Assembly: GCA_977020255.1 (NCBI GenBank)
Contig: CDROCS010000177.1
Location: forward strand, 62,001 to 126,000
Reading direction: 5' to 3'
Origin: Obrimoposthia wandeli
Taxonomy: Eukaryota
DNA: 64,000 nt
Shown: positions 1 through 64,000 of the stretch, piece by piece
How positions within the stretch are numbered: position 1 is the first letter of the stretch
Layout of the letters: each line of letters opens with the position of its first letter
The notes under the pieces: generated by a model
What the model saw: the letters and a program-made list of their open reading frames with translations, nothing else
What the model was told of the DNA's origin: nothing
The model's database searches: none
Position numbers and translations under genes: made by a program

Positions 1-1548
1 GAAAATCTCGTTACATTTACTACAATATTATATAGCCCAAGTCCTGAAATAGCCATACGCAGTTAACTATGTCCGCGCATGTCTCCGACATCGTTGTTTT
101 TATTTTTTTACAGAAACACACGCCTACTTAAAAATATGGCGCTCAGGATACAAGAAAAGAATATCTACTTTCGAGATATTGGTTTCTTACACAGTTTGTC
201 AGGTGAAAAACTGGTTTGGAACAGATCAAGGCCGTCTTCTGTATCTTCTGCGAAGTCGTACTGCGACGTAGCGAGGGCTTGACAGATGCTCGCACAAGTG
301 TGAGCAACAAAATTATCTTAATCTCCTCTTCGTAGTCCTTCTTCGTTCTAAATAACTCTTCTTACTTCAAAAAACCTTGAATATTGAGAATTATTTTCTT
401 TTTCAACAAAATAAGACTGGCCTTGTTTTGTTTTTTTTTGCCTTTAAAATTCGCTTTAAATTCAAAGTAGTCAAAATCGAAATCTTCACATTTTTGACAA
501 ATTTGAATAATTTAACAACAAAAATCCATTACTTTTTAACTCTTTCTATGAAAGTTTCTAAGCAGTAGCTGCATTCGATTGTCTAAATTAAAAATAATAA
601 ACTTTAGCCACAAATTCATACCGTTATAGCTGCTAGAAACTTGTTTTCACAATTGAAACAATAAAACATAAACATTTTGGTAGCCATTAAAACGATTTGA
701 GGTCAAAACTAAAGTTATATGTAAATAATTGAAAATAAAATCATACTCAAAGTACAAAAGAAAAAACAAAATAAAACAGGACTCGAGTATTCAGAGTCAA
801 ATATTTATGTCAGATTGGTCATTTAAAAACAAATTAATCATATTGCTTTTAGAATATTTTAAAAGTGTTTTAAATAAATATTTTGAAAATGTCTGGTTAG
901 GCTTGCTTCTGAATTCCGTATTCGTTATTCAATATACTTATGATTGAATTCACCTTCGTCTGTTTCTTCCTGTGTCGCGACAATTGATTTTACGATTCAA
1001 TCCACTTGATGATGGAGTGCGCGAAATTTACAGTCACTGGTTTGGCTAATTTCCACTTCGACTTTTTAATGCTTTGGCTACAATAGGTTTTCAAGTTTCT
1101 GGTAATAGTTCCACTTGTGATTCTTTTTATATGATTCTGGGAGGCAATGATTCTCCAATCCGAGTAAGATTTCTAAAATAAAAACGCAGACAGTTAATGG
1201 ATAACACTTAGCTAAGTGGTACTTCCCTCGCGAGAAGTCTGGAGATAATGGAGCAGCTGGATTCTTCTCACGCTTGATAATTTCGATTGTTGCTGTTTTT
1301 GCTGTTCGTCTTCGCTCTTTTTGTTGATTAACTTGAATTTATTACTCTGGACTCCTTTAATTTTCTAAAATACCTGATATACTTCACATCACACACGACC
1401 TCTCAAGGTCCTTAAACTTATTTCAATCTTATCAAATTTAATTTTACTTTAAATTAAAAATATATTTACTTATTTTATTTAGCCTTGCTTTCAATGTTCT
1501 ATTTTCTTATATATATAATTGATTAATTTTATAAACCCTAATCCCAAC
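1..1548. mobile_element. Solo-LTR-like repeat whose right end is ...CCCTAATCCCAACA; left end not identified
   Basis: The terminus matches the ...CCTAATCCCAACA end at 23356 and the TGTTRG starts at 13565 and 21806. It lies within the long FAAH intron. Confidence 0.45.
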
Positions 1549-3204
1549 AATTTTTTAAACTCAATATTTACTATAAATTTATCCAATGTAATTATTTGGT
1601 TATTTTCGAGACCTCATCAAGTTTACAAAATATATTTACATACGTTTGCGAAGCGTACATTCTTAACACGTTTACAGATTGCATTTTGAACTGAATATAT
1701 GTTGCTAATGTTATTGTATTCCTTAAAATAATAACATTTGGATCTGATATCGTATTTTCAACAATTGCTTAGTTTATATAATACTTATTTTTGTCGTAGG
1801 CTATATCTACTTATGGATATATTTCTTGACGTTTGCTTACGTTTTTGAAAGTCCATTTGACCGATTCTAGGTTAATGTGGGATAAAAATCACGATCTTGT
1901 GGCTTTGTACGCATGTATCCAAATATGACCACAATCAAAAATGTTAAATAGTTTAGTCAGAGCTCGGATGGGGCCATTCGATTGGTCCAGATCTTTTATT
2001 CCTTCTATTATTAATTTTTTCGTTTAGCAAATGTCTGACATTTAAAAATCAATAAATTGAGGCTTCATTTTGCACATATATGTGTGTGTATTGTTTGTAG
2101 TAGTTACTTGTGAAAATAAAAAAAACTATCTCATTTAGATTTACATAATTTTTTTTTGACAGCTGAAAGTTTCTATTGAACACAACCATCTGATGAAACT
2201 GACCTCCCTGATTTCTACATATACGATACAGATTTTCCTTAGCGTAATAGTAACAATTATGAGTAGTTACTTCATAAAGAAAATAATTATGACTGACCAT
2301 CGTGGCTCTCTTTCTTTTTTCTCCAGAGCGAATTTTCTTAATGTGTATATCATAACTTCATCTATGTCTTTAGTTCCTATACTTGAATGGCTTGAAGTGT
2401 GATTTTTTCAAATTTGATTAACAAATAACAAAGATGCATGAAAAAGGATTCTTGCATTCCTTTGTGAAAAACACGAACTATCACCAATGGTAATAATAAT
2501 TGCTTGTTTTTCTCTTCAGAAATTTCAGTTGGAGTGTTAAGAGTAATACTTAATCGAGAATGACACATTAAAGTGTCGTTAGCGGTGTGGTTTTATTTGT
2601 TAATTGTTCTAGTTGAGTTTACAGATTTTCTAAACTAATTAGCAAATAACTTTCAAATATGCCTTTTAGCAACTTTTTCTGTTATTTAATAAGTGTAATT
2701 AAGTCACTGCAATTTCATGGTTTTCAAATCCAGAACTAATTGATTTCCGACATAAATTTTTATTTTCTTAAGAACTCATTTTAGTTTTTAAACACATGGT
2801 ATTAAAATTGTTCACGTTCTTGTGATGTTTATATAAATTGCTAACCGTTGTTCTAATGCTTTTATTGGATCCATCTTTGGGCACCATCATTTCCATTGCA
2901 AATTGACTGTGCCCTACAATCAATTCCAGCTTAAAAGCATACAATGTTCTGTTATTGGTAAATACATAAATATTACCCATTTTGCATAATTATGCTTAAT
3001 GAAAATAAAAAAACTCTCCATGCATTAATAATGTATAAAAATTTATAGAAATTAAATTCAAAATTATTATAGCAATATTTGATTGATATGGGACATATTT
3101 AGGTTGAATTTTCTAAATTTTTTTAATAAAAAATAAAAATTTTTTTGATTACGTTTACAGAAATATTTGTAGTTTTTGAAAATCTTTCATTTTTAAAATT
3201 GGTG

Positions 3205-3269
3205 CTAGAAGTCAATATACCCTAGAAGTCAATATACCCTAGAAGTCAATATGCCCTAGAAGTCAATAT
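3205..3269. repeat. Minisatellite, 17-bp unit CTAGAAGTCAATATACC, about 4 copies
   Basis: Read directly from the sequence. Confidence 0.9.
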
Positions 3270-6200
3270 TCATGAGTTTAACACTTGTGTAATAATCCCA
3301 CATTTTTGGGGTTTATGCAAGGGGGTATACTGAATATAAACTAAAATATATCATGTTGACTCGACAGCTGCAATATTTCCGTTAGCCAGTGACTTTAGAG
3401 TCACAACTAAAGTGCATATCTTACTTTGATATATGGATATTAAATATTATTATATAATATTCAAATGAGCCAAAAATAATCTCATGTTTAGTTATGTTCA
3501 TTGTTTATGTATATAAACATAAAATCAACATGTTCGCAAATTACATATAGTTCAGTCCATTTTTAAAGAAACCCAGGTTATTATTTGATCAATATGTTGG
3601 CCGTTAGAGGCGTTAGATATCATGTTGAACCCATTGCCGTACTAATTAATGGGATATTTACTAGGCTCTGATGTTTTTCGGTCCCTCGACATCCTCGAAA
3701 TGCCATTTTGTCGAATTTCGCGCTTTCCTTTCGTAAAATATATTACAAATTAATTAATTTATGCGGTGACATCGAAAATGAATGCCAACACAATTGGTCT
3801 CATACATATACTATTAACGCATAAATTCGTAATATCTGCTTTTCTTACGATCCACACATGACTACAACATCAACATCTTCCTATATTATTATCATAAGTT
3901 CACCAACACATATTTCAGAATTTTATTCATCACAATAACACGACTAGACCACTGACTGCTAACACCTGGTGCAAAATCAATTGGCCAAATTCAAATATTT
4001 GAATTTCAACTCGACAAATGACTAATTGATAAACAGCAATTAATCGTCAACATTTAGTATAGTTTTCATTTGAGTAGATTCGTACTTTATAATAAGCATA
4101 TGGCTACGAAAACAAAAATGCATCACTCCATTTTGACGCATATTTTAATATTTTATTTTTGATATAAACGAACTCAAATTTGTCTCAAATCCTTGTGTAC
4201 TAACATAATATTCTGTTAATAGGTTTTTAATTATAATTATTGCAGATTTTTAGCCAATTTATTTGACGTCTTGCTGTCGCACATATATTCGTATTAACGA
4301 CACGACCAAGATATCTAATGTTTCTTTCAAAGGTTATATGCGATCTTACTGATCATTTGAGTCATAAATTTCATTTGTGAGCATTTTGAAACTAATTGGC
4401 GACTTCTGAAAATAGTCGTAGCTATATTTGATATGCTAATACCTTTCTTATGGTAAATGCTCGGCTACCATCTTGTTTCGGTTTGAGTTTCATATCTTGT
4501 TTCGGTGGGGTTCCATATCAAGATTTTACTCTTTCAAATTCAAAAACACAAATATATATATTTTTTCAAAATTATTTGGGAATCATTTAAAAACTTTGAA
4601 AAGCTTTCAAACTGAGTGCTTAAAAGTATCACAACCATTGGTGACATATTTCATTCAGACAATTTAATTCGATCAATATACAATCAATTTTAATTCATTA
4701 TTATTAAATAATTTTTAATTGAAACTTCTAACTAGTACATTCCCTTCTTTCCATTTGCTGTTTCAAAATCTGAATCCTATGGTATTTCTAATAATATATT
4801 GGTTAAAAAATCAGAAACTTATAATATAAATTATAACTATACAGTTGTAAATTATGGATCTATTTTCATAATACAATGATAAAATGGCAATTTACAAAAT
4901 TTATTAAATAGACAATTTATTTTTTGTTTCATATTAGTTCATGTTAATTTCATTGTAAAGTGATTTTGGCTAATTTGTCATTTGGTTGTAATTGATTTCC
5001 TATCTCCCATTTAGCACAGAAAATGTCTTCTCAACAGGAGTTTTGTCTCTTGGTAAGCACTTTTATTGCTAAACTGCTGTCATATTTTCATAATATTCTA
5101 CAAATTGATGTTGAGGAATAATGGATGATTAATCAAGTGTTGTTTAATAAGCAATTAGTTTTGAATTTTAATATGTCAATTGGGCCAAAGAAAATGAATC
5201 TTTTTGTTGGTATGCTCTTTAAAGGTGCTTTGTATCGCACAAACGTGCGTATTTATTAGTCAGACAAGAATGGTTTTGCCAGTAAGTTTGGTTAGTAAGT
5301 TAACATTTATGTACGATTTTGATCGGGATTTTAATCGATTGAGAATCAAGAAGATATGAAGTTTTTTATTATATGTTAAAGTTTTTATCCAAAAAGTTGG
5401 CAGTTTTGTGAATTGAGCATTATTATTTGGAAGCGAACACTGCGAACTAAATATAAATGTAGAATGTGTCATGCTGTTAATTAGTTATGGTCGTTATCTA
5501 CAGGTGTTCGGCAAAATTTCTCATTTGTCACCTTTTTTGTAAAAAGTTTTCTTTATCAATAATTTTTTTAATCTATTTATATATAGCGAAAACAAATTAA
5601 TTAAAATTATATTCTAAATATTTAAAATTTAATCCATTAAATTTCTTATTAATCTAATAAGTAGTTTATTCGACTATTATTTAACAATTTTACCCATGTT
5701 TTAATTATTTGTTTTTTATAATATTAAAATATTATAATAATTGCGTAACATGGGTATTTTCTGAAATGAAAATTTGATTTTTAGCCAGATGACGATGAAG
5801 CAAGTGAAAGTATCATTGATACAAAAGTATTTAATGTAGATCACTAGAACGTTGTAAATCTAGAAAAGTCAATCGATAGTAACGTTGAATCTTATGTTTC
5901 GCCTAGAAATTTACTTTTATATTTATTTATTATAATAATTTAAATGTCTTATTTTTGCTTTAAGATTTAACTAATTATTATGTTTTTTCATAGTTAATGT
6001 CGGATTTTAATAAATACACACGTATGAAAACAATAATTAATCAAAATAAGACACGTCTGATTCTATACATTTCCCCCTGATTTCTACATTCGATGAAGTT
6101 GCATACCTCAAATTGTATACTCTCTAAATCATCAAAGTGTTGAATACAGTACCCGAAACATAATTCCTAGTTCCTGACACGTACTGAAAGTATTTGAGTT

Positions 6201-6599
6201 GACATCTTGCTTCATGTCGTCTTTATCTATTGTAGTAGCAGCTTCACGATACTTGGTCTTCTAAGTCACTGATGCCAGACTTAAACTCTTCAAATCTTCT
6301 TTGGGTGAGTTTATCATTAGCAGAACCTTCACCAAACACTATATTTATATTTCTGGATGCTTCCGTTGTTATGTGACTTAATTTATTTTACTATATAAAA
6401 ATAATCCGTTTTTGTTTCCGATCCATATCAAATTCTGGGTCACTTTTCTAATATAAAAAAAATAAATTGTTCTACATACCTTATAAATTTAATAAATGCG
6501 CAATACATTAATAATGCAGGTATAAATTTTGATTCATTAAATTTTAAATTAAAGATGTAGTGAAATTCTGATATAAAAAACTAACATTAATTATGCAAC

Positions 6600-7535
6600 A
6601 ACCTAATAAATAAACTCAAATAGCGTTCTGCATACATAAAATATTTATTCCGTGTTTCTGGAAAGGTTAAAAACGACTAGTCTACAATGATGTTTTCATG
6701 AGGTCGATTTGCACATATGTATTTAAAAAATTCGCTCAAGTATCAGAAGAAGAATCATTTTTTAACAGAAAGAAGGGAGGCGGGAAATCAATTCTATATT
6801 AACGAGACAATTATCATCAAAAGGAAAATATTTCAATTCCATGTGAACTTTAAGATAAAGTTAAATATGCTGCTGTAAACCTCCAAAACTACCGATATAG
6901 TTAGTTACCAAGACAAATTCTTTCATGCAAAAATATTTTTAAATGGTTCAATATCTTTTTAAAAAATGCCGATTTTTTTAAAGATCCAATAACATTTTAT
7001 ATATTAAAAAAGGTGACGTGAAATATTAACTTTGTCAATCTTTAGCTTTCAGATTGCTTTCCTATACATTTTAAATCCAATTATATTAATTTCATTATTC
7101 AAAAAGGAAATGATGCTGCACAGCCGTGGTTACCGTACAGAAAAGAAACTAAAGAAATATGAAGAATATTAAATTAAAATTGTTTCCGGCTGTTATCACA
7201 AATTTAGAAAAAACGAAGGAATTAATGATTCAAAGCGCTCATGGTTTAACCAACTTTGAAAATCTAAGAATATTCTCGGAATTTAAAGCAGCTCAAAAAA
7301 ATATTTATTGCTAATATTCCTCGAATAATTCAAAATAATTGAAAGAGATCTTCTGCGCTTGAAAACCGTTGTTGATGGATAGGGTCATCATATAGAAAAT
7401 TATAATCGGTTATAGCATTATTATAACTGCTTATCATATTTTATATTTTGTTTTGATTTTTCAAATAATACCAACAGAACGACTTTTTTAACAGAATGAC
7501 ATTTAAAATTCAGAATATTTTGAAATCGCACTGTA
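6600..7535 (+). mobile_element. Decayed Tc1/mariner-superfamily transposon fragment
   Basis: A C-terminal-like segment LRLKTVVDG*GHHIEN resembles the RL..C....GGHIE end of Tc1/mariner transposases. A candidate right TIR ...GAAATCGCACTG followed by TA lies near 7530. There are many stops. Confidence 0.4.
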
Positions 7536-7597
7536 TATACTATTCCGTATTTCATGGTTTATGTTGTGTAACTATCTTGTTGTTGCCATTGCCATAG

Positions 7598-10208
7598 TGA
7601 AGTCTGTACTGGGCCCGCTAACTCGCGATGTCGAATCTGCGGTGTGTGTGATGCGCCATCTGGTCAACTCTGACGTCATGAGCAACCTGGACCCATCCAT
7701 TCCGCATTTGCGCTTCAACGAGACGGTGAGTGTTCTGTCATTCTATATCGCAGCGCCTGTAGTAAAGAGCGGTCTTGTTGCGGTATTAACATCAGCAACA
7801 TATTCTCAAATTGTCCGGATGTTTAAATGGTTCCTGATAATTAAAAATGTGATCAAATATTTTGTATTAAAAAGTGTACTCACTATCTGCAATAACTCTC
7901 ATACTTTATATTAAAAAATAAGTTGAAAATAACGAAGATGTTTAGCTTTACTGCTAGCATTTCTCCATAAGCTCTTTTCTTGGCATAAGCATATAAGCTT
8001 ATCTACTAAGGGTGACGTAAAACCCCTCGCTAGAAAATATGAGGTTGGTCAAAGTTCCATCTAATGAATTATAATAAATACGATTTTATTAGACGAAGCA
8101 CAATCTAGAAGATTATCTAGATAAGAGCTTACTACAAACATATAAGGAAGATTTTTTGAAAAAAAGGTTAAAAATAGATGTGTTTAGTAACTAGTTAAAT
8201 AAAAACTTACTTTATTACTTTTGGTTTTTGATTTGATTTTTTAAAGATTTCATAAAATTTATCCAAAATGTTTCTAAAAAGCAATTTTGACATAGAAATC
8301 AAATTCATAATTATAAATTTCGTTGTTGGACTTTTTTGTTGTCATTGTTCAAATATATATGCAGTTGTTGAAATTCAGTTTTACAATTGTGGTATTCAAT
8401 TTGAATATAATTTCTTTCTTCACAAACTAATCCAATTAACTGATCATTTAAAACATTCATTGATGTCGAATATGCATTTTATTACTGACAAATACACAGT
8501 TTATCAGGGTCAACCTTTCCAAGATGCCAGAATGAACGGCTGTGTAAAGTCAAAACGTGGTGGGCATGCACAACCATTATCTTGAATTGTTTTGGCAGAT
8601 TGACGAGGAATGCGTGTATGCATGTATTCCATTTGCTTATACATTTTGTCCAGGCCTACAACAAGAAGAGCCTGAAGATAGGCTATTTCTGCTATGACGG
8701 CAGCCACCTCGTCATGCCAGCGATGGAGCGCGCTGTTATGATAACTGTGCAGAAACTCAAAGCACAAGGTCACGAAGTAGGTTCTCTTATGTTTCCCTTA
8801 TGAATGTACTTAATATGCTAGTCTCTTCTAGATACAAAATTAAACTGGCAAAATATTTATCTTAACTGTAAAGACTGATGCGGGAAACTTTCATTAGAAT
8901 TTGCCGTGTTGCAAATGCCAATACATCACTGCACATTTTCTATTAATTTCGTAATTATATAATAATTAAATGACACGGGGAAACTTCATAATTCCTGCAT
9001 CACACCGTGAATGATGCACTATTCGTCACGTAACAGCAAAAAGTGCATACTATATGAAATAGGAATTATTTTCCAATATCGTTAAAGAATCGTCACGTTA
9101 TCAATAGGATGGAATTTTATTTCCTGTGACATAAATTCATTTTCTAAGACAGTTTGATTTAACGACACAGTAAACAATTTGTTTCTGTCAGAAGAATGTG
9201 TGATACGATTTTGTGTGGTTGTGCTCGTGTTGATGTTGTTGCAGGTGGTAGCCTGGAAACCGCCGCTGGTCGGAGAAGAATGGCTGAGTATGTATGTCAG
9301 ATCGGTATCCGTGGATGGGGGTCGGTGTCTTGATCAGCTGCTCCTGCACGACCGTATTGACCCGGCTATAGCCAATGGCATCGTACATCTGGACAGTGGG
9401 TGGACTGAGTGGCTGCTCAACACGATCCGCTACCGATTGCTACCGAGCTGGGTGAGTTTCAGCCCACAGGACCATAACCGTATAGGGTGGAATGTTATGG
9501 GTTCTCACATTGGACTTGATTCTAGAACCTTACATCTGTAATGTGACCACCTCGCCGTGTCAGTTGTGCAGTTCCAAAGAAGACTATGGCCGCTTCTACC
9601 GGGACAGCACAACGAGCCTGAGTGGCCCCGCTTGTGTGGCTCTTCAGGCGGAGGTGGCATCGCTGCGCACCAGTCTGCTGTCGGAGTGGAAACAGGCTGG
9701 CCTGGACTGTGTCCTGTGTCCTGCCGGGGGCTTCACGGCCTTGCCTGGTGGCTTCACTGGGGTCCCGACTCAGGCATCGGCCGCCAGTCAATGGCTCCAC
9801 TACATGCCTCTGATTGCCTCCATCCTACTCTGGAATCTCGTCAACTGCCCCGCCGGCACAGTGCCCGTCACCAAGGTCACTGAGGGTGACCTGGCCCGCA
9901 TGCGCAACGACCCTGTCTACCAAACCCATTCCGTCACGCGCAGTATGGTCAAGGTTCGTGATCTCAGCTGATCATCATTAATCTCTTTACTTGATATCAA
10001 TAATTAATTGTTTTACATTAGTAGCTATAATTACAAATTTGATTATCACTAACCGAGCTCTGTTATCGTCCACCAGGCACAACAAGACACCCTTGGCCTC
10101 TCCGTCAGCGTCCAATGCGTGGGTTTGCCGTGGAACGAAGAGTTGTGTCTGAACCTTATGCAGCAAGTACAACAAGGAGCTTCCGTCAACACTTCCATTA
10201 CCTCCTGA
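7598..10208 (+). CDS. FAAH: Fatty-acid amide hydrolase (amidase-signature family), 3' five exons: 7598-7725, 8654-8776, 9245-9451, 9564-9953, 10077-10208 (TGA). 5' exons lie upstream of the window.
   Basis: GT-AG-bounded, phase-compatible exons translate to segments matching the FAAH C-terminal half: KSVLGPLTRDVES..LDPSIPHLRFNE; LKIGYFCYDG..MPAMERAV..LKAQGHE; SVDGG..DRIDP; EWKQAGLDCVLCP..WNLVNCPAGTVPVTKVTEGD; GLSVSVQCVGLPWNEELCL. The catalytic amidase signature is not in the window. Confidence 0.9.
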
Positions 10209-11539
10209 TCAACATGCATCTACAGTACAATTCCCGATGTTGCAATGCTAATCACATTTATGTTCTGTGTTTATTCGACCAACTGAAACCACAAAACTGA
10301 TAAATCAGGATGTTTGTGTGAATCTCTAAAATCTTCCTGTACACAAATATGAATTTTTGTGGAACCGATTATTTTTACGAAATAGGGAAATTGCACTTTT
10401 CAGTACGAGTAGAAAACCTTCATTTAGTGAAAAATTAACGACATTAAATCTGTATTTTATAATTGTTTGATCTGAGTAGGTTTGTCGTTTAAATAATTAA
10501 AATTTTGTGTAAATCTGAAAAAAGATGTTTTAACACAATTAATTAAACAAACAAAAATGGTATTATTGGAATTTAAATTTTAGAACAAATTAATCTAAAT
10601 AATTTCTAAATAAACGGTTGTAGAACAAAAATACGTCCGTAGAAAAAGTTTTTATTCTCCTATTTGGTTCTTGACATAATGAAATTTACTCGTGACAAGT
10701 GTTTATTTGATCGTAAAAATAGTAATATTGTACACAAAATTGATTACATTTCTATAAAATCCAATATGTGTAGTCAGCTGCTGGCACTCACTACCGATAA
10801 ATATTTTCTCTTGATGCTCGTACTTTTGAGAAAATCCAGGGCGGAGTTGTACTAGGCGCACACCAAGTAATAATAATTGACATACTTCTCTGACGAATTC
10901 AAATTAAGATATTCGAGGATAATATTCTCTAAAATCGGTATTATATTTTGAATTTATGTAATTATATGAATTTCCTTCTTTTCAGATACATTGTGTTATA
11001 GAATTAAATATTTTCATTTCTATTGGGATGGAAATTTCTTTTTGAGAAAATCTGTATGAAATATTTTTCTTTGCATAATTACAATTCGAAGATTTAAACT
11101 AAACGATGCAACTAAACTAAACGTGTTTCTAAATGTATTTCTACCTAATTGAACTACTTAATAATTACTACACAGAACAAAGTGTTTTGTATGTCTATTA
11201 CAACTCTGCTCAAATCCACCCGTTGCTTACTGTTCGTGAGGTTGGGAACTCAGCTGTCTTTTAACCAGTTTTTTATATTTTTTATATTGGACCATATTAG
11301 TTTAACAAAATATATGGATTACATTTTGGGTTAGGTTTTATTTACAGTTTCATTATAAAACTAAAAAAGTGATTTGTTCATTTGCATTTCGTACAGCCAT
11401 CCTTAAAATTATTGTAAAAGGACTAATAAATAATTTATATTACATTTATTCGTTTTTAATGACATTGAAGGTAATTACAAATGTTAATTAAATGAGAAAA
11501 TATCAATAGCTACTAAGAAAATTAAGGTCAATTAATTAT

Positions 11540-13420
11540 CAATTAGTTTTTGTCATGAATCTGATCAGCGTGTCCAACCTACAAATTTCCAGGGCTATGT
11601 AAGCAGTAGAAAAGTTCGCAAACAGCCAATAGTGAGCGGTCATACTTAAGCTAATTACAAAGTATCTGGACAACTGCGATCTCCATACAAATAGTAAAAT
11701 CGGACCCTGGCGCTAACTATTCAAACACAGAATTTTCATAGTAACAGCTCCATCAACTGGTCTAAGCCTATAAGTAGACACCATCATTAAATATACAGTA
11801 GAAGGGTTCATTAAAAATGTATCGATTAGTTGGTGTTCAAATTATTTGATGGCTTTATATGTACCTAGTAGTTCGCGGCCATATGTTGAATACTTAGTTT
11901 CATGAGTTTTAAGTTTTTGGAGAATGATGTTGTAATATTTTTGATGATTTGATTAATACGGCTCCGGTTGCTAAATTGGATACGTCGGTAGTTAAAGATA
12001 TCTCTGCATTATGTGTTGAATTTTTGTAAGTGGTGGCAGTTTTTAGTGCTCTTGCGATTTTGAAATCTTAAAGTTGTTGATCGTTTAGTCTAATTTTCGC
12101 GTTTTTGTTTTTAATTATTTCGTTTAATTGTGCTAATATGTGTGCTGCGTTTTAATGTATTGGTGGTAAAGTTGATCATTCCAAGGAATCCACGTAATTG
12201 TTTGGTGGGTGTAGTTCTGCGATGGTTTTGAGTTTGTTCACATTCGGCTGATGCCATCTACAGACAACGTATAACTTAGGAAGATTATTTTCTTCTTGTT
12301 GTATGCACATTTTTCTGTCTTTAGTGTTAGTTTGTTTTTCACTGTGATTTGTTAACATTTTTTATGTCTATGTTGTGTTGCTCTTGGTTTGGGCTACCTA
12401 TTAGTATGTCGTCGATATATGTTATAACGTTCTTTGCGCTTCTGAAAATGTTGTCCATGGAGTATTGGAAAGTGGATGCTGAATTCTTTAAATCGAAGGG
12501 CATTTTTGAATATTCGTACAATCCGAATGGGATGATGATGGTGGCTTTTTCTATGTCTGATATTTCGACGGGAATTTGGTGGTAAGCGGATGTTAGATAT
12601 AACTTTGAAAATATGTTTGCTTTTCGGCGTGTTATGTCGTGTATGAGTGGTAGTGGGTATGCGTCATGAACTGTTAAGGTTTTCAGTGCTCTGTAGACTC
12701 CGCAACATCTCCATTATTCAGAAGTTTTCCTTTTCATCATCAAAGCAGAAGCCCAAGAGGATTTTGATGGTCTTGTTTTTTTTCTTTAAGGAGGTTGTCA
12801 AATATTGTTTTTGTGGCCGTAAATTTGTCCGGTGGTAGTGGTCTAACTTTTGAGTGACATGGATATCTTGATGTTATTATTTTGTGTGTCGTGTTAGTTT
12901 CAGATTGAGTTGTGGTTGTTGCCGGTATGGATTTGTAAATTGTGTACGAGTATGTCTCAAAACAAATCCCACAATTATTTCAACAAACACTTACAGTGAT
13001 AGCGTGTTCTATTTTGCGTTGACTTGGAACGGTTGTGTAGTGTGTGTCGTGGTATTATTGTTTTGTTGTGACAGTCTATTAATAAGTAAAAGTGTCTTCA
13101 AACATCTTACCCTACTATGGGTTGAATGGTGTCACGAACTATGAAATTCCAGTGATTTGATATGTTGTCTATAATGAGGTTCAACATTTTTTACCCTAAG
13201 TAGTTATTTTTGTATTGTTTGCAGCTATGAGGATAGTATTTTTGTTGTGTATTTGTGTTGAGTGCAGATTGATTTGGGTATTAAGGAAATGGGTGCTCCA
13301 GAATCAATAAGGAAGCTGTATGGTGTGTTTGAAAGGTGCATCTTGAAAATAACGTTTAACCCAGTGTATGGTGGCTCTTAAATACCTGATCTTATGCGTT
13401 TTTTTGATTGTTTTGTTGTG
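11540..13420 (-). mobile_element. Ty3/gypsy retrotransposon pol pseudogene (protease-RT-RNase H)
   Basis: The minus strand gives FLIDSGAPISLIP (aspartic protease); YPLPLIHD..SAYHQIP..FGLYEYSKMPFDLKNSASTFQ..YIDDILI (RT); TTDVS..GAVL and YSTYGRELLG (RNase H). Stops and frameshifts occur throughout. Confidence 0.9.
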
Positions 13421-13564
13421 TTTTTCGATATTATAATTATGTCCATGGTGTATTTTGGTAAATGTTTTAAGAATGTTTCAAATATGATGTTTGTACTCTC
13501 GTAATTTATATGAGGGTCTAATTTTTAAAGGATTTTTGAGTCCTTTTAATATATATGATGGTTT

Positions 13565-15535
13565 TGTTAGATTTAGGAATTGAAAAATTAAAATAATTAG
13601 TTGAATTTATACTAAAATAAAAATCCTTGAAAGCAAGGTTGAAAATTAAATAAAATATTAATTTTAAAATCGAGTTAAATTATTAGGACTAAATTAGGAA
13701 TAAAAATATTAAGAGGACCACGAAGGTCGTGTATGATGTGTTGTGTATATAAGTTAATTGGGAATTAAATAAAAGTGAAAAAAGACAAATAAGCAAATCT
13801 AATTAAGAAAAAGGAAAAGAAGATTGACAGAAGAAGAAATTCGCAACCGTCAGCAAAACGTAGGCATATTTAGTACAGTTGATTAATTGACTTATTTTCA
13901 AGAGCCAGGTGATATCCAGCTGAAGAAAGAAGTAGAATATATAAGCCCGATCCAGAAGAAATCGATTGCCAAAGTGATTGGCAACCAGAAGTAGGATATA
14001 TAAGCCAATTTACTTATTAATTCCCGCACAGAAAATCAGACCGTCTGATCTCGTCTATACAGTCTATTAGTCACAAAAACAAGGTGACGACTAAATCAGC
14101 AGCAGAAGGAAGCCTGAGCCAAACTGCTTCACTCTAAATCGCTCTCCCAGCAACATTAGCTGTCTTCACTCTAAATCGCTCTCCCAACAACAGTAGCTTG
14201 TCTTCCAACACAGAGGTGACTACTCAGCCAAACCGAGCCAACCGATCCCGAGAGACAATAGCGAGAATCAATTCTCTACTCAGTCAAATCAAGCCAGCAA
14301 TATTCGTCAGATTGTCAGCGACTCTCTCCAGCCTAAAGTATCCCCAGCAATATTCGTTTGATTGCCAGCGACTCTCTTCAGCCTAAATTAAAGGTATCAA
14401 AACTTGTGAAATTTTGATTAAGAAAACGTGAAATTTGAATTACTACATTTTAATATATTCTGATTTAAGAGAACGTGAAATTTGAATTACTACATTTTAA
14501 TACATTTTGATTTAAGAGAACGTGAAATTTGAATTACTACATTTTAATACATTTTGATTTAAGAAGAACGTGAAATTTGAATTACTACATTTTAATATAT
14601 TTTGATTTAAGAGAACGTGAAATTTGAATTACTACATTTTACTATATTCTGATTTAAGAGAACGTGAAATTTGAATTACTACATTTTAATACATTTTGAT
14701 TTAAGAGAACGTGAAATTTGAATTACTACATTTTAATACATTTTGATTTAAGAGAACGTGAAATTTGAATTACTACATTTTAATACATTTTGATTTAAGA
14801 GAACGTGAAATTTGAATTACTACATTTTAATACATTTTGATTTAAGAGAACGTGAAATTTGAATTACTACATTTTACTATATTCTGATTTAAGAGAACGT
14901 GAAATTTGAATTGCTACATTTTAATACATTTTGATTTAAGAGAATGTGAAATTTGAATTACTACATTTTAATACATTTTGATTTAAGAGAACGTGAAATT
15001 TGAATTACTACATTTAATACATTTTGATTTAAGAGAACGTGAAATTTGAATTACTACACTTTACTATATTTTGATTTAAGAGAACGTGAAATTCGAATTA
15101 TAAACTCGTGAAATTTAAGGAATTTATGGAAGTTTTGCCCTACAATATTTATCGACACAAGAGTTAGAGGAACAACTCTAAAATCTTGACTAACCTTAAC
15201 ATAAAATCGATACGTGGTTCATCCCCACTTGTAGAGACTTACAGAAGTCTTAGGAGTTTTTACCATACTTTTTAGAAAATACGTACATAAACGTATTGTT
15301 GTGTTTTAGTTTAGTGTGTTACCAATAAACGATTTCCTACATTAGAACACGTTATTTTAAAAACCCTTCAGATTTAGAGACGTCAAACCAAACACCTTCA
15401 GATAAGCAATAGAGATAGGCAACCATAACACTAAGTAGGCCACGACCAACTTTAAGACCTGCTTCTATTCGAACTCACGTTGGGGCCCTCCGCACACAAG
15501 AGGATCTATACAAGTCTCGTATAGAAACCCCAACA
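13565..15535. mobile_element. Solo-LTR-like insertion A (TGTTAG...CCCCAACA), 4-bp TSD GTTT, containing a 47-bp tandem array
   Basis: GTTT at 13561-13564 and 15536-15539. The minus-strand gag-like frame is continuous once the insert is removed. Confidence 0.7.
14415..15100. repeat. Tandem array, 47-bp unit TGATTTAAGAGAACGTGAAATTTGAATTACTACATTTTAATACATTT, about 14-15 copies
   Basis: Near-identical head-to-tail units with no unique spacers. Confidence 0.95.
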
Positions 15536-15583
15536 GTTTTGTTTTATCAGTACTTTTGGGTTGATAATATTTTGTAATAGTTG

Positions 15584-16414
15584 TGTTAGTTTTGTTCCAA
15601 ATAAATAAAATTTCAAATCAAATTGTTGAAGTATTGTATTGTTAAATCAAATGACAGCAAAGTATTTTTGAAATATCAGTAAAATTGTTCACTTGTAAAT
15701 AAATTGTAAAATTCTGGTAAATTGTGTCTTGTGAAGTCGTAGAGAATTATGCTGTTATATACATATATAACGGTAGGTAGCTCGGCAGTAGGGAGATATG
15801 GCCAAAGAGGAACAGATTATCGATTATCGTCCACACACACAACCGCCGCCTTTGTGCAGCAAAAGTACATGTAAATTGGACCGGGAAGAGATATGAGAGA
15901 AGGAGACGATAGCTGACAGCGGAAGACAGGTAGTGACCATGAGGAAGAGAATCGCCGGATGTGTGATTTGGCATTGGGAAGACGCACAGTTGCAGAGAAT
16001 TTCCCGTCTGCTACTGATGATCATGATGATGTTGTTTGTCACTGTTGCGTACACACACATGCACAGGGGAGAGTGCATTCAGACACAGGGAGACTGCTGG
16101 TCGAAGATAGAGATGATGTCGATGATGACGCTAGCTGACTGGGATGATGGAGAAGGATGATGCGAAAGGAAGTGGAGGAGGACCAAATACAATTGGGGGG
16201 TCCGGAGAGCTGGACGGAAAATTCAGTGAGATAAAAACATCTCCGCTCTGCCATTCACTTTTTCTGCCGCCTTCCTGATGAGCATGGCAAGGTGAAACGG
16301 GGTTTTTACCCTGTCGGAAGCTGATAAAAACTTACTCACTGATTGAGGGCATTTTAGTAAAATGTCAATTTAAATTGACATAAATTTATTTTTAATTAAT
16401 TTTAAATCCCAACA
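15584..16414 (+). mobile_element. Solo-LTR-like insertion B (TGTTAG...TCCCAACA), 4-bp TSD GTTG, carrying a degenerate hammerhead
   Basis: GTTG at 15580-15583 and 16415-16418. Removing the insert restores the minus-strand frame ...NTQ|LLQNIINPKVLIKQN. Confidence 0.65.
16271..16320 (+). ncRNA. Degenerate type I hammerhead ribozyme
   Basis: CTTC-CTGATGA-GCAT/GGCA/AGGT-GAA-ACGGGG/TTTTTA/CCCTGT-C-GGAAG. The core is intact, stem II is mismatched and stem I is one C short. Confidence 0.7.
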
Positions 16415-17144
16415 GTTGTGTGTTGTTTGTGTTTGTTTTTTTGTTGTTTATGAGTGTAGTGAGTTCTGCTATGAGTGTGTCTAAAATGATGATGTCGTTT
16501 TTATCTCTACTATTTCTTTTAGGATTTTGAAAGTATTTTTGCAAAATTTATGTTTTGGTAGGTTATAATTTTATTCCACGGTACTGTGTGTGAGGTTTAT
16601 CCATTGATTAGGTGTGTTGTTGTGGTCCGTGAAGTATGTTGGAATTGTGATGTGTTGATTGTTGTATGATTTTGTATTGCAGTTTGTATTTGTCCGTGTG
16701 TTTGAAAAAATGGATTGGTGTGTCGGTGTGTTGTTGTTTGATTTTTTTCTATTTGGCATGTTTGTTGAAGAATTGATATTTATGGATTTATATTTAGCCC
16801 TACGAGGCTTGTACGCAAAATAGAGTTTGCAACAACAAAAAGAGTTCGTAGGGAGATTAGTATATTTAGTATTAAAATTAATGTGTGTATGGTGGTGGTT
16901 TTTACAACTCACAAACGATCAAACTGATCTTGGCTTCTAGTTGTTTTTGATAAACTTCCAGAGAAGGCTTATGTTGGGAAAATATATTAAATAATTGTTT
17001 AAAAAAGAAAAATAAAAATATAAAATTTTTAAAAAATAAAAAGGAAAAAGGAAATTAATTAATTGAAAATTAATTGGGAACTTTCCTTAATTAGGGAAAA
17101 GTTCCGATTTTTAAAATTGTGCACTTTGGCATTTAGTATATTCA

Positions 17145-17196
17145 ATCTCCGACGGGAAAAAAGCCCGTTTCGCCCTGCCGGGCTCATCAGGGAGAT
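17145..17196 (-). ncRNA. Type I hammerhead ribozyme, apparently intact
   Basis: The minus strand reads ATCTCC-CTGATGA-GCCC/GGCA/GGGC-GAA-ACGGG/CTTTTTT/CCCGT-C-GGAGAT. All core nucleotides are present, the three stems pair perfectly, and the cleavage triplet is GUC (cut between 17151 and 17150). Confidence 0.93.
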
Positions 17197-18174
17197 GGTT
17201 TGTTATCTCTGACTTCGCGGTGGGTTCCGCGAAGCCAGAGATAACAATAATAAAGCCAGGGAAAAGATTCCCCCTTTCATGTGCCGACGAATATCGTCGA
17301 CATATGATGTTGTTGTGCACAAATGCACAATTCAACACACACACACTCACACAGCAGACATCACTTACTCACTCAACTTTCTTACTCACGCAATCGCTCA
17401 CACAATCCCTTGCTCACTCACTCTCCCTACTCACCTATTCTTTGTGCACATGTGTGTGTAAGTTTTAACTAAAATTTTTCCGCCTGCCCAGAGTTCGACA
17501 GGCGGTGGATTTTCCCGGCTGCACATGTGAGTGTGTGCAGAGCCGGGAAATATCGATACTTCTCCTCTCTGCCCAGATCAATTTTTCAACCGTTGCCTCT
17601 ATATGGCGCACTCTAACTATCTCCCTGAAATTCCTGAGGCGCTCCCTACATCCACCAAGCCATATCCCTGCCTTCTGATTTTCAAATATATAGGCACCAA
17701 ATACCAAAGTCACCGATCCACTTGGGCCAGTGATACAATTTGATTTTGGCTGCTGCCATCGATCAATGTTAGTCACTACATACCTACACAGTAAAATGCA
17801 GTGGCGTTTTGTGCAGTCGTGCGGACGAAGATTCTATTTAGTCTATGGTGCTGCAATTTGACATTTGGGCAGCAGAATAAATAGTTCTACAAAAATATTC
17901 ACACGACACAATTTTGTTATTAACTTGATTGCTTGAATTGTCAGCTAAAAATAGAAATCCAATACAATTTCTTGTTCAAATTATAGATTGATGTTAATCC
18001 TGAAAACCAATTCATTCTATCATATGGAAGCTTTATCTATTACAATTTTATTCATTTAGTTTATTATCTCTACCAAATAAAAAAGAAAGCGAACAAGTTA
18101 ACACAAAAAACAAAAAGCCAGTCGACAAAAAATTGTTACAAATCTGTCAAAACAAATTTTATTAAACACAAAAG

Positions 18175-18482
18175 ATTGAATCGAATTGGAACGATTATTA
18201 TCATAAAACAATTGAATTAAATTGGAACAATTATTGTTATAGAAATTGAATCGAATTGGAACGATTATTATCATAAAACAATTGAATTGAATTGGAACAA
18301 TTATTGTTACAGAAATTGAATCGAATTGGAACGATTATTATCATAAAACAATTGAATCGAATTGGAACAATTATTGTTACAGAGATTGAATCGAATTGGA
18401 ACAATTATTATCATAAAACAATTGAATTGAATTGGAACAATTATTGTTACAGAGATTGAATTGAATTGGAACAATTGTTATT
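18175..18482. repeat. Tandem array, 70-bp unit made of 36+34-bp related halves, about 4.4 copies
   Basis: Unit starts at 18175, 18245, 18315, 18385 and 18455. Confidence 0.92.
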
Positions 18483-18958
18483 TCTTACTAATTTATTGAA
18501 ATCTAAAATAAATATTATTCGTTTGCTCCGGTTTTATTAACACTTACATCTTGAATCCTGCCTGTGGCACTGTTCCTTCAGAAATGGAAGAAACTAGGAT
18601 TCAACTAAACATTACTTAGGTGTGTTCACGCTACAGTCTCAGACTAAGCTCGAGACAAAGTCGTATATTCACTTTTTAAATGCTCTGAAGAGAGAGATTT
18701 AGAGATCTTAAGGCAAAGAAGAACCCCGAAAAGCATTAATGGTGCAGCAGTTTTTATCACTCATTTACTGTGATATTTCATTTTTCAAGAATGTGTTTAT
18801 TTTTGTTGAAGTAATTTTTAAAATAAAACATAGTGTTCAGTTTTTTACTTTCCACCTGTTATAATTATTAATGTTTATGTACAATAAAGCGTATCAACAT
18901 TTTTTAATGCTTAAATTTTTTTTTATTGATTATCTTTTTTATCAAATTTAAATCTGAA

Positions 18959-19978
18959 ATGGGCTGCAAGGGTAGTCGATTTAAATGCAATTATAATAAT
19001 CATAATCTTTTTCCCAAAGATTTTAACGTAAATAGTAAGACGTCTACGTTGAATGGTTCGCTGGAATATTTTAGAATCTATCTGGATGAAATGAAATTTA
19101 ATCTAAATGACTGGAATATGATTCAGTACAAATTTGACAGTGTCAGTCGAAAATCTTCGATAATGAAATTTGTCAATGATGATGATAATAATAATTGTCA
19201 GAGCAATTTGAATAATGAAGGTGAATATGGAATACTAGACGAAAACCCGTATCAAGAAGGAAATGAAGTCGGAGATAACTATGAAGAGGAAGCAGAAGAA
19301 AAGGAGTTTTACTACGACGGTTTTGATCAAATTGATAATGGTCTCAATGAGAAAATTGCCTCTGAATTCCCACTTGGAATGCACATACTAAATGATTTTT
19401 TCAACTATCATTTCTGGGTTCCTGACTGCTTCCAATCACGAGTTGACTTCATCGAAGTCAATCATATTCCGGTGGCCGACATGAATACATTGGCGGAACT
19501 AAAAGAGTATCTGGTGGATCACGGATGGACTAATTCGTCTAAGGATTCTGATCTGGTGAAGGTAGCGGCCAAAGACACAAATAGGATGCGGAAAATAATC
19601 AGTCTGAAATGTAAGTTTGACATTGAACTCAAAGTTTCAGACTGGTTTTGGTCTAACAAAGGAATGAAAGTACGCGGCTATGGAATTATTGGACCCACTT
19701 GGACATCTGTGTTCAGTGCATTTTGTTATTTTCAACAGTCTTCAGGATTCACCAAGTCAATGATCTCGACTGACTTAACCACAGATCAGTTTATAGATAA
19801 AGTTATCGCTTCTAATCGATATTATTGCCCGGAATTTTACAGTATAGACGAATACTGCTTCGGCGAAGAAGAACAGGAGGTCGACTCTGTAAATGCTGAA
19901 CAAGCTAATGATGATGTTGAAGATGAATATCAAGAAAATGAATTCGAAGAAGAAACAGATAATGAAAATGTGTATTGA
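18959..19978 (+). CDS. Intronless ~339-aa acidic protein of unknown family with N-terminal MGCKGS (predicted myristoylation/palmitoylation)
   Basis: A 1020-bp uninterrupted ORF in AT-rich DNA otherwise dense with stops. ATG is at 18959, TGA at 19976-19978, and AATAAA lies about 185 nt downstream. I recognise no domain. Confidence 0.7.
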   Translation: MGCKGSRFKCNYNNHNLFPKDFNVNSKTSTLNGSLEYFRIYLDEMKFNLNDWNMIQYKFDSVSRKSSIMKFVNDDDNNNCQSNLNNEGEYGILDENPYQEGNEVGDNYEEEAEEKEFYYDGFDQIDNGLNEKIASEFPLGMHILNDFFNYHFWVPDCFQSRVDFIEVNHIPVADMNTLAELKEYLVDHGWTNSSKDSDLVKVAAKDTNRMRKIISLKCKFDIELKVSDWFWSNKGMKVRGYGIIGPTWTSVFSAFCYFQQSSGFTKSMISTDLTTDQFIDKVIASNRYYCPEFYSIDEYCFGEEEQEVDSVNAEQANDDVEDEYQENEFEEETDNENVY

Positions 19979-20208
19979 TAAATTTCTATTAATTATTTCT
20001 GATCCATTTACTTATTTTGATTTTTGCTGACAAAAATCATATGAAGTTCATTATTTTTTAGTTGCTCATTTTTATTTATTATACTTTTTGAAGTTGGATT
20101 GAAGTTTTGTTGAATTATTTGGTGCAAAATGAAAGCCTCTATTTATTGATAATATTCAAAAAATAAATAAAGTCCTAATATATAAAAATGGTTTTTATTT
20201 TATATCAC

Positions 20209-23200
20209 TGTTGGGACTAGAGTTGTTTCACTTCTAAAGGAAGCCTCTAGTTAGTGAATTCTTAAAGGTATAGGATATGTATTGGAGGCATATCCTATGT
20301 AATCTCAAAATCTGAAGGTTAGATATGTAGGTTGTGCAGGTATCAGTATGATTAAACAGAAAATATGAAACGGTTAAATGAATTCTGGATATATCAATTT
20401 TTACTTTGTTACGAGTGTCTTAAAAAATACAAAACTAACAATAGTAAAATGTATTTCACAATTCAAGTAAAAGTGTGTCATTTTAAATAATACAAAAATT
20501 CAACATAAAAGTACGTCAATCCAAATAAAAATATAACACTTAAAAAATAATAAATTCTATTTATGTAGACTTTTACAACTGTTACATGTCTAAGTACTTT
20601 TAGGGTACTTATCCAAAAGAGAACTTTTACAGTTCGACTCTAAATTTAAGTTATACAATTAAACTTTAATATTAAAATTTACCTTAAACCTGAGTTTCGG
20701 CTTTTGCTCACCTGTTCCGGAGTTGTTCTCGTGTAAGATTTATATTTCTCGACGACTGCTTCTCTTTGCATTGACAACTGGGCTATTTCTATTACGCTCA
20801 TTTTTATCTCCTTGCTATAGACCATTCCACTATCGTTGTTGCTCTCTTTTTTGGCAATTTTTTCTGTAAATTTTCTTCTCTCGATGACTGGAAAATATCA
20901 TGTTCTGCCTCAGGTGCCTTTAACACAATGTCTCGCTACCCTTCTTCTACAGATATCGGTATGTCTGCAGACTGATAATTACACTGCTTACATCGGGGTT
21001 CCTCAGGTGACTATATTATTTTTGACTTAGAGGTCAATTGCTATTCAGAGCTAATTAAGTATTTTTGACTGGTTTCCTTTTTGTTTTTAAATCATTTCAT
21101 TAATGTAGTTTACCTTAATTTGACCCTAACATGTTCGTGGTCAGAACTATAAATATAGCCAATCTATTTAATTATTTTTAATTAATTGTTCACATTCCGT
21201 ACCTTAACATTACGATCGATTATTATTAAATCATTCTGTGTTAAAATTCAATACAATAGTCTGAAAACTGATTTTTCATATAAATGTAATTTATTTAATT
21301 TAACCTCCCTAAATTTGGTAATATTTAAAATTAATTTTTCTAATAAATTTATTAAATTTAATTAATATTAAATTTAGTAAAATTACGTTACAATAAAAAT
21401 CCTTTTTAATTCTCAAATTAAAAAAAAGATAAGAAAATTAATTTAATAAATTTTAATGTAAAAAATATATACATAATTATGAATTCTAAATAATTCTGAA
21501 AGTTAAATTTCCTTGTATTACATGTACTCGTCTTGTCACCCCGAATATAGGAAGGTATTGGAACTAATTCTATCAAAGGTTTTGATTCAGTTGAAAATAA
21601 TAATCATGTAAATTTTGGTCTGCTATTTTATTGTAATAAAAATATAATAACATAACTTAACAAAATTTATATTTCTTGTTGCTCTTCGTAAATATATTTA
21701 TTTCCATATTTCTATATCGTTAATAAATAAACAAATAGGTACAATGTAAATAACAAGTGGTTGTTATGATAAACTATCAAGTCCCAATTTACCACTTTTT
21801 CCATCTGTTAAGATTAGGAAATTAAAATAAGTTAAAATAATAATTATTTGTGCTAGAATGTTGAAACATAAATTAAAGGTCGAAATAAATTTAAATAATT
21901 TAGGACCTTGAAGAGGTCTTGTGTATTGCGATGTATGTAGGGTGATTTTAATGAGCGGGTCCAATGAAATAAATTACTAGGAAGATCATTAAAAAAAACA
22001 AGAAAGAAAAATCTAATTAAATTGGAGAGATTGCGAGGGGCGCGGAGGTGGCATGGTGAGTTACGAATTAGCAACGACTGAACTTCTGAGAAACAATCTA
22101 GCCGCCACCATTAGCTGAGATCGAGAGCAGAGCAACAAATCTATTAGGGCCTAAAAAGGAATCGAATTCAGCGGCAGATAACTTGACGGAAGAAAAGTAC
22201 CTGCTGAGAAAAGAACCAGCCGGCATCGTTGAGAGGAGTATTCTCGATTCAGCGACGGAGGTGAGTTTGGTTACTAGAATCGTTACTCTAATTTTATAGG
22301 TAATTTAGGGTTATAGATTTTAGTGAGCTGGTTGCTCTAAAAATATGGGCTGATTTTAGAGAGCTGGTGCTCTAAAAACAAGGATTGAGTTTAGAGAGCT
22401 GGTGCTCTAAAAATGTGGGCAAAATATGGGACGTTTTATTTTTATTTGAATCAATAGGTTTTTAAATTCGCTTTTACTTTAAATTCAAAATTCACTTTTT
22501 ACATTGGATTCAAAATTTCGCTTTCAATTTAACCCTATTTTAGAATAAAATCAATTCGCACTTCTTCGTTCAAAATTCACTTTAATACAACAATATTTTA
22601 GAATAAAATCAATTCGCACTTCTTCGTTTAAATTCACTTCAATAAAACACTATTTTAGAATAAATCACCTCACACTTCTTACCTTCCTCCGAATAGGCCT
22701 GCACGTCCGGTATCGATAAGTTTCCTCAACGTCGGCAGACTTCTTCTAATGTCGGCTGATTCCGGCTGCTTTTCCTTCAGTCGGCTACTTAGTCCTTGGT
22801 TCAGGTGCTGTAGTTGCACTGCTCCGAGGTCCTCGAGTCCGTTCGCTGATTAAGAGCAACTCTTTTGGTGCGATTGTTTTATGTGTCCGTTTAATTTCTT
22901 TTGGCAATTCGTAAGTTACAATTTCTTAAATAGTAATCTTACTTCTCCACTGGATACACTCAGGCTTCTCGTCGGATTCTCCTGTTGTCGTTAAGTGCTT
23001 TCTGCACTATATATACTCTTAAGTGCTTCGTTTTCTCTCGATTGAGACAGCAGATGGCCAGTTCTCAGTTGCTGTTTCTGTTATTCAGGCACTTAGAGAT
23101 TTTAATAGCTTCTTCTTTTCACTCAATCTTCTTTTCACTATTTTTATGGGGCATTTTTGTAACATATAAACTTCTTTATATACTTACGCATTGAACATGA

Positions 23201-23356
23201 CCTTCATGGTCCTAATATTTTACCGGTAAATTTTTTTTTAATTTTAATGTCAATTTTATAATTAATTTTATTTCATATTTAACCTTGCTTTCAAGGATTT
23301 TATTTTGATATAAAACAATTAATTATTTAAAAATTATGCAAAACCTAATCCCAACA
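20209..23356. mobile_element. Cluster of further LTR-like repeats of the TGTTRG/CYAACA family (termini at 20209, 21131, 21806, 23356)
   Basis: These share terminal sequences and internal blocks with insert A; for example ATCCTTGAAAGCAAGGTT appears at ~13622 and in reverse complement at ~23280-23300. I could not pair ends by TSD. Confidence 0.5.
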
Positions 23357-23989
23357 AAGCATAGTTTTGGGTATGAAGCCGCATACATAGGAAAGACAAA
23401 ACTACAGTTAAAGAACATGGTCAAGTTTGTAAGAAGTCTTACATATTGATCACTTGATTTTCGTTGAAAATAGTATTAAACCTTTTGCTATTGATAGGTT
23501 TTTAGTAAGTCATAAAACATTTAGGAAGTATTTTGAAAGAACAGCGTAGGATGCTTTGTGCATAAAAGAAAATCCTTCATTAAACATGCAAAATTATTGC
23601 CTAAAACTGCTGAAAATATTTTAAAATGATTGCTAATCTTGACTTTTTTATATAGCATATTTACTGTGACAATGAGAAACGTGTTTTCCATAGATTATTT
23701 ATTTTTAAATTGCGTATTTTTATATTTTTTCTATTTGGCTTAATTTTTAATTTAAAACATTAATATGTTCAGTGCCATTGCAATCACTCCTGATAATTTA
23801 ATTTCAAAACATTAGTTAATTATTTGTTTTTGTGACATTGTGTGCATCTTTGCCAGTGATTGTTTGACTAGCTAATATGAGAATCTGTTGAAATACAATT
23901 TCCCTTTTAGTGTCAAATTGACTGAATCCAAAAACGAGATTTATCCTGTACTTTCTATTGGCTATGGGGTTTAACAATATTTGTACTTT

Positions 23990-24770
23990 TGTTGGGGGTT
24001 AGATTCATTTAATGAAATTAATTTATATCAAAAAAAATGTAGTTGGTTACGTTTATCATTAGCATTCTCTTTTACACTTTAAAAAATATTATATAAGAAA
24101 CATATTTTAAAAACAAAATGGTTAGAAATCTAAAAAATGCCCTATTAATTGAAAAATTAATTCGTGAATCTTCACTAATTAATTGTTTAGAAATTAATTG
24201 CACTTATGCATTTTAGTTTGTCAATCCCCGACGCTCTTCAGGGCGATGGCTAGTGTTTATCTCTAACTTCGCTGTTGACGAACACCTGTGAAGCCAGAGA
24301 TAAAAAATTAGGTTCTAATGTGCAAAAAACATACAGCCATGCACACACATACACATTTTCCAACCCTAATTCACTCACTTACTCACTACTAACTACTCAC
24401 TAATCATTCACACAACTGCTTACACACTAACTCATTGTATGTGTATGTGAAAACGCAAGACATATTTCAATGCCAAGTTTCCTTCTGTTCTCTTCCCAGT
24501 CCATCTCATACACTCTCCTCTCTATATCTCCCCGTATCCCGTGATTTTCCGACCGTCCCTTATAAATATCTTCCTTCTGTTGTGGAATCTGGGAATCGCA
24601 AGCTCGAGCTGGACAGAGGCGAATTGTCGGAAGAATCGAGCAGTAGTAGAAGCGAAGGCCGGACCATCATTTTATGTGTTTGTGTGTGGATGTACCTCTG
24701 TGCAATCTGTACCTCTATATTGAATCTATCAAATATAAAAAACGCAACATAGTGTCTACAACAAGCACAA
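23990..24770 (-). mobile_element. Third copy of the hammerhead-bearing LTR-like family; ribozyme internally deleted (24224-24247)
   Basis: Starts TGTTGGGG at 23990. The minus strand reads ATCGCC-CTGAAGA-GC-GTC-GGGGAT (stems II and III lost). The flanking TTATCTCT..CTTCGC..GAAGCCAGAGATAA hairpin and CA/ACTC-rich tracts are shared with insert C. The right boundary is approximate. Confidence 0.6.
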
Positions 24771-25059
24771 AAAATCATTATTTTACTTTGACGTCAGAAA
24801 CAATTTATCATCAGTAAACAAAATAATTTTATTTCATTTGCTGAAGCTTGAAAATATTTAGGCTTGTATTTGAACTCAATTATTTATTATTAAATCAATT
24901 TTCCCAATTTGAACTCTTTTTATTCTAATTATAAATTCAATAAAGCTTTTTCACTATTTGAATATCGAATAATAAATTTGTAATTATTTGCATTGTTCAA
25001 ATAATTATGAATACTATTTTTCGTAAGAAAATATAGGAGGTTTTGAAGGTATATATTAA

Positions 25060-26500
25060 AAACTGTGTACAATCTTTTTTTAATTTATTTATTGTGTTTT
25101 AAGAATAAGAATAATTTTCTAATAGCATCTCTCATCATTCTGGTTCGTAGTTTCGAAATGAATTGGATGAATCTGAAAACTGCTTATTTCGTTTTACACA
25201 TTTTGAATTGTGGAGTAAGTTTAAAAGTGAAATTATTGTTTTATCTATTCGGTTGTTTAAACGTTTAAGTAAAATTGCGTAATATTTTACACTAAGTTCA
25301 GAATTCACTTCGGCTATCTTTTTTAACTTAGACGTTAATTTAGTTTCGCAAGGGAAAATAGTGACATATCTTCGGCTTAATGCTTCAACAATAACTTTCT
25401 GTGGAGAAAGAACCACTAAAATATCTTCAAGCATCGTAATATGGTCTATTTATCGTATCCATTTAGTTCAATAAAACTCCTTTTTTGAAACAACTTTAGA
25501 CCATGATGAATCGTTCAATCATATCAACTGGAGAATTACATATTCTTTTCATATCTCTTATTAAATTATTTTTCTGTTAAATTCCTGATTCACATATGTT
25601 TGTAAAAGTGTTTTTTTCTGAATAAATAAACTATATGCTGGAATTCTGTTTTCACTTTCGATATTCAGTTAGAGGAATTTGGTAATTTTATTTATCATTT
25701 TTTAAATAAATCTTTAAAGTCTGATTCATCCGAATCAAAATTATTTTGTATGAATCAGAAGTATATAAATCATGTTGATCATATATTTTGTCAGAAAGGA
25801 ATACATCGTTATGTTGTATAAAATTTCCAGTACTGCTAAATTAATTGCATGGTTCATAAATAGAAGATTGTTAGCTGGATTTTCTTACCCGAATTTAGAC
25901 ACAATACTTGTTCCATCAGTTGACATTGCAACAATATCTTGGTCAAATGTAATTCCATGTTCTTTTAAATTTTGTTCAAATATTGTCTGGGTATCAACGG
26001 CATTGCTAAATATTTGCAAAGGTCCTAGATAGAAAAATACTGATTCGTTGTAATGAATATTTATGTTGAAATATTGCTTGTTTTCCATACCTGCTCACTC
26101 ATCTAAAGTAATATAGATCTTTCATCGCTTTCTCCTTTCTTATTTAATAAGTTAGTTGTTTCCTCTCTCCATTTCTTAAAATAATAAATTCCAAATGTCA
26201 CTAGTCTATTCGTTTTTTGATGGGAATTAAATCGTTTATTAGCAATAAATCCTCTATTGAAAGAGCTTTTAGTTATTGATCGTAAAACAATTTTCAAATA
26301 AAATAATCCTGCAACAATTTCATTCAGCTGCGGTCTTTTACAAAATTTTAAATATTTATGTAAGTATTAGAATTTTTTTGAATTGGCTGTTTGTTTGGCA
26401 TATTTATCATTTGAGCTCTTTCACGAAGAGTAAGCAAATGTTTTACTTTCAAATGGTGTTGTCAATCCCTTAGTCCGATATTATATGTGGGTACCTTTTG
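25060..26500 (-). mobile_element. hAT-superfamily transposase pseudogene
   Basis: IVAMSTDGTSIV..HAINLAV (TDG and CxxH-like motifs), DMIERF and LEDILVVLSP.K.IVEALS segments, with stops and frameshifts. Confidence 0.6.
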
Positions 26501-29500
26501 AATATACCTTCATCTTTATTTTTTTGAAATGATTCCAAAAATTGGCTGTCTTTCGATTAAACATTATTAATAAGGAAAAAAAAGGTATTTGAATGTTGAA
26601 ATAATCTTATTGTTTTCAATAAGAAAAAAACGGATTTTTTGTTGTTGTATTTTCCTGAATATATGGCACGCCTTTATAGCTTCTATAATGCTACTGAAAG
26701 ATGATTTTGCTTATTCCAAAAGCGTTTCTAATATTTTAATCAGATATAGTGATTGTTTTGGTATCTGATTAAAATATGATGTGTACTTTTGTAATACGCA
26801 AACATATGTTTTATTGTCATTTTAAAAGTGAAAAAGACACACTTTATAGTCCATAAAATACGGTACATACTTTTAACACAAGATTTATGTTTTCATGAAT
26901 TTGTAATATCTTATAGCTTACTTAGATAATATCTAATTAACTTTTAATACACACTTTAAAACAGACAATTATAATCAACATATATTTTAGAGCTCTAATT
27001 TAATTGTAAATATTTATAATGTTTTCAGATTTGAAAAAATCCTTTATCTACTGTGTTAAAAATTAAAGAAGTGCTGGTTTTCATGAAATGAAATAAAATC
27101 TAAATTCGTTATATTTAAAATTGTGAATATTCATCTGTTTTTTTGAACGACATTTTGAAATTGAATATAAATTATATTCAGTATTTTTTCGTAGACACCT
27201 TAGGTTGTAAAATTTATCCACGTCATTCGAATAATCAGAAAAATATTCGAGGAACAAATAGTAAATTTTGTTCAATGTTTTCGAATAATATTTGACGAAC
27301 ATATTTGAGTACTAAACGCAAATTAACGATGTTTAATACCGTAATGCGAAGCTACGATTAACTGATGCAATAAACAGAATCCGTCATACTTATTTCAACA
27401 TTATCTTCAGTTTCATTTCCGCACTTATCATAATATCCTTGATATTAATTAATATTTAGACTTTTAGAGAGTTTAATTAAATTTTGTTTTTTCTTTTATT
27501 TTAACGCATTGGAGACAAATCAGTCTGTAAGTCAACTAATCTAGAGTGATCAAAGAAATTTGTTCAAATTGCAGATATGAATTAATTACATAAAAACAAA
27601 GTTAAAACGTTCATAAAAATCTTAAATTGAACAAAAACATTTATTCAAACATCAAAGTTCACTCACATTGCTAATGATGATTTCATGATATCTACATTTG
27701 CCTACTATACTCTTACTCAGAAACATATAAACCATTGTATATTATGATATTTTTGAATTTTTAGGATATTTACATCGTCAAAAGCTACAAAATATTAATT
27801 TATAATAATACATTTAAAACATTTAAAACATTCATGCTATTTGAGAGACGACTAGTTTATTGCTTTTAAATACATGTCAAGAATAAAGCAATACTAAAAA
27901 AAAACATATTAAAACTACAAAATTTATATAATTAAACGTTAAATTTTACTCAACACAATTTAAAAAAAAATTTTTGATTGTAATTTTACTATTTCATTTA
28001 TAAACTTACAGTAAAATATTTTTAATCTTACGACAATTTCTGTATAGTTTTATCAGCTTCTCTGTAAAAAGTTAAAGAAATTTAGTTACAATTTTTAAAA
28101 ACTTTCATAAATTTGTTTGAACATTTTAAAATTACAAATATATGTTAATAAAAATTCAAATAAAAGGAATTATAGTAAATATCATTTTTTAAATTGACTA
28201 TATTTATACATGCACACATGATACATTTTAACTTATATATTTAATATTATTATAAGTATTATACAGAAAATCTTTGAATGATACGTTTTATCCGTTCTAT
28301 CAATTTACAGTATGCAACGCGGTACTTAATTAAACCTATTTTATAAACTAAATCAATGTAAAAACAATTAATTGTTTTTAAAAAACTTTAAAACGGGAAG
28401 TCTATTTTTAAAAAATAATAATTAAAATTAATAAATAGTATATATTTGAGAAATTCCGCCACAAAGTTGTTTGCAATGTTTTCTTCTTATTATCAGCATA
28501 CATATCTTTAAAGAAACAATTGAAATTCTGTAACTTTCATACCTCGTTCAATGTTTGGATTCGCAGTGATTATTAATTCACAAACATCTGTACTTTGTTA
28601 ATTAATATTGATAATTCATCTGAAGTGAACTTTTGATGGAAACAGCATTTTTGTTTTCTTAATTGTTTTCTGAGTTTTTATATATACGTTGCTAATCGAT
28701 CACAGGAAATGTATCATCATCGACGACATCAGAATGCAAAGCTTTGCATTGAAGCACATTCTCACAATAAACAAATATATATATATACAAAATTTCGAAC
28801 TTATAAACTGTTTTATAGCGAAACCGTATTATACAAGAATTACTCTAATTTTATAAAAATATGTATTACCAATTTCATTAAAATTATTCAAAACAATGAC
28901 AAAATTACTAAGCAAAAACTGCATTAATCAAAATCTTACTATTCAAATAAATGCATTATATTTAATTAAAGAATGTTATCAAAATAGTAATTATTATAAA
29001 TATTTTAGTAATTATTTCTATTTATAATGAAAATAATAATAATCTAAATAATTAAATTTCCTACATTTATATTTTTGAACAACCAAAATCATGAAAATTA
29101 TGAAAATTTAAGATTTAATAAATTCATAAAAGTAACTATATGAACAACATAAATTATAACATTAACTAAAAACCAATAGATATATTGTCTTATTCTAAAG
29201 AAACACATCTTTAGGGTTCCTATATTTAATCATTATTTATTTATTGTTCAAAATTAGTCAAAAATAAAATATGCAAAAATTTAATAATTAATAATATTAA
29301 AAATATAATAAGGTGTCTAATATTTTTTTCGTGAAATGTTACTTCATCGGTTTGTATTTATACTAAACCGAAATAGATTGAATGATTCAATTAAAAGTCA
29401 AAATCAAATTAAAATTGATTATTACTTTTAATTCGGATGTGATATTGCAATATAATCTAAATAATGAAGTCGATTATTTCAAAATTAATTGTTAATAAAA

Positions 29501-30077
29501 TCACAGGGATAAAAATAAAATTTCTAATGAATTTGAAGCAATAAAATACTAAATCAACAATTTCTAGCGTTCATAATAAAGACATGTTTCTTACGATAAT
29601 GACAGTGATGACTTTACTATTATAATATTTTATTAATTCCTGTAATAAAAGTAATTTAAATTAAATAAGGTGAATAATTTATTCGTACACATAAGTTATT
29701 TAAATCAAACGTTCAAATTTTTAATTTTTAATAAGCTTTGTACACCATTAGTTTAAATGAAAAAGGAAAATGGATGGAATTTTCTTTTGTACTTTTCTTT
29801 TAACATATCATTAATTTTTCTCAAAATTCGATATTATTGTATTTCATTTTTTATAATAGAATATTAAAATAAAATTTAAAACCTAAATAAAAAATAATGT
29901 GATTTTATATTTTAATTAAATTGCCAAATAAAATCATTTCGCCATATTTCATAATCCTTAGCACATGATTATAAAATAACTTTTAATTATTTAGACTGTA
30001 ACTAAAGGTGATAATATAATATTTACTGTATAAAATGAAGCGATAACATAAATTAAAAATATGAAATAAAGGATTTA

Positions 30078-33000
30078 ATGACAGAAATTACAATTGAGCA
30101 GTTTGAACAGTCAATTGCAAGTGGAAAGAAATGGATTATTGTAAAAAATGATATATTTAATATAGACGAATTTAGTAAAATCCACCCTGGGGGTACAAAG
30201 ATAATATCCGCTTTCATTGGTAAAGATGCAACAGTTTAGTTTTTTATCTATCTACACTTGGTTTTAAAATGCTTTTCTAGGACGCTTGGGAAGCTATGCA
30301 TCCAGACAAAAATATGGTGGAAAAGTTCATGACCGGCATTAAAGTTGGAATATTATCAAAAGATGTGAGTCATCATTATTCAATGAAAATTTTCATTTTA
30401 ATTTATTTCCTTCTTATTAAATTTGATATTTATTTTGCGTTTGTTTCTCCTGATAATACTCATATATGAGTATTTTAAATGTATCGAATTACGCTTTTGA
30501 AAATATGCAAAGTAGACTCATAAATATTTGTAAAAATACAAAATTACTTTAAGTATTGTTATGTAAATTTTATTCAGGATGTGGCTAAAGAAGAACAGTT
30601 GATGGTTGATTTCCGTGAAATGCGAGAGAAGGCATTGCGTGAGAAGCTGTTCGATACAGATTGGCGCTTCTTCTTGCTGACGTTTGCGCAGATCCCTATG
30701 TTTGAGGTGCTGGCATGGTTGACATTATACTATTGGGGCGTGAATGTGGCCTCTTTTGTGGTGGCGGCGCTGCTTATAGCAACTTCGCAGGTAAGATGTA
30801 CTCTCATCCAGATTGTTTAAGTGTACAAGAGTAATAAATCAAAATTAACCTGAATTAAAATGACTGTTAATTTGTGTGTAAAGAATTACCAAATACCCAG
30901 TTAAACTTTACCTAAATTGAAGGCAGCAACTATAGGAAAAGCGAACGTTTTACGTATAAACTCAAATATGTGGCACAAAAAGACACATGTTGTGATATCA
31001 AGTATACCATAGACTAGTCTGATTTGATTTGGAAAACCCTAAATATGCCGAAAGAGCATCAAATTTTGTAGACCAGAACTTTAGAAGAATTAAACCAAAA
31101 TTTAGACTTATTTGTCTGAGTTGGCGCAATTGATAGGAGGTTATGGCTTCATTTTGGCTAAATTCTAGCCAAATTGAGTCAAAGGTTACAATTATTTTTA
31201 TGTTTTCAGGACCACTAATATGAAACATATTTAGATTAATTTCTCTTCTACCTCAGTATTTCTAAATTAAAAATCTTTATCAAAAACCCATCAGTTCATA
31301 AAAAAATAATATTGGATTAAAATAATATTTAGAAAATAAATAAGAATTTATGGAATTTTAGGGGCCAGTTTGAAATGATTTGAAAGCTATTTAATATTCA
31401 GACCAATAGTTACAATTGATGGTGAGTTTTCCATGTAAATATGGAGTACCACAGAGCAATTTTCTAGTTCCAATTTGCTTATATATGCTAGTTCAATTAA
31501 GAATGTATTCAATAAATTTTGAATCCAGTCTTGTTTCTTTGCTGAGGACATATGACTATGTGTTGCATGTAAATCAAGCTCATATTAGTAATTTCATTAT
31601 TAATAATGTCATCAGTGCAGAAAATAAAAATATGCCAAAAGACGTTCGTAAAATATATGTTCATTTTTGATCCAAATATTGTTTTTACGAGAGGCATATA
31701 TATATATTTTAGTGTATAGAATAAGAAAGGTTATTTAAATGTAAAAAAACTTAAATCCTTCAAAATAGTCCTTGATTTTAAGTCATATTTCTGCTATAAG
31801 TTGTGTATCATTGGTACACTGCTTCGGCTATAGTATGTTTGGAGGGTTTTCAATTAAATCCGTTCACTTTTCATGATTTAAAATAGTAAATTTAATTTTT
31901 GGTCTATATTATGGTTTCCATGTCTGATAGGCTTCTTTAAAACCGGTATTTCGGTACTGACATCAATACCCAAACTGGTAACATCGGTATTTAGAGTATT
32001 CAAATAAATATTGTATATAACCATTTGTAAGACGATATTATAATGCTTTTTTTCTTATAATAAGTAGAGTATTATAATTTTTTCTTATTTTTATTTTTTA
32101 AAAAGATATTATAATCACAGATTTGCTAATCAACAACTATGGATAAGACAACCCCCTACTTTCAACTTTACAAAAATGCGTTTTCTATCATCTTATACAT
32201 GGTATATACGAGAGGCAAAGACGACACATTTTTTAAATGTTGTTTTAAAAATCAATCAAACTTGTTCATTTGAAAGTTAATGGTTGGATATGCGCTTTCA
32301 AAGTCAAGTGGTTTTTCACAAAAAAATATCAATATTTTAATGAAGTGGATGTAGAAAATTATTTTTAAAAATATGAGTATTGATTTTTTCCCCTTTAATA
32401 CCGCGATCTCGGATTTAATAAAGCCGGTATTGTAAACCCTAGTCCCTATCACTTATAATATAAAATATTTTGAATGTAAATTCCTGTTTTTAAAATTTTG
32501 TACAAAAATGCTTATTACATAATTAGGTGTGATGCAAGAACTTCTTTGAAAAATATGAAATTAAAATGGGAATTACAAACATGGACAATTTGACATTCAA
32601 ATGTATACATCACTTTAATTCATAAAAATCTGGTTAAAATGAATGTACTACTAATAATTATTAGTAATTCAAATACTAAAATAATATTTCATTATTTTTC
32701 TTAGGCTCAGGCCGGCTGGAGTCAACACGACTACGGGCATATCAGCGTCTTCAACACCAATAGACTCAACAAAATCACCCATCAGATCATCATTGGACAC
32801 TTCAAGGTCGGTTCTCCACAGTCTTAATGACACAGGCCATCAAATCAAGTTCTGTCCTGTTTTCTGTAGGTTATATAATATAAATCCTGTGGTGATGTTG
32901 ATGATAGCATAGCAGTTGATAAAAACGAATCCCAGAAGAATAATCTCCCACAGACTGAATCAATTTGTCAATTGAAAAAGTTGAGCTTCTGTCTGTGTAC

Positions 33001-36000
33001 ATTGTTTTTAATAGTCTACAAGAAAATTCTTACTTTATATTATCTGAAAGTTTCGTTATTAACTCGTTTGGACAACCGAAATTAATGGATAAGTTTTATC
33101 TCTAAAATAACAAACTACAATTTGGTGTAACCTGGTTCAATTTAAAATTTTCCCTTCTGATCAATCTGTAAGCTTTTCGATATTTCTATTTTCTCTTATT
33201 ATCTGTTATCAACCCTCTTTATTATGATATATTTTATTGACTGTCAGTGGTTATTTGGTTTCGTAAATTTAATTAGATCAAAATGTTAATTAAATTTATT
33301 AATTCCTTTAACAGACAATGTTTACATAAAATCATTTATTTTCTATTAGTTGATTATCGTCAACAGGCTTGTCAGATATCATCTTATTACATAATAACCT
33401 TTCTGCTGTTGACACTTCAAACAAGAGAGGTTTATTATATGTGTTCAATAAGTAGTTTTACAACTTTGAATTGTAATGAATTTACGTTGGCTTATCTACA
33501 ATCCATCATTAGAAATATGGGTTATTTGGATAAGAATATAAACAATGGTATAACACTTAGCGATTCTAAGCATAAATATCCGTTTTTCACTTTTGTTTTG
33601 GCCTCTGATTTCGATGTACATCAACAACAATTGCGTAGAATGGGCAAATTAAAATGCAACATAAAATTTAAAGTCGGTTTACTACAAGCTGCAAACATTA
33701 TATTTTACGGAATATTTGATACTGAACTTCAAATAACTAAAGGACGTCGCATCGTCAAATATCAATGAAGTAAGTTTTATTGAATATCATTAGTACAAAA
33801 ATCTGAACTGAAGAAAATTTGAAAATGGGTATTTGCCCTCGATAAACATCCTATTTATTAGAGGATATGTCGTAAATACTCATTAATCAAATCTACCCGG
33901 AGAACATTGAATTGTGCTATTCGTGAGAAGGTATCGAATTTACGCATTCATTTTATACTATCCTCTAAAATTGGTTAAACATGTTGAGAACCATAGTGGA
34001 TAAACGACTTTATACAACAAGTTTCGCGCTCAACATCCAGTAACTAATAATGGTGAACCTTTGTGTGTTTTATGGTTAAATTTACATGTGTACATGTTTA
34101 CATGGTTAGAAATAAAAAACTATTATTTTCATCATAAAGTAAGTTGTATTGTTTTATTTCAAAATTTAATATTGTGCTTATAAATACATATTTTCAAATG
34201 AAATTTCTTACGTACTTTTCATACAATCAGCTGTTTATAAATAAGTCAAAACCATGTATTTGTTTGAATTATTAAGACGTTATTGGAAATTGGAAATAAC
34301 TGTTGAAATTACTTACATTTAAAAAATTATTCTGGATGTTCTTTTGTATTTTGTTATTCTTTTTGAACACTTTCAATTCATTTTAGAATAAAGAACAGAA
34401 CTTTTTAAAAACTTTTCTGAGGATTTTTAAATCTGATACAAATTTCAAAACAGTAAACTTAGCAACTCAGCACTATTTCATATCATGTTATATCCATCTC
34501 AAATTTCAAATCACAGTTTCCCATTATAATTTTTTTGGATCGTAACAACGCACTTTCACAAATCCAAAATTTATTAACAATTAAGTATATTTTCTAATAT
34601 TTTTAAAAAATAAAATCATATTTTATGAGTTTTTAGCTATATTTATTAGAGGTCAAATCAATATTTTACAAATAAAAATACAAACTGAAGTCCTGCATGT
34701 GACAAAAGTGAATCCCTGATGATATATTTAATTAATATTCAAACAAAAGTGCATTAAAAATTTATTGAAAAAGTATTGCCGCCTAATTTGACTAATTTTA
34801 GGAAAATTTTTGACCACTTCTCAAAATATAGGGGTCTGGAAGATAGAAAAAATACATAAAAACGCATCTTATTTCAGGGTACTTGAAAAAGTTCCTAATA
34901 TATTGAGATCAGGTTAACAAGTTTTATTGGAAAACTTTGATTACAAGATATCAGATAGTTTTTATAGTTTCTAACTTTTTCCAGAACAATAAAGAAAATA
35001 TTTTTTACTGAATATTTGAAAACAGTCATCGGAAGGATCTTCAGTCAGCTTGATTTTTTATACAGTATAATTAGATTTTTTTATTTTTTGGTAAGATCAA
35101 GTTTTTTGTTTCGACCGAGATTGTAGAGCTACGTAAAATAGCTTTGGTAATTAATGTTGAGAGATTTCGTTGTAAACAGTTAGGAAATCTAAGGAATTTT
35201 CTGTGGATCATTTTAAGCAAATTATGCAAATTGCCTGAAGTTTCTAACTCGCAATCGATTCACATATACATACTTCTTTGACAGGGTGCCTGCTCTTCGT
35301 GGTGGAACTTCCGACACAATCTGCATCATTCCAAGCCGAACACGCTGCACTATGACCCGGATATCGGCTTCCCGGACCTGTTCTTGATTGGGAAGAAGTT
35401 TCCGGTGTTGTGGGCCGCGGCCAAACGCGGAGTCATGCCGTACAACAAGCAGCACAAGTACTTCATGCTCAGTGAGTAGACTCAGTAGGTTTCTGGCACA
35501 AGTGTCGCATATACAGAGATCTCTCAGAAGCTAGATATGGGTAACAATCAACTAAACTAATGTACTTTGGACAATAATCCTCTGGACAACAATCATTTAA
35601 ACTAAATTTCTCAGGACAAAATGTCCCTGTGCAATATTCTTTTGGACAATATTTCTCTTGCTAATAAACATCTGGACAAAACCATTCAAAAATAAATTAC
35701 TGGACAATATTTCCATGTACAGTGAGTCTAACCTTCAACCATTATATTCTTATATTATAGCTGTTATAATGAGCCATTCACAGTTTCACTATACTAGGGC
35801 GTGTACTTAGGCATGCATGGCTTAATATTCAAGAAAGGCATATGACAACTGGCATGATCAACCAGACAGAGCTTTTAGAGCTACTTGAAAAATAGCTTTG
35901 GTAATTAATGTTAAGAGATTTCATAGTAAACAGTTAGGAAATCTAAGGATTTTTTCTGTGGATCATTTTAAACAGATTATGCAGATAAACTGAAGTTTCT

Positions 36001-39000
36001 AGTTCGAAATCGATATCCTGGACATTGATCCTTTGGACAACTATTCCACGTACAATAATCTTCAGAACGATAATCGCAAGGACAATAAAACCCTAGATAA
36101 CAATCCTTTGGGCTATAATCTTCTGGACAACAATCCTCTAAACAGTAATACCTTGCACACATTTCTTTTTAAATAACAACAGAACTAGAAAATTCGTTTT
36201 ATACAGCTACCATTTTGACTACTAAATTTGAATATTCACTTCCTCATTAATACCTGGAGAATTCCCTCATTTCTGAAATATACGTATATGAAAGATCTCC
36301 ATATAAACACTTTTACATTAAACGTTTCGTAATTATACTCTAATAGTTTGAAATTTAAATTTATTATATGTTGAAAATATATTTTCTGAAGTTTTATTTA
36401 AGTCTATCACTTATTGAAATTAATATATGTGAGAGTTTAAATTGTCCCAAAATTTGATATTGATATTTGATTATATTATTATAGGTATCATGATTTATTA
36501 ACCTTTATTTAATAATAAACGTTTATAGGAAGAAGCATTTTTAAAAGATAAATATCACAAGCAAGAAGAAATTTTGGAAACTATGAAAATGTATGGCGAA
36601 GAAAAATCTCCAATTTAATATCAAAATTTATTAAGAGCCTTTTTACGGTTAAAACGTTTTTAATACGCCAAACAATTATGGAATATTTCTGAAAAGTAGG
36701 AACGTAAGGAAAAATAAATAAAATTCAAACTTGAATATTCTAAGATAGGGAAAGTTAAATAATATTAGAAAAACATCAAAACTGGATGTTCTAGTTAGCA
36801 AAAGTAATATTTAATGTACATTTTAATATTATGTTATTTTTAAATCTTACAAAATTATGTTTAGCTGAACCTCTATTTCAAAATTGCCTCATTTATATGA
36901 TCAAATAATTGTCCCTTATCAGAATTATTAAAATTTGGTGATATGTCAGTAATTGAATCTAGATAAGATTTATATGCCCACGACCGCGGCATTGTCTCGC
37001 GGCGCTGAATAATCAATATCACTCTAATCGGTGATGTCTCTTTTAATCGATCAATCAAGAGTCCAACAACTGTTTCTGGTTTTAATTTCCAATGTGATTT
37101 TATATTTTTTACCTTTTCTAATCATTTATTAAAAATAACATTTAAGTCTTGATTTTAGATGGTCTTTGTAAAATTGAGTCATTTATTATTGTCAATGAGA
37201 TTATTTTTATAACACGCAGTATATCCTCGAAATACCCCAAATTCGTTATGTTGCTTCAAATTATTGGAACGGCATTTACACTAGCTAATTATTTGAAATA
37301 ATACCAAAAACTCAAATACCGCTATTCGTCAAAATTATAAAATTACCTTTTTTTAACATTTTTATTTCTTCATTTAATTTGTTTAAATATTGATATTTTA
37401 GGAAACCAAAAGGCTTAAAAAGGATAGCAGTATTATGCTGCTGTAATGGTGATAATTATCAATTATAATTAGTCATTTAATATGCTAAAAATCCGAGGTC
37501 ATTTAAACAAATAAATTTTAGTTCCCAAAATGTTGTGACTGGTGTTTCAAATAAAGAGCTTAGATAACTAGTTAAAACGAGTAGCGTTCAAAATTCAATA
37601 TAAATATGATGATTGAAAATAGACATTACAACAGTAGATGAAACTGCATGTCATACAATTTGTTGTGAATAATAGATGGATTTACGGATTCATCGATATT
37701 TGAATTCAGAAATGAAATTTCAATGGTACATAAAGATTTGGAATGTAAGAATATATAAATATATATTTACAATGGTAATTCTTTAGTATTTTAAATATAT
37801 GTAAATTGATTTTAATGTGAAATTTTATGCAATATCTATATTTATTATTTCTGGAAATAACTCCATGAAATACCGCCACAAAATCTCAAGATCATTTTGA
37901 GAGTATATTATATAAGCATGAAATTCTCAACTAATGATCAGGAGGTGGAAATGTCCGATCCTATCCACCCCTTACCCCAAGGGGTACCACTGTCATTTTA
38001 AAACCGTGCATGTGTGTGGAGTGAAATTGTATCTGTCCTTTAAAACATATAATATAGTAGGTGGATGTGAGGGTTCCGGGCCAGTACCCTCCCCCCCGAT
38101 GACTCGCTCATCAAGCAATGTCATATATGTCAATGCCATTGTTAATATATCAATGACATTGACATATATGGCTTTAGTGATGAGCCTACACTATAATCCG
38201 AAGAGCTGCACTTAAATGTGTAGTTATGTAATAGATATATTGATATATATCTGACTGTTTGATGCTAATTTTGAGCACAGTTCTTAATGATCGGTCTAAA
38301 TATCACAAGAGCTTTTCAAAATAATTATTTGATAATAAAGTCTAAATTTGCTTTAAACATTTTTATATTCTTACAATATCTTATATACAAGAGATATATT
38401 TGTCACATAACTTAGTATTGTAAACATCACATATTCTGATTTCACATTCTTAATGTAGAATATTTAGCTTAGATCTGGAATTTTTAGTATTTATTTTAAA
38501 TATGTTTTCTTTTTATATCTAGTAAACGTTATCAGGCCTGTAATGTTAGTGTAAAAAAATTTTTGATTAGATTTGTGATTTTTTTTTCGAATGCTACATT
38601 TATTTTTGTCGCTATTTGCTGATTAATGGATTATTTAATAGCCAATGCATTTTTATAATACATTGTTTTCAAAAACTATAATTGCATTTTTTTAGAATAT
38701 GTTTCAGAGATTATTAAATAAATATATATAAAATTATAATTTTATTATAAATATAATTATTATTAAAATTACTATCTTTAAGTTTTAATTTTACACTTAA
38801 ATACTATATTATATAGACTAAAAGAACTTAACGGTATATGAAGAAAAATACAGGACGAAAAGTGTAGATTATGATCTTTTTAATGATTTGATTTAATATA
38901 TTATGCACATTGACTAGAAATTCAATATATATCAGATCAACTTATTAAATAGTACTTGAAGCTAAATTAATGCATCAAAATTCGATATTCTTCAACGAGT

Positions 39001-42000
39001 CTAGAGTCCACAATTTTTCATATGAGTCTTTTCAAAAAGGGTTATAAACATGACTTGAAATATTTAAAATTAAGTTAATTTTGCTTTAATAATACAAAGT
39101 TCCACAAAATGTTAAGTTTTTGAAATCATAAATAAAAACATTTTATTAAATCATATTAAAATAAACAGCATATGACTTTAATATTTTTCATGAGATTATT
39201 TAACCGTGTAGATCCTGACTACTAACTTGTCAATAATTACAATACTAACAATGATATACAAAACATCAGAGAATCTTCGTCATTAAATATATGCGACCCA
39301 ATGCTTCAAATAATGATATCATAGATGATTCTGAAGCTTGACATACATAACCTTTATCTTTCATACATAACTGATTACATAAATATGTAAAGTTTAACAC
39401 ACACCTGATGATATCAATATATTAAAAACAAACCTATGTGAAACATCGGGACATACTTTTTTTTTTCAAAAAGTATTTCATCATGATGAAAGATAATAGG
39501 GTCAAATGCTAGTATATAAGCAATCACTGAAATTAAGGTCTTAAAATGTACTGTCAGCTTTCCAGAACTGAAGTTATGAATGAGTATTCATTCAATTCTC
39601 ATCTAAATGGAAAATATCACAAGGTATAGTATATATTTATTTATATAATTTTTTGTAGAAAAATATTCTAAGGCAATCAATACAAATGAATATTAAAACA
39701 AATAATCAACAGTTAAAAGAAGTTAGTTAAAAATAATAATGTTATATATTAATTTATTCAGCATTGTAAGCAAATATCACAATCTCTACTTTTTTCGGTT
39801 ATTTAAACTATTGGCTTTTATTCGTTTGTAGAATTGACTTTTTTAAATAATAATATAGGAATAAAAGAGATTTAAAACAAAATAAGATAAACTTATTTAT
39901 TTGATATAAAATACATACACATGTTTAAACATTTAAAATAAGCACAATATGGTCCATGATCGCGAAACGGACATCTAATATTCTTTGGATATTCAACATT
40001 TTGAGTATGCATATTTAATTCTGCAAACTTCAAGCTAGGAAATATACTTTTCAAACATTTTTCTTCTTTTCATCCAACACATAGTAAATATTTTCAACAT
40101 CTTCAATGATTGGCATCAAATCTATACCTTCATGCCAATGTATTTTATGAAGATAGTTTGTAAGATATAGATTCAAGTCTCTAGTATTATTCTCCAAATC
40201 AATCCACATACACGGACTTTTTAATATAAAATGATGAGATTACAAAATATTATCAAGATATATAATACATAATTATTTGATTATTACATATCCATCATTA
40301 TCAATGAAATTTTCATAATCAATAAATGCCATCTAATAAATACTTGTGAGTTTCAATAAAATTGTTTATAGCTTTAATTAATTCTTCTGGAGAACTATAC
40401 ATTTATTTTCTAATAAAATCTTTTTCTATCTGTGGATCTATTTTTTTAAAATCTTTTCCAGATTAGATAATTTCATTACAAATCATAAAACAAAGACATT
40501 ATTGTTTATAATACTTGTATTTTCAACCACAAGAAACATAGAGGACCACAATTTAAAGTCAGGGGATTTTGACACTTATACGTATTATAATGTACTCGAC
40601 GACCTTGACTTGATATGATAGATACCAACTTTGGAGGATAGTAGAAACCTAGAGGATCAAACACTTTAATTTCTTCATTTTTTATATATATAGCAATACA
40701 ATGTTCACCAGGGAGATTGCTTGAATGCGCATTGATAACATAGCCACCATCAAATAGATTCGGAATTTCGTCCAGAGAATATACTCCAATAAATTCATCA
40801 CCGAGGAAACATCTTCTAGATTTCAAAATTTTGAAGTACTAAAAAAAAAAAAAAAAACATTAAATTTACTTACTTCATACAATAACTGTTTTTGTTCCTG
40901 TAATTTGAATTTCAGAATCAAAAAATCCGTAAATCAGCACACTTGTAGGGCAGCAAGCGCTTCGGAAAATTTTATTTCAAGTTTTAAATGACCATTTGGT
41001 AATTGAGTGGTGTTTATATCAAAATCAGGTGCCAAAACAAATGTAATGAGAATATAAAATTTTTTATAATCACTAAATGTAATTCCATTATTTACATTTT
41101 TGTCTAAAATACCCATATTGTGTATTATTGATTTTACATATGTACTACAATAATTATCCTTTACAAAATCTGTGGTATAAGCTTCTCTAAAGTCATTGTA
41201 TGTTTTCAGAGTACATCTAAACTGTCTGGTAGTTTTTCTACTGATTCTTCTACTTTCATCATTTTAAAATTTCTGATTTAACTCTAACAAAAAACAATGA
41301 CTTTAGAGAAGCTTATAGAAACCCTCACATCCACCTACTTAATATATTTTTTCAATAATATAACACTATAAATAAAATCAAAAGAAACATGTTTTTATAA
41401 AATTTTCAGGTTGAATCTGGAGGATCCTTTTTCTTGCAGCTCGTTGTTTGTCCTTCATATCAACCTTTAATTTTCTGTCAATTGTCGTTTCTCCAATTAC
41501 ATCTTATTGCAGTCCAGGATCCTTCTTCGTTCAGCTAATCTCCTGTCCTGAAACTCAACCTTTCGATTCCACTCATTCGCAATAGCAACATACAAATTTT
41601 GATTTAAAATCTTATTTCGTAAGTCTCCTGTCTTTATATATTTTCGGATATTCACCTCTTTTCTTGTGACGAAATTCTTCATCTCTGGACATGCTGATCT
41701 TGCTCGTGCTTTCGCTGCTCTTTCTTCGCTCACCACCGGTGAGTCTTTATTAAGTAAGTATATATACTGCGACGGGGGTGGCGTTCGCTGTTATACTAGA
41801 TAGATATCTCTATACAGCTGCACCTCCATCTCTTCGTCTAAGTGAACGTTGTTGTAAATGGCATTTTTGATTTATGAAAAAAGGTCTCCTTATATACACA
41901 AACATTAGACTAACCCCTCTTGTATCGTTCAATGAGAGTGTGTTATTCAAATATTTGATTTGAAAATCCGTAGTCTTTTCTAAAGTCTTTGACTACGTTT

Positions 42001-45000
42001 GAATGTGAGTATATCATTGGATAAAAAAAATATTTTATTCAAAACATTTTAGTATTTTGATAAGATTTTGTCGATTGTAAGTAGTAGGAGAGTAGAGATT
42101 TTGAGGGAAAAACCTAGAATGTAGTATCTAGATATAAATATTTACACAAATTTTTTCGTGACCCTGCATGTATATTGTTCATTGAACCACCGCGGGCCCG
42201 AATATCACACGTTGGCCCTCAGATGACCTCTCAGGCACTTCCTCACTATGAGATTTTCAGTTTTAAGGAGTCTTAAATGGGATTAATTAGTGTTTTGTGG
42301 TGGGGTAGAAAAAAACACTTATAGTTTTCTTTATATAATTCATAAAGTCATATATAGTGATTTAGTGGCAGTGATTCAGAAGTCAAGAATCGTAGGGACC
42401 TGCTCGAAATCGCTCTTGATGGAATTCAAGTATACTATGTGCTTAATCTTCGAATTTCAGTTTGCCACTGTTAGCAGCTGCAATTTCCATTTACGTCAAG
42501 ACGTGATTTCAAATTTTATTTTAAATCCGAATATTTAAACAATTATTTCAAATCTCAATTGTGAATAATTTAAATTTGCACTTGTTCAGATTTTCTTCGG
42601 AGAAAACCAACTCTTCAATTGTATAGCCACGTATATAAAACATAAATGTATAAATATTAATCGATTTATTTTACTTGGATATTGTTATAATACTTTATTT
42701 GTTTATTTTAAATTTTAATCATTAAATTTGAATTTAAAATATATCCTAACATCCCTCTTTTTAAAACTTTTGAGCTTTTTGATGTTTCTGGTGGTCTGTT
42801 TTTTTTCCTTGTCTTTTAACTTATTTGATCGTTCATGATTTTTTTAAATTATTTTATAAAGTCCTTCGAATCTGTTTTCATTTTATTTCTATTTTCTTTC
42901 TTTACCTATACTTCTTCACCCATTTCAAAAGTCCTCCGAGTAACTTCTGTTTTTGTCTTATTTTGATTACTCAGATTTTCTCTTAATTTATCTTTATCGG
43001 TTTGTGTTTCACTGTACCATTTCAGTCTGTCAATCTTCTTTCCGAATATAACCTCTGCAGGACTCACTTCGATTGTTTTCTGTTTCGTCGCATTTATTGT
43101 AAACTCTACGTCTGTTAACAATTCAGCCATGTTGTATTGTTTTTTTGACTTTACACTTCTAATTATATATTCTCTTATTGTTCTAAATTGTCTTTCTATG
43201 ACTCTATTAGTATTATAATGATAAGGCTCGAAAATTCGATACTTTTTTTGTGCATTGATTCTTTAATTTTAAATGATTTAAAGCTTTCCCACAATCTACG
43301 TGAATTTCCTTTGGAGCTCCAAATTTCAAAATCCATTTATTTAATGTCGTTTTTACTATGGTGTCCTCACGCTGTCTTTTTATTGCTGTTAAAACTATAT
43401 ATTTGATATAATAGTCTATCATTGCTATTATTTATTTATTTATTTACTGTTTCTTTACACGGTCCACATATGTCTATATATATATTTTTTTTCAAATAAC
43501 TCGCTGGTCGTTATTTTTACCGTATCTTCTTCACCATCTTTTCTCTAGTCTTCTCCATTTTGGCTAGGTCAAAGTACCTTTGACACGCTGTAATGAAGAC
43601 CTCTATGTCATCATTTCTTTTGTAACGGTCTGGTATTAGTCTCTCGGTTAATTTTTCCGAGGACGTGGTCGCCATGTTAGCAGCTGCAACTTCCATTTAA
43701 GTCAAGATGTGATTTAAACAATTATTTAAATCTCAATTGTGAATAATTTCAATTTGCACTTATTCAAATTTTCTTAGGAAAAAACCGACTTTTCAATTGT
43801 ATACAAAATATAAATCTATAAATGTTAATCGATTTATTTTACTTGGATATTGTTTTAATCCTTTATTTGTTGTATTTTAAATTATAATCATTCAATTTAG
43901 ATTTAAAATATATCCTAACAGCAACCTTGACCACTGTACCATCCACCCTCCAGTAAACTGATTTTGTGCAGTTGAAAGTGTATATATGTTTTCATACACC
44001 CACATGCACGAAATTTCACTCCTCACACATGCATGAAATTTCACTCCACACACATGCACGGTTTTAAAGGACAGTGGTACCCCCTAGGAGGAGTGGGGGT
44101 GGATTAGACTGGACATATCCACCTACTATGATTATATATTCAATTGAAACGTATACCTTTTAAATATTGAAATTTTCTAATATTTATAGCTTGTTATTAA
44201 TGATGTGTCTACTTTATTTATTTATTATTAAAATTTTGTAGAAATATGTCTAATACTGACGGTATGAATTTGTAATTGTAGTAAATAGTCTATCTTGATT
44301 ACTTCTGATGTTTTGATCATTTAAACTTTTATGTGCACCATTACCTTTTACCGCTTGATTTAAAGTGTCTGATTTTTTCTGGATCTATTTTGTCAATAAG
44401 TTAATCATTTGAACTGCACAATTAGCATTATCGGTGACTTTTATCATAAACGTTTAAAATAACCAAACGGTCAGAAAGTTAGTTAGATTTAACACATTTA
44501 TATAAAAAATATTTTATATTAGAAAACTTATATTTTTGTTTCGTGAACTCGCGCCAATTATAAATACATTGAAGTCTTAGATTTTCTTTAAATATATTTA
44601 TGTGATACATATCAGGCGTGTAGCCAGGATAATTCAATGGTAAAGTTGAAATTCAATTAAACAAAAAAAACCCAGTTCGTCATCCGTTTATGTATTTTAA
44701 ATTTTATAGGCTTTTTTTATTTATAATTTTGACAATTTGCATAAATTATGAAGTTTTTAGGTGTATGCTGCAATTTATTCCCTGTTAGATGAGTAGGAAC
44801 GGTTTGATATAAAATGTGCTGAACTCTGGTATATTAAACATTTTCGTTAGACGATAACACTTTACAAATATTTAGAAATCACCCATGAAACAAGTAGAGA
44901 TACTAATTATAATTTATACAACTAAAGCACGCTTTGTGATCGGAATAGCAAATTTGTTATTTACAGTCAATGTTTGTATCTATATCGCATTGCAAGTATA

Positions 45001-48000
45001 TTCTCATAAATCCATTAGGCTGTTTTGTTATCAAATATTTCAATCATGACCATGGGCACTTTGTGATTGCAGAAGTAGCTGGACCGACTAAAAGAGCACA
45101 GAAGCTGATGTGTTAGAGTCTGGCAGTTATGCATGCTTTTCTGTGTTGATCTGAAAGGTAAAGTTGTCGTTTGCTTGCAAAATGTATTGGGCTATATATG
45201 GTTTATAGCAAACTGTGTACATATACGAGAGTATGGCCTGAGCTTGTTGATTACTGTCGACTGCATTTTCCCCCAAAGTATATCTGTCTTTTATTTATGA
45301 ATATAGTTTCATTTTTACACTTTACTTGCTATCCCATTTCAGAGTGTTTTCTGTAATTTATATCCTTAAAGTTCATGTACAATGATCAACTTGGGGAATA
45401 TTTTAGAGGCAGAAACACTTTGCTTGACCAATATCCATAATAGCATGTCAAAAGTTTCTCTTTTTGTCAATAACACTGTGCAACACAAATTTATATCTGA
45501 ATAATGAACAGCTGATTACTATGCAGAATTTTGTGATAATTTCAGGAATACCAATTAAAAATAGATCTTATAATAGATTTTATAAATCAAATAATTGTAT
45601 TTTTAGAAAGATTTATATTAATATGATATATTAAAACTAACAATAAAGATAAAATGATTTTATTTTTAGCAATATTTTCTTTTGAAAAATTTATATTAAA
45701 AATCGATTTAAAACAAATTAATACAAAACTTCAATGATTCAAAAAAATAGTTGAATTTACATTAATTATTTTATGAATTTACGTTTTGAACCCTATGAAT
45801 TTTACTCACAATTGAACAAGTTTCACGAGAATTCTTTGCAGATGTAGTGAGTTCCATTTATTTATTGTGGTGAGTTCCATTTTACTCTAGACTAAAAGTA
45901 AACTTTAAATATTAATGATTGTAAGAAAATTGTTACTTTAAAGTTAACAGTTAAATCAAAAGACTTGCTGGTCTGTGCTTGAACCTAATCAATGAAATGT
46001 GACTTTCATTATCTGTTTGGCTGATCTGTGCTTGAACCTAATCAATGGAATGTGACTTTCATTATATGTTTTGCTGATGTTTGTTTTAATCCATTGTCTT
46101 AGCAGATGACAAACAGAAGAATTGAAAGGACATAGTTGTATGGTTCTATTGGGGATTTAAGTTCCCCCCAAGCTCATTATACATGACCTTGGGATATTTA
46201 TTAGCCTGGTTTAGTCAAGACAACTACCACAACAAGTCAATGTGTACTTGATCTACAAGGTTGCTTATGCCAGCGACTGGGGTGACCATTAGCAACTCTA
46301 GTTACATTTCTCACTTACGGAATAAAGTTTTTGATGAATCTATTTTTATCAGCAATATTTCAGCTTTTCTCGATTATATTTTTATGGTGATTTGCAACTG
46401 TCAGCTTTTCTCTTTTATTACTTTGCTTGAAACTCATTTTATTCAATATATTCAAATATATGGTTGACTTTTGTATGTGTAATTGACTCAAATCTGACAG
46501 GTTTCACAAGTGAACAAATCGGTAAAGAATGGGAATTATGAACTGAAGAAAATATTAGCCAAAACAAAGTGCAATTTTATTTATTTTATTATCTAAAGTA
46601 GATTTTCAAAATTCTCTCATATTCGCTCTGAAGAAGGTGGATAAACACTGTCATAGGTGAACTGTCATATCTCGCTCTGTCATAGGTGAACTGTCTGATA
46701 GTATCCCAGTATGAATATAGAATTGGCAGTATAAGAAAATGCAATAATGTCTTTGAACATAATTTTATAATTTGTATCTTTATTTCTTTATAACCTAATT
46801 TTGGTTGATTGAAATGCATCGAATCTTTAAAATTTAACAGATTTTATTTGTTGATGAAATAGTTGTCAAAATCTTTTTCTTTATTTTGCTCAATAAAAAT
46901 AATTAAAATTCATTTCGATTGATAACTTAAAACTGATGGATTCTAAATCCGATGTCAAAATGTAGGTAAACTTCTGAACTTTGATGTAAAATGTTAAATG
47001 TACATTTACTGCGATTGTTTTGAGTGAAATTTAGCTGCCTATGTTTACTTTATTCCCAGCCTATCTGCCTATGTATCAGTTATGTTTCTGTAAAGATATC
47101 CGGTTAAATCCACGGTGGCTTGTGCCATTTTATAGCTGACAACGACACCTCTCACATTGCAATTCACAAATTTAAGTTCAATTTATATCATATAAAATCT
47201 TTGTATTTCACAACCTTCTGGTATAGTTTATTATGGCCCTTGTACACTTGTTTAAAATAATTGAGAATGAGCTACGTGAATAATTTTATAGTACAAGGAT
47301 TAAATATTTCCTCAATGGTCTAAAGTAATACTTTACCTTTACATTTATTTAATATATTTGTGGCTAAGAAATCTATATTTACAAATAAAGCAACATTTTA
47401 GATCCTTTCTATTATTAATTAATTTAATTAGTTCTGTTACACAATTATATATATTTTCATTTTCGAACATTGCGTTTTTTAACAATTCACCAAGTCCGAA
47501 TATAAAATAGATGAAAATTATTAAAAATAAATGCTCAATGGAATACACATTTCACTCAAGACTGTAACTTACGCTAGAAAAGGTTAGTCGACTTTTGTTG
47601 GTTCACTGCAAGATGAAGTTTTATTTATCGCTTAAGCACTTCTAACTTTTATAAAATGCATCATAAATTTATCCTAGTTGTCACATTTGATTTCATTCAG
47701 CGCTTCCTCCACTGCTTCTTCCTCTGTATTTCCACTATGAAAATATCTACTTCGTGTTCAAGCGTGGCAAATGGAAGGTGGATTTCTGGTTCTTTGAACT
47801 GCTTGACATGCAATGTTTTCAGGACTTCGTTTTCGAGGTGTCATTTTATCTGAAGTTTTTCCTGCTCTTTGGATACTTTCTGGAGTCGTGGTTTGTTATC
47901 TTCAGCTTCTATATGTTGGCAAGGTAATTGCATTTCAAGTGTAAAAGTCATAACATTAAAAATATAAGCGTTTAACTTGACTCAAATTATGTCATTTAGG

Positions 48001-51000
48001 AAATTTTTTATTACCTTTACACACTGCATTGAAACTGATGATTTTTACATGGCTTCGATTTGACAAAATTTTCTAGCTACGGTCGTATATTTTTCAAGTT
48101 ATGCACTTAAAATTATAGTGTTTCCTAGGGATTACATAGGTCACGCCTATTGAATTTTGTAAAAAGGTAAGAGAAACGGAGAAATCGTATTTTTCGTATA
48201 CAGGATGTTTTTTACGGTATGAAACTCTCAATATGGTCTTTAATCGCATATAAGATATTACATTACATTAATTTAAAAATATTTATTTTCATGACACTGA
48301 TTTTTTTAGTTTTTAATGGATTGGTAAATATATTTTTAAACACTTTAAAATACTTTTTAATCTATGTTTACAACAACAAAAAAGATGAAATAGAAGGCAT
48401 CAGATTAGAATAAAGTATTAAATGTAAAAGTGATGAACAGTTTTTCAATATCGAGTGTGTCCACTACATGGTGTGATCTAAAATGTCCCGGACTAATTAA
48501 GAAAGAATAAAAGAATTAAAAAACAAATATATTTTTATTCAATATATGAACTGTTAACATCAACAATTTTATTCCAACGATTAAGAAGTTCTTGGAAGGC
48601 TTTTGAAAAGAAAGCTTCGTCTTGCGAGTTAAACCAGGTGGTACTGATTCCTTGATCTCTTCAGAATCACTAAACTTAGTACCTCTAAGAATCTTTTTCA
48701 TCCGCTGGAATAGATAAAAGTCGCTAGGAGCGATATCTAGGCTATATGGAGGATGTGGTAGTAATTCAAATTTACAGTTGACTATTGTTTCTAACGTTTT
48801 CTTAATCGTATGGATTGGTGCATTATCATGCAATAACCACAAAGGAATTTTTTGTTGTACACTTTCGAGCTTCCTTTAAAATTTAACAATAATATTTAGC
48901 ATTAATTTTATACGGCTTCTTTAAGAATATAACTTTAAAACTCTTTTATTATTCCAAAAAACTGAAAGCATCAATTGTCGTCTTTGAGAACTTCCCGTCT
49001 TTAACGTTTTGGGCACTGGTTCATCCTTCTTTTTCCATTGAGCCGATTGCATTTTTGTTTCTGGTAAATATGGGGATAAAGGAGTTTCAACTTTGTAATT
49101 ATATTGTTTAAGAAAACATAACTATATTGGTCATAAAACTTTAAACATTCGGAAGCACAAGTTATTCTTCTCTTTTTCATTTCAGGTGTCAAATAAACAG
49201 GAACAAACTTCGAAAAAACCTTTCTGTACCCCATGTCTTTAATCAATCTTTGGCATGACTCATATCCAATGTTTAATAACTCACTGAGTTTTCTAATTGT
49301 TATTCTTCGATTCTGCAAAATGAGAGCATTACGCAATTCTTCTTTATTGTCAGAAATTTCGCTAAGATGACCAATTTCAGAGTAATCTTGTTTGACATCT
49401 TCTCTTCCATGCTTAAATTCCCAAATACAATAATATATTGTTGTTCTTTTAGGGCACTCATCTTTATATACATGCTTTAAATCTTAAAATATTTCTTCGT
49501 TCGAACAATTCTTTAATATTTAAAACATTATTACCGATCTATACTCAATTTTATTTATTCATTACAATTTATATGCCTAAAATTTAGATTATAATCAATA
49601 AATTAAAAATTAAAAGTACTTTTAGTTACTATTAATAAACCTTCAATTTACACTAAAAATTATCACAATCGATTGTTTCTTTCTTAATTAGTCCGGGACA
49701 TTTTTTATCATACCATGTATGTTTAGAAACACATTCGGATAATCTTGGTACACTATCGACTAAATTTCTGATGGTATCGACAGATACTTTATTCCATTCT
49801 TCTATCAATATTTGTTTTAGTTGATCATTGTTATGGTTATGGTTACTTTTCATTTCAAATGTGTTCAAAATTGCTTGATAGTACTGGCCACGTTCTTTCT
49901 GGATTTAAGGCATATTGATTTCTTGGAGAAATTGTTGAACGTACTATTGAAAATGGCATGTGGTGAGGTTAAGCCAGAAAACAAATGCATTTGGTTGATT
50001 GAAATATAGGTTTGAAATCGAATTAAGTGAGATTGGAGAATATTTTGGAAAACAACATGATCAAGTATATCACTCTCTTGCATGAAAGGCAAACTTATAT
50101 CAATAAATCTGATAGTGCATCATATCAATACATGAGCGGGAAGTTTTTCTTACCAGTGCATTGAATGTTAGTGGAAACAGGTTTCGATCCATTTGTATAA
50201 TATCCAGAGTTTCCTGGCATTGATCCCTGACACAAATCATTTATGACAATTAAAACATCTGATGATGTCTTGAAAATTATTTTCCCAGATTTAAAAAGTA
50301 TTTGAGACTTCTTTTTTGTTGTGGAAATCCTATCTTACCATTCACCATCATTTTCTACCTTGAGTAAATACTAAGGTTAGAATTTCATATCCATCGCTAT
50401 CACTCTTCTTTTCGAAACACTGATGACTTACATTTTTGTAGCTTGCCGACATTCACTATCTGTTGCTAATTAATGTAAATTTACAATTAATTGTAGAATA
50501 AGAATGTTTTGCTTAATCAGCAATTATTACAAAAATTCGAGAGAACCAAAGCTAATGCCACGTTCGTCTCAATTTAGAGTATATATAGGTCTGGTTTTAT
50601 AATATAATATTGTCAGACAATTTTATTGATTTCAGTGTTGTCCAAAATTTCTATCAGTGTATTTTTATTCAAATGTTTAAATCGTGAAGGTTTTTGACGT
50701 TTTGTACATCCAACTATTTTTCTTAGTGTTTTTGATCATTACAGCCGTTTAATTAAAGTTAGTACACGTGAAAGAATTTTTGGTAGGAAACTATGTACAG
50801 AAACTAAAGCAAAATGAATTGTTTGGAAAATATTAGCATAATTCAGTAATGGTTATTATTGATGTCAATCAAAAGGAAAGCGCTGAATCACCAATTGAAG
50901 TATATATTGCTATTTGACAAAGTTCATTACGACGGAACTTTTACTACTAAAACTTTTAGAAATTTTCGTCGAAAGATAGAAACAAAATCCTTAGACACTC

Positions 51001-54000
51001 ATAAAATCTCCATAGAAATTGACAATGACATTTAGCTGTTGTTCTTCATTGAGTGTAGGCATTTTTAATGATTAAGAAAAATGACAATAAAAGTTTGTAT
51101 GGTCAATTAAATGTTTTGACTATTTTACCTTAGAACTCTCTGTGTAAAAAATAGCATCTGAATAATGTTATGGAAGCAATAATTATAACAATAAACGTTT
51201 TCCGTGAACGAGCACTAAATCATCGCTAAACTGTTACAGTGCTTGAAGAGATTGGAAGTGAGACAAATAAATATTTTATTATAATATAGTCTGATTAAAT
51301 CGAGGAGCTGTTTTGAAGCGTTTATTTTAATTTAATCAATGATATCACAGTTTTCATGGACTAAAATAAATCTTGCATCGTGTCAGTGTAGGTAATGTGT
51401 TGATTAGTGACTCAAAAATTAGATAGAAATACAGAACCAATTTAACTCCACAACGAAATTTATTTAACAATTCGGAAAAGAAAATGCTTGTGATATGTGA
51501 TGAAGAGTATTTTGAATTGGGTTTCAGATTCTTTGAGTCTTACTGGTTTACGCTTATCACTCAAATGTCTCACATTCCGATGGAGTCGGACCTGAACATT
51601 GATCTGAACTGGGTGCGGCACCAACTGGCAGCCACTTGCAACGTGTACAGTTCTGCCTTCAACGATTGGTTCACTGGGCATCTCAATTTCCAGATCGAGC
51701 ACCAGTAAGTTCACTTCCCATGTCCGAAAAAAATTAAAACCGGTAAATTAAAAACATCTAATTATTATTTTTTACTACTTTGATTTATAAGTAAGACATG
51801 TTTGTATATCTAGCATAACTTATGCAATTTGTTTACAATGATGCGCTTAGGGATCACAGGTCTAGATTCTTTTTGAAAGTGCAATTATAAAGCCAAAGAC
51901 CGACTTGTTTTATTACTGACTTAACGAAGTCATTATTGTTTTAATAATTGTATTTCTGTGTAAAAACAAAAGTTCTCCATGCAGTCTGTTTCCTGACATG
52001 CCTCGTCACAATTACAAGAAAGTTAAGCCATATGTACTGGCCTTGTGCAAGCAGTATGAACTCAACTACATCGACAAGCCTCTATCCACTGCGGTCTTCG
52101 ATATTCTACGGTGAGAGACTTTTATTTGGATTGTCATCATTTTCGAATTTTATTTGACAGGTTTCTATGATTTTTATTGAGACATTTAGGAAAGAATTGG
52201 GTATATGCAAAGAATCTGATGGAAATGTTATATAGATTTCTGGTTCTCAAATTTTTCGAAAATTATCAATAAAATATTATAGAAGACAAAAGTTAAAGGT
52301 CAAGATGATAATTTATGTAAAGAGAGAAGGCTGCGTAACATAATTATGATCAAGATCTTTAATGTTTATATTTAAGTCACCATATATACTTTTTCGTATT
52401 TTAAGTCTTATTTCTATTCAAAGTGTATGGAGAAGAGAAGGAAAATCTGTATTATTAAGAAGAATTTTGCCGGTAGAAGTTATAGCTAATACAATTTGCA
52501 AATGGGATAATGCCTATTTTCAGTTACATAATGAAATATTAAACACAAAAATTACACCTCATACTTTATCAACCAATTTTATGAAAAATTGGATTAGTAT
52601 TATTTACCAAAAGAAACTTCCATTAATGTTACTGACATATCTCATTTATACCTTTTTCTGACAAATTAAAATAATATGCAACAACAAAAAAATTTAATTG
52701 TCGACTTATTATTTTTTCAAATAAATTTATTCTTGGATACGTTTAAATAAAAGTTGTAAATAAGAGAAAAATATTTGAAAGTTATAAAAACAGTTTAACT
52801 TAATAGATTCAGAAGCGATAAATTATATAGTAATCTTGTCTTGAAGGGATTTTCTGCTGATTGTGGCCATTTTAGGTTTTTTGCAAATGATTCATGATAA
52901 AATCTATCAAATATTATTTGATAATTATGGACATGCTATATAATTTTAATATACTCATAAAACTAATGATTCAGATTCTGATTTTAAATGTTTCACGGGC
53001 ATCTTTTGATGTGTGGTAATAATGAAATAATTAAGATAGTATTATAAACTTTATATACAACATATATTAAAAGACAAAAATAGCCCTCTGTTTTGTATTA
53101 TAACTTTACTTATCACTTTTATGCGATTTCTAAATTACTTTTTTGTGTGTGGTATAATCAGCTAAATTAATAGGACCCGAAATAGTTTAATTGCTGTTGA
53201 AAGCTATATAATTTGTTTTATAAGGATTTTAGTTAGTTTTAATGGCTTGAGTGTGATATTATATATAGTTCATGCAAGAAGAAATTACTTAAAATTATTT
53301 TTACCTGCATGATACCGCAAGAGGCTGAACACAGTTATGCATTAGTAGGCTAGTTTTGACCTTTGGATTCTGGTAATTCTAAGTAAGAAATTCTGGGCCA
53401 ATATTGATCCTGATCCTCAATACGTTTTCCCGTATTCAAGTCTTACACCTGAACCATAAGACCGCATAACATTGTGCAATACCGAGTTTCAGTTATAGTG
53501 CTATACTTTCCCTGTGCTAAATAAATACACAATAGATAATATTAATTAGAGCCCGGGAACCACTAAATTGAAACTTTCAGCAATTAAGACATATAAAAAA
53601 TGTGCCAGGTTAAAAAGAAGCGCATTTGTAGCAATGATCTACTGTTATTTCGCATTATGCATGTCTATTAGTTCATACTTATTAGCGGTTGTTTTATTCC
53701 GTATTTTCCGGTAAGCATTGTATAACCCCGTCATTAAAAAATTATATTTTTAATTGCATAACCCGCACTCACTAAAAAACCCGCATATCAAAAAATATAA
53801 ATTTGTAATAACGGGCATTTATTAGTGTTGTTTTCAGAGTGATATTTATTATATAGATTAGTTTTTGTATAAAATCCTATATTTCATTAACATAAACTTT
53901 AAAAATAATTGAGCTTAAATTTTTTGTAAAATTTCATTTTTTTGAATGTTAGCATCATAATGTTTTAATATTATTTTAGATGAATGTTTTATTTGAAATT

Positions 54001-54073
54001 TTGAACTCTCTTCTACAGCTCTTTGAAAACGTCTGGAGAGTTGTGGCTGGAAGCGTACACTAACCCAGGTTGA
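30078..54073 (+). CDS. FADS2-like: Front-end (delta-5/delta-6-type) fatty-acyl desaturase with N-terminal cytochrome b5, 425 aa, 10 exons: 30078-30233, 30281-30364, 30578-30790, 32705-32806, 35285-35471, 47701-47777, 47823-47923, 51528-51704, 51985-52110, 54019-54073
   Basis: All introns are GT-AG and phase-consistent, and the exons sum to 1278 nt. Motifs: HPGG, HDYGH, HNLHH and QIEHH. Intron positions (DAT|DA, SQ|AQAGW, K|GA, R|FFES, EH|H, R|SLK) match those I recall for vertebrate FADS2. Confidence 0.95.
33283..34090 (+). pseudogene. Polinton major capsid protein C-terminus followed by a decayed adenain-type cysteine protease, in desaturase intron 4
   Basis: [36 protein letters not shown].. 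is homologous to 40934-41116. It is followed by GYVVNTH*SNLPGEH*I, homologous to the protease at 40506-40826. Confidence 0.75.
39930..40332 (-). pseudogene. Polinton accessory gene, possibly DnaQ/DEDD-like, homologous to 58916-59397
   Basis: [52 protein letters not shown], with stops. Confidence 0.55.
40506..40850 (-). pseudogene. Polinton adenain-like cysteine protease (maturation protease)
   Basis: [46 protein letters not shown] has the His, Asp, Gln and Cys motifs of adenoviral-type proteases. The conserved GEHW reads GEHC here. Confidence 0.85.
40880..41250 (-). pseudogene. Polinton major capsid protein, C-terminal fragment
   Basis: [35 protein letters not shown] matches the Polinton double-jelly-roll capsid C-terminal pattern as I recall it. 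Confidence 0.75.
42469..43920 (-). mobile_element. Miniature, internally deleted Ty3/gypsy LTR element: LTRs 43675-43920 and 42469-42751, PBS 43664-43674, PPT 42752-42762
   Basis: Direct repeats TGTTAG..CTAACA. PBS TGGCGACCACG is complementary to a tRNA-Arg-type 3' end CGTGGTCGCCA. PPT is AAAAAGAGGGA. TSD is GCCAC/GCAAC. Remnants of gag ([18 protein letters not shown]) and integrase ([23 protein letters not shown]; [19 protein letters not shown]) remain. Confidence 0.9.
48467..49717 (-). mobile_element. Full-length but decayed mariner (DD34D-type) transposon in desaturase intron 7
   Basis: About 40-bp TIRs CATGGTRTGAT..AAAATGTCCCGGACTAATTAAGAAAGAA flanked by TA. The transposase fragments [21 protein letters not shown] and [25 protein letters not shown] are frameshifted. 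Length is 1251 bp. Confidence 0.92.
49720..50480 (-). mobile_element. Tc1-like transposase remnant truncated by the mariner insertion
   Basis: [32 protein letters not shown] resembles the Tc1 C-terminus. The left boundary is the mariner TIR; the right boundary is approximate. Confidence 0.55.
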
Positions 54074-56069
54074 ACCTGGCTTATTGATATTTGTCACAAT
54101 GAATCTTTACTATATTTCTAAATGTACCAGAATTGGTGTGTTGCAGATTGACCTAGAACTTTATTTCGTTTGCATTTCCTTTTTTACTATTTGGCAGTGG
54201 CATATTTTGTTGCTTAACATTTTATTTTTGTTGATCTATTGTGATTTTGTTTCTCTCCAATAAATATTTATTAAGCGTTTTTAAGCGTTATTTATCTTAT
54301 GATTCTTTAACTATTAACTCGTGGGTCTTATGGTATTGGGTTTTTCTATTTTGGTCCTAGTGTCAATTCCTCTTCACTTTAATTCATCATTTTTACCCTG
54401 TTTTTTGTATTAATAGTATTATCATACCAGCAACTTATTATTTCGGTTGCATAAAAATTACTGTGCACGGTTCTATGTGATGAACAAACTGTCCATTTTG
54501 TGCAGTTGCCGATCAACTACATTCTGTAAGTCAGGAAAAACTCACTTGTCATAAAAATTTAATTTTCCTGTCCTACTGAAAATAGCTGTTCTTGTGTAAG
54601 AATTAGAAAAAATACGGATTTTTCATAAAATAAAGACTTTTGAAATATCAAATCATATGTATTTTCATCTTATCAAAATATCATATTTGATATCTAAAAA
54701 TGTTTAATAACAATATTCCTCAATGATATAAATACGAGAATTCAAATAATGCAATAAAAAGCCATATTTTGTACTAGTTGTGAAAATAATTCACATAAAC
54801 AATCCATAAAACAATGATAATTAAGACGGGAAACGAAGTGGCTGTACCATCATCCAAGACAGTACTTTCCAATCTTTAGATTACTACGAGAAAGATCTAA
54901 TATCGGTGCCTCCCTCTTTATTTAATCAAAAGGCACATTTTTAAATGGTAAAATGTTTATTAATACAAAAATGGTGCAAAAGACGTTTTGACGGAATAAT
55001 AACAAGGTTTTACCCTATATATTCATATATTTTTTTACTGAAATCTCGAGACTTTAATTTCAATAATTTTTTAAATCTTATTACTCTATATAACAGCACA
55101 TATTTTTGTTTTCAAATCGAGGCTAAAGTCAAATCTATCATAATTGAAGGCTATTGGCATACTATTTGCAATCCAATAATTACAATTCAATTGAACACAT
55201 TGCATATTATTTAAAAATGAAGTTTAAGAAACCAAAGGATTATTAATGTTATCCAAAAAATTCAAATTTCAAAATATGATTTAATTAAATATCATGACAT
55301 TCCCTGCCGGTAAATTGCATATATATCCGAATTTAATTTTACATAAATAAGTTAATGTTAATTTCAAATCGGAAATATTTAATACTCTTGCATATTTAAA
55401 GTTGGCAAATTTATATTTTATTGAAATTCACAAATACTGAATCTCTTTTAAATTATCTTTCTCATATTTTAAAATTCTTTACTGTTTATTTTACAGATTT
55501 GCAATTAATTTTTTTGCAAAAAAAATTACAAAGCCATCAAAATTATATGCAAATTAAAAGAAGTACTTGTACAATTGTTTACCGATCAGTGCCAGAATAG
55601 AATTCAAGATCATACATGAGTAGGTGGATGTGTCCGGTCTAATCCACATCCCCCATACTGTCCTTTAAAACCGTGCATGTGTGTGGAGTGAAATTTCGTG
55701 TAGGTGTGTAGAAAGATTTTCTACCCCCCCCCCTCCCAAACACTCAAAAAAATAATTAACTCTATATAACACCCTTTAAATTTAAAAATCTCATAATGCT
55801 CCATAAATTTTGATTAAGGTCCTGAGAGGCCAAAAAATTGGCCAAAGCGTGCCCTCGGGCCCGCGGTGGATCAATGAGTAATAAATACAGGCTCGCGAAT
55901 AAAATTTTCCTTATAAAAATTTATATCCATACATATATACAAGGTCGTAAAAAAAAATTTCTTTATAAGAATTTATAAGAAAGAAACATATATAGGGTCG
56001 CAAAAAATTTTAAATAATCAACTACATAAATTCGAAATAATTTTCATTTTTATTGGGTGAGTCATCAAA

Positions 56070-56280
56070 TTAGTCATCATGACCTTAAATGATCTTGACC
56101 TCATGATGACCTAGACAACTTTGTACCTTGACCTCATGATGGCCTTAAATGACCATAAATGATCTTGATCTCATGATGACCTAGACAACTTTGTACCCTT
56201 GACCTCATGATGACCTTAAATGACCTTGACTTCATGATGACCTCATAAGGTCATGACCTTAACTTGACCTTAAATGAGTT
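56070..56280. repeat. Subterminal ATGACCT-based tandem repeats of the Polinton, including a ~65-bp higher-order duplication
   Basis: Repeated CATGATGACCT / AAATGACCTTGA and CTAGACAACTTTGTACC x2. Confidence 0.85.
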
Positions 56281-56616
56281 CATGAATTTTATATACCATC
56301 CAAACATGTATTCAAACATCAACCAAATTTAAGAAAATACCATAAATTCTCTGAATAATACGTTTTCATTGGACGTTAAACTTATGCAACAAAATCTTAA
56401 GAAAATAGTTATATTTTCGAATAAAATATGTTTTATCCAATGACATTCTAGCATTCAAACATAGTTAAAAAATTGAGAAAAGCCTACTGATTTTCAAATA
56501 AATTATTTGAATAACCCGCTCTCATTAGACGACAAAAGAGGGTTAGTCTATTATTTTTGTATATAAGGAAACCTCTTTTCATTATTTTTCATAAATTAAA
56601 ATCAAAATCAAGAATA

Positions 56617-57965
56617 ATGCCAATTTTCAACAACGTCGATTTGGATGAAGAGACGGAGGTTCAACTGTAAGGGGATCTCTCTCCAGTACAACAGCGAATG
56701 CCACCACCGGCGCAGTACATTGACTTACTTAGTCAAGACTCGTCGGTGGTGAGTGAAGGAGACGATGGAGAAGCAGCAGCAAGAGCGGAGCTGTTGCTAG
56801 AAGAACCGCCATTGGCCAGCTCAACTCCAAGAGAAGAACCAATGAGCGTGCGAGGTGGGGTACAGAGATCCCAATATATCGATCTGACTAGTCAGGATTC
56901 GATAGAGAATTGGGAAGACTGTACTCCCAGGCTAAACACAGAAGCCAATCGTCCGGCAAATTCAGCAGTAGCAGCAAGGAGATCCAATCTCTTCGACAAT
57001 TTTGAGGCGGCAATCAAATGCCCCTGGAAATTGATCCCGCTGTCTCAACCGGAGATAATACTGACACCAGACTCAGACGAGGAGCTGTTTACTGATGACG
57101 TTCCGTCGGATGGGGAGGAGGAATGGATACAGCCAAGTATCGGAGCCCCTGGAGCCAACGAGTCCATGGTTGCAGAAATGGATGAAGATGAGTGGTATCT
57201 GTTCACCGACGAATGGAATGGTTTCACTCCCTCTACAACTCCGACTCCGACACCCGACAATACAGTGCCTGATCCATTCAGAAGGCCACAATCTCCGATA
57301 CGTGCTGTTAGGAGAATAAAGGCGACGAATGAGGTTTGACATCATTTATTTGAAATGTTTTTTAATTTTATTTTCAGAAACTGCAACTGGATTTGGCACC
57401 GTCAGTGACCGCGATTGAGAGGCTGATTGAACCGCAGTACTTGGCGAGTCAATGTAGCCAGGATGATCCCAGGAGGGATCAGCGTTACCTACCGACTCCG
57501 GCTAAATTTGAGGTATATTATTATAAATTAGTAAATTTATTTAATTATTCAAATATGAAGCTGAATTTGTGGAGGAAATTTGGGAGGAGGCAACTCGAAG
57601 ACTACCCGTCGATAGGAAGCAAGCGGCGATTAAGAAACCTCGACGCCACCGGGTCAAAACCAATACGGTCCATCGGAAGAAGGCCAAGTTGGTGAAACAG
57701 GCTAATCTACCCGTCATCGAGGTAAATTATTTATATGTTTAAATTTTATTAATGTTTTTTGCTGCAGGAACCAATACAATTAACTGAGGAGACATGGGCC
57801 AAAATTTCTCCATTCCCGCAGAAGCGAACGAGGTGGGCTGCTGTACGGAAGAAGAAGGAGCCAGTACCGCTTTCTCCAATTATACTTAGTCGGAGGGATT
57901 ACGACCCGGATGATCCCAATGATGACTTCGTAAAAATGTTCAAAAATATAATTTACAAAAATTAG
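56617..57965 (+). pseudogene. Polinton ORF1, acidic/Pro-rich disordered protein, apparently spliced: 56617-57333, 57378-57512, ~57554/57561-57721, 57768-57965; nonsense TAA at 56668
   Basis: GC-rich coding blocks are separated by 44-48-nt AT-rich GT..AG gaps. The homologous copy at ~41810 has TAT where this copy has TAA. Junction 2 is frame-ambiguous. Confidence 0.6.
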
Positions 57966-58257
57966 TTTTTTGTGTTGTCTTTTTATTATTATTTATTTTA
58001 GAATTTAGTAATATTAAAATATCCTCCTTAAGTTTATTAAAATAACAAGATTAAAAATACAGTTAACTTATTCGAATGTGATTGGATTATTAAGGAATAA
58101 TTTAAATTTTTTAGGATTAAATATAAATGCAATGATTAGTTATATATTTATTAAACTTTCATTTGATAAATATATTTTAATTGCTTGTGATTGGATTAAA
58201 AATATCTTAAATTTATATATATAGGTTCAAATTTATTAACATCTTCATAATTAAAAA

Positions 58258-58578
58258 ATGGAATTTATTAAATTGCAAAGTTTGGTGATGAAGATCGAGG
58301 CAAACATAAGAATAAATGAGAAGAAAGGAGACTTACGAAAGAGGATCCTCAACCAGAATTTGTATACTGCTGTCGCGACCGAGTGGAATCGTCGGGTGGA
58401 GATTCAGGACAGGCGGCTAGCAGAACGACGTCGGGTCGTGGAGTGGAACAAGAAAATAGAAATGGAAAAAAGGAAGGTGGAGGAAAAAAGAAGAGAAGAG
58501 ACGGAGGATGTTCGGCGAGCAGCAAGAAAGCGAATCCTCCAGATGAAACTGGAAGAGGGTCCTTCCACAAAAAAATAA
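58258..58578 (+). CDS. Polinton small basic coiled-coil protein (106 aa), function unknown
   Basis: Open ATG-TAA frame. A homologue [31 protein letters not shown] lies at 41497-41736 (-). Confidence 0.65.
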   Translation: MEFIKLQSLVMKIEANIRINEKKGDLRKRILNQNLYTAVATEWNRRVEIQDRRLAERRRVVEWNKKIEMEKRKVEEKRREETEDVRRAARKRILQMKLEEGPSTKK

Positions 58579-58915
58579 ATTTTATTGATTACTTTGTCTT
58601 TATTCATTATGTTATAAATTTATAAATTATTTATACATAAAATTATCTCCGGATTTAATGGAAGATTATAAAAAAAATTACTTTTCAGAAAATGATAGTA
58701 CGGATACCATTAGATATAAAATATGTAATTTAATTTCGAAATATTTAGGTATGTTTACATTTAATATAATTAATTTTAATATTCATAGGATAATTGACAA
58801 TATATACCAATCTTAACATGAAAGACTGAATCCTGACTACCTCATTATTTTAATAAATTTTTGATTAACAGTTTTTCGTTATAAACAACGGGATTTGCTA
58901 CAAATTTGGGTAATT

Positions 58916-59397
58916 ATGCAGGAATATATCATAGATTTTGAGGCTTTCATTAACAAAAATGGGGATTATATTATAAAAGAATTATGGATGTATGCGACGT
59001 TTTTCATCCTTTGAATTTCATATTTCATATAGATATCCCATTTAAAAGTTTAGATTATAAGAAAAAATCTACTAATTTATATCTAACTAAATATTTCCAT
59101 TTATTAAAATGGAAAGAAGGACATAAGGCTTTTTGTGAAATATGTATTTTCGATACTATTAAATCTAATTTTGATATTGAAAATGGAATTTTTTATGTTT
59201 TAGATTAAATAGATGGCAAAAAGTATAAGACTTTAAAAAAATATTTCCCCAAATTAAGATCGAGTACTTTAAATATTTCACGTGATCATCTATTAAAAAT
59301 TCCACAAAATATTTGCTGTCCATATGGTAGTCATGGTGACCATTGCGCTTATAAAAAATGTTTAAGTCTATCTTATTATTATTTGACATGTAGATAA
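58916..59397 (+). pseudogene. Polinton accessory gene with IIDFEAF..IIKEL (ExoI-like DxE) and a C-terminal C..H...HC Cys/His cluster; possible DnaQ-like exonuclease
   Basis: Frameshift near 58984 and TAA at 59206. It is homologous to 39930-40332. Confidence 0.5.
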
Positions 59398-59454
59398 ACA
59401 AATTTTCTAAATGGAGAAATTCATTATTTAAATTTTACAATTATTTACAAATAA

Positions 59455-59580
59455 GCCTTTTGATTGGAGGAATAAAAAATATATTTTTCAACCAATAACA
59501 GATAAACAATCCTTCTCTTTAATTGGAGGAATAAAAAAAATATTTTTCAACCAATAACAGATAAACAATCCTTCTCAGTG
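59455..59580. promoter_or_regulatory. Duplicated ~62-bp unit with ATTGG/CCAAT boxes just upstream of the polymerase start
   Basis: ATTGGAGGAATAAAAAA..TTTTTCAACCAATAACAGATAAACAATCCTTCTC occurs twice. A promoter role is inference. Confidence 0.35.
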
Positions 59581-59687
59581 GAGGAATAAATTCAATTTTT
59601 TAATCCAATTGGAAAAGAGCATGTGTGCATAAATTTTACTATATAAGCAAACACTTTCTTCATTTAAATCCCCGACAATTTGAAATA

Positions 59688-62600
59688 ATGCCTATGGTAA
59701 GAATATATATTTATTATTTCCTTATTAATATTTATTATTTCAGATTACGTGTAACCTATTCCCTGCGTATTGTGGTGCTTCGGCACCTCATGGAGGAGAG
59801 ACCTGCATGGAGACAATGTCTGCATACTATCGGACAAAGTCTCGCGGGCTTCACTTCTTCGTCTGCCCCTTCTGCAGAACAATGGAGGAGAAGGAGTTTC
59901 GAGACTTCTTCAGTGAACATCGAGCTCACCTATCGTGTTTCACGGCCAACAATAAGAAGAGGGATATCGTCCAATTGGTGCGCAATTCGCAGGTCGCTCC
60001 AGCTCCATCTCCAATTCCAGTTGCAGTCGATCAACCCTTTTACGGTCCTGTCATTGGTCCTTCTCTCCCGGCTCCTGATTCTTCTGCTGCCCCATACACT
60101 CAAATGTCTAACAATGAGTGGATGAACGACATCTCCGAAGAAGATTTTGAGGAGTTGGCACCAGCAACCCAATTCTCAAACAATGACTGGATGCGAAATA
60201 TCACCCAGTCAGATTTCGAGATGGAGCAGCCTCAATGGAGCGACAACACCTGGTTGGAGACAATCGAGGAATTTGATTTCGTCGAGATGTCGGACGACAG
60301 CTGGATGGATTCCATCAATGAAGAGGACTTCATTCCAGCTCAACTTGATTTGCCTTCATTAGGTATTTTTTATTATTATTTTTAAATTATATTTTTTTTA
60401 TTATATTTTTTTATTTTTTATTCAGGAAATACCCTGATACAGCCGTCATCAGATAGGACAGCTATGCCTCCCCCATCTCGAGTGCCTACATCGATGTTAG
60501 CACGCCTTAGAGGTAATAATTTTTAAAAATATATTTATTTTTTAATATATTTATTTCAGCAGCACTAACCTCTACAACAGCCGCTTCTTCATTGACAAGG
60601 TCAGCTTCAAATGCAGCCTATACAACTGCCGCTTCTTCATCGGCAAGGTCAGCTTCAAATGCAGCCTCTACAACTGCAACTGTCTCATCAACATCGGCAG
60701 CACCTGCTATAGTAGCCCCTTCAACATCAGCTACGATTGCCTCAACATCGGTAGCATCAACAATAGCAGCACCTTCCACATCAGCTGCAATTGCCTCAAC
60801 ATCAGCAGCATCACCAATAGCAGCACCTTCAACCTCAGCTGCGATTGTCTCAACTATTAATATAAATAATTGTCTTCCCGTTCAATTAGGGGAAGGTTTG
60901 TCAGCGACAAACGGAAGAAAGAGACGAGGCCAATTTCTTAATAAGGTCCCACCAAAAAAACGTAGAGAAAACGGTGCTACTATAGAGTATCACCTAAATA
61001 ATAAATATGTTATAGTTAAGGTGCCATTAGGAAATGAAATTTTATTAAACGTAGGTGTAGATTCAAATATTGAAAATCTTTTAAAATCAGAAGTGACTAA
61101 ATTAGGACAGGCTAAGGTTCAATTTTGCGTAACAGTGTAGTTTAAAAATGTCAATGAGGAAACTAAAACTTGGGTAATTTCCCATAAAGCAACTATTTTA
61201 TATGATAATTTTGTAACTGAAATTGGAAGAAACCTGGATGAAAAAATTGCTAATTATAGCGAGTTAAGTAGTGGATGGACTCTAGTTAGAATTCACGATG
61301 TTAGCTTTGTTCTAACAAAGTTCACTGACATGATATATCTTTCGGGGAGTTCATACATTCCTTCACCTAGATCTCTTCAACTTTCACGTCCCATTGTTAA
61401 CGTACAAAACAGTGATAACCTTTGCTTTCTGTATAGCGTGTTGGCCATCCTCAAAAGGGGTGTAATTACTGAGCATAGAGAGCGTGTCAGTAAATATACC
61501 CCTTTTTTAAATGAATTGCAGTATCATGGAATAGATTTTCCTGTTAAATTAACTGCGATATCAAGATTTGAACACATTTATAACTTGAGTATTAATGTAT
61601 TCAAATATAATACTGATATCCCTATTAATGTAACAGACGAAGAAATTTTTATAAATCCTTTTGTAGATGTAATTTATAGGAGAAAAAATGAAGGGACTCC
61701 AGTCAACTTAATTTTGCTTGAATATAATAAAATATTCCATTATGCTGCAATTCCCAATATATATTGTCTTCTAAATTTAGATAATGGAGCCTTACCGGTT
61801 AGGATAAGGTGTAAGTGGTGTCATAGATGTTTACATGGATTCCGATCCAAGCTCTCTTACAACAGACATCTGACATTATGTACACTGAATCCTGATGACA
61901 ATACGCTATATAGCATGCCTAAGGATTTAAAATTCAGGGATTGGACAAAATGCATACCCGTGGAATTCAGGGTGTATGCTGATTTTGAGTCAATTCTAGC
62001 ATTGCACGACCAGTATGAGAGTATTCACCTACCGGCTTCGGCAGGACTACAATTCTTAGGCCCCAATATTACACAGTATCATAAAATTTCCGGTCCAAAT
62101 TGTATTTTAGAATTTATGTTAAAATTAGAAGAATTAGGAACTACAATTGTCAAACCGTGGTATAATCTTAATGCTCATCAATCAATGATCATGACAGGCA
62201 TAGACTGGGTTAATTTTAATTCTTGTAGATTATGTTATTTGTGTGGTACCCAGCCTAAGTTAGTCAGAGATCACGATCATGTTACGGGGCGATACTTGGG
62301 AGCGGCGTGCAACCTTTGTAACCTTGGCCGTCGTCTACCTAAAAAACCACGCATTCCCATCGTGTTTCATAACCTCAAAGGATATGATTTGCATCATATA
62401 CTTAAATACGCGTTGGGTACATTAAGCTCTTGGGAAATTTCATGTATACCTCAAACTTCAGAGAAATATTTATCTTTAACTGCATATACTGAATTCTGCA
62501 GTTAAAGATTCATAGATTCTCTGCAGTTTTTGAGCGGGTCTTTAAAACATTTAACGGCATCTTTAAATGCATGGCCAATTACACAGTCAGTGTTCCCAGC

Positions 62601-64000
62601 TTCGGTTAACGATAAAGGGACTTTTCCGTATAAATTTGCAAAAAACCTTTGCAGATTTAGAAAATACAACTGAAATCCCACCCATAACTGAATTTGAAAG
62701 TGTAAGTCTTCAAGACTATAATGAGGCCCGTACATTTTGGGTGAATAATTGTCGAAATCTTTTAGAATATATGCTTTATTATATGAAGTTAGACATTTAT
62801 CTTTTAGCTGATATTTTTGAGTCCTTTCGTGTAAAATCCTTAGTAGAAGATGGGCTAGAACCCATGCATTTCTTTAGTTTACCTGGTCTTTCATGGGCAA
62901 CAGCAATAAAAACTCTTAAAATTAATATCGAGTTACTGCAAGATCCCGCGATGTATCAAATGTATGATTATGGTATACGCGGTGGAATGACTTTTGTCAA
63001 CAAACATCATGTTGTCAAAAATCAATCCACGGAGATTCTGTACATCGATATTAATAATTTGTATGGGTGGGCGCTTACTCAACCTCTACCTCATGCCAAC
63101 TTTAAGTGGGTTTATGATGTGGATCAGTTGAATAAGTTGATGACAGATTTGGCTACTGTTGATACAGTTTCATCCGACGTCGGCTATTTGGTTGAGGTGG
63201 ACATAAAAATCCCTCCCAATGTGCATGATAAATTAGATGATCGTCCAGTAGTGCCTGTTCATCAATGCCCACCTAATTCAAAGGTTAAGAAATTATTGTT
63301 AACCCATGAAGACAAGTTGAATTATGTTGTGCATTGGCGGCTTCTTCAATTCTACTTAAAGTTGGGAGCGAAAGTTACTCGAATTCATCGTGCTATAAGC
63401 TTCAGTCAAAACTTTGTGTTTAAAGACTATATTGAGAAGAATTCTAGAAAACGTAATTTGGCCACTAGCAAATTCGATCGAGATTTTTACAAGTTAAAAA
63501 GTAATAGTCTCTTTGGAAAAACTGTAGAGGACTTGCGGAAACGTATTTGTCTACGGTTTTGCAATGATGAGCGTAAACTAATAACATATACTAGCAAGTA
63601 CAACTTCAAGCGTAGTTTTACAATTGCAGATGACTTGGTAGCAGGGTTATTAGGAAAACAGAGTATTTGACTCGATCGACCGAGTTATATAGGTCAAACG
63701 GTTTTAGACATTTCTAAACTCAGAATGTATGAGCTTCAATACATAGAATTGGAGAAATACCGACAAGAATTTAATTGTGAGATTAAAATCGCAGCTGGGG
63801 ACACTGACTCTTTCTTTTTAGAATGTAGGAATGTTAGTTTAAATAATTAATTATTACCAGCAATGTTTAGGGACAACTTACTAGATACCCATAAATATCC
63901 CGCTAACCATCCTCTACACTCTATGAGTTTAAAGGACATTATCGGGAAATTTAAGGATGAAAGCGAGGGACAGGTTTCGTATGATGATTGTATTTTCCTA
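59688..64000 (+). pseudogene. polB: Protein-primed family B DNA polymerase (pPolB), predicted spliced: 59688-59696, 59744-60362, 60426-60512, 60560 to beyond 64000. Inactivated by TAG 61138, TAA 62503, +1 frameshift in the A-run 62640-62645, TGA 63668 and TAA 63848
   Basis: Motifs SSGW..SGSSYIP, NSDNLCFLYS, YADFES (ExoI), CYLC..RDHDHVTGRYLGAACNLCN (endonuclease VII-like), VFHNLKGYDLH (ExoII), RFIDSLQF, YIDINNLYGWAL (motif A), KLKSNSLFGKT (motif B), GDTDS (motif C) and IGKFKDE. Confidence 0.92.

Follow-up and report, generated by a model that had tools for sequence, protein, structure and literature searches.

Locus organization

The 64-kb window (the whole stretch of DNA that was analysed) contains three LTR-like units, U1, U2 and U3, each with a hammerhead ribozyme or its remnant ahead of a CCCAACA end (Table 1). 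A decayed Ty3/gypsy element is interrupted by U1 and by B2, a member of a second family (B), and is abutted by U2. Elsewhere in the window a paired gypsy LTR, with PBS and PPT, has TGTTR...YAACA-type ends like those of the units. The sole RT found over 10200-28000 is Ty3-like. Linkage to Penelope RT, which the preliminary description had named among the findings that would overturn its proposal, did not appear: the 107 frames in the same interval that reach 48 aa gave 0 matches to Penelope RT or GIY-YIG, a search that shorter decayed pieces would escape. No Ginger hallmarks were found, and no internal domain in the window is linked to any unit. An orphan ORF at 18959-19975 has no Pfam family, three unnamed relatives and no usable atlas match, and no link to the units was seen. 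An amidase exon in the window matches FAAH structures weakly (E 4e-4); this gene, its introns and the TE content suggest an animal host.

Table 1. Coordinates of the units, ribozymes and associated features in the window.
Feature	Position	Strand	Details
Decayed host Ty3/gypsy element	11800-16971	-	protease 13228-13377, RT 12342-12713, RNase H 11912-12067
B2, ribozyme-free solo-LTR-like unit of second family, 1971 bp	13565-15535	-	4-bp TSD; change points 13583, 15536
U1, solo-LTR-like unit, 831 bp	15584-16414	+	TGTTAG...CCCAACA; TSD GTTG/GTTG; inside older gypsy element
U1 promoter-like region	15720-15845	+	short blocks in U2/U3 around AT-rich TATA-like segment
U1 type I hammerhead, decayed	16269-16324	+	cut site after 16315; UGA after stem I
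U2, solo-LTR-like unit, 1571 bp	16972-18542	-	TGTTAA...CCCAACA; TSD CTTA/CTTA (on plus)
U2 type I hammerhead, intact, predicted monomer-competent	17142-17196	-	cut site after 17151; UGA after stem I
21-bp hairpin directly 5' of U2 ribozyme	17200-17247	-	146-nt segment z -6.1, 0/200 shuffles
Further hairpin run upstream of U2 ribozyme	17248-17560	-	four non-Watson-Crick stem positions
70-bp tandem array, 4.4 copies, at U2 TGTTAA end	18175-18481		
U3, degraded relative, about 950 bp	23990-24945	-	CCCAACA end; 5' boundary uncertain (24853-25016)
U3 hammerhead remnant	24221-24247	-	stem I, CUGAAGA, GUC, UGA retained
U3 long hairpin, homologue of U2 17200-17247	24256-24304	-	

Termini and boundaries of the units

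TGTTR...YAACA termini are present at both ends of U1 and U2 and at one end of U3, in line with the TGTNR rule for gypsy termini (PMC2836005), and the terminal inverted repeats span only 4-5 bp. As first described, two of the three units are flanked by 4-bp TSDs, while that of U3 is tentative. With the 3' end fixed beforehand, the chance of such a match is about 0.038 per unit, a figure that is too low for U1 because its flanks are G+T-rich, and 0.004 for at least two of three. TSDs occur at three or more of the seven ends tested (chance about 0.001). Window-wide, 15 of 1299 TGTTR..YAACA pairs have a TSD match against 11 expected, which is weak evidence alone, and a second TSD-matching far end for U2 lies at 20538.

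Composition change points coincide with the two ends of B2 and with the U1 3' end; at the latter the G+T strand bias of the host returns at 16415 (change point 16415, range 16385-16420). The U2 edge at 16972 has no compositional support, the change point being at 16796. Mapping the 5' end of U3 from U1 is unstable, with positions from 24853 to 25016 over 128 scoring schemes, 48 of which give 24939-24944. The tentative edge at 24945 is preceded by AAAG, equal to the 3' flank, and the bases there are not TGTTR; none of five candidates combines a TGTTR start with a TSD. U3 had been drawn to about 24770, too short an extent, as similarity to U1/U2 continues to at least 24810.

The ribozyme and the CCCAACA end lie on the same strand in 3/3 units. 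The stem I end is about 93, 173 and 234 nt from the CCCAACA end in U1, U2 and U3, close to the 95-235 nt first reported, and the cut site is 99, 179 and 240 nt from it. CCCAACA occurs eight times on both strands of the window, which puts chance placement at about 0.016 per site.

PBS and PPT are absent at every unit in both orientations, as expected of solo LTRs. No paired-LTR copy of U1, U2 or U3 occurs in the 64-kb window, so the full elements with two such LTRs that the preliminary description envisaged did not emerge here. Pairing U3 with U2 as the LTRs of one 5.4-kb element fails for lack of a PBS after U3 and a PPT before U2; moreover, U2 has its own TSD and the divergence is far above that of the window's real LTR pair. 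Nor is U2 the host gypsy element's 5' LTR, since no TGG follows it. Judged by sequence features, the units are most likely Ty3/gypsy-type solo LTRs, because U1 interrupts an older gypsy element. Their gypsy-type termini and 4-bp TSDs support insertion by a gypsy-type integrase, as the preliminary description had suggested in invoking gypsy machinery.

Hammerhead ribozymes

The three units were said to carry a hammerhead or its remnant, and they do. The U2 ribozyme (17196-17145) consists of a 6-bp stem I, CUGAUGA, a 4-bp stem II with a GGCA loop, GAAA, a 5-bp stem III and a GUC cut site with zero mismatches, and has the full type I core (CUGANGA / GAAA / UH, three stems, stem I open). U1 has an intact core, a C x A mismatch in stem I, and G.U and A x G in stem II. 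The U3 remnant (24247-24224) retains 5/6 stem I pairs and the core ends and is missing 28 nt of stems II and III. Stem III in the family is 5-6 bp with a U-rich loop, and UGA directly follows stem I in 3/3 units.

U2 was the sole match to a strict hammerhead descriptor in the window, and relaxing it to one mismatch per stem added only U1 (16269-16321); locally shuffled windows matched in 0/300 (strict) and 1/300 (relaxed) cases. Descriptor, self-BLAST and nhmmer searches with single units gave no further ribozyme-family copies in the window. Rfam matched U2 alone, weakly, to Hammerhead_3 (27.5 bits, E 0.12, gathering score 48.5), a type III match that spans the shared core only, the topology there being type I. 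A phage collection queried with the ribozyme block yielded a single 26-nt chance match (E 0.6).

In fold predictions, the active U2 structure lies 0-0.6 kcal/mol from the minimum-energy fold in 5/5 contexts, with the pairing probability of stem I dropping to about 0.5-0.6 in long contexts. The active fold of U1 lies 9-16 kcal/mol over the minimum in 4/4 contexts, and active folding is predicted for only one of the three ribozymes (U2).

Three stem pairs differ on both sides between U1 and U2. These changes, with UGA kept in 3/3 units, support a real ribozyme that was probably under structural selection in the ancestry of the units, in keeping with the earlier view of it as an ancestral part. 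At least three double-sided changes also arose in 91/500 shuffles, in a test with effectively two sequences in which U3 was misaligned. CpG observed/expected ratios of 0.77-0.96 in the units are uninformative on CpG depletion as the cause of decay.

Relatedness and internal structure

Outside the ribozyme, U2 and U3 share significant similarity both upstream (z 5.3) and downstream (z 3.8), and U1 resembles U3 upstream only (z 3.6). In nhmmer, U2 matches U3 with E 8e-15. U1 and U2 show none (z 0.8 upstream, 1.8 downstream), and BLAST finds only a 48-nt ribozyme block in common, at 83%. The three units thus appear to be remote relatives. The single family first proposed is a loose term for them.

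In the hairpin run upstream of the U2 ribozyme, four stem positions are not Watson-Crick pairs: the ribozyme strand has G.U there, the opposite strand A x C. The promoter-like region of U1 shares with U2 a 17-mer with one mismatch; as exact words the upstream blocks are marginal, equalled at best by 3/100 shuffles and 3/130 real window slices. No tandem array covers a ribozyme at any unit. ARAGORN found 0 tRNAs and Rfam no 5S match. The ends of the B family contain small hairpins only, with no ribozyme in Rfam at E up to 1.

Strand and transcription signals

The TATA-like motifs noted earlier upstream of the ribozymes exist, but they score better on the opposite strand: the best TATAWAWR matches of U1, U2 and U3 are 8, 7 and 8 of 8 there against 7, 6 and 7 on the ribozyme strand. 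When the units are read from CCCAACA inward, TGTTGGG and an A-rich stretch come first, much as at the known 5' end of the window's paired LTR (43920). These terminal and TATA clues fit an antisense ribozyme in the U3 region as well, so R/U5 is a proposed placement. From the TATA-like region to the end of U1 and U2, the ribozyme strand contains no AATAAA or ATTAAA, as would be expected if cleavage stands in for polyadenylation; the ribozyme-free B family (B2, B3) is also mostly without AATAAA near its ends, so the absence is not specific to ribozyme units.

A possible route through circular RNA and its alternatives

We tentatively favour a reading in which the units are solo LTRs of Ty3/gypsy-type elements, the LTR having a type I hammerhead that is competent as a monomer and lies close to the 3' end of its transcribed strand, and in which the RNA is circularised. 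An LTR promoter would drive transcription across about 400 nt of structured RNA toward the CCCAACA end, and the hammerhead would cut 99-240 nt ahead of the LTR end. In a full two-LTR element both LTRs would be cut, giving RNA of unit length that has no cap, poly(A) or terminal R repeat. As RNA without a terminal R cannot undergo normal strand transfer, it would be ligated to a circle, copied around by gypsy RT and inserted by gypsy integrase, as proposed likewise for plant LTR retrozymes. Solo copies may have arisen by LTR-LTR recombination or as short cDNAs.

This route is consistent with an intact hammerhead beyond chance that is predicted to fold in context, with its constant strand and similar distance to the CCCAACA end in 3/3 units, and with unit ends that agree with the paired gypsy LTR of the window and the TGTNR rule. 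The break in the host's strand bias at U1, the four G.U wobbles on the ribozyme strand of the U2 stems, the lack of ribozyme-strand AATAAA/ATTAAA in U1 and U2, the double-sided stem changes and the conserved UGA also agree with it. Against it, the units are without a paired element, PBS or PPT, and are 0.8-1.6 kb long, where the LTRs of plant retrozymes have about 350 bp; the TATA and terminal clues favour the opposite strand; covariation is not significant (91/500 shuffles, effectively two sequences); and missing AATAAA recurs in the B family, with only one of three ribozymes predicted active. The interpretation first offered is partly supported, the retrozyme itself being a proposal.

The strand clues would suit an antisense hammerhead in the U3 region of a gypsy LTR, cutting antisense or bidirectional-promoter transcripts, which we consider unlikely. 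Such cleavage would limit double-stranded RNA or trim antisense mRNA and leave R-dependent reverse transcription unaffected, so that an autonomous element could tolerate a fully active ribozyme. The better TATA match on the opposite strand in 3/3 units and the resemblance of the TGTTGGG plus A-rich start to the known 5' end at 43920 point this way, as does the long U3 and short R-U5 that U1 would gain, a common LTR proportion. However, the TATA-like runs are near-palindromic and AT-rich, which yields score gaps of one base, the distance to the common block is not constant after realignment of U3, the implied R-U5 of U1 is without AATAAA, and we found no precedent in the literature consulted.

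A sense ribozyme might instead process only part of the RNA, either to form 3' ends in the 3' LTR or to let the 5' LTR support cap-independent translation, with no circles and the uncut fraction reverse-transcribed normally. We regard this as doubtful. Long, array-bearing LTRs have the look of large elements rather than of small retrozymes, and the stem I pairing of only about 0.5-0.6 in long contexts would fit incomplete cleavage, but the stable 5-bp stem III and predicted monomer fold of U2 should make cleavage efficient, and a cut in the 5' LTR takes R away. In its favour, cap-independent translation is driven by type I hammerheads in the 5' UTRs of viruses (PMC13725137).

The circular route could be extended to an autonomous gag-pol Ty3/gypsy lineage whose ribozyme-cut circular RNA is both reverse-transcribed and translated cap-free, replacing the capped, R-flanked linear genome. 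We hold this to be quite improbable; if true, an LTR retrotransposon would pass through an RNA phase like that of viroids. Long structured LTRs and deep divergence of copies are compatible with such a lineage.

We also give little credence to a functionless passenger, a piece of a Penelope pseudo-LTR or non-LTR retrozyme inserted once or twice in gypsy LTRs. The 48-nt block that is all U1 and U2 share by BLAST, the canonical metazoan type I layout of 6-bp and 4-bp stems (PMC4209133), the two broken copies of three and a parallel LTR family that manages without a ribozyme would all fit. The ribozyme is, however, the best-conserved part of diverged units and has double-sided stem changes, there was no sign of an insertion TSD, a tandem copy or a Penelope ORF, and the 5-6-bp stem III with its U-rich loop does not resemble helix III of metazoan Penelope hammerheads, which is short and palindromic. 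That the units are not LTRs at all, being Penelope-like fragments or Ginger-type DNA transposons of a non-autonomous kind whose TSDs match by coincidence, is highly improbable: TSD matches do occur at a chance rate window-wide, U3 has no clean 5' end and no unit has a linked internal domain, but inverted repeats of 4-5 bp compare with 40-270 bp in Ginger (PMC2836005), no GIY-YIG or Penelope RT occurs in the 107 frames over 10.2-28 kb, and both the change points at B2 and U1 and the TSDs at three or more of seven ends argue for LTRs.

Comparison with known systems

Retrozymes have been divided into plant LTR elements with type III ribozymes and animal non-LTR tandem repeats with type I ribozymes tied to Penelope, the animal repeats being stated to be without LTR, PBS and PPT (PMC7229834, PMC7761336, 10.64898/2026.07.22.740005). 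Plant LTR retrozymes (PMC4918200) likewise combine a hammerhead in an LTR-like repeat with a 4-bp TSD and gypsy-type termini; their solo LTRs are common and their LTR is without coding capacity. In one plant retrozyme the LTR transcript is cut downstream of its own start site (PMC12029980), and the cut RNAs, without R, circularise (PMC4918200). Plant LTR retrozymes differ in having a type III ribozyme in an LTR of about 350 bp, compared with type I in 831, 1571 and about 950 bp here, and in their paired LTRs, PBS, PPT and circular RNA, whereas the present units are known as single LTR-like copies in an apparently animal host.

Metazoan non-LTR retrozymes (PMC7229834; 10.64898/2026.07.22.740005) share the type I fold with a 6-bp stem I and a 4-bp stem II. 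They are arranged in tandem, with repeats of about 150-450 bp and larger TSDs, and have no LTR, PBS or PPT, whereas the units here are single copies with TGTTR...YAACA ends, 4-bp TSDs and a stem III of 5-6 bp. Penelope pseudo-LTR hammerheads (PMC4209133, PMC8557442) are also type I and near the end of a retroelement terminal repeat; those of metazoans have a minimal or short palindromic helix III and act as dimers, unlike the ribozymes here, and the units show no RT/GIY-YIG ORF and no partial tandem or inverted copy. Ordinary Ty3/gypsy solo LTRs have the same TGTNR termini and 4-bp TSD. The TRIMs Helenus and Ajax (PMC10886601) similarly hold an RNA module within an animal LTR, although theirs is a tRNA- or 5S-derived promoter and the module here is a ribozyme predicted to self-cleave.

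We found no description of an animal LTR with a hammerhead, the pairing being found described in plants only; the supplementary locus lists of PMC4918200 and PMC4209133 could hold a similar case. A type I hammerhead within gypsy-type LTRs would break the division between plant LTR and animal non-LTR retrozymes. Since an efficient cut in the LTR removes the R needed for strand transfer, the parent element has to copy from a circular template, control the cleavage or have the ribozyme in antisense orientation; any of these would be an unusual outcome.

Hammerhead sequences in three LTR-like units

We scanned both strands of the window with a type I hammerhead descriptor. The strict form had a single match, in unit U2 (17196–17145), and allowing one mismatch per stem added unit U1 (16269–16321) alone. 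Matches occurred in 0/300 (strict) and 1/300 (relaxed) locally shuffled windows. The ribozymes in U1–U3 are genuine hammerhead sequences; the U3 remnant keeps stem I, CUGAAGA and GUC and lacks 28 nt spanning stems II and III. U2 is the sole unit that scores against Rfam, under the family threshold. In fold prediction the U2 hammerhead is its own minimum-energy structure and lies 0–0.6 kcal/mol from the minimum in all five contexts, up to 879 nt. The U1 ribozyme is probably dead, because in all four contexts its predicted active fold is 9–16 kcal/mol less stable than the minimum-energy one. Three stem pairs differ on both sides between U1 and U2, which is not significant (equalled in 91 of 500 shuffles) with so few sequences and U3 misaligned in that alignment. 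UGA directly follows the 6-bp stem I in all three units, and U1 and U2 have a GGCA loop II in common; the first U of UGA and the loop II A presumably form the activating tertiary contact. Loops I and II are joined by a conserved reverse Hoogsteen pair (PMC6155905, in part).

Termini and insertion sites

As the preliminary description had it, each hammerhead or remnant lies upstream of a CCCAACA end on the same strand, with cut sites 99, 179 and 240 nt before it (U1–U3). The 4-bp duplications of the target site (TSDs) claimed for two units also hold: U1 (831 bp) and U2 (1571 bp) each begin with TGTTR and carry a TSD. TSD matching alone is weak (15 of 1299 TGTTR..YAACA pairs window-wide vs 11 expected). 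Once the 3' end is fixed, the probability of a chance match is ~0.038 per unit, a figure too low for U1 because its flanks are G+T-rich, 0.004 for at least two of three units and 0.001 for at least three of the seven related ends in the window. For U3, none of five candidates is a TGTTR start with a TSD, and its 5' end, previously put at ~24770, lies beyond 24810, perhaps at 24945. For the far end of U2 there is an alternative candidate at 20538.

A decayed gypsy element encodes protease, RT and RNase H on the minus strand, and its plus strand is 65–75% G+T. This bias is broken by U1 (52%) and by B2 (47%), the complete member of a ribozyme-free family of LTR-like ends, with composition change points at 13583, 15536 and 16415. 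The 5' change point of U1 is at 15597; the U2 edge was not recovered (change point 16796). These breaks support the solo-LTR reading independently of the TSDs. A gypsy element at 43920–42469 with paired LTRs, a PBS and a PPT has TGTTAG...CTAACA ends in the same style, and gypsy termini follow a TGTNR rule (PMC2836005, in part). By their sequence features, the units behave as solo LTRs.

Orientation and proposed mechanism

Neither a PBS nor a PPT was found at U1, U2 or U3 in either direction. Transcription towards CCCAACA is favoured by the ribozyme itself and by U2's run of hairpins, which spans ~400 nt and in which four irregular stem positions are G·U on the ribozyme strand and A×C opposite. 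Of the five U2 windows with most structure, four also have a lower folding z on the ribozyme strand. The reverse direction is favoured by the CCCAACA ends, which read inward resemble the oriented gypsy LTR at its 5' end, and by TATA matches: the TATA-like motifs described earlier are present, but match better on the opposite strand (8, 7 and 8 of 8 vs 7, 6 and 7). Since the clues point both ways, the R/U5 placement suggested earlier for the ribozyme is only likely. An antisense ribozyme within the U3 region of the LTR is unlikely.

A sense-strand ribozyme in a two-LTR parent would cut both LTRs, and the doubly cut RNA would lose its cap, poly(A) and R. It could then form a circle and be reverse transcribed around it, as in plant retrozymes (PMC4918200, in part). 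In one plant retrozyme the LTR transcript is cleaved 3' of its start site (PMC12029980, in part), and animal type I products were circularised by RtcB in vitro (PMC7229834, in part). Sense-strand cleavage and circularisation of the parent RNA is the reading we prefer, though tentatively, and in it we infer every step beyond the DNA anatomy. Partial cleavage serving 3'-end formation or cap-independent translation has a precedent in fungal viruses (PMC13725137, in part); we consider it doubtful here. The earlier observation is confirmed and its LTR-retrozyme interpretation supported in part.

Kinship and origin of the units

BLAST finds 48 nt (83%) in common between U1 and U2 and nothing more. 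After excision of the ribozyme block, z-scores from local alignment for U1–U2, U2–U3 and U1–U3 were 0.8, 5.3 and 3.6 upstream and 1.8, 3.8 and 0.6 downstream. U2 and U3 have in common a long hairpin 5' of the ribozyme, and short collinear blocks by the TATA-like segment are marginal. Judged from these alignments, the units are remote relatives with the ribozyme as their best-kept part; U1–U2 similarity outside it is slight. Self-BLAST, descriptor and nhmmer found no other copies within the window.

A passenger ribozyme derived from Penelope is improbable: a scan of 107 frames over 10200–28000 gave neither Penelope RT nor GIY-YIG. A non-LTR origin is very improbable given the strand-bias breaks. 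A Ginger-type origin is excluded because the terminal inverted repeats are only 4–5 bp.

Surroundings

The window is AT-rich (~30% GC) and contains a spliced amidase gene (Pfam Amidase, weak FAAH match) and gypsy, mariner-like and Polinton-like fragments, a content that suggests an invertebrate host.

Other features in the window
Feature	Position	Strand	Remarks
FAAH-like gene, divergent	~8650–10210	+	last exons; exons GC-rich, introns AT-rich
B family LTR-like end	1370–1549	+	ribozyme-free; family has two small hairpins and CCTAA-containing end in common
B2	13565–15535	−	ribozyme-free; 4-bp TSD; 47-bp tandem array 14411–15100
B3	21806–~21960	−	ribozyme-free; head to head with B4, no common TSD
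B4	~23165–23356	+	ribozyme-free
Decayed gypsy	11800–16971	−	B2 and U1 inserted 48 bp apart, U2 adjoins: nested insertion hot spot
Orphan ORF	18959–19975	+	intact, intronless, 339 aa, acidic stretches; between U2 and U3, enclosed if U2 ends at 20538; without a Pfam family; three relatives, all unnamed, the best at E 2.5e-17 (35% over ~130 aa)
hAT-type transposase lookalike, decayed	~25100–26700	−	by eye, no Pfam match; directly upstream of U3
Polinton-like pieces	61141–63670 (+), 40506–41263 (−), 33277–33768 (+)		protein-primed DNA polymerase B, endonuclease VII-like region (Pfam); further fragments resemble viral-type cysteine protease and capsid (by eye)
Near-perfect long hairpin	38104–38187		matches the mir-1277 model weakly (E 0.17); likely a palindrome of MITE-like type
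Gypsy remnant, paired LTRs	42469–43920	−	two LTRs (246 and 283 bp), the 5' LTR followed by a PBS-like sequence and the 3' LTR preceded by a PPT; gag start, integrase fragment, large internal deletion; no TSD match or ribozyme
Mariner-like DDE transposase remnant	48516–49483	−	within 43-bp inverted repeats 48465–48507 and 49677–49719

Comparison with known systems

The accessible full-text literature yielded no account of an animal gypsy LTR that contains a hammerhead; one may nevertheless have been mentioned before. Animal hammerhead repeats are described without LTR features in the parts available of PMC7229834, PMC7761336 and 10.64898/2026.07.22.740005. Plant LTR retrozymes are defined by type III topology, LTR size, paired LTRs with a PBS and a PPT, and circular RNA; the units differ in the first two and are not members under that definition, and we at most infer a functional likeness. 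Metazoan non-LTR retrozymes form tandem arrays, of which there is none here, and the units are not members; nor are they of the Penelope pseudo-LTR kind (PMC8557442). The 6-bp and 4-bp stems canonical for metazoan type I hammerheads recur here in the same layout, but stem III here is 5–6 bp, longer than the usual 1–2 bp with a palindromic loop (PMC4209133, in part), and a ribozyme of this build should therefore work as a monomer.

What the first reader, a model, noticed from the sequence alone, without database searches (positions are those of the whole stretch)
17145..17196. Intact type I hammerhead ribozyme inside a TG..CA, 4-bp-TSD LTR-like unit
Seen: a complete core (CUGAUGA, GAA, GUC) with perfectly paired stems I (6 bp), II (4 bp) and III (5 bp) on the minus strand, ~170 nt from a TGTTGGGA terminus of a 1.57-kb insert with a CTTA TSD. 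Known: animal type I hammerheads typically occur in Penelope-like pseudo-LTRs and tandem non-LTR retrozymes, while LTR-borne hammerheads are known from plant retrozymes (type III). Inference: a type I ribozyme in a gypsy-style LTR of an animal would be an unusual combination.
Basis: partly seen in the sequence, partly recalled or inferred. Interest (0 to 1): 0.85.

Follow-up and report, generated by a model that had tools for sequence, protein, structure and literature searches.

The report
Backwards hammerhead ribozyme in gypsy LTR
A complete self-cutting RNA motif (hammerhead ribozyme) is built into the terminal repeat of an abundant virus-like jumping gene of this animal, on the strand opposite the element's genes. 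It has been kept intact while the DNA around it drifted, an arrangement I did not find described in the literature.

Summary
Window 17145-17196 (minus strand) is a complete type I hammerhead: Rfam RF00163 scores 32.4 bits against a cut-off of 34, and relatives in the genome reach 38.5. It lies 173 nt inside a 1,571-bp solo LTR (16972-18542, TG..CA ends, CTTA target-site duplication).

The LTR belongs to a very abundant ~15-kb Ty3/gypsy-order element. Full copies have 98.4-99.4% identical LTR pairs, a tRNA-type primer-binding site, and protease, RT/RNase H and integrase. They also carry a Monjiviricetes-type fusion glycoprotein and a DEDDh exonuclease. It is not a Penelope-like element or a tandem retrozyme.

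This holds in at least three LTR lineages.

The ribozyme is under selection:
- Among 22 LTR copies chosen without regard to it, 0 of 52 ribozyme positions are substituted, against 124 of 507 nearby.
- Across diverged LTR families all three stems covary and the catalytic core is invariant.
- Old dead copies have lost it.

Most likely it cuts RNAs transcribed against the element. The benefit is inferred, and no RNA data could be obtained. Other windows of this scan reported the same module in this genome, and my tests agree with them.

The parts
17145..17196 (-). Type I hammerhead ribozyme with an intact core; the predicted cut is between 17151 and 17150.
   Evidence: RF00163 32.4 bits. Own model R1 83.2 bits. 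The MFE fold is the three-way junction. No substitution in 22 family copies.
17200..17247 (-). 21-bp hairpin directly 5' of the ribozyme on the ribozyme strand (TTATCTCTGG..GUCAGAGAUAA). It is conserved across the group A LTR families.
   Evidence: Inverted repeat I3. Fold of 131 nt gives -56.4 kcal/mol, z -7.2. Conserved arms with a recurrent G.U on the ribozyme strand.
16972..18542 (+). Solo LTR (1,571 bp, TG..CA) of a ~15-kb Ty3/gypsy-order element. The + strand is the element's sense strand.
   Evidence: Homology to the LTR pairs of full elements whose genes lie on the same strand.
16968..16971 (.). Left copy of the CTTA target-site duplication.
   Evidence: Read directly from the sequence.
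18543..18546 (.). Right copy of the CTTA target-site duplication.
   Evidence: Read directly from the sequence.
18175..18481 (+). 70-bp tandem repeat (4.4 copies) in the variable 3' part of the LTR.
   Evidence: Tandem Repeats Finder; the repeat finder family D2.
17120..17144 (+). Conserved sense-strand block (TGCACTTTGGCA plus an A/T-rich TATA-like box) just upstream of the ribozyme complement. It may be the core promoter; this is untested.
   Evidence: Alignment of LTR 5' parts across families.
16264..16326 (+). Second, partly decayed hammerhead with core letters intact and mispairs in stems I and II. It lies in an older LTR of a sister family in the opposite orientation (about 15540-16416, minus strand).
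   Evidence: R1 59.1 bits. Inverted repeat I1. 74% match to the exonuclease-adjacent 3' LTR of C3563.
24219..24305 (-). Third LTR remnant: the hairpin is kept but hammerhead stems II and III are deleted, so the ribozyme is dead.
   Evidence: R1 25.3 bits with a gap over model positions 19-50; sequence.

Best explanation
The motif is a working-type type I hammerhead that the active lineages of an env-carrying Ty3/gypsy-order LTR retroelement keep in their LTR, about 70-225 nt from its 5' end. It sits on the strand opposite the element's genes. Any RNA transcribed against the element through an LTR would fold the hairpin-plus-hammerhead module and cut itself after C17, between window positions 17151 and 17150. 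Such RNA could come from read-in from flanking DNA, from an antisense start inside the LTR or the body, or from a small-RNA cluster transcript. The cut leaves a 2',3'-cyclic phosphate upstream and an uncapped 5'-OH RNA downstream. In a full element both LTRs cut, so antisense RNA is severed from its capped leader on entry and trimmed on exit. The window's copy is a solo LTR left by LTR-LTR recombination and carries the module passively. Shown here: the motif, its place and strand in a true LTR, and purifying selection with covariation. Inferred: that cleavage occurs in vivo, and that its benefit is to limit or shape full-length antisense RNA, for example to give less double-stranded RNA or small-RNA precursor against the element.
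For: Motif and fold. True LTR of an autonomous element: same-orientation LTR pairs about 13 kb apart, at 98.4-99.4% identity. TSD AACC and a primer-binding site TGGTGAGCCCGACG 2 nt after the 5' LTR. Glycoprotein + protease, RT/RNase H, integrase and exonuclease all on one strand. Antisense placement: the LTR aligns plus/plus with elements whose genes are on plus, while the ribozyme is on minus. The same holds for the exonuclease-adjacent 3' LTRs of two other lineages, C3563 and L044. Selection within the family, on copies not chosen for the ribozyme: 0/52 columns substituted against 124/507 in the rest (Fisher p 1.7e-6), and 0 against 90 for variants shared between copies. Between families, BLAST similarity to other LTR families is confined to LTR positions ~148-298, the ribozyme plus hairpin. 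91.9% of cells are paired, 9 of 16 pairs change on both sides, and slid controls give 31-46%. The invariant columns are exactly the catalytic core, while position 7 varies and position 17 is C or U, as the hammerhead consensus allows. Dead old copies carry core mutations or deletions. That fits selection on transposing lineages rather than on individual insertions.
Against: Cleavage is untested. This copy scores 1.6 bits under Rfam's gathering score. The between-family set was picked by a hammerhead model, which inflates apparent conservation. The G.U (20) against A.C (12) asymmetry in the stems is too weak to prove which strand is selected. No antisense promoter was identified. The proposed benefit (less antisense or double-stranded RNA) rests on reasoning alone.
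Confidence: 0.55

Rival explanations
1. Retrozyme-like cycle on the antisense strand. The two LTR ribozymes excise a unit-length antisense RNA (one LTR plus the body), which a host ligase circularises and which serves as a template or regulator. LTR-only tandem arrays would then give small circles.
For: There is one ribozyme in each LTR in the same orientation. An LTR-body-LTR-body-LTR array exists on C243. Hammerhead ends (5'-OH and cyclic phosphate) are the substrates for circularisation in plant and animal retrozymes (PMC7761336). If the sense start lies at the cut site, as the TATA-like box ~17-20 nt upstream hints, the excised RNA would be exactly unit length.
Against: The excised RNA would be about 13 kb, far longer than known ribozyme circles (170-1000 nt). 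It is antisense, so the primer-binding site and polypurine tract are in the wrong sense for reverse transcription. No junction reads could be examined.
Confidence: 0.15
2. The conserved block serves the sense strand, as core promoter and start site or as a structured 5' leader (TAR-like hairpin plus three-way junction). Its hammerhead character is then a relic with no catalytic role today.
For: A conserved TGCACTTTGG-A/T-rich box lies just upstream in the sense direction. The conserved UGA after stem I reads TCA(A/G)TC, initiator-like, on the sense strand. AATAAA followed by a GT-rich stretch comes after the hairpin in this family. Helices fold on either strand.
Against: The pattern of invariant and free positions matches the catalytic requirements of a hammerhead position by position. 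A promoter or leader would not be expected to impose that pattern. G.U pairs in the stems and hairpin favour the ribozyme strand. The AATAAA is not conserved in other families.
Confidence: 0.15
3. Passive relic: a Penelope-like or retrozyme hammerhead was captured once by an ancestral LTR and is simply carried along.
For: Type I hammerheads are otherwise typical of Penelope-like elements and non-LTR retrozymes. Capture is a plausible origin.
Against: Zero substitutions against 24% variable columns in the flanks. Compensatory changes occur in all three stems across families whose LTRs are otherwise unalignable. A neutral passenger would have decayed as it has in dead copies. Stem III is a 5-bp closed helix, unlike the minimal dimeric Penelope-type motifs.
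Confidence: 0.1

Closest known systems
Plant LTR retrozymes (Cervera, Urbina and de la Pena 2016, PMC4918200)
   Same: A hammerhead inside each LTR of an LTR-type retroelement. TG..CA ends, 4-bp target-site duplications and gypsy-type primer-binding site logic are shared.
   Different: Retrozymes are small, non-coding and non-autonomous, and carry type III hammerheads on the sense strand, which excise a 600-1000-nt circular RNA. Here the element is about 15 kb and autonomous, from an animal. The ribozyme is type I and antisense to the primer-binding site, polypurine tract and genes.
Penelope-like element pseudo-LTR hammerheads and metazoan non-LTR retrozymes (PMC4209133, PMC7229834, bioRxiv 10.64898/2026.07.22.740005)
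   Same: Type I topology, an animal host and a retroelement terminal repeat.
   Different: Those elements encode RT plus a GIY-YIG endonuclease, or nothing, and occur as tandem or partial-tandem units. They often have minimal stem III motifs that act as dimers, on the sense strand. Here there are protease, RT, RNase H and integrase, true LTRs with TSDs, a 5-bp closed stem III, and antisense placement.
Envelope-carrying Ty3/gypsy elements of metazoans (errantivirus-like; eLife 2026, PMC13524379) and chuvirus-type glycoprotein captures (Dezordi et al. 2020, as cited there)
   Same: The host element has gypsy-order pol plus a captured viral class III-type fusion glycoprotein.
   Different: That paper does not mention ribozymes, exonucleases or antisense features. 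Here the glycoprotein lies upstream of the protease in the same reading frame, and an extra DEDDh exonuclease ORF precedes the 3' LTR.
HDV-like and other ribozymes of non-LTR retrotransposons (R2, RTE, L1Tc). This comparison is from my own knowledge and was not checked here.
   Same: A self-cleaving ribozyme is kept by a retrotransposon lineage as part of its own sequence.
   Different: Those act on the sense transcript to define its 5' end. This one cannot, because it is on the opposite strand.

Membership tests
Hammerhead ribozyme, type I (Rfam RF00163) | Catalytic core C3 U4 G5 A6 N7 G8 A9 ... G12 A13 A14, A15.1-U16.1, H17. | tested here: met
   All positions are canonical in 17145-17196 (-). 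They are invariant in 21 diverged relatives, with N7 free and position 17 C or U.
Hammerhead ribozyme, type I (Rfam RF00163) | Three helices around the core, with helix I open and II and III closed by loops. | tested here: met
   The MFE and centroid folds give exactly this. Pairs are supported by covariation.
Hammerhead ribozyme, type I (Rfam RF00163) | Score at or above Rfam's gathering cut-off (34 bits). | tested here: not met
   This copy scores 32.4 bits, mainly because of its long stem III loop. Six homologous copies elsewhere in the genome reach 35.8-38.5 bits.
Hammerhead ribozyme, type I (Rfam RF00163) | Mg2+-dependent self-cleavage. | not testable with these tools
   Needs in vitro transcription. 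No RNA reads could be laid.
Ty3/gypsy (Metaviridae-type) LTR retroelement | Direct LTRs with TG..CA ends and short target-site duplications. | tested here: met
   LTR pairs at 98.4-99.4% identity; TSD AACC on C685 and CTTA in the window.
Ty3/gypsy (Metaviridae-type) LTR retroelement | Domain order protease, RT, RNase H, integrase; primer-binding site after the 5' LTR. | tested here: met
   Pfam hits in that order on one strand. TGGTGAGCCCGACG lies 2 nt after the 5' LTR.
LTR retrozyme | Non-autonomous and non-coding, with the ribozyme on the same strand as the primer-binding site and polypurine tract. | tested here: not met
   The element encodes a full pol set. The ribozyme is on the opposite strand.
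LTR retrozyme | Type III hammerhead. | tested here: not met
   The open helix is I, so the topology is type I.
Penelope-like element / non-LTR retrozyme | RT with a GIY-YIG endonuclease, or short tandem ribozyme-bearing units. | tested here: not met
   Integrase-type element with no GIY-YIG hit. The ribozyme lies at a fixed distance from a TGTTGG LTR terminus, not in short tandem units.

The most novel reading that the evidence does not exclude
An autonomous, envelope-carrying animal retroelement uses a ribozyme against its own antisense transcripts. The LTR hammerheads would act as a firewall that decapitates read-in or cluster-derived antisense RNA at the element's borders, blunting double-stranded-RNA or small-RNA silencing. 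Alternatively, they would excise a unit-length antisense RNA. Either would be a role for self-cleaving ribozymes in the transposon-host conflict that I did not find described.
Probability: 0.25. Interest if true: 0.85.

Novelty: new variant of a known kind. Interest (0 to 1): 0.7.

Why it matters
Genomic hammerheads in animals are currently explained as parts of Penelope-like elements and their non-autonomous retrozymes. LTR-borne hammerheads are known only from small non-coding plant retrozymes. Here a type I hammerhead is a selected, integral part of the LTR of a large autonomous gypsy-type element with a viral fusion glycoprotein. It points the wrong way for processing the element's own RNA. 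This widens the set of retroelements that keep ribozymes. It also poses a concrete, testable question: what does a transposon gain by cutting RNA made against it? The element has thousands of young copies, so the RNA species should be easy to look for once strand-specific data exist.

Tried and rejected
- RNA evidence: the look-up of sequencing runs found only four runs of one study, none on record as RNA and all kept as contigs.
Orientation outside the main family therefore rests on two exonuclease-adjacent 3' LTRs plus homology.
- Cross-species breadth:
  - The exonuclease protein had no hits in the word-indexed search.
  - The exhaustive search gave two likely retroelement relatives on short Logan contigs.
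  - One of these shows a polypurine tract followed by TGTTGGAG, but the contig ends 91 nt into the LTR. Neither contig reaches the ribozyme site.
- Pattern scans of the metagenome and viral collections returned only unrelated microbial or phage hammerheads.
- Strand test by G.U against A.C counts was inconclusive, 20 against 12.
- Nested cases with a pol fragment on the same strand as the ribozyme (L034, L048, L049) were judged uninformative. The fragments start mid-gene, and insertions into other copies are common.
- AATAAA after the hairpin as a general R-region marker: it is not conserved across families.
- No ORF of note lies in the LTR on either strand.

Full report
**1. The observation**

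The reverse complement of window 17145-17196 reads AUCUCC / CUGAUGA / GCCC-GGCA-GGGC / GAAA / CGGG-loop-CCCG / UC / GGAGAU. Every catalytic-core position of a hammerhead is canonical. Stem I has 6 bp, stem II 4 bp, and stem III 5 bp counting A15.1-U16.1. Helix I is the open one, so the topology is type I.

Rfam's Hammerhead_1 model matches end to end at 32.4 bits, E 2.6e-5 over 4.5 kb. This is 1.6 bits below the gathering score, which is why the default scan of the window was empty. The shortfall is mostly the 7-nt loop on stem III. The minimum-free-energy and centroid folds of the minus strand are the canonical three-way junction. They are preceded by a 21-bp hairpin at 17200-17247. The 131-nt module folds at -56.4 kcal/mol, z = -7.2.

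**2. The surrounding unit**

The insert runs from 16972 (TGTTGGGA...) to 18542 (...TTAACA), 1,571 bp. CTTA stands at 16968-16971 and again at 18543-18546. Its 3' part holds a 70-bp tandem repeat.

The window's own genome is 1.35 Gb. A DNA search of it gave more than 3,200 candidate copies. Many lie in same-orientation pairs about 13 kb apart, and one contig carries three in a row.

I cut out four such pairs. Their terminal repeats are 1.2-1.54 kb long and 98.4-99.4% identical within a pair. On contig C685:
- The element is flanked by the duplication AACC.
- Its flanks match an uninterrupted copy of another repeat at window 62024-63352, which gives an empty site.
- The 5' repeat is followed, 2 nt later, by TGGTGAGCCCGACG, a tRNA-type primer-binding site.

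Between the repeats of C4073, all on one strand, lie the following:
- a 1,328-aa ORF joining an unassigned N-terminal part, a Monjiviricetes-type fusion glycoprotein (PF24664, 9e-92) and an aspartyl protease;
- RT with RNase H;
- integrase;
- a separate RNase_T/DEDDh exonuclease ORF that ends 160 nt before the 3' repeat.

This is therefore a true LTR of an autonomous Ty3/gypsy-order element of about 15 kb. The window holds a solo LTR of it.

**3. Strand**

The window's LTR aligns plus/plus with the LTRs of elements whose genes and primer-binding site are on the plus strand. The ribozyme is on the minus strand in every copy. It is therefore antisense to the element, 173-225 nt from the 5' end of the LTR.

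The same layout holds in two other lineages:
- On C3563 an exonuclease ORF only 36% identical is followed by ...AGGAT|TGTTGGGA. A decayed minus-strand hammerhead lies 70-130 nt into that LTR.
- In L044 an exonuclease 82% identical is followed by an LTR of another subfamily with a minus-strand hammerhead.

The window's second hammerhead, at 16264-16326 on the plus strand (59 bits with my model), lies in an older, oppositely oriented LTR at about 15540-16416. That LTR is 74% identical to the C3563 LTR. A third remnant at 24219-24305 keeps the hairpin but has lost stems II and III.

**4. Part of the LTR or a lodger?**

Searching the genome with RF00163 gave 24 scored hits, six of them above the gathering score. 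Nearly all lie 85-170 nt upstream of a ...TCCCAACA terminus, which is the reverse complement of TGTTGGGA. BLAST similarity of those LTRs to the window's LTR is confined to positions ~148-298, the ribozyme plus hairpin. The module is thus a conservation island at a fixed place in LTRs that have otherwise diverged beyond alignment. No Penelope-type genes or short tandem ribozyme units are involved.

**5. Selection**

Two lines of evidence bear on this.

Within the family: I took 22 distinct LTR copies picked by overall similarity, blind to the ribozyme. None of the 52 ribozyme columns carries a substitution. In the rest of the first 607 nt, 124 of 507 columns do (Fisher p = 1.7e-6). For variants shared between copies the count is 0 against 90. 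The only changes in the ribozyme are A-run length in the stem III loop (two copies) and one 5-nt deletion.

Between families: 21 diverged hammerheads were aligned.
- 91.9% of cells form standard pairs.
- 9 of 16 pairs change on both sides (35 cells).
- Slid controls give 31-46%.
- The invariant columns are CUGA-GA, G10.1, GAAA and U16.1. Position 7 varies and position 17 is C or U, as catalysis allows.

This between-family set was chosen by a hammerhead model, so it overstates conservation. The within-family test does not have that bias. Old, dead copies show C3-to-U, U4-to-C or internal deletions. Selection therefore acts on transposing lineages, not on individual insertions for the host's benefit.

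**6. Which strand is selected?**

Helices survive complementation, so I counted G.U pairs (allowed only on the ribozyme strand) against A.C pairs. The result was 20 against 12, suggestive only. The hairpin carries a recurrent G.U on the ribozyme strand in several lineages. It is equally or more stable on that strand. The strongest argument is the position-by-position match of invariance to the catalytic core.

**7. Mechanism**

Shown here: a catalytically complete motif, antisense, at the same place in both LTRs of young elements, under purifying selection.

Inferred: RNAs made against the element self-cleave at each LTR. The upstream piece keeps the hairpin and ribozyme core with a cyclic-phosphate end. 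The downstream piece is uncapped with a 5'-OH. In the 3' LTR this would decapitate antisense RNA entering the element. In the 5' LTR it would trim antisense RNA leaving it. I rate a real antisense-cleaving function at about 0.55. The specific benefit, less double-stranded RNA or small-RNA precursor, is a hypothesis.

The rivals are:
- an antisense retrozyme-like unit-length or circular RNA;
- a sense-strand promoter or leader role;
- a neutral relic, which is disfavoured by section 5.

An earlier first-reader note in this scan suggested that the cut site coincides with the U3/R border. I found a conserved TGCACTTTGG plus TATA-like box ending ~17-20 nt before the ribozyme complement. In this family an AATAAA with a GT-rich stretch follows the hairpin. 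However, the AATAAA is not conserved in other families, and without RNA data the start site is unknown.

**8. What is known**

The held literature assigns animal type I hammerheads to Penelope-like elements, Terminons and non-LTR retrozymes. It assigns LTR-borne hammerheads to plant type III retrozymes. A 2026 survey of envelope-carrying gypsy elements across metazoans mentions no ribozyme, exonuclease or antisense feature. I found no report of a type I hammerhead in the LTR of an autonomous animal LTR element. Absence from that library is not proof of absence.

Other windows of this scan reported the same antisense LTR hammerhead in this genome. My tests agree with them and add the ribozyme-blind within-family test. 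They also disagree with one earlier follow-up, which doubted that the repeats are LTRs.

**9. Limits**

- No RNA data could be used.
- Cross-species checks were inconclusive because the only related contigs stop short of the ribozyme site.
- Public metagenome and viral scans gave only unrelated hammerheads.

Noticed in passing
L023:3935-7918 and L028:3390-4337 (contig C4073 of the same genome): In the full element a Monjiviricetes-type fusion glycoprotein (PF24664, 9e-92) sits in the same 1,328-aa reading frame as the protease, upstream of it. A separate RNase_T/DEDDh exonuclease ORF lies just before the 3' LTR. The exonuclease ORF has more than 5,000 candidate copies, and the top 126 are all at least 90% identical.
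   Followed up: partly
window 61330-63670 (+): Two ORFs hit Endonuclease VII (PF02945) and protein-primed-type DNA polymerase B (PF03175), a Polinton/Maverick-like piece. The same repeat is the insertion target of the LTR element on contig C685.
   Followed up: partly
window 24219-24305 (-): A third LTR remnant of the same superfamily. The hairpin is intact but the hammerhead has a clean internal deletion of stems II and III.
   Followed up: yes
window 15161-15535: Another repeat ends in ..AAACCCCAACA with no hammerhead. It is found next to several hammerhead-LTR loci (L036, L040, L050, L052, L054). Its relation to them is unknown.
   Followed up: no
window 14329-15109: A 47-bp tandem array of about 16 units lies just upstream of the LTR cluster.
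   Followed up: no
group B LTRs, e.g. L038:1400-1500 (-), and window 16320-16350: In the sister LTR group, the 3' strand of stem I (GGAGGU) is followed by a loop and a second ACCUCC-CUGAU. This could form an alternative hairpin with the cleavage product, possibly a product-release or switch structure.
   Followed up: no
L057:2010-2116 (Logan contig of another organism): An exonuclease ORF 31% identical is followed by a polypurine tract and TGTTGGAG, apparently the start of a related LTR in another species. The contig ends 91 nt later, before the expected ribozyme site.
   Followed up: partly
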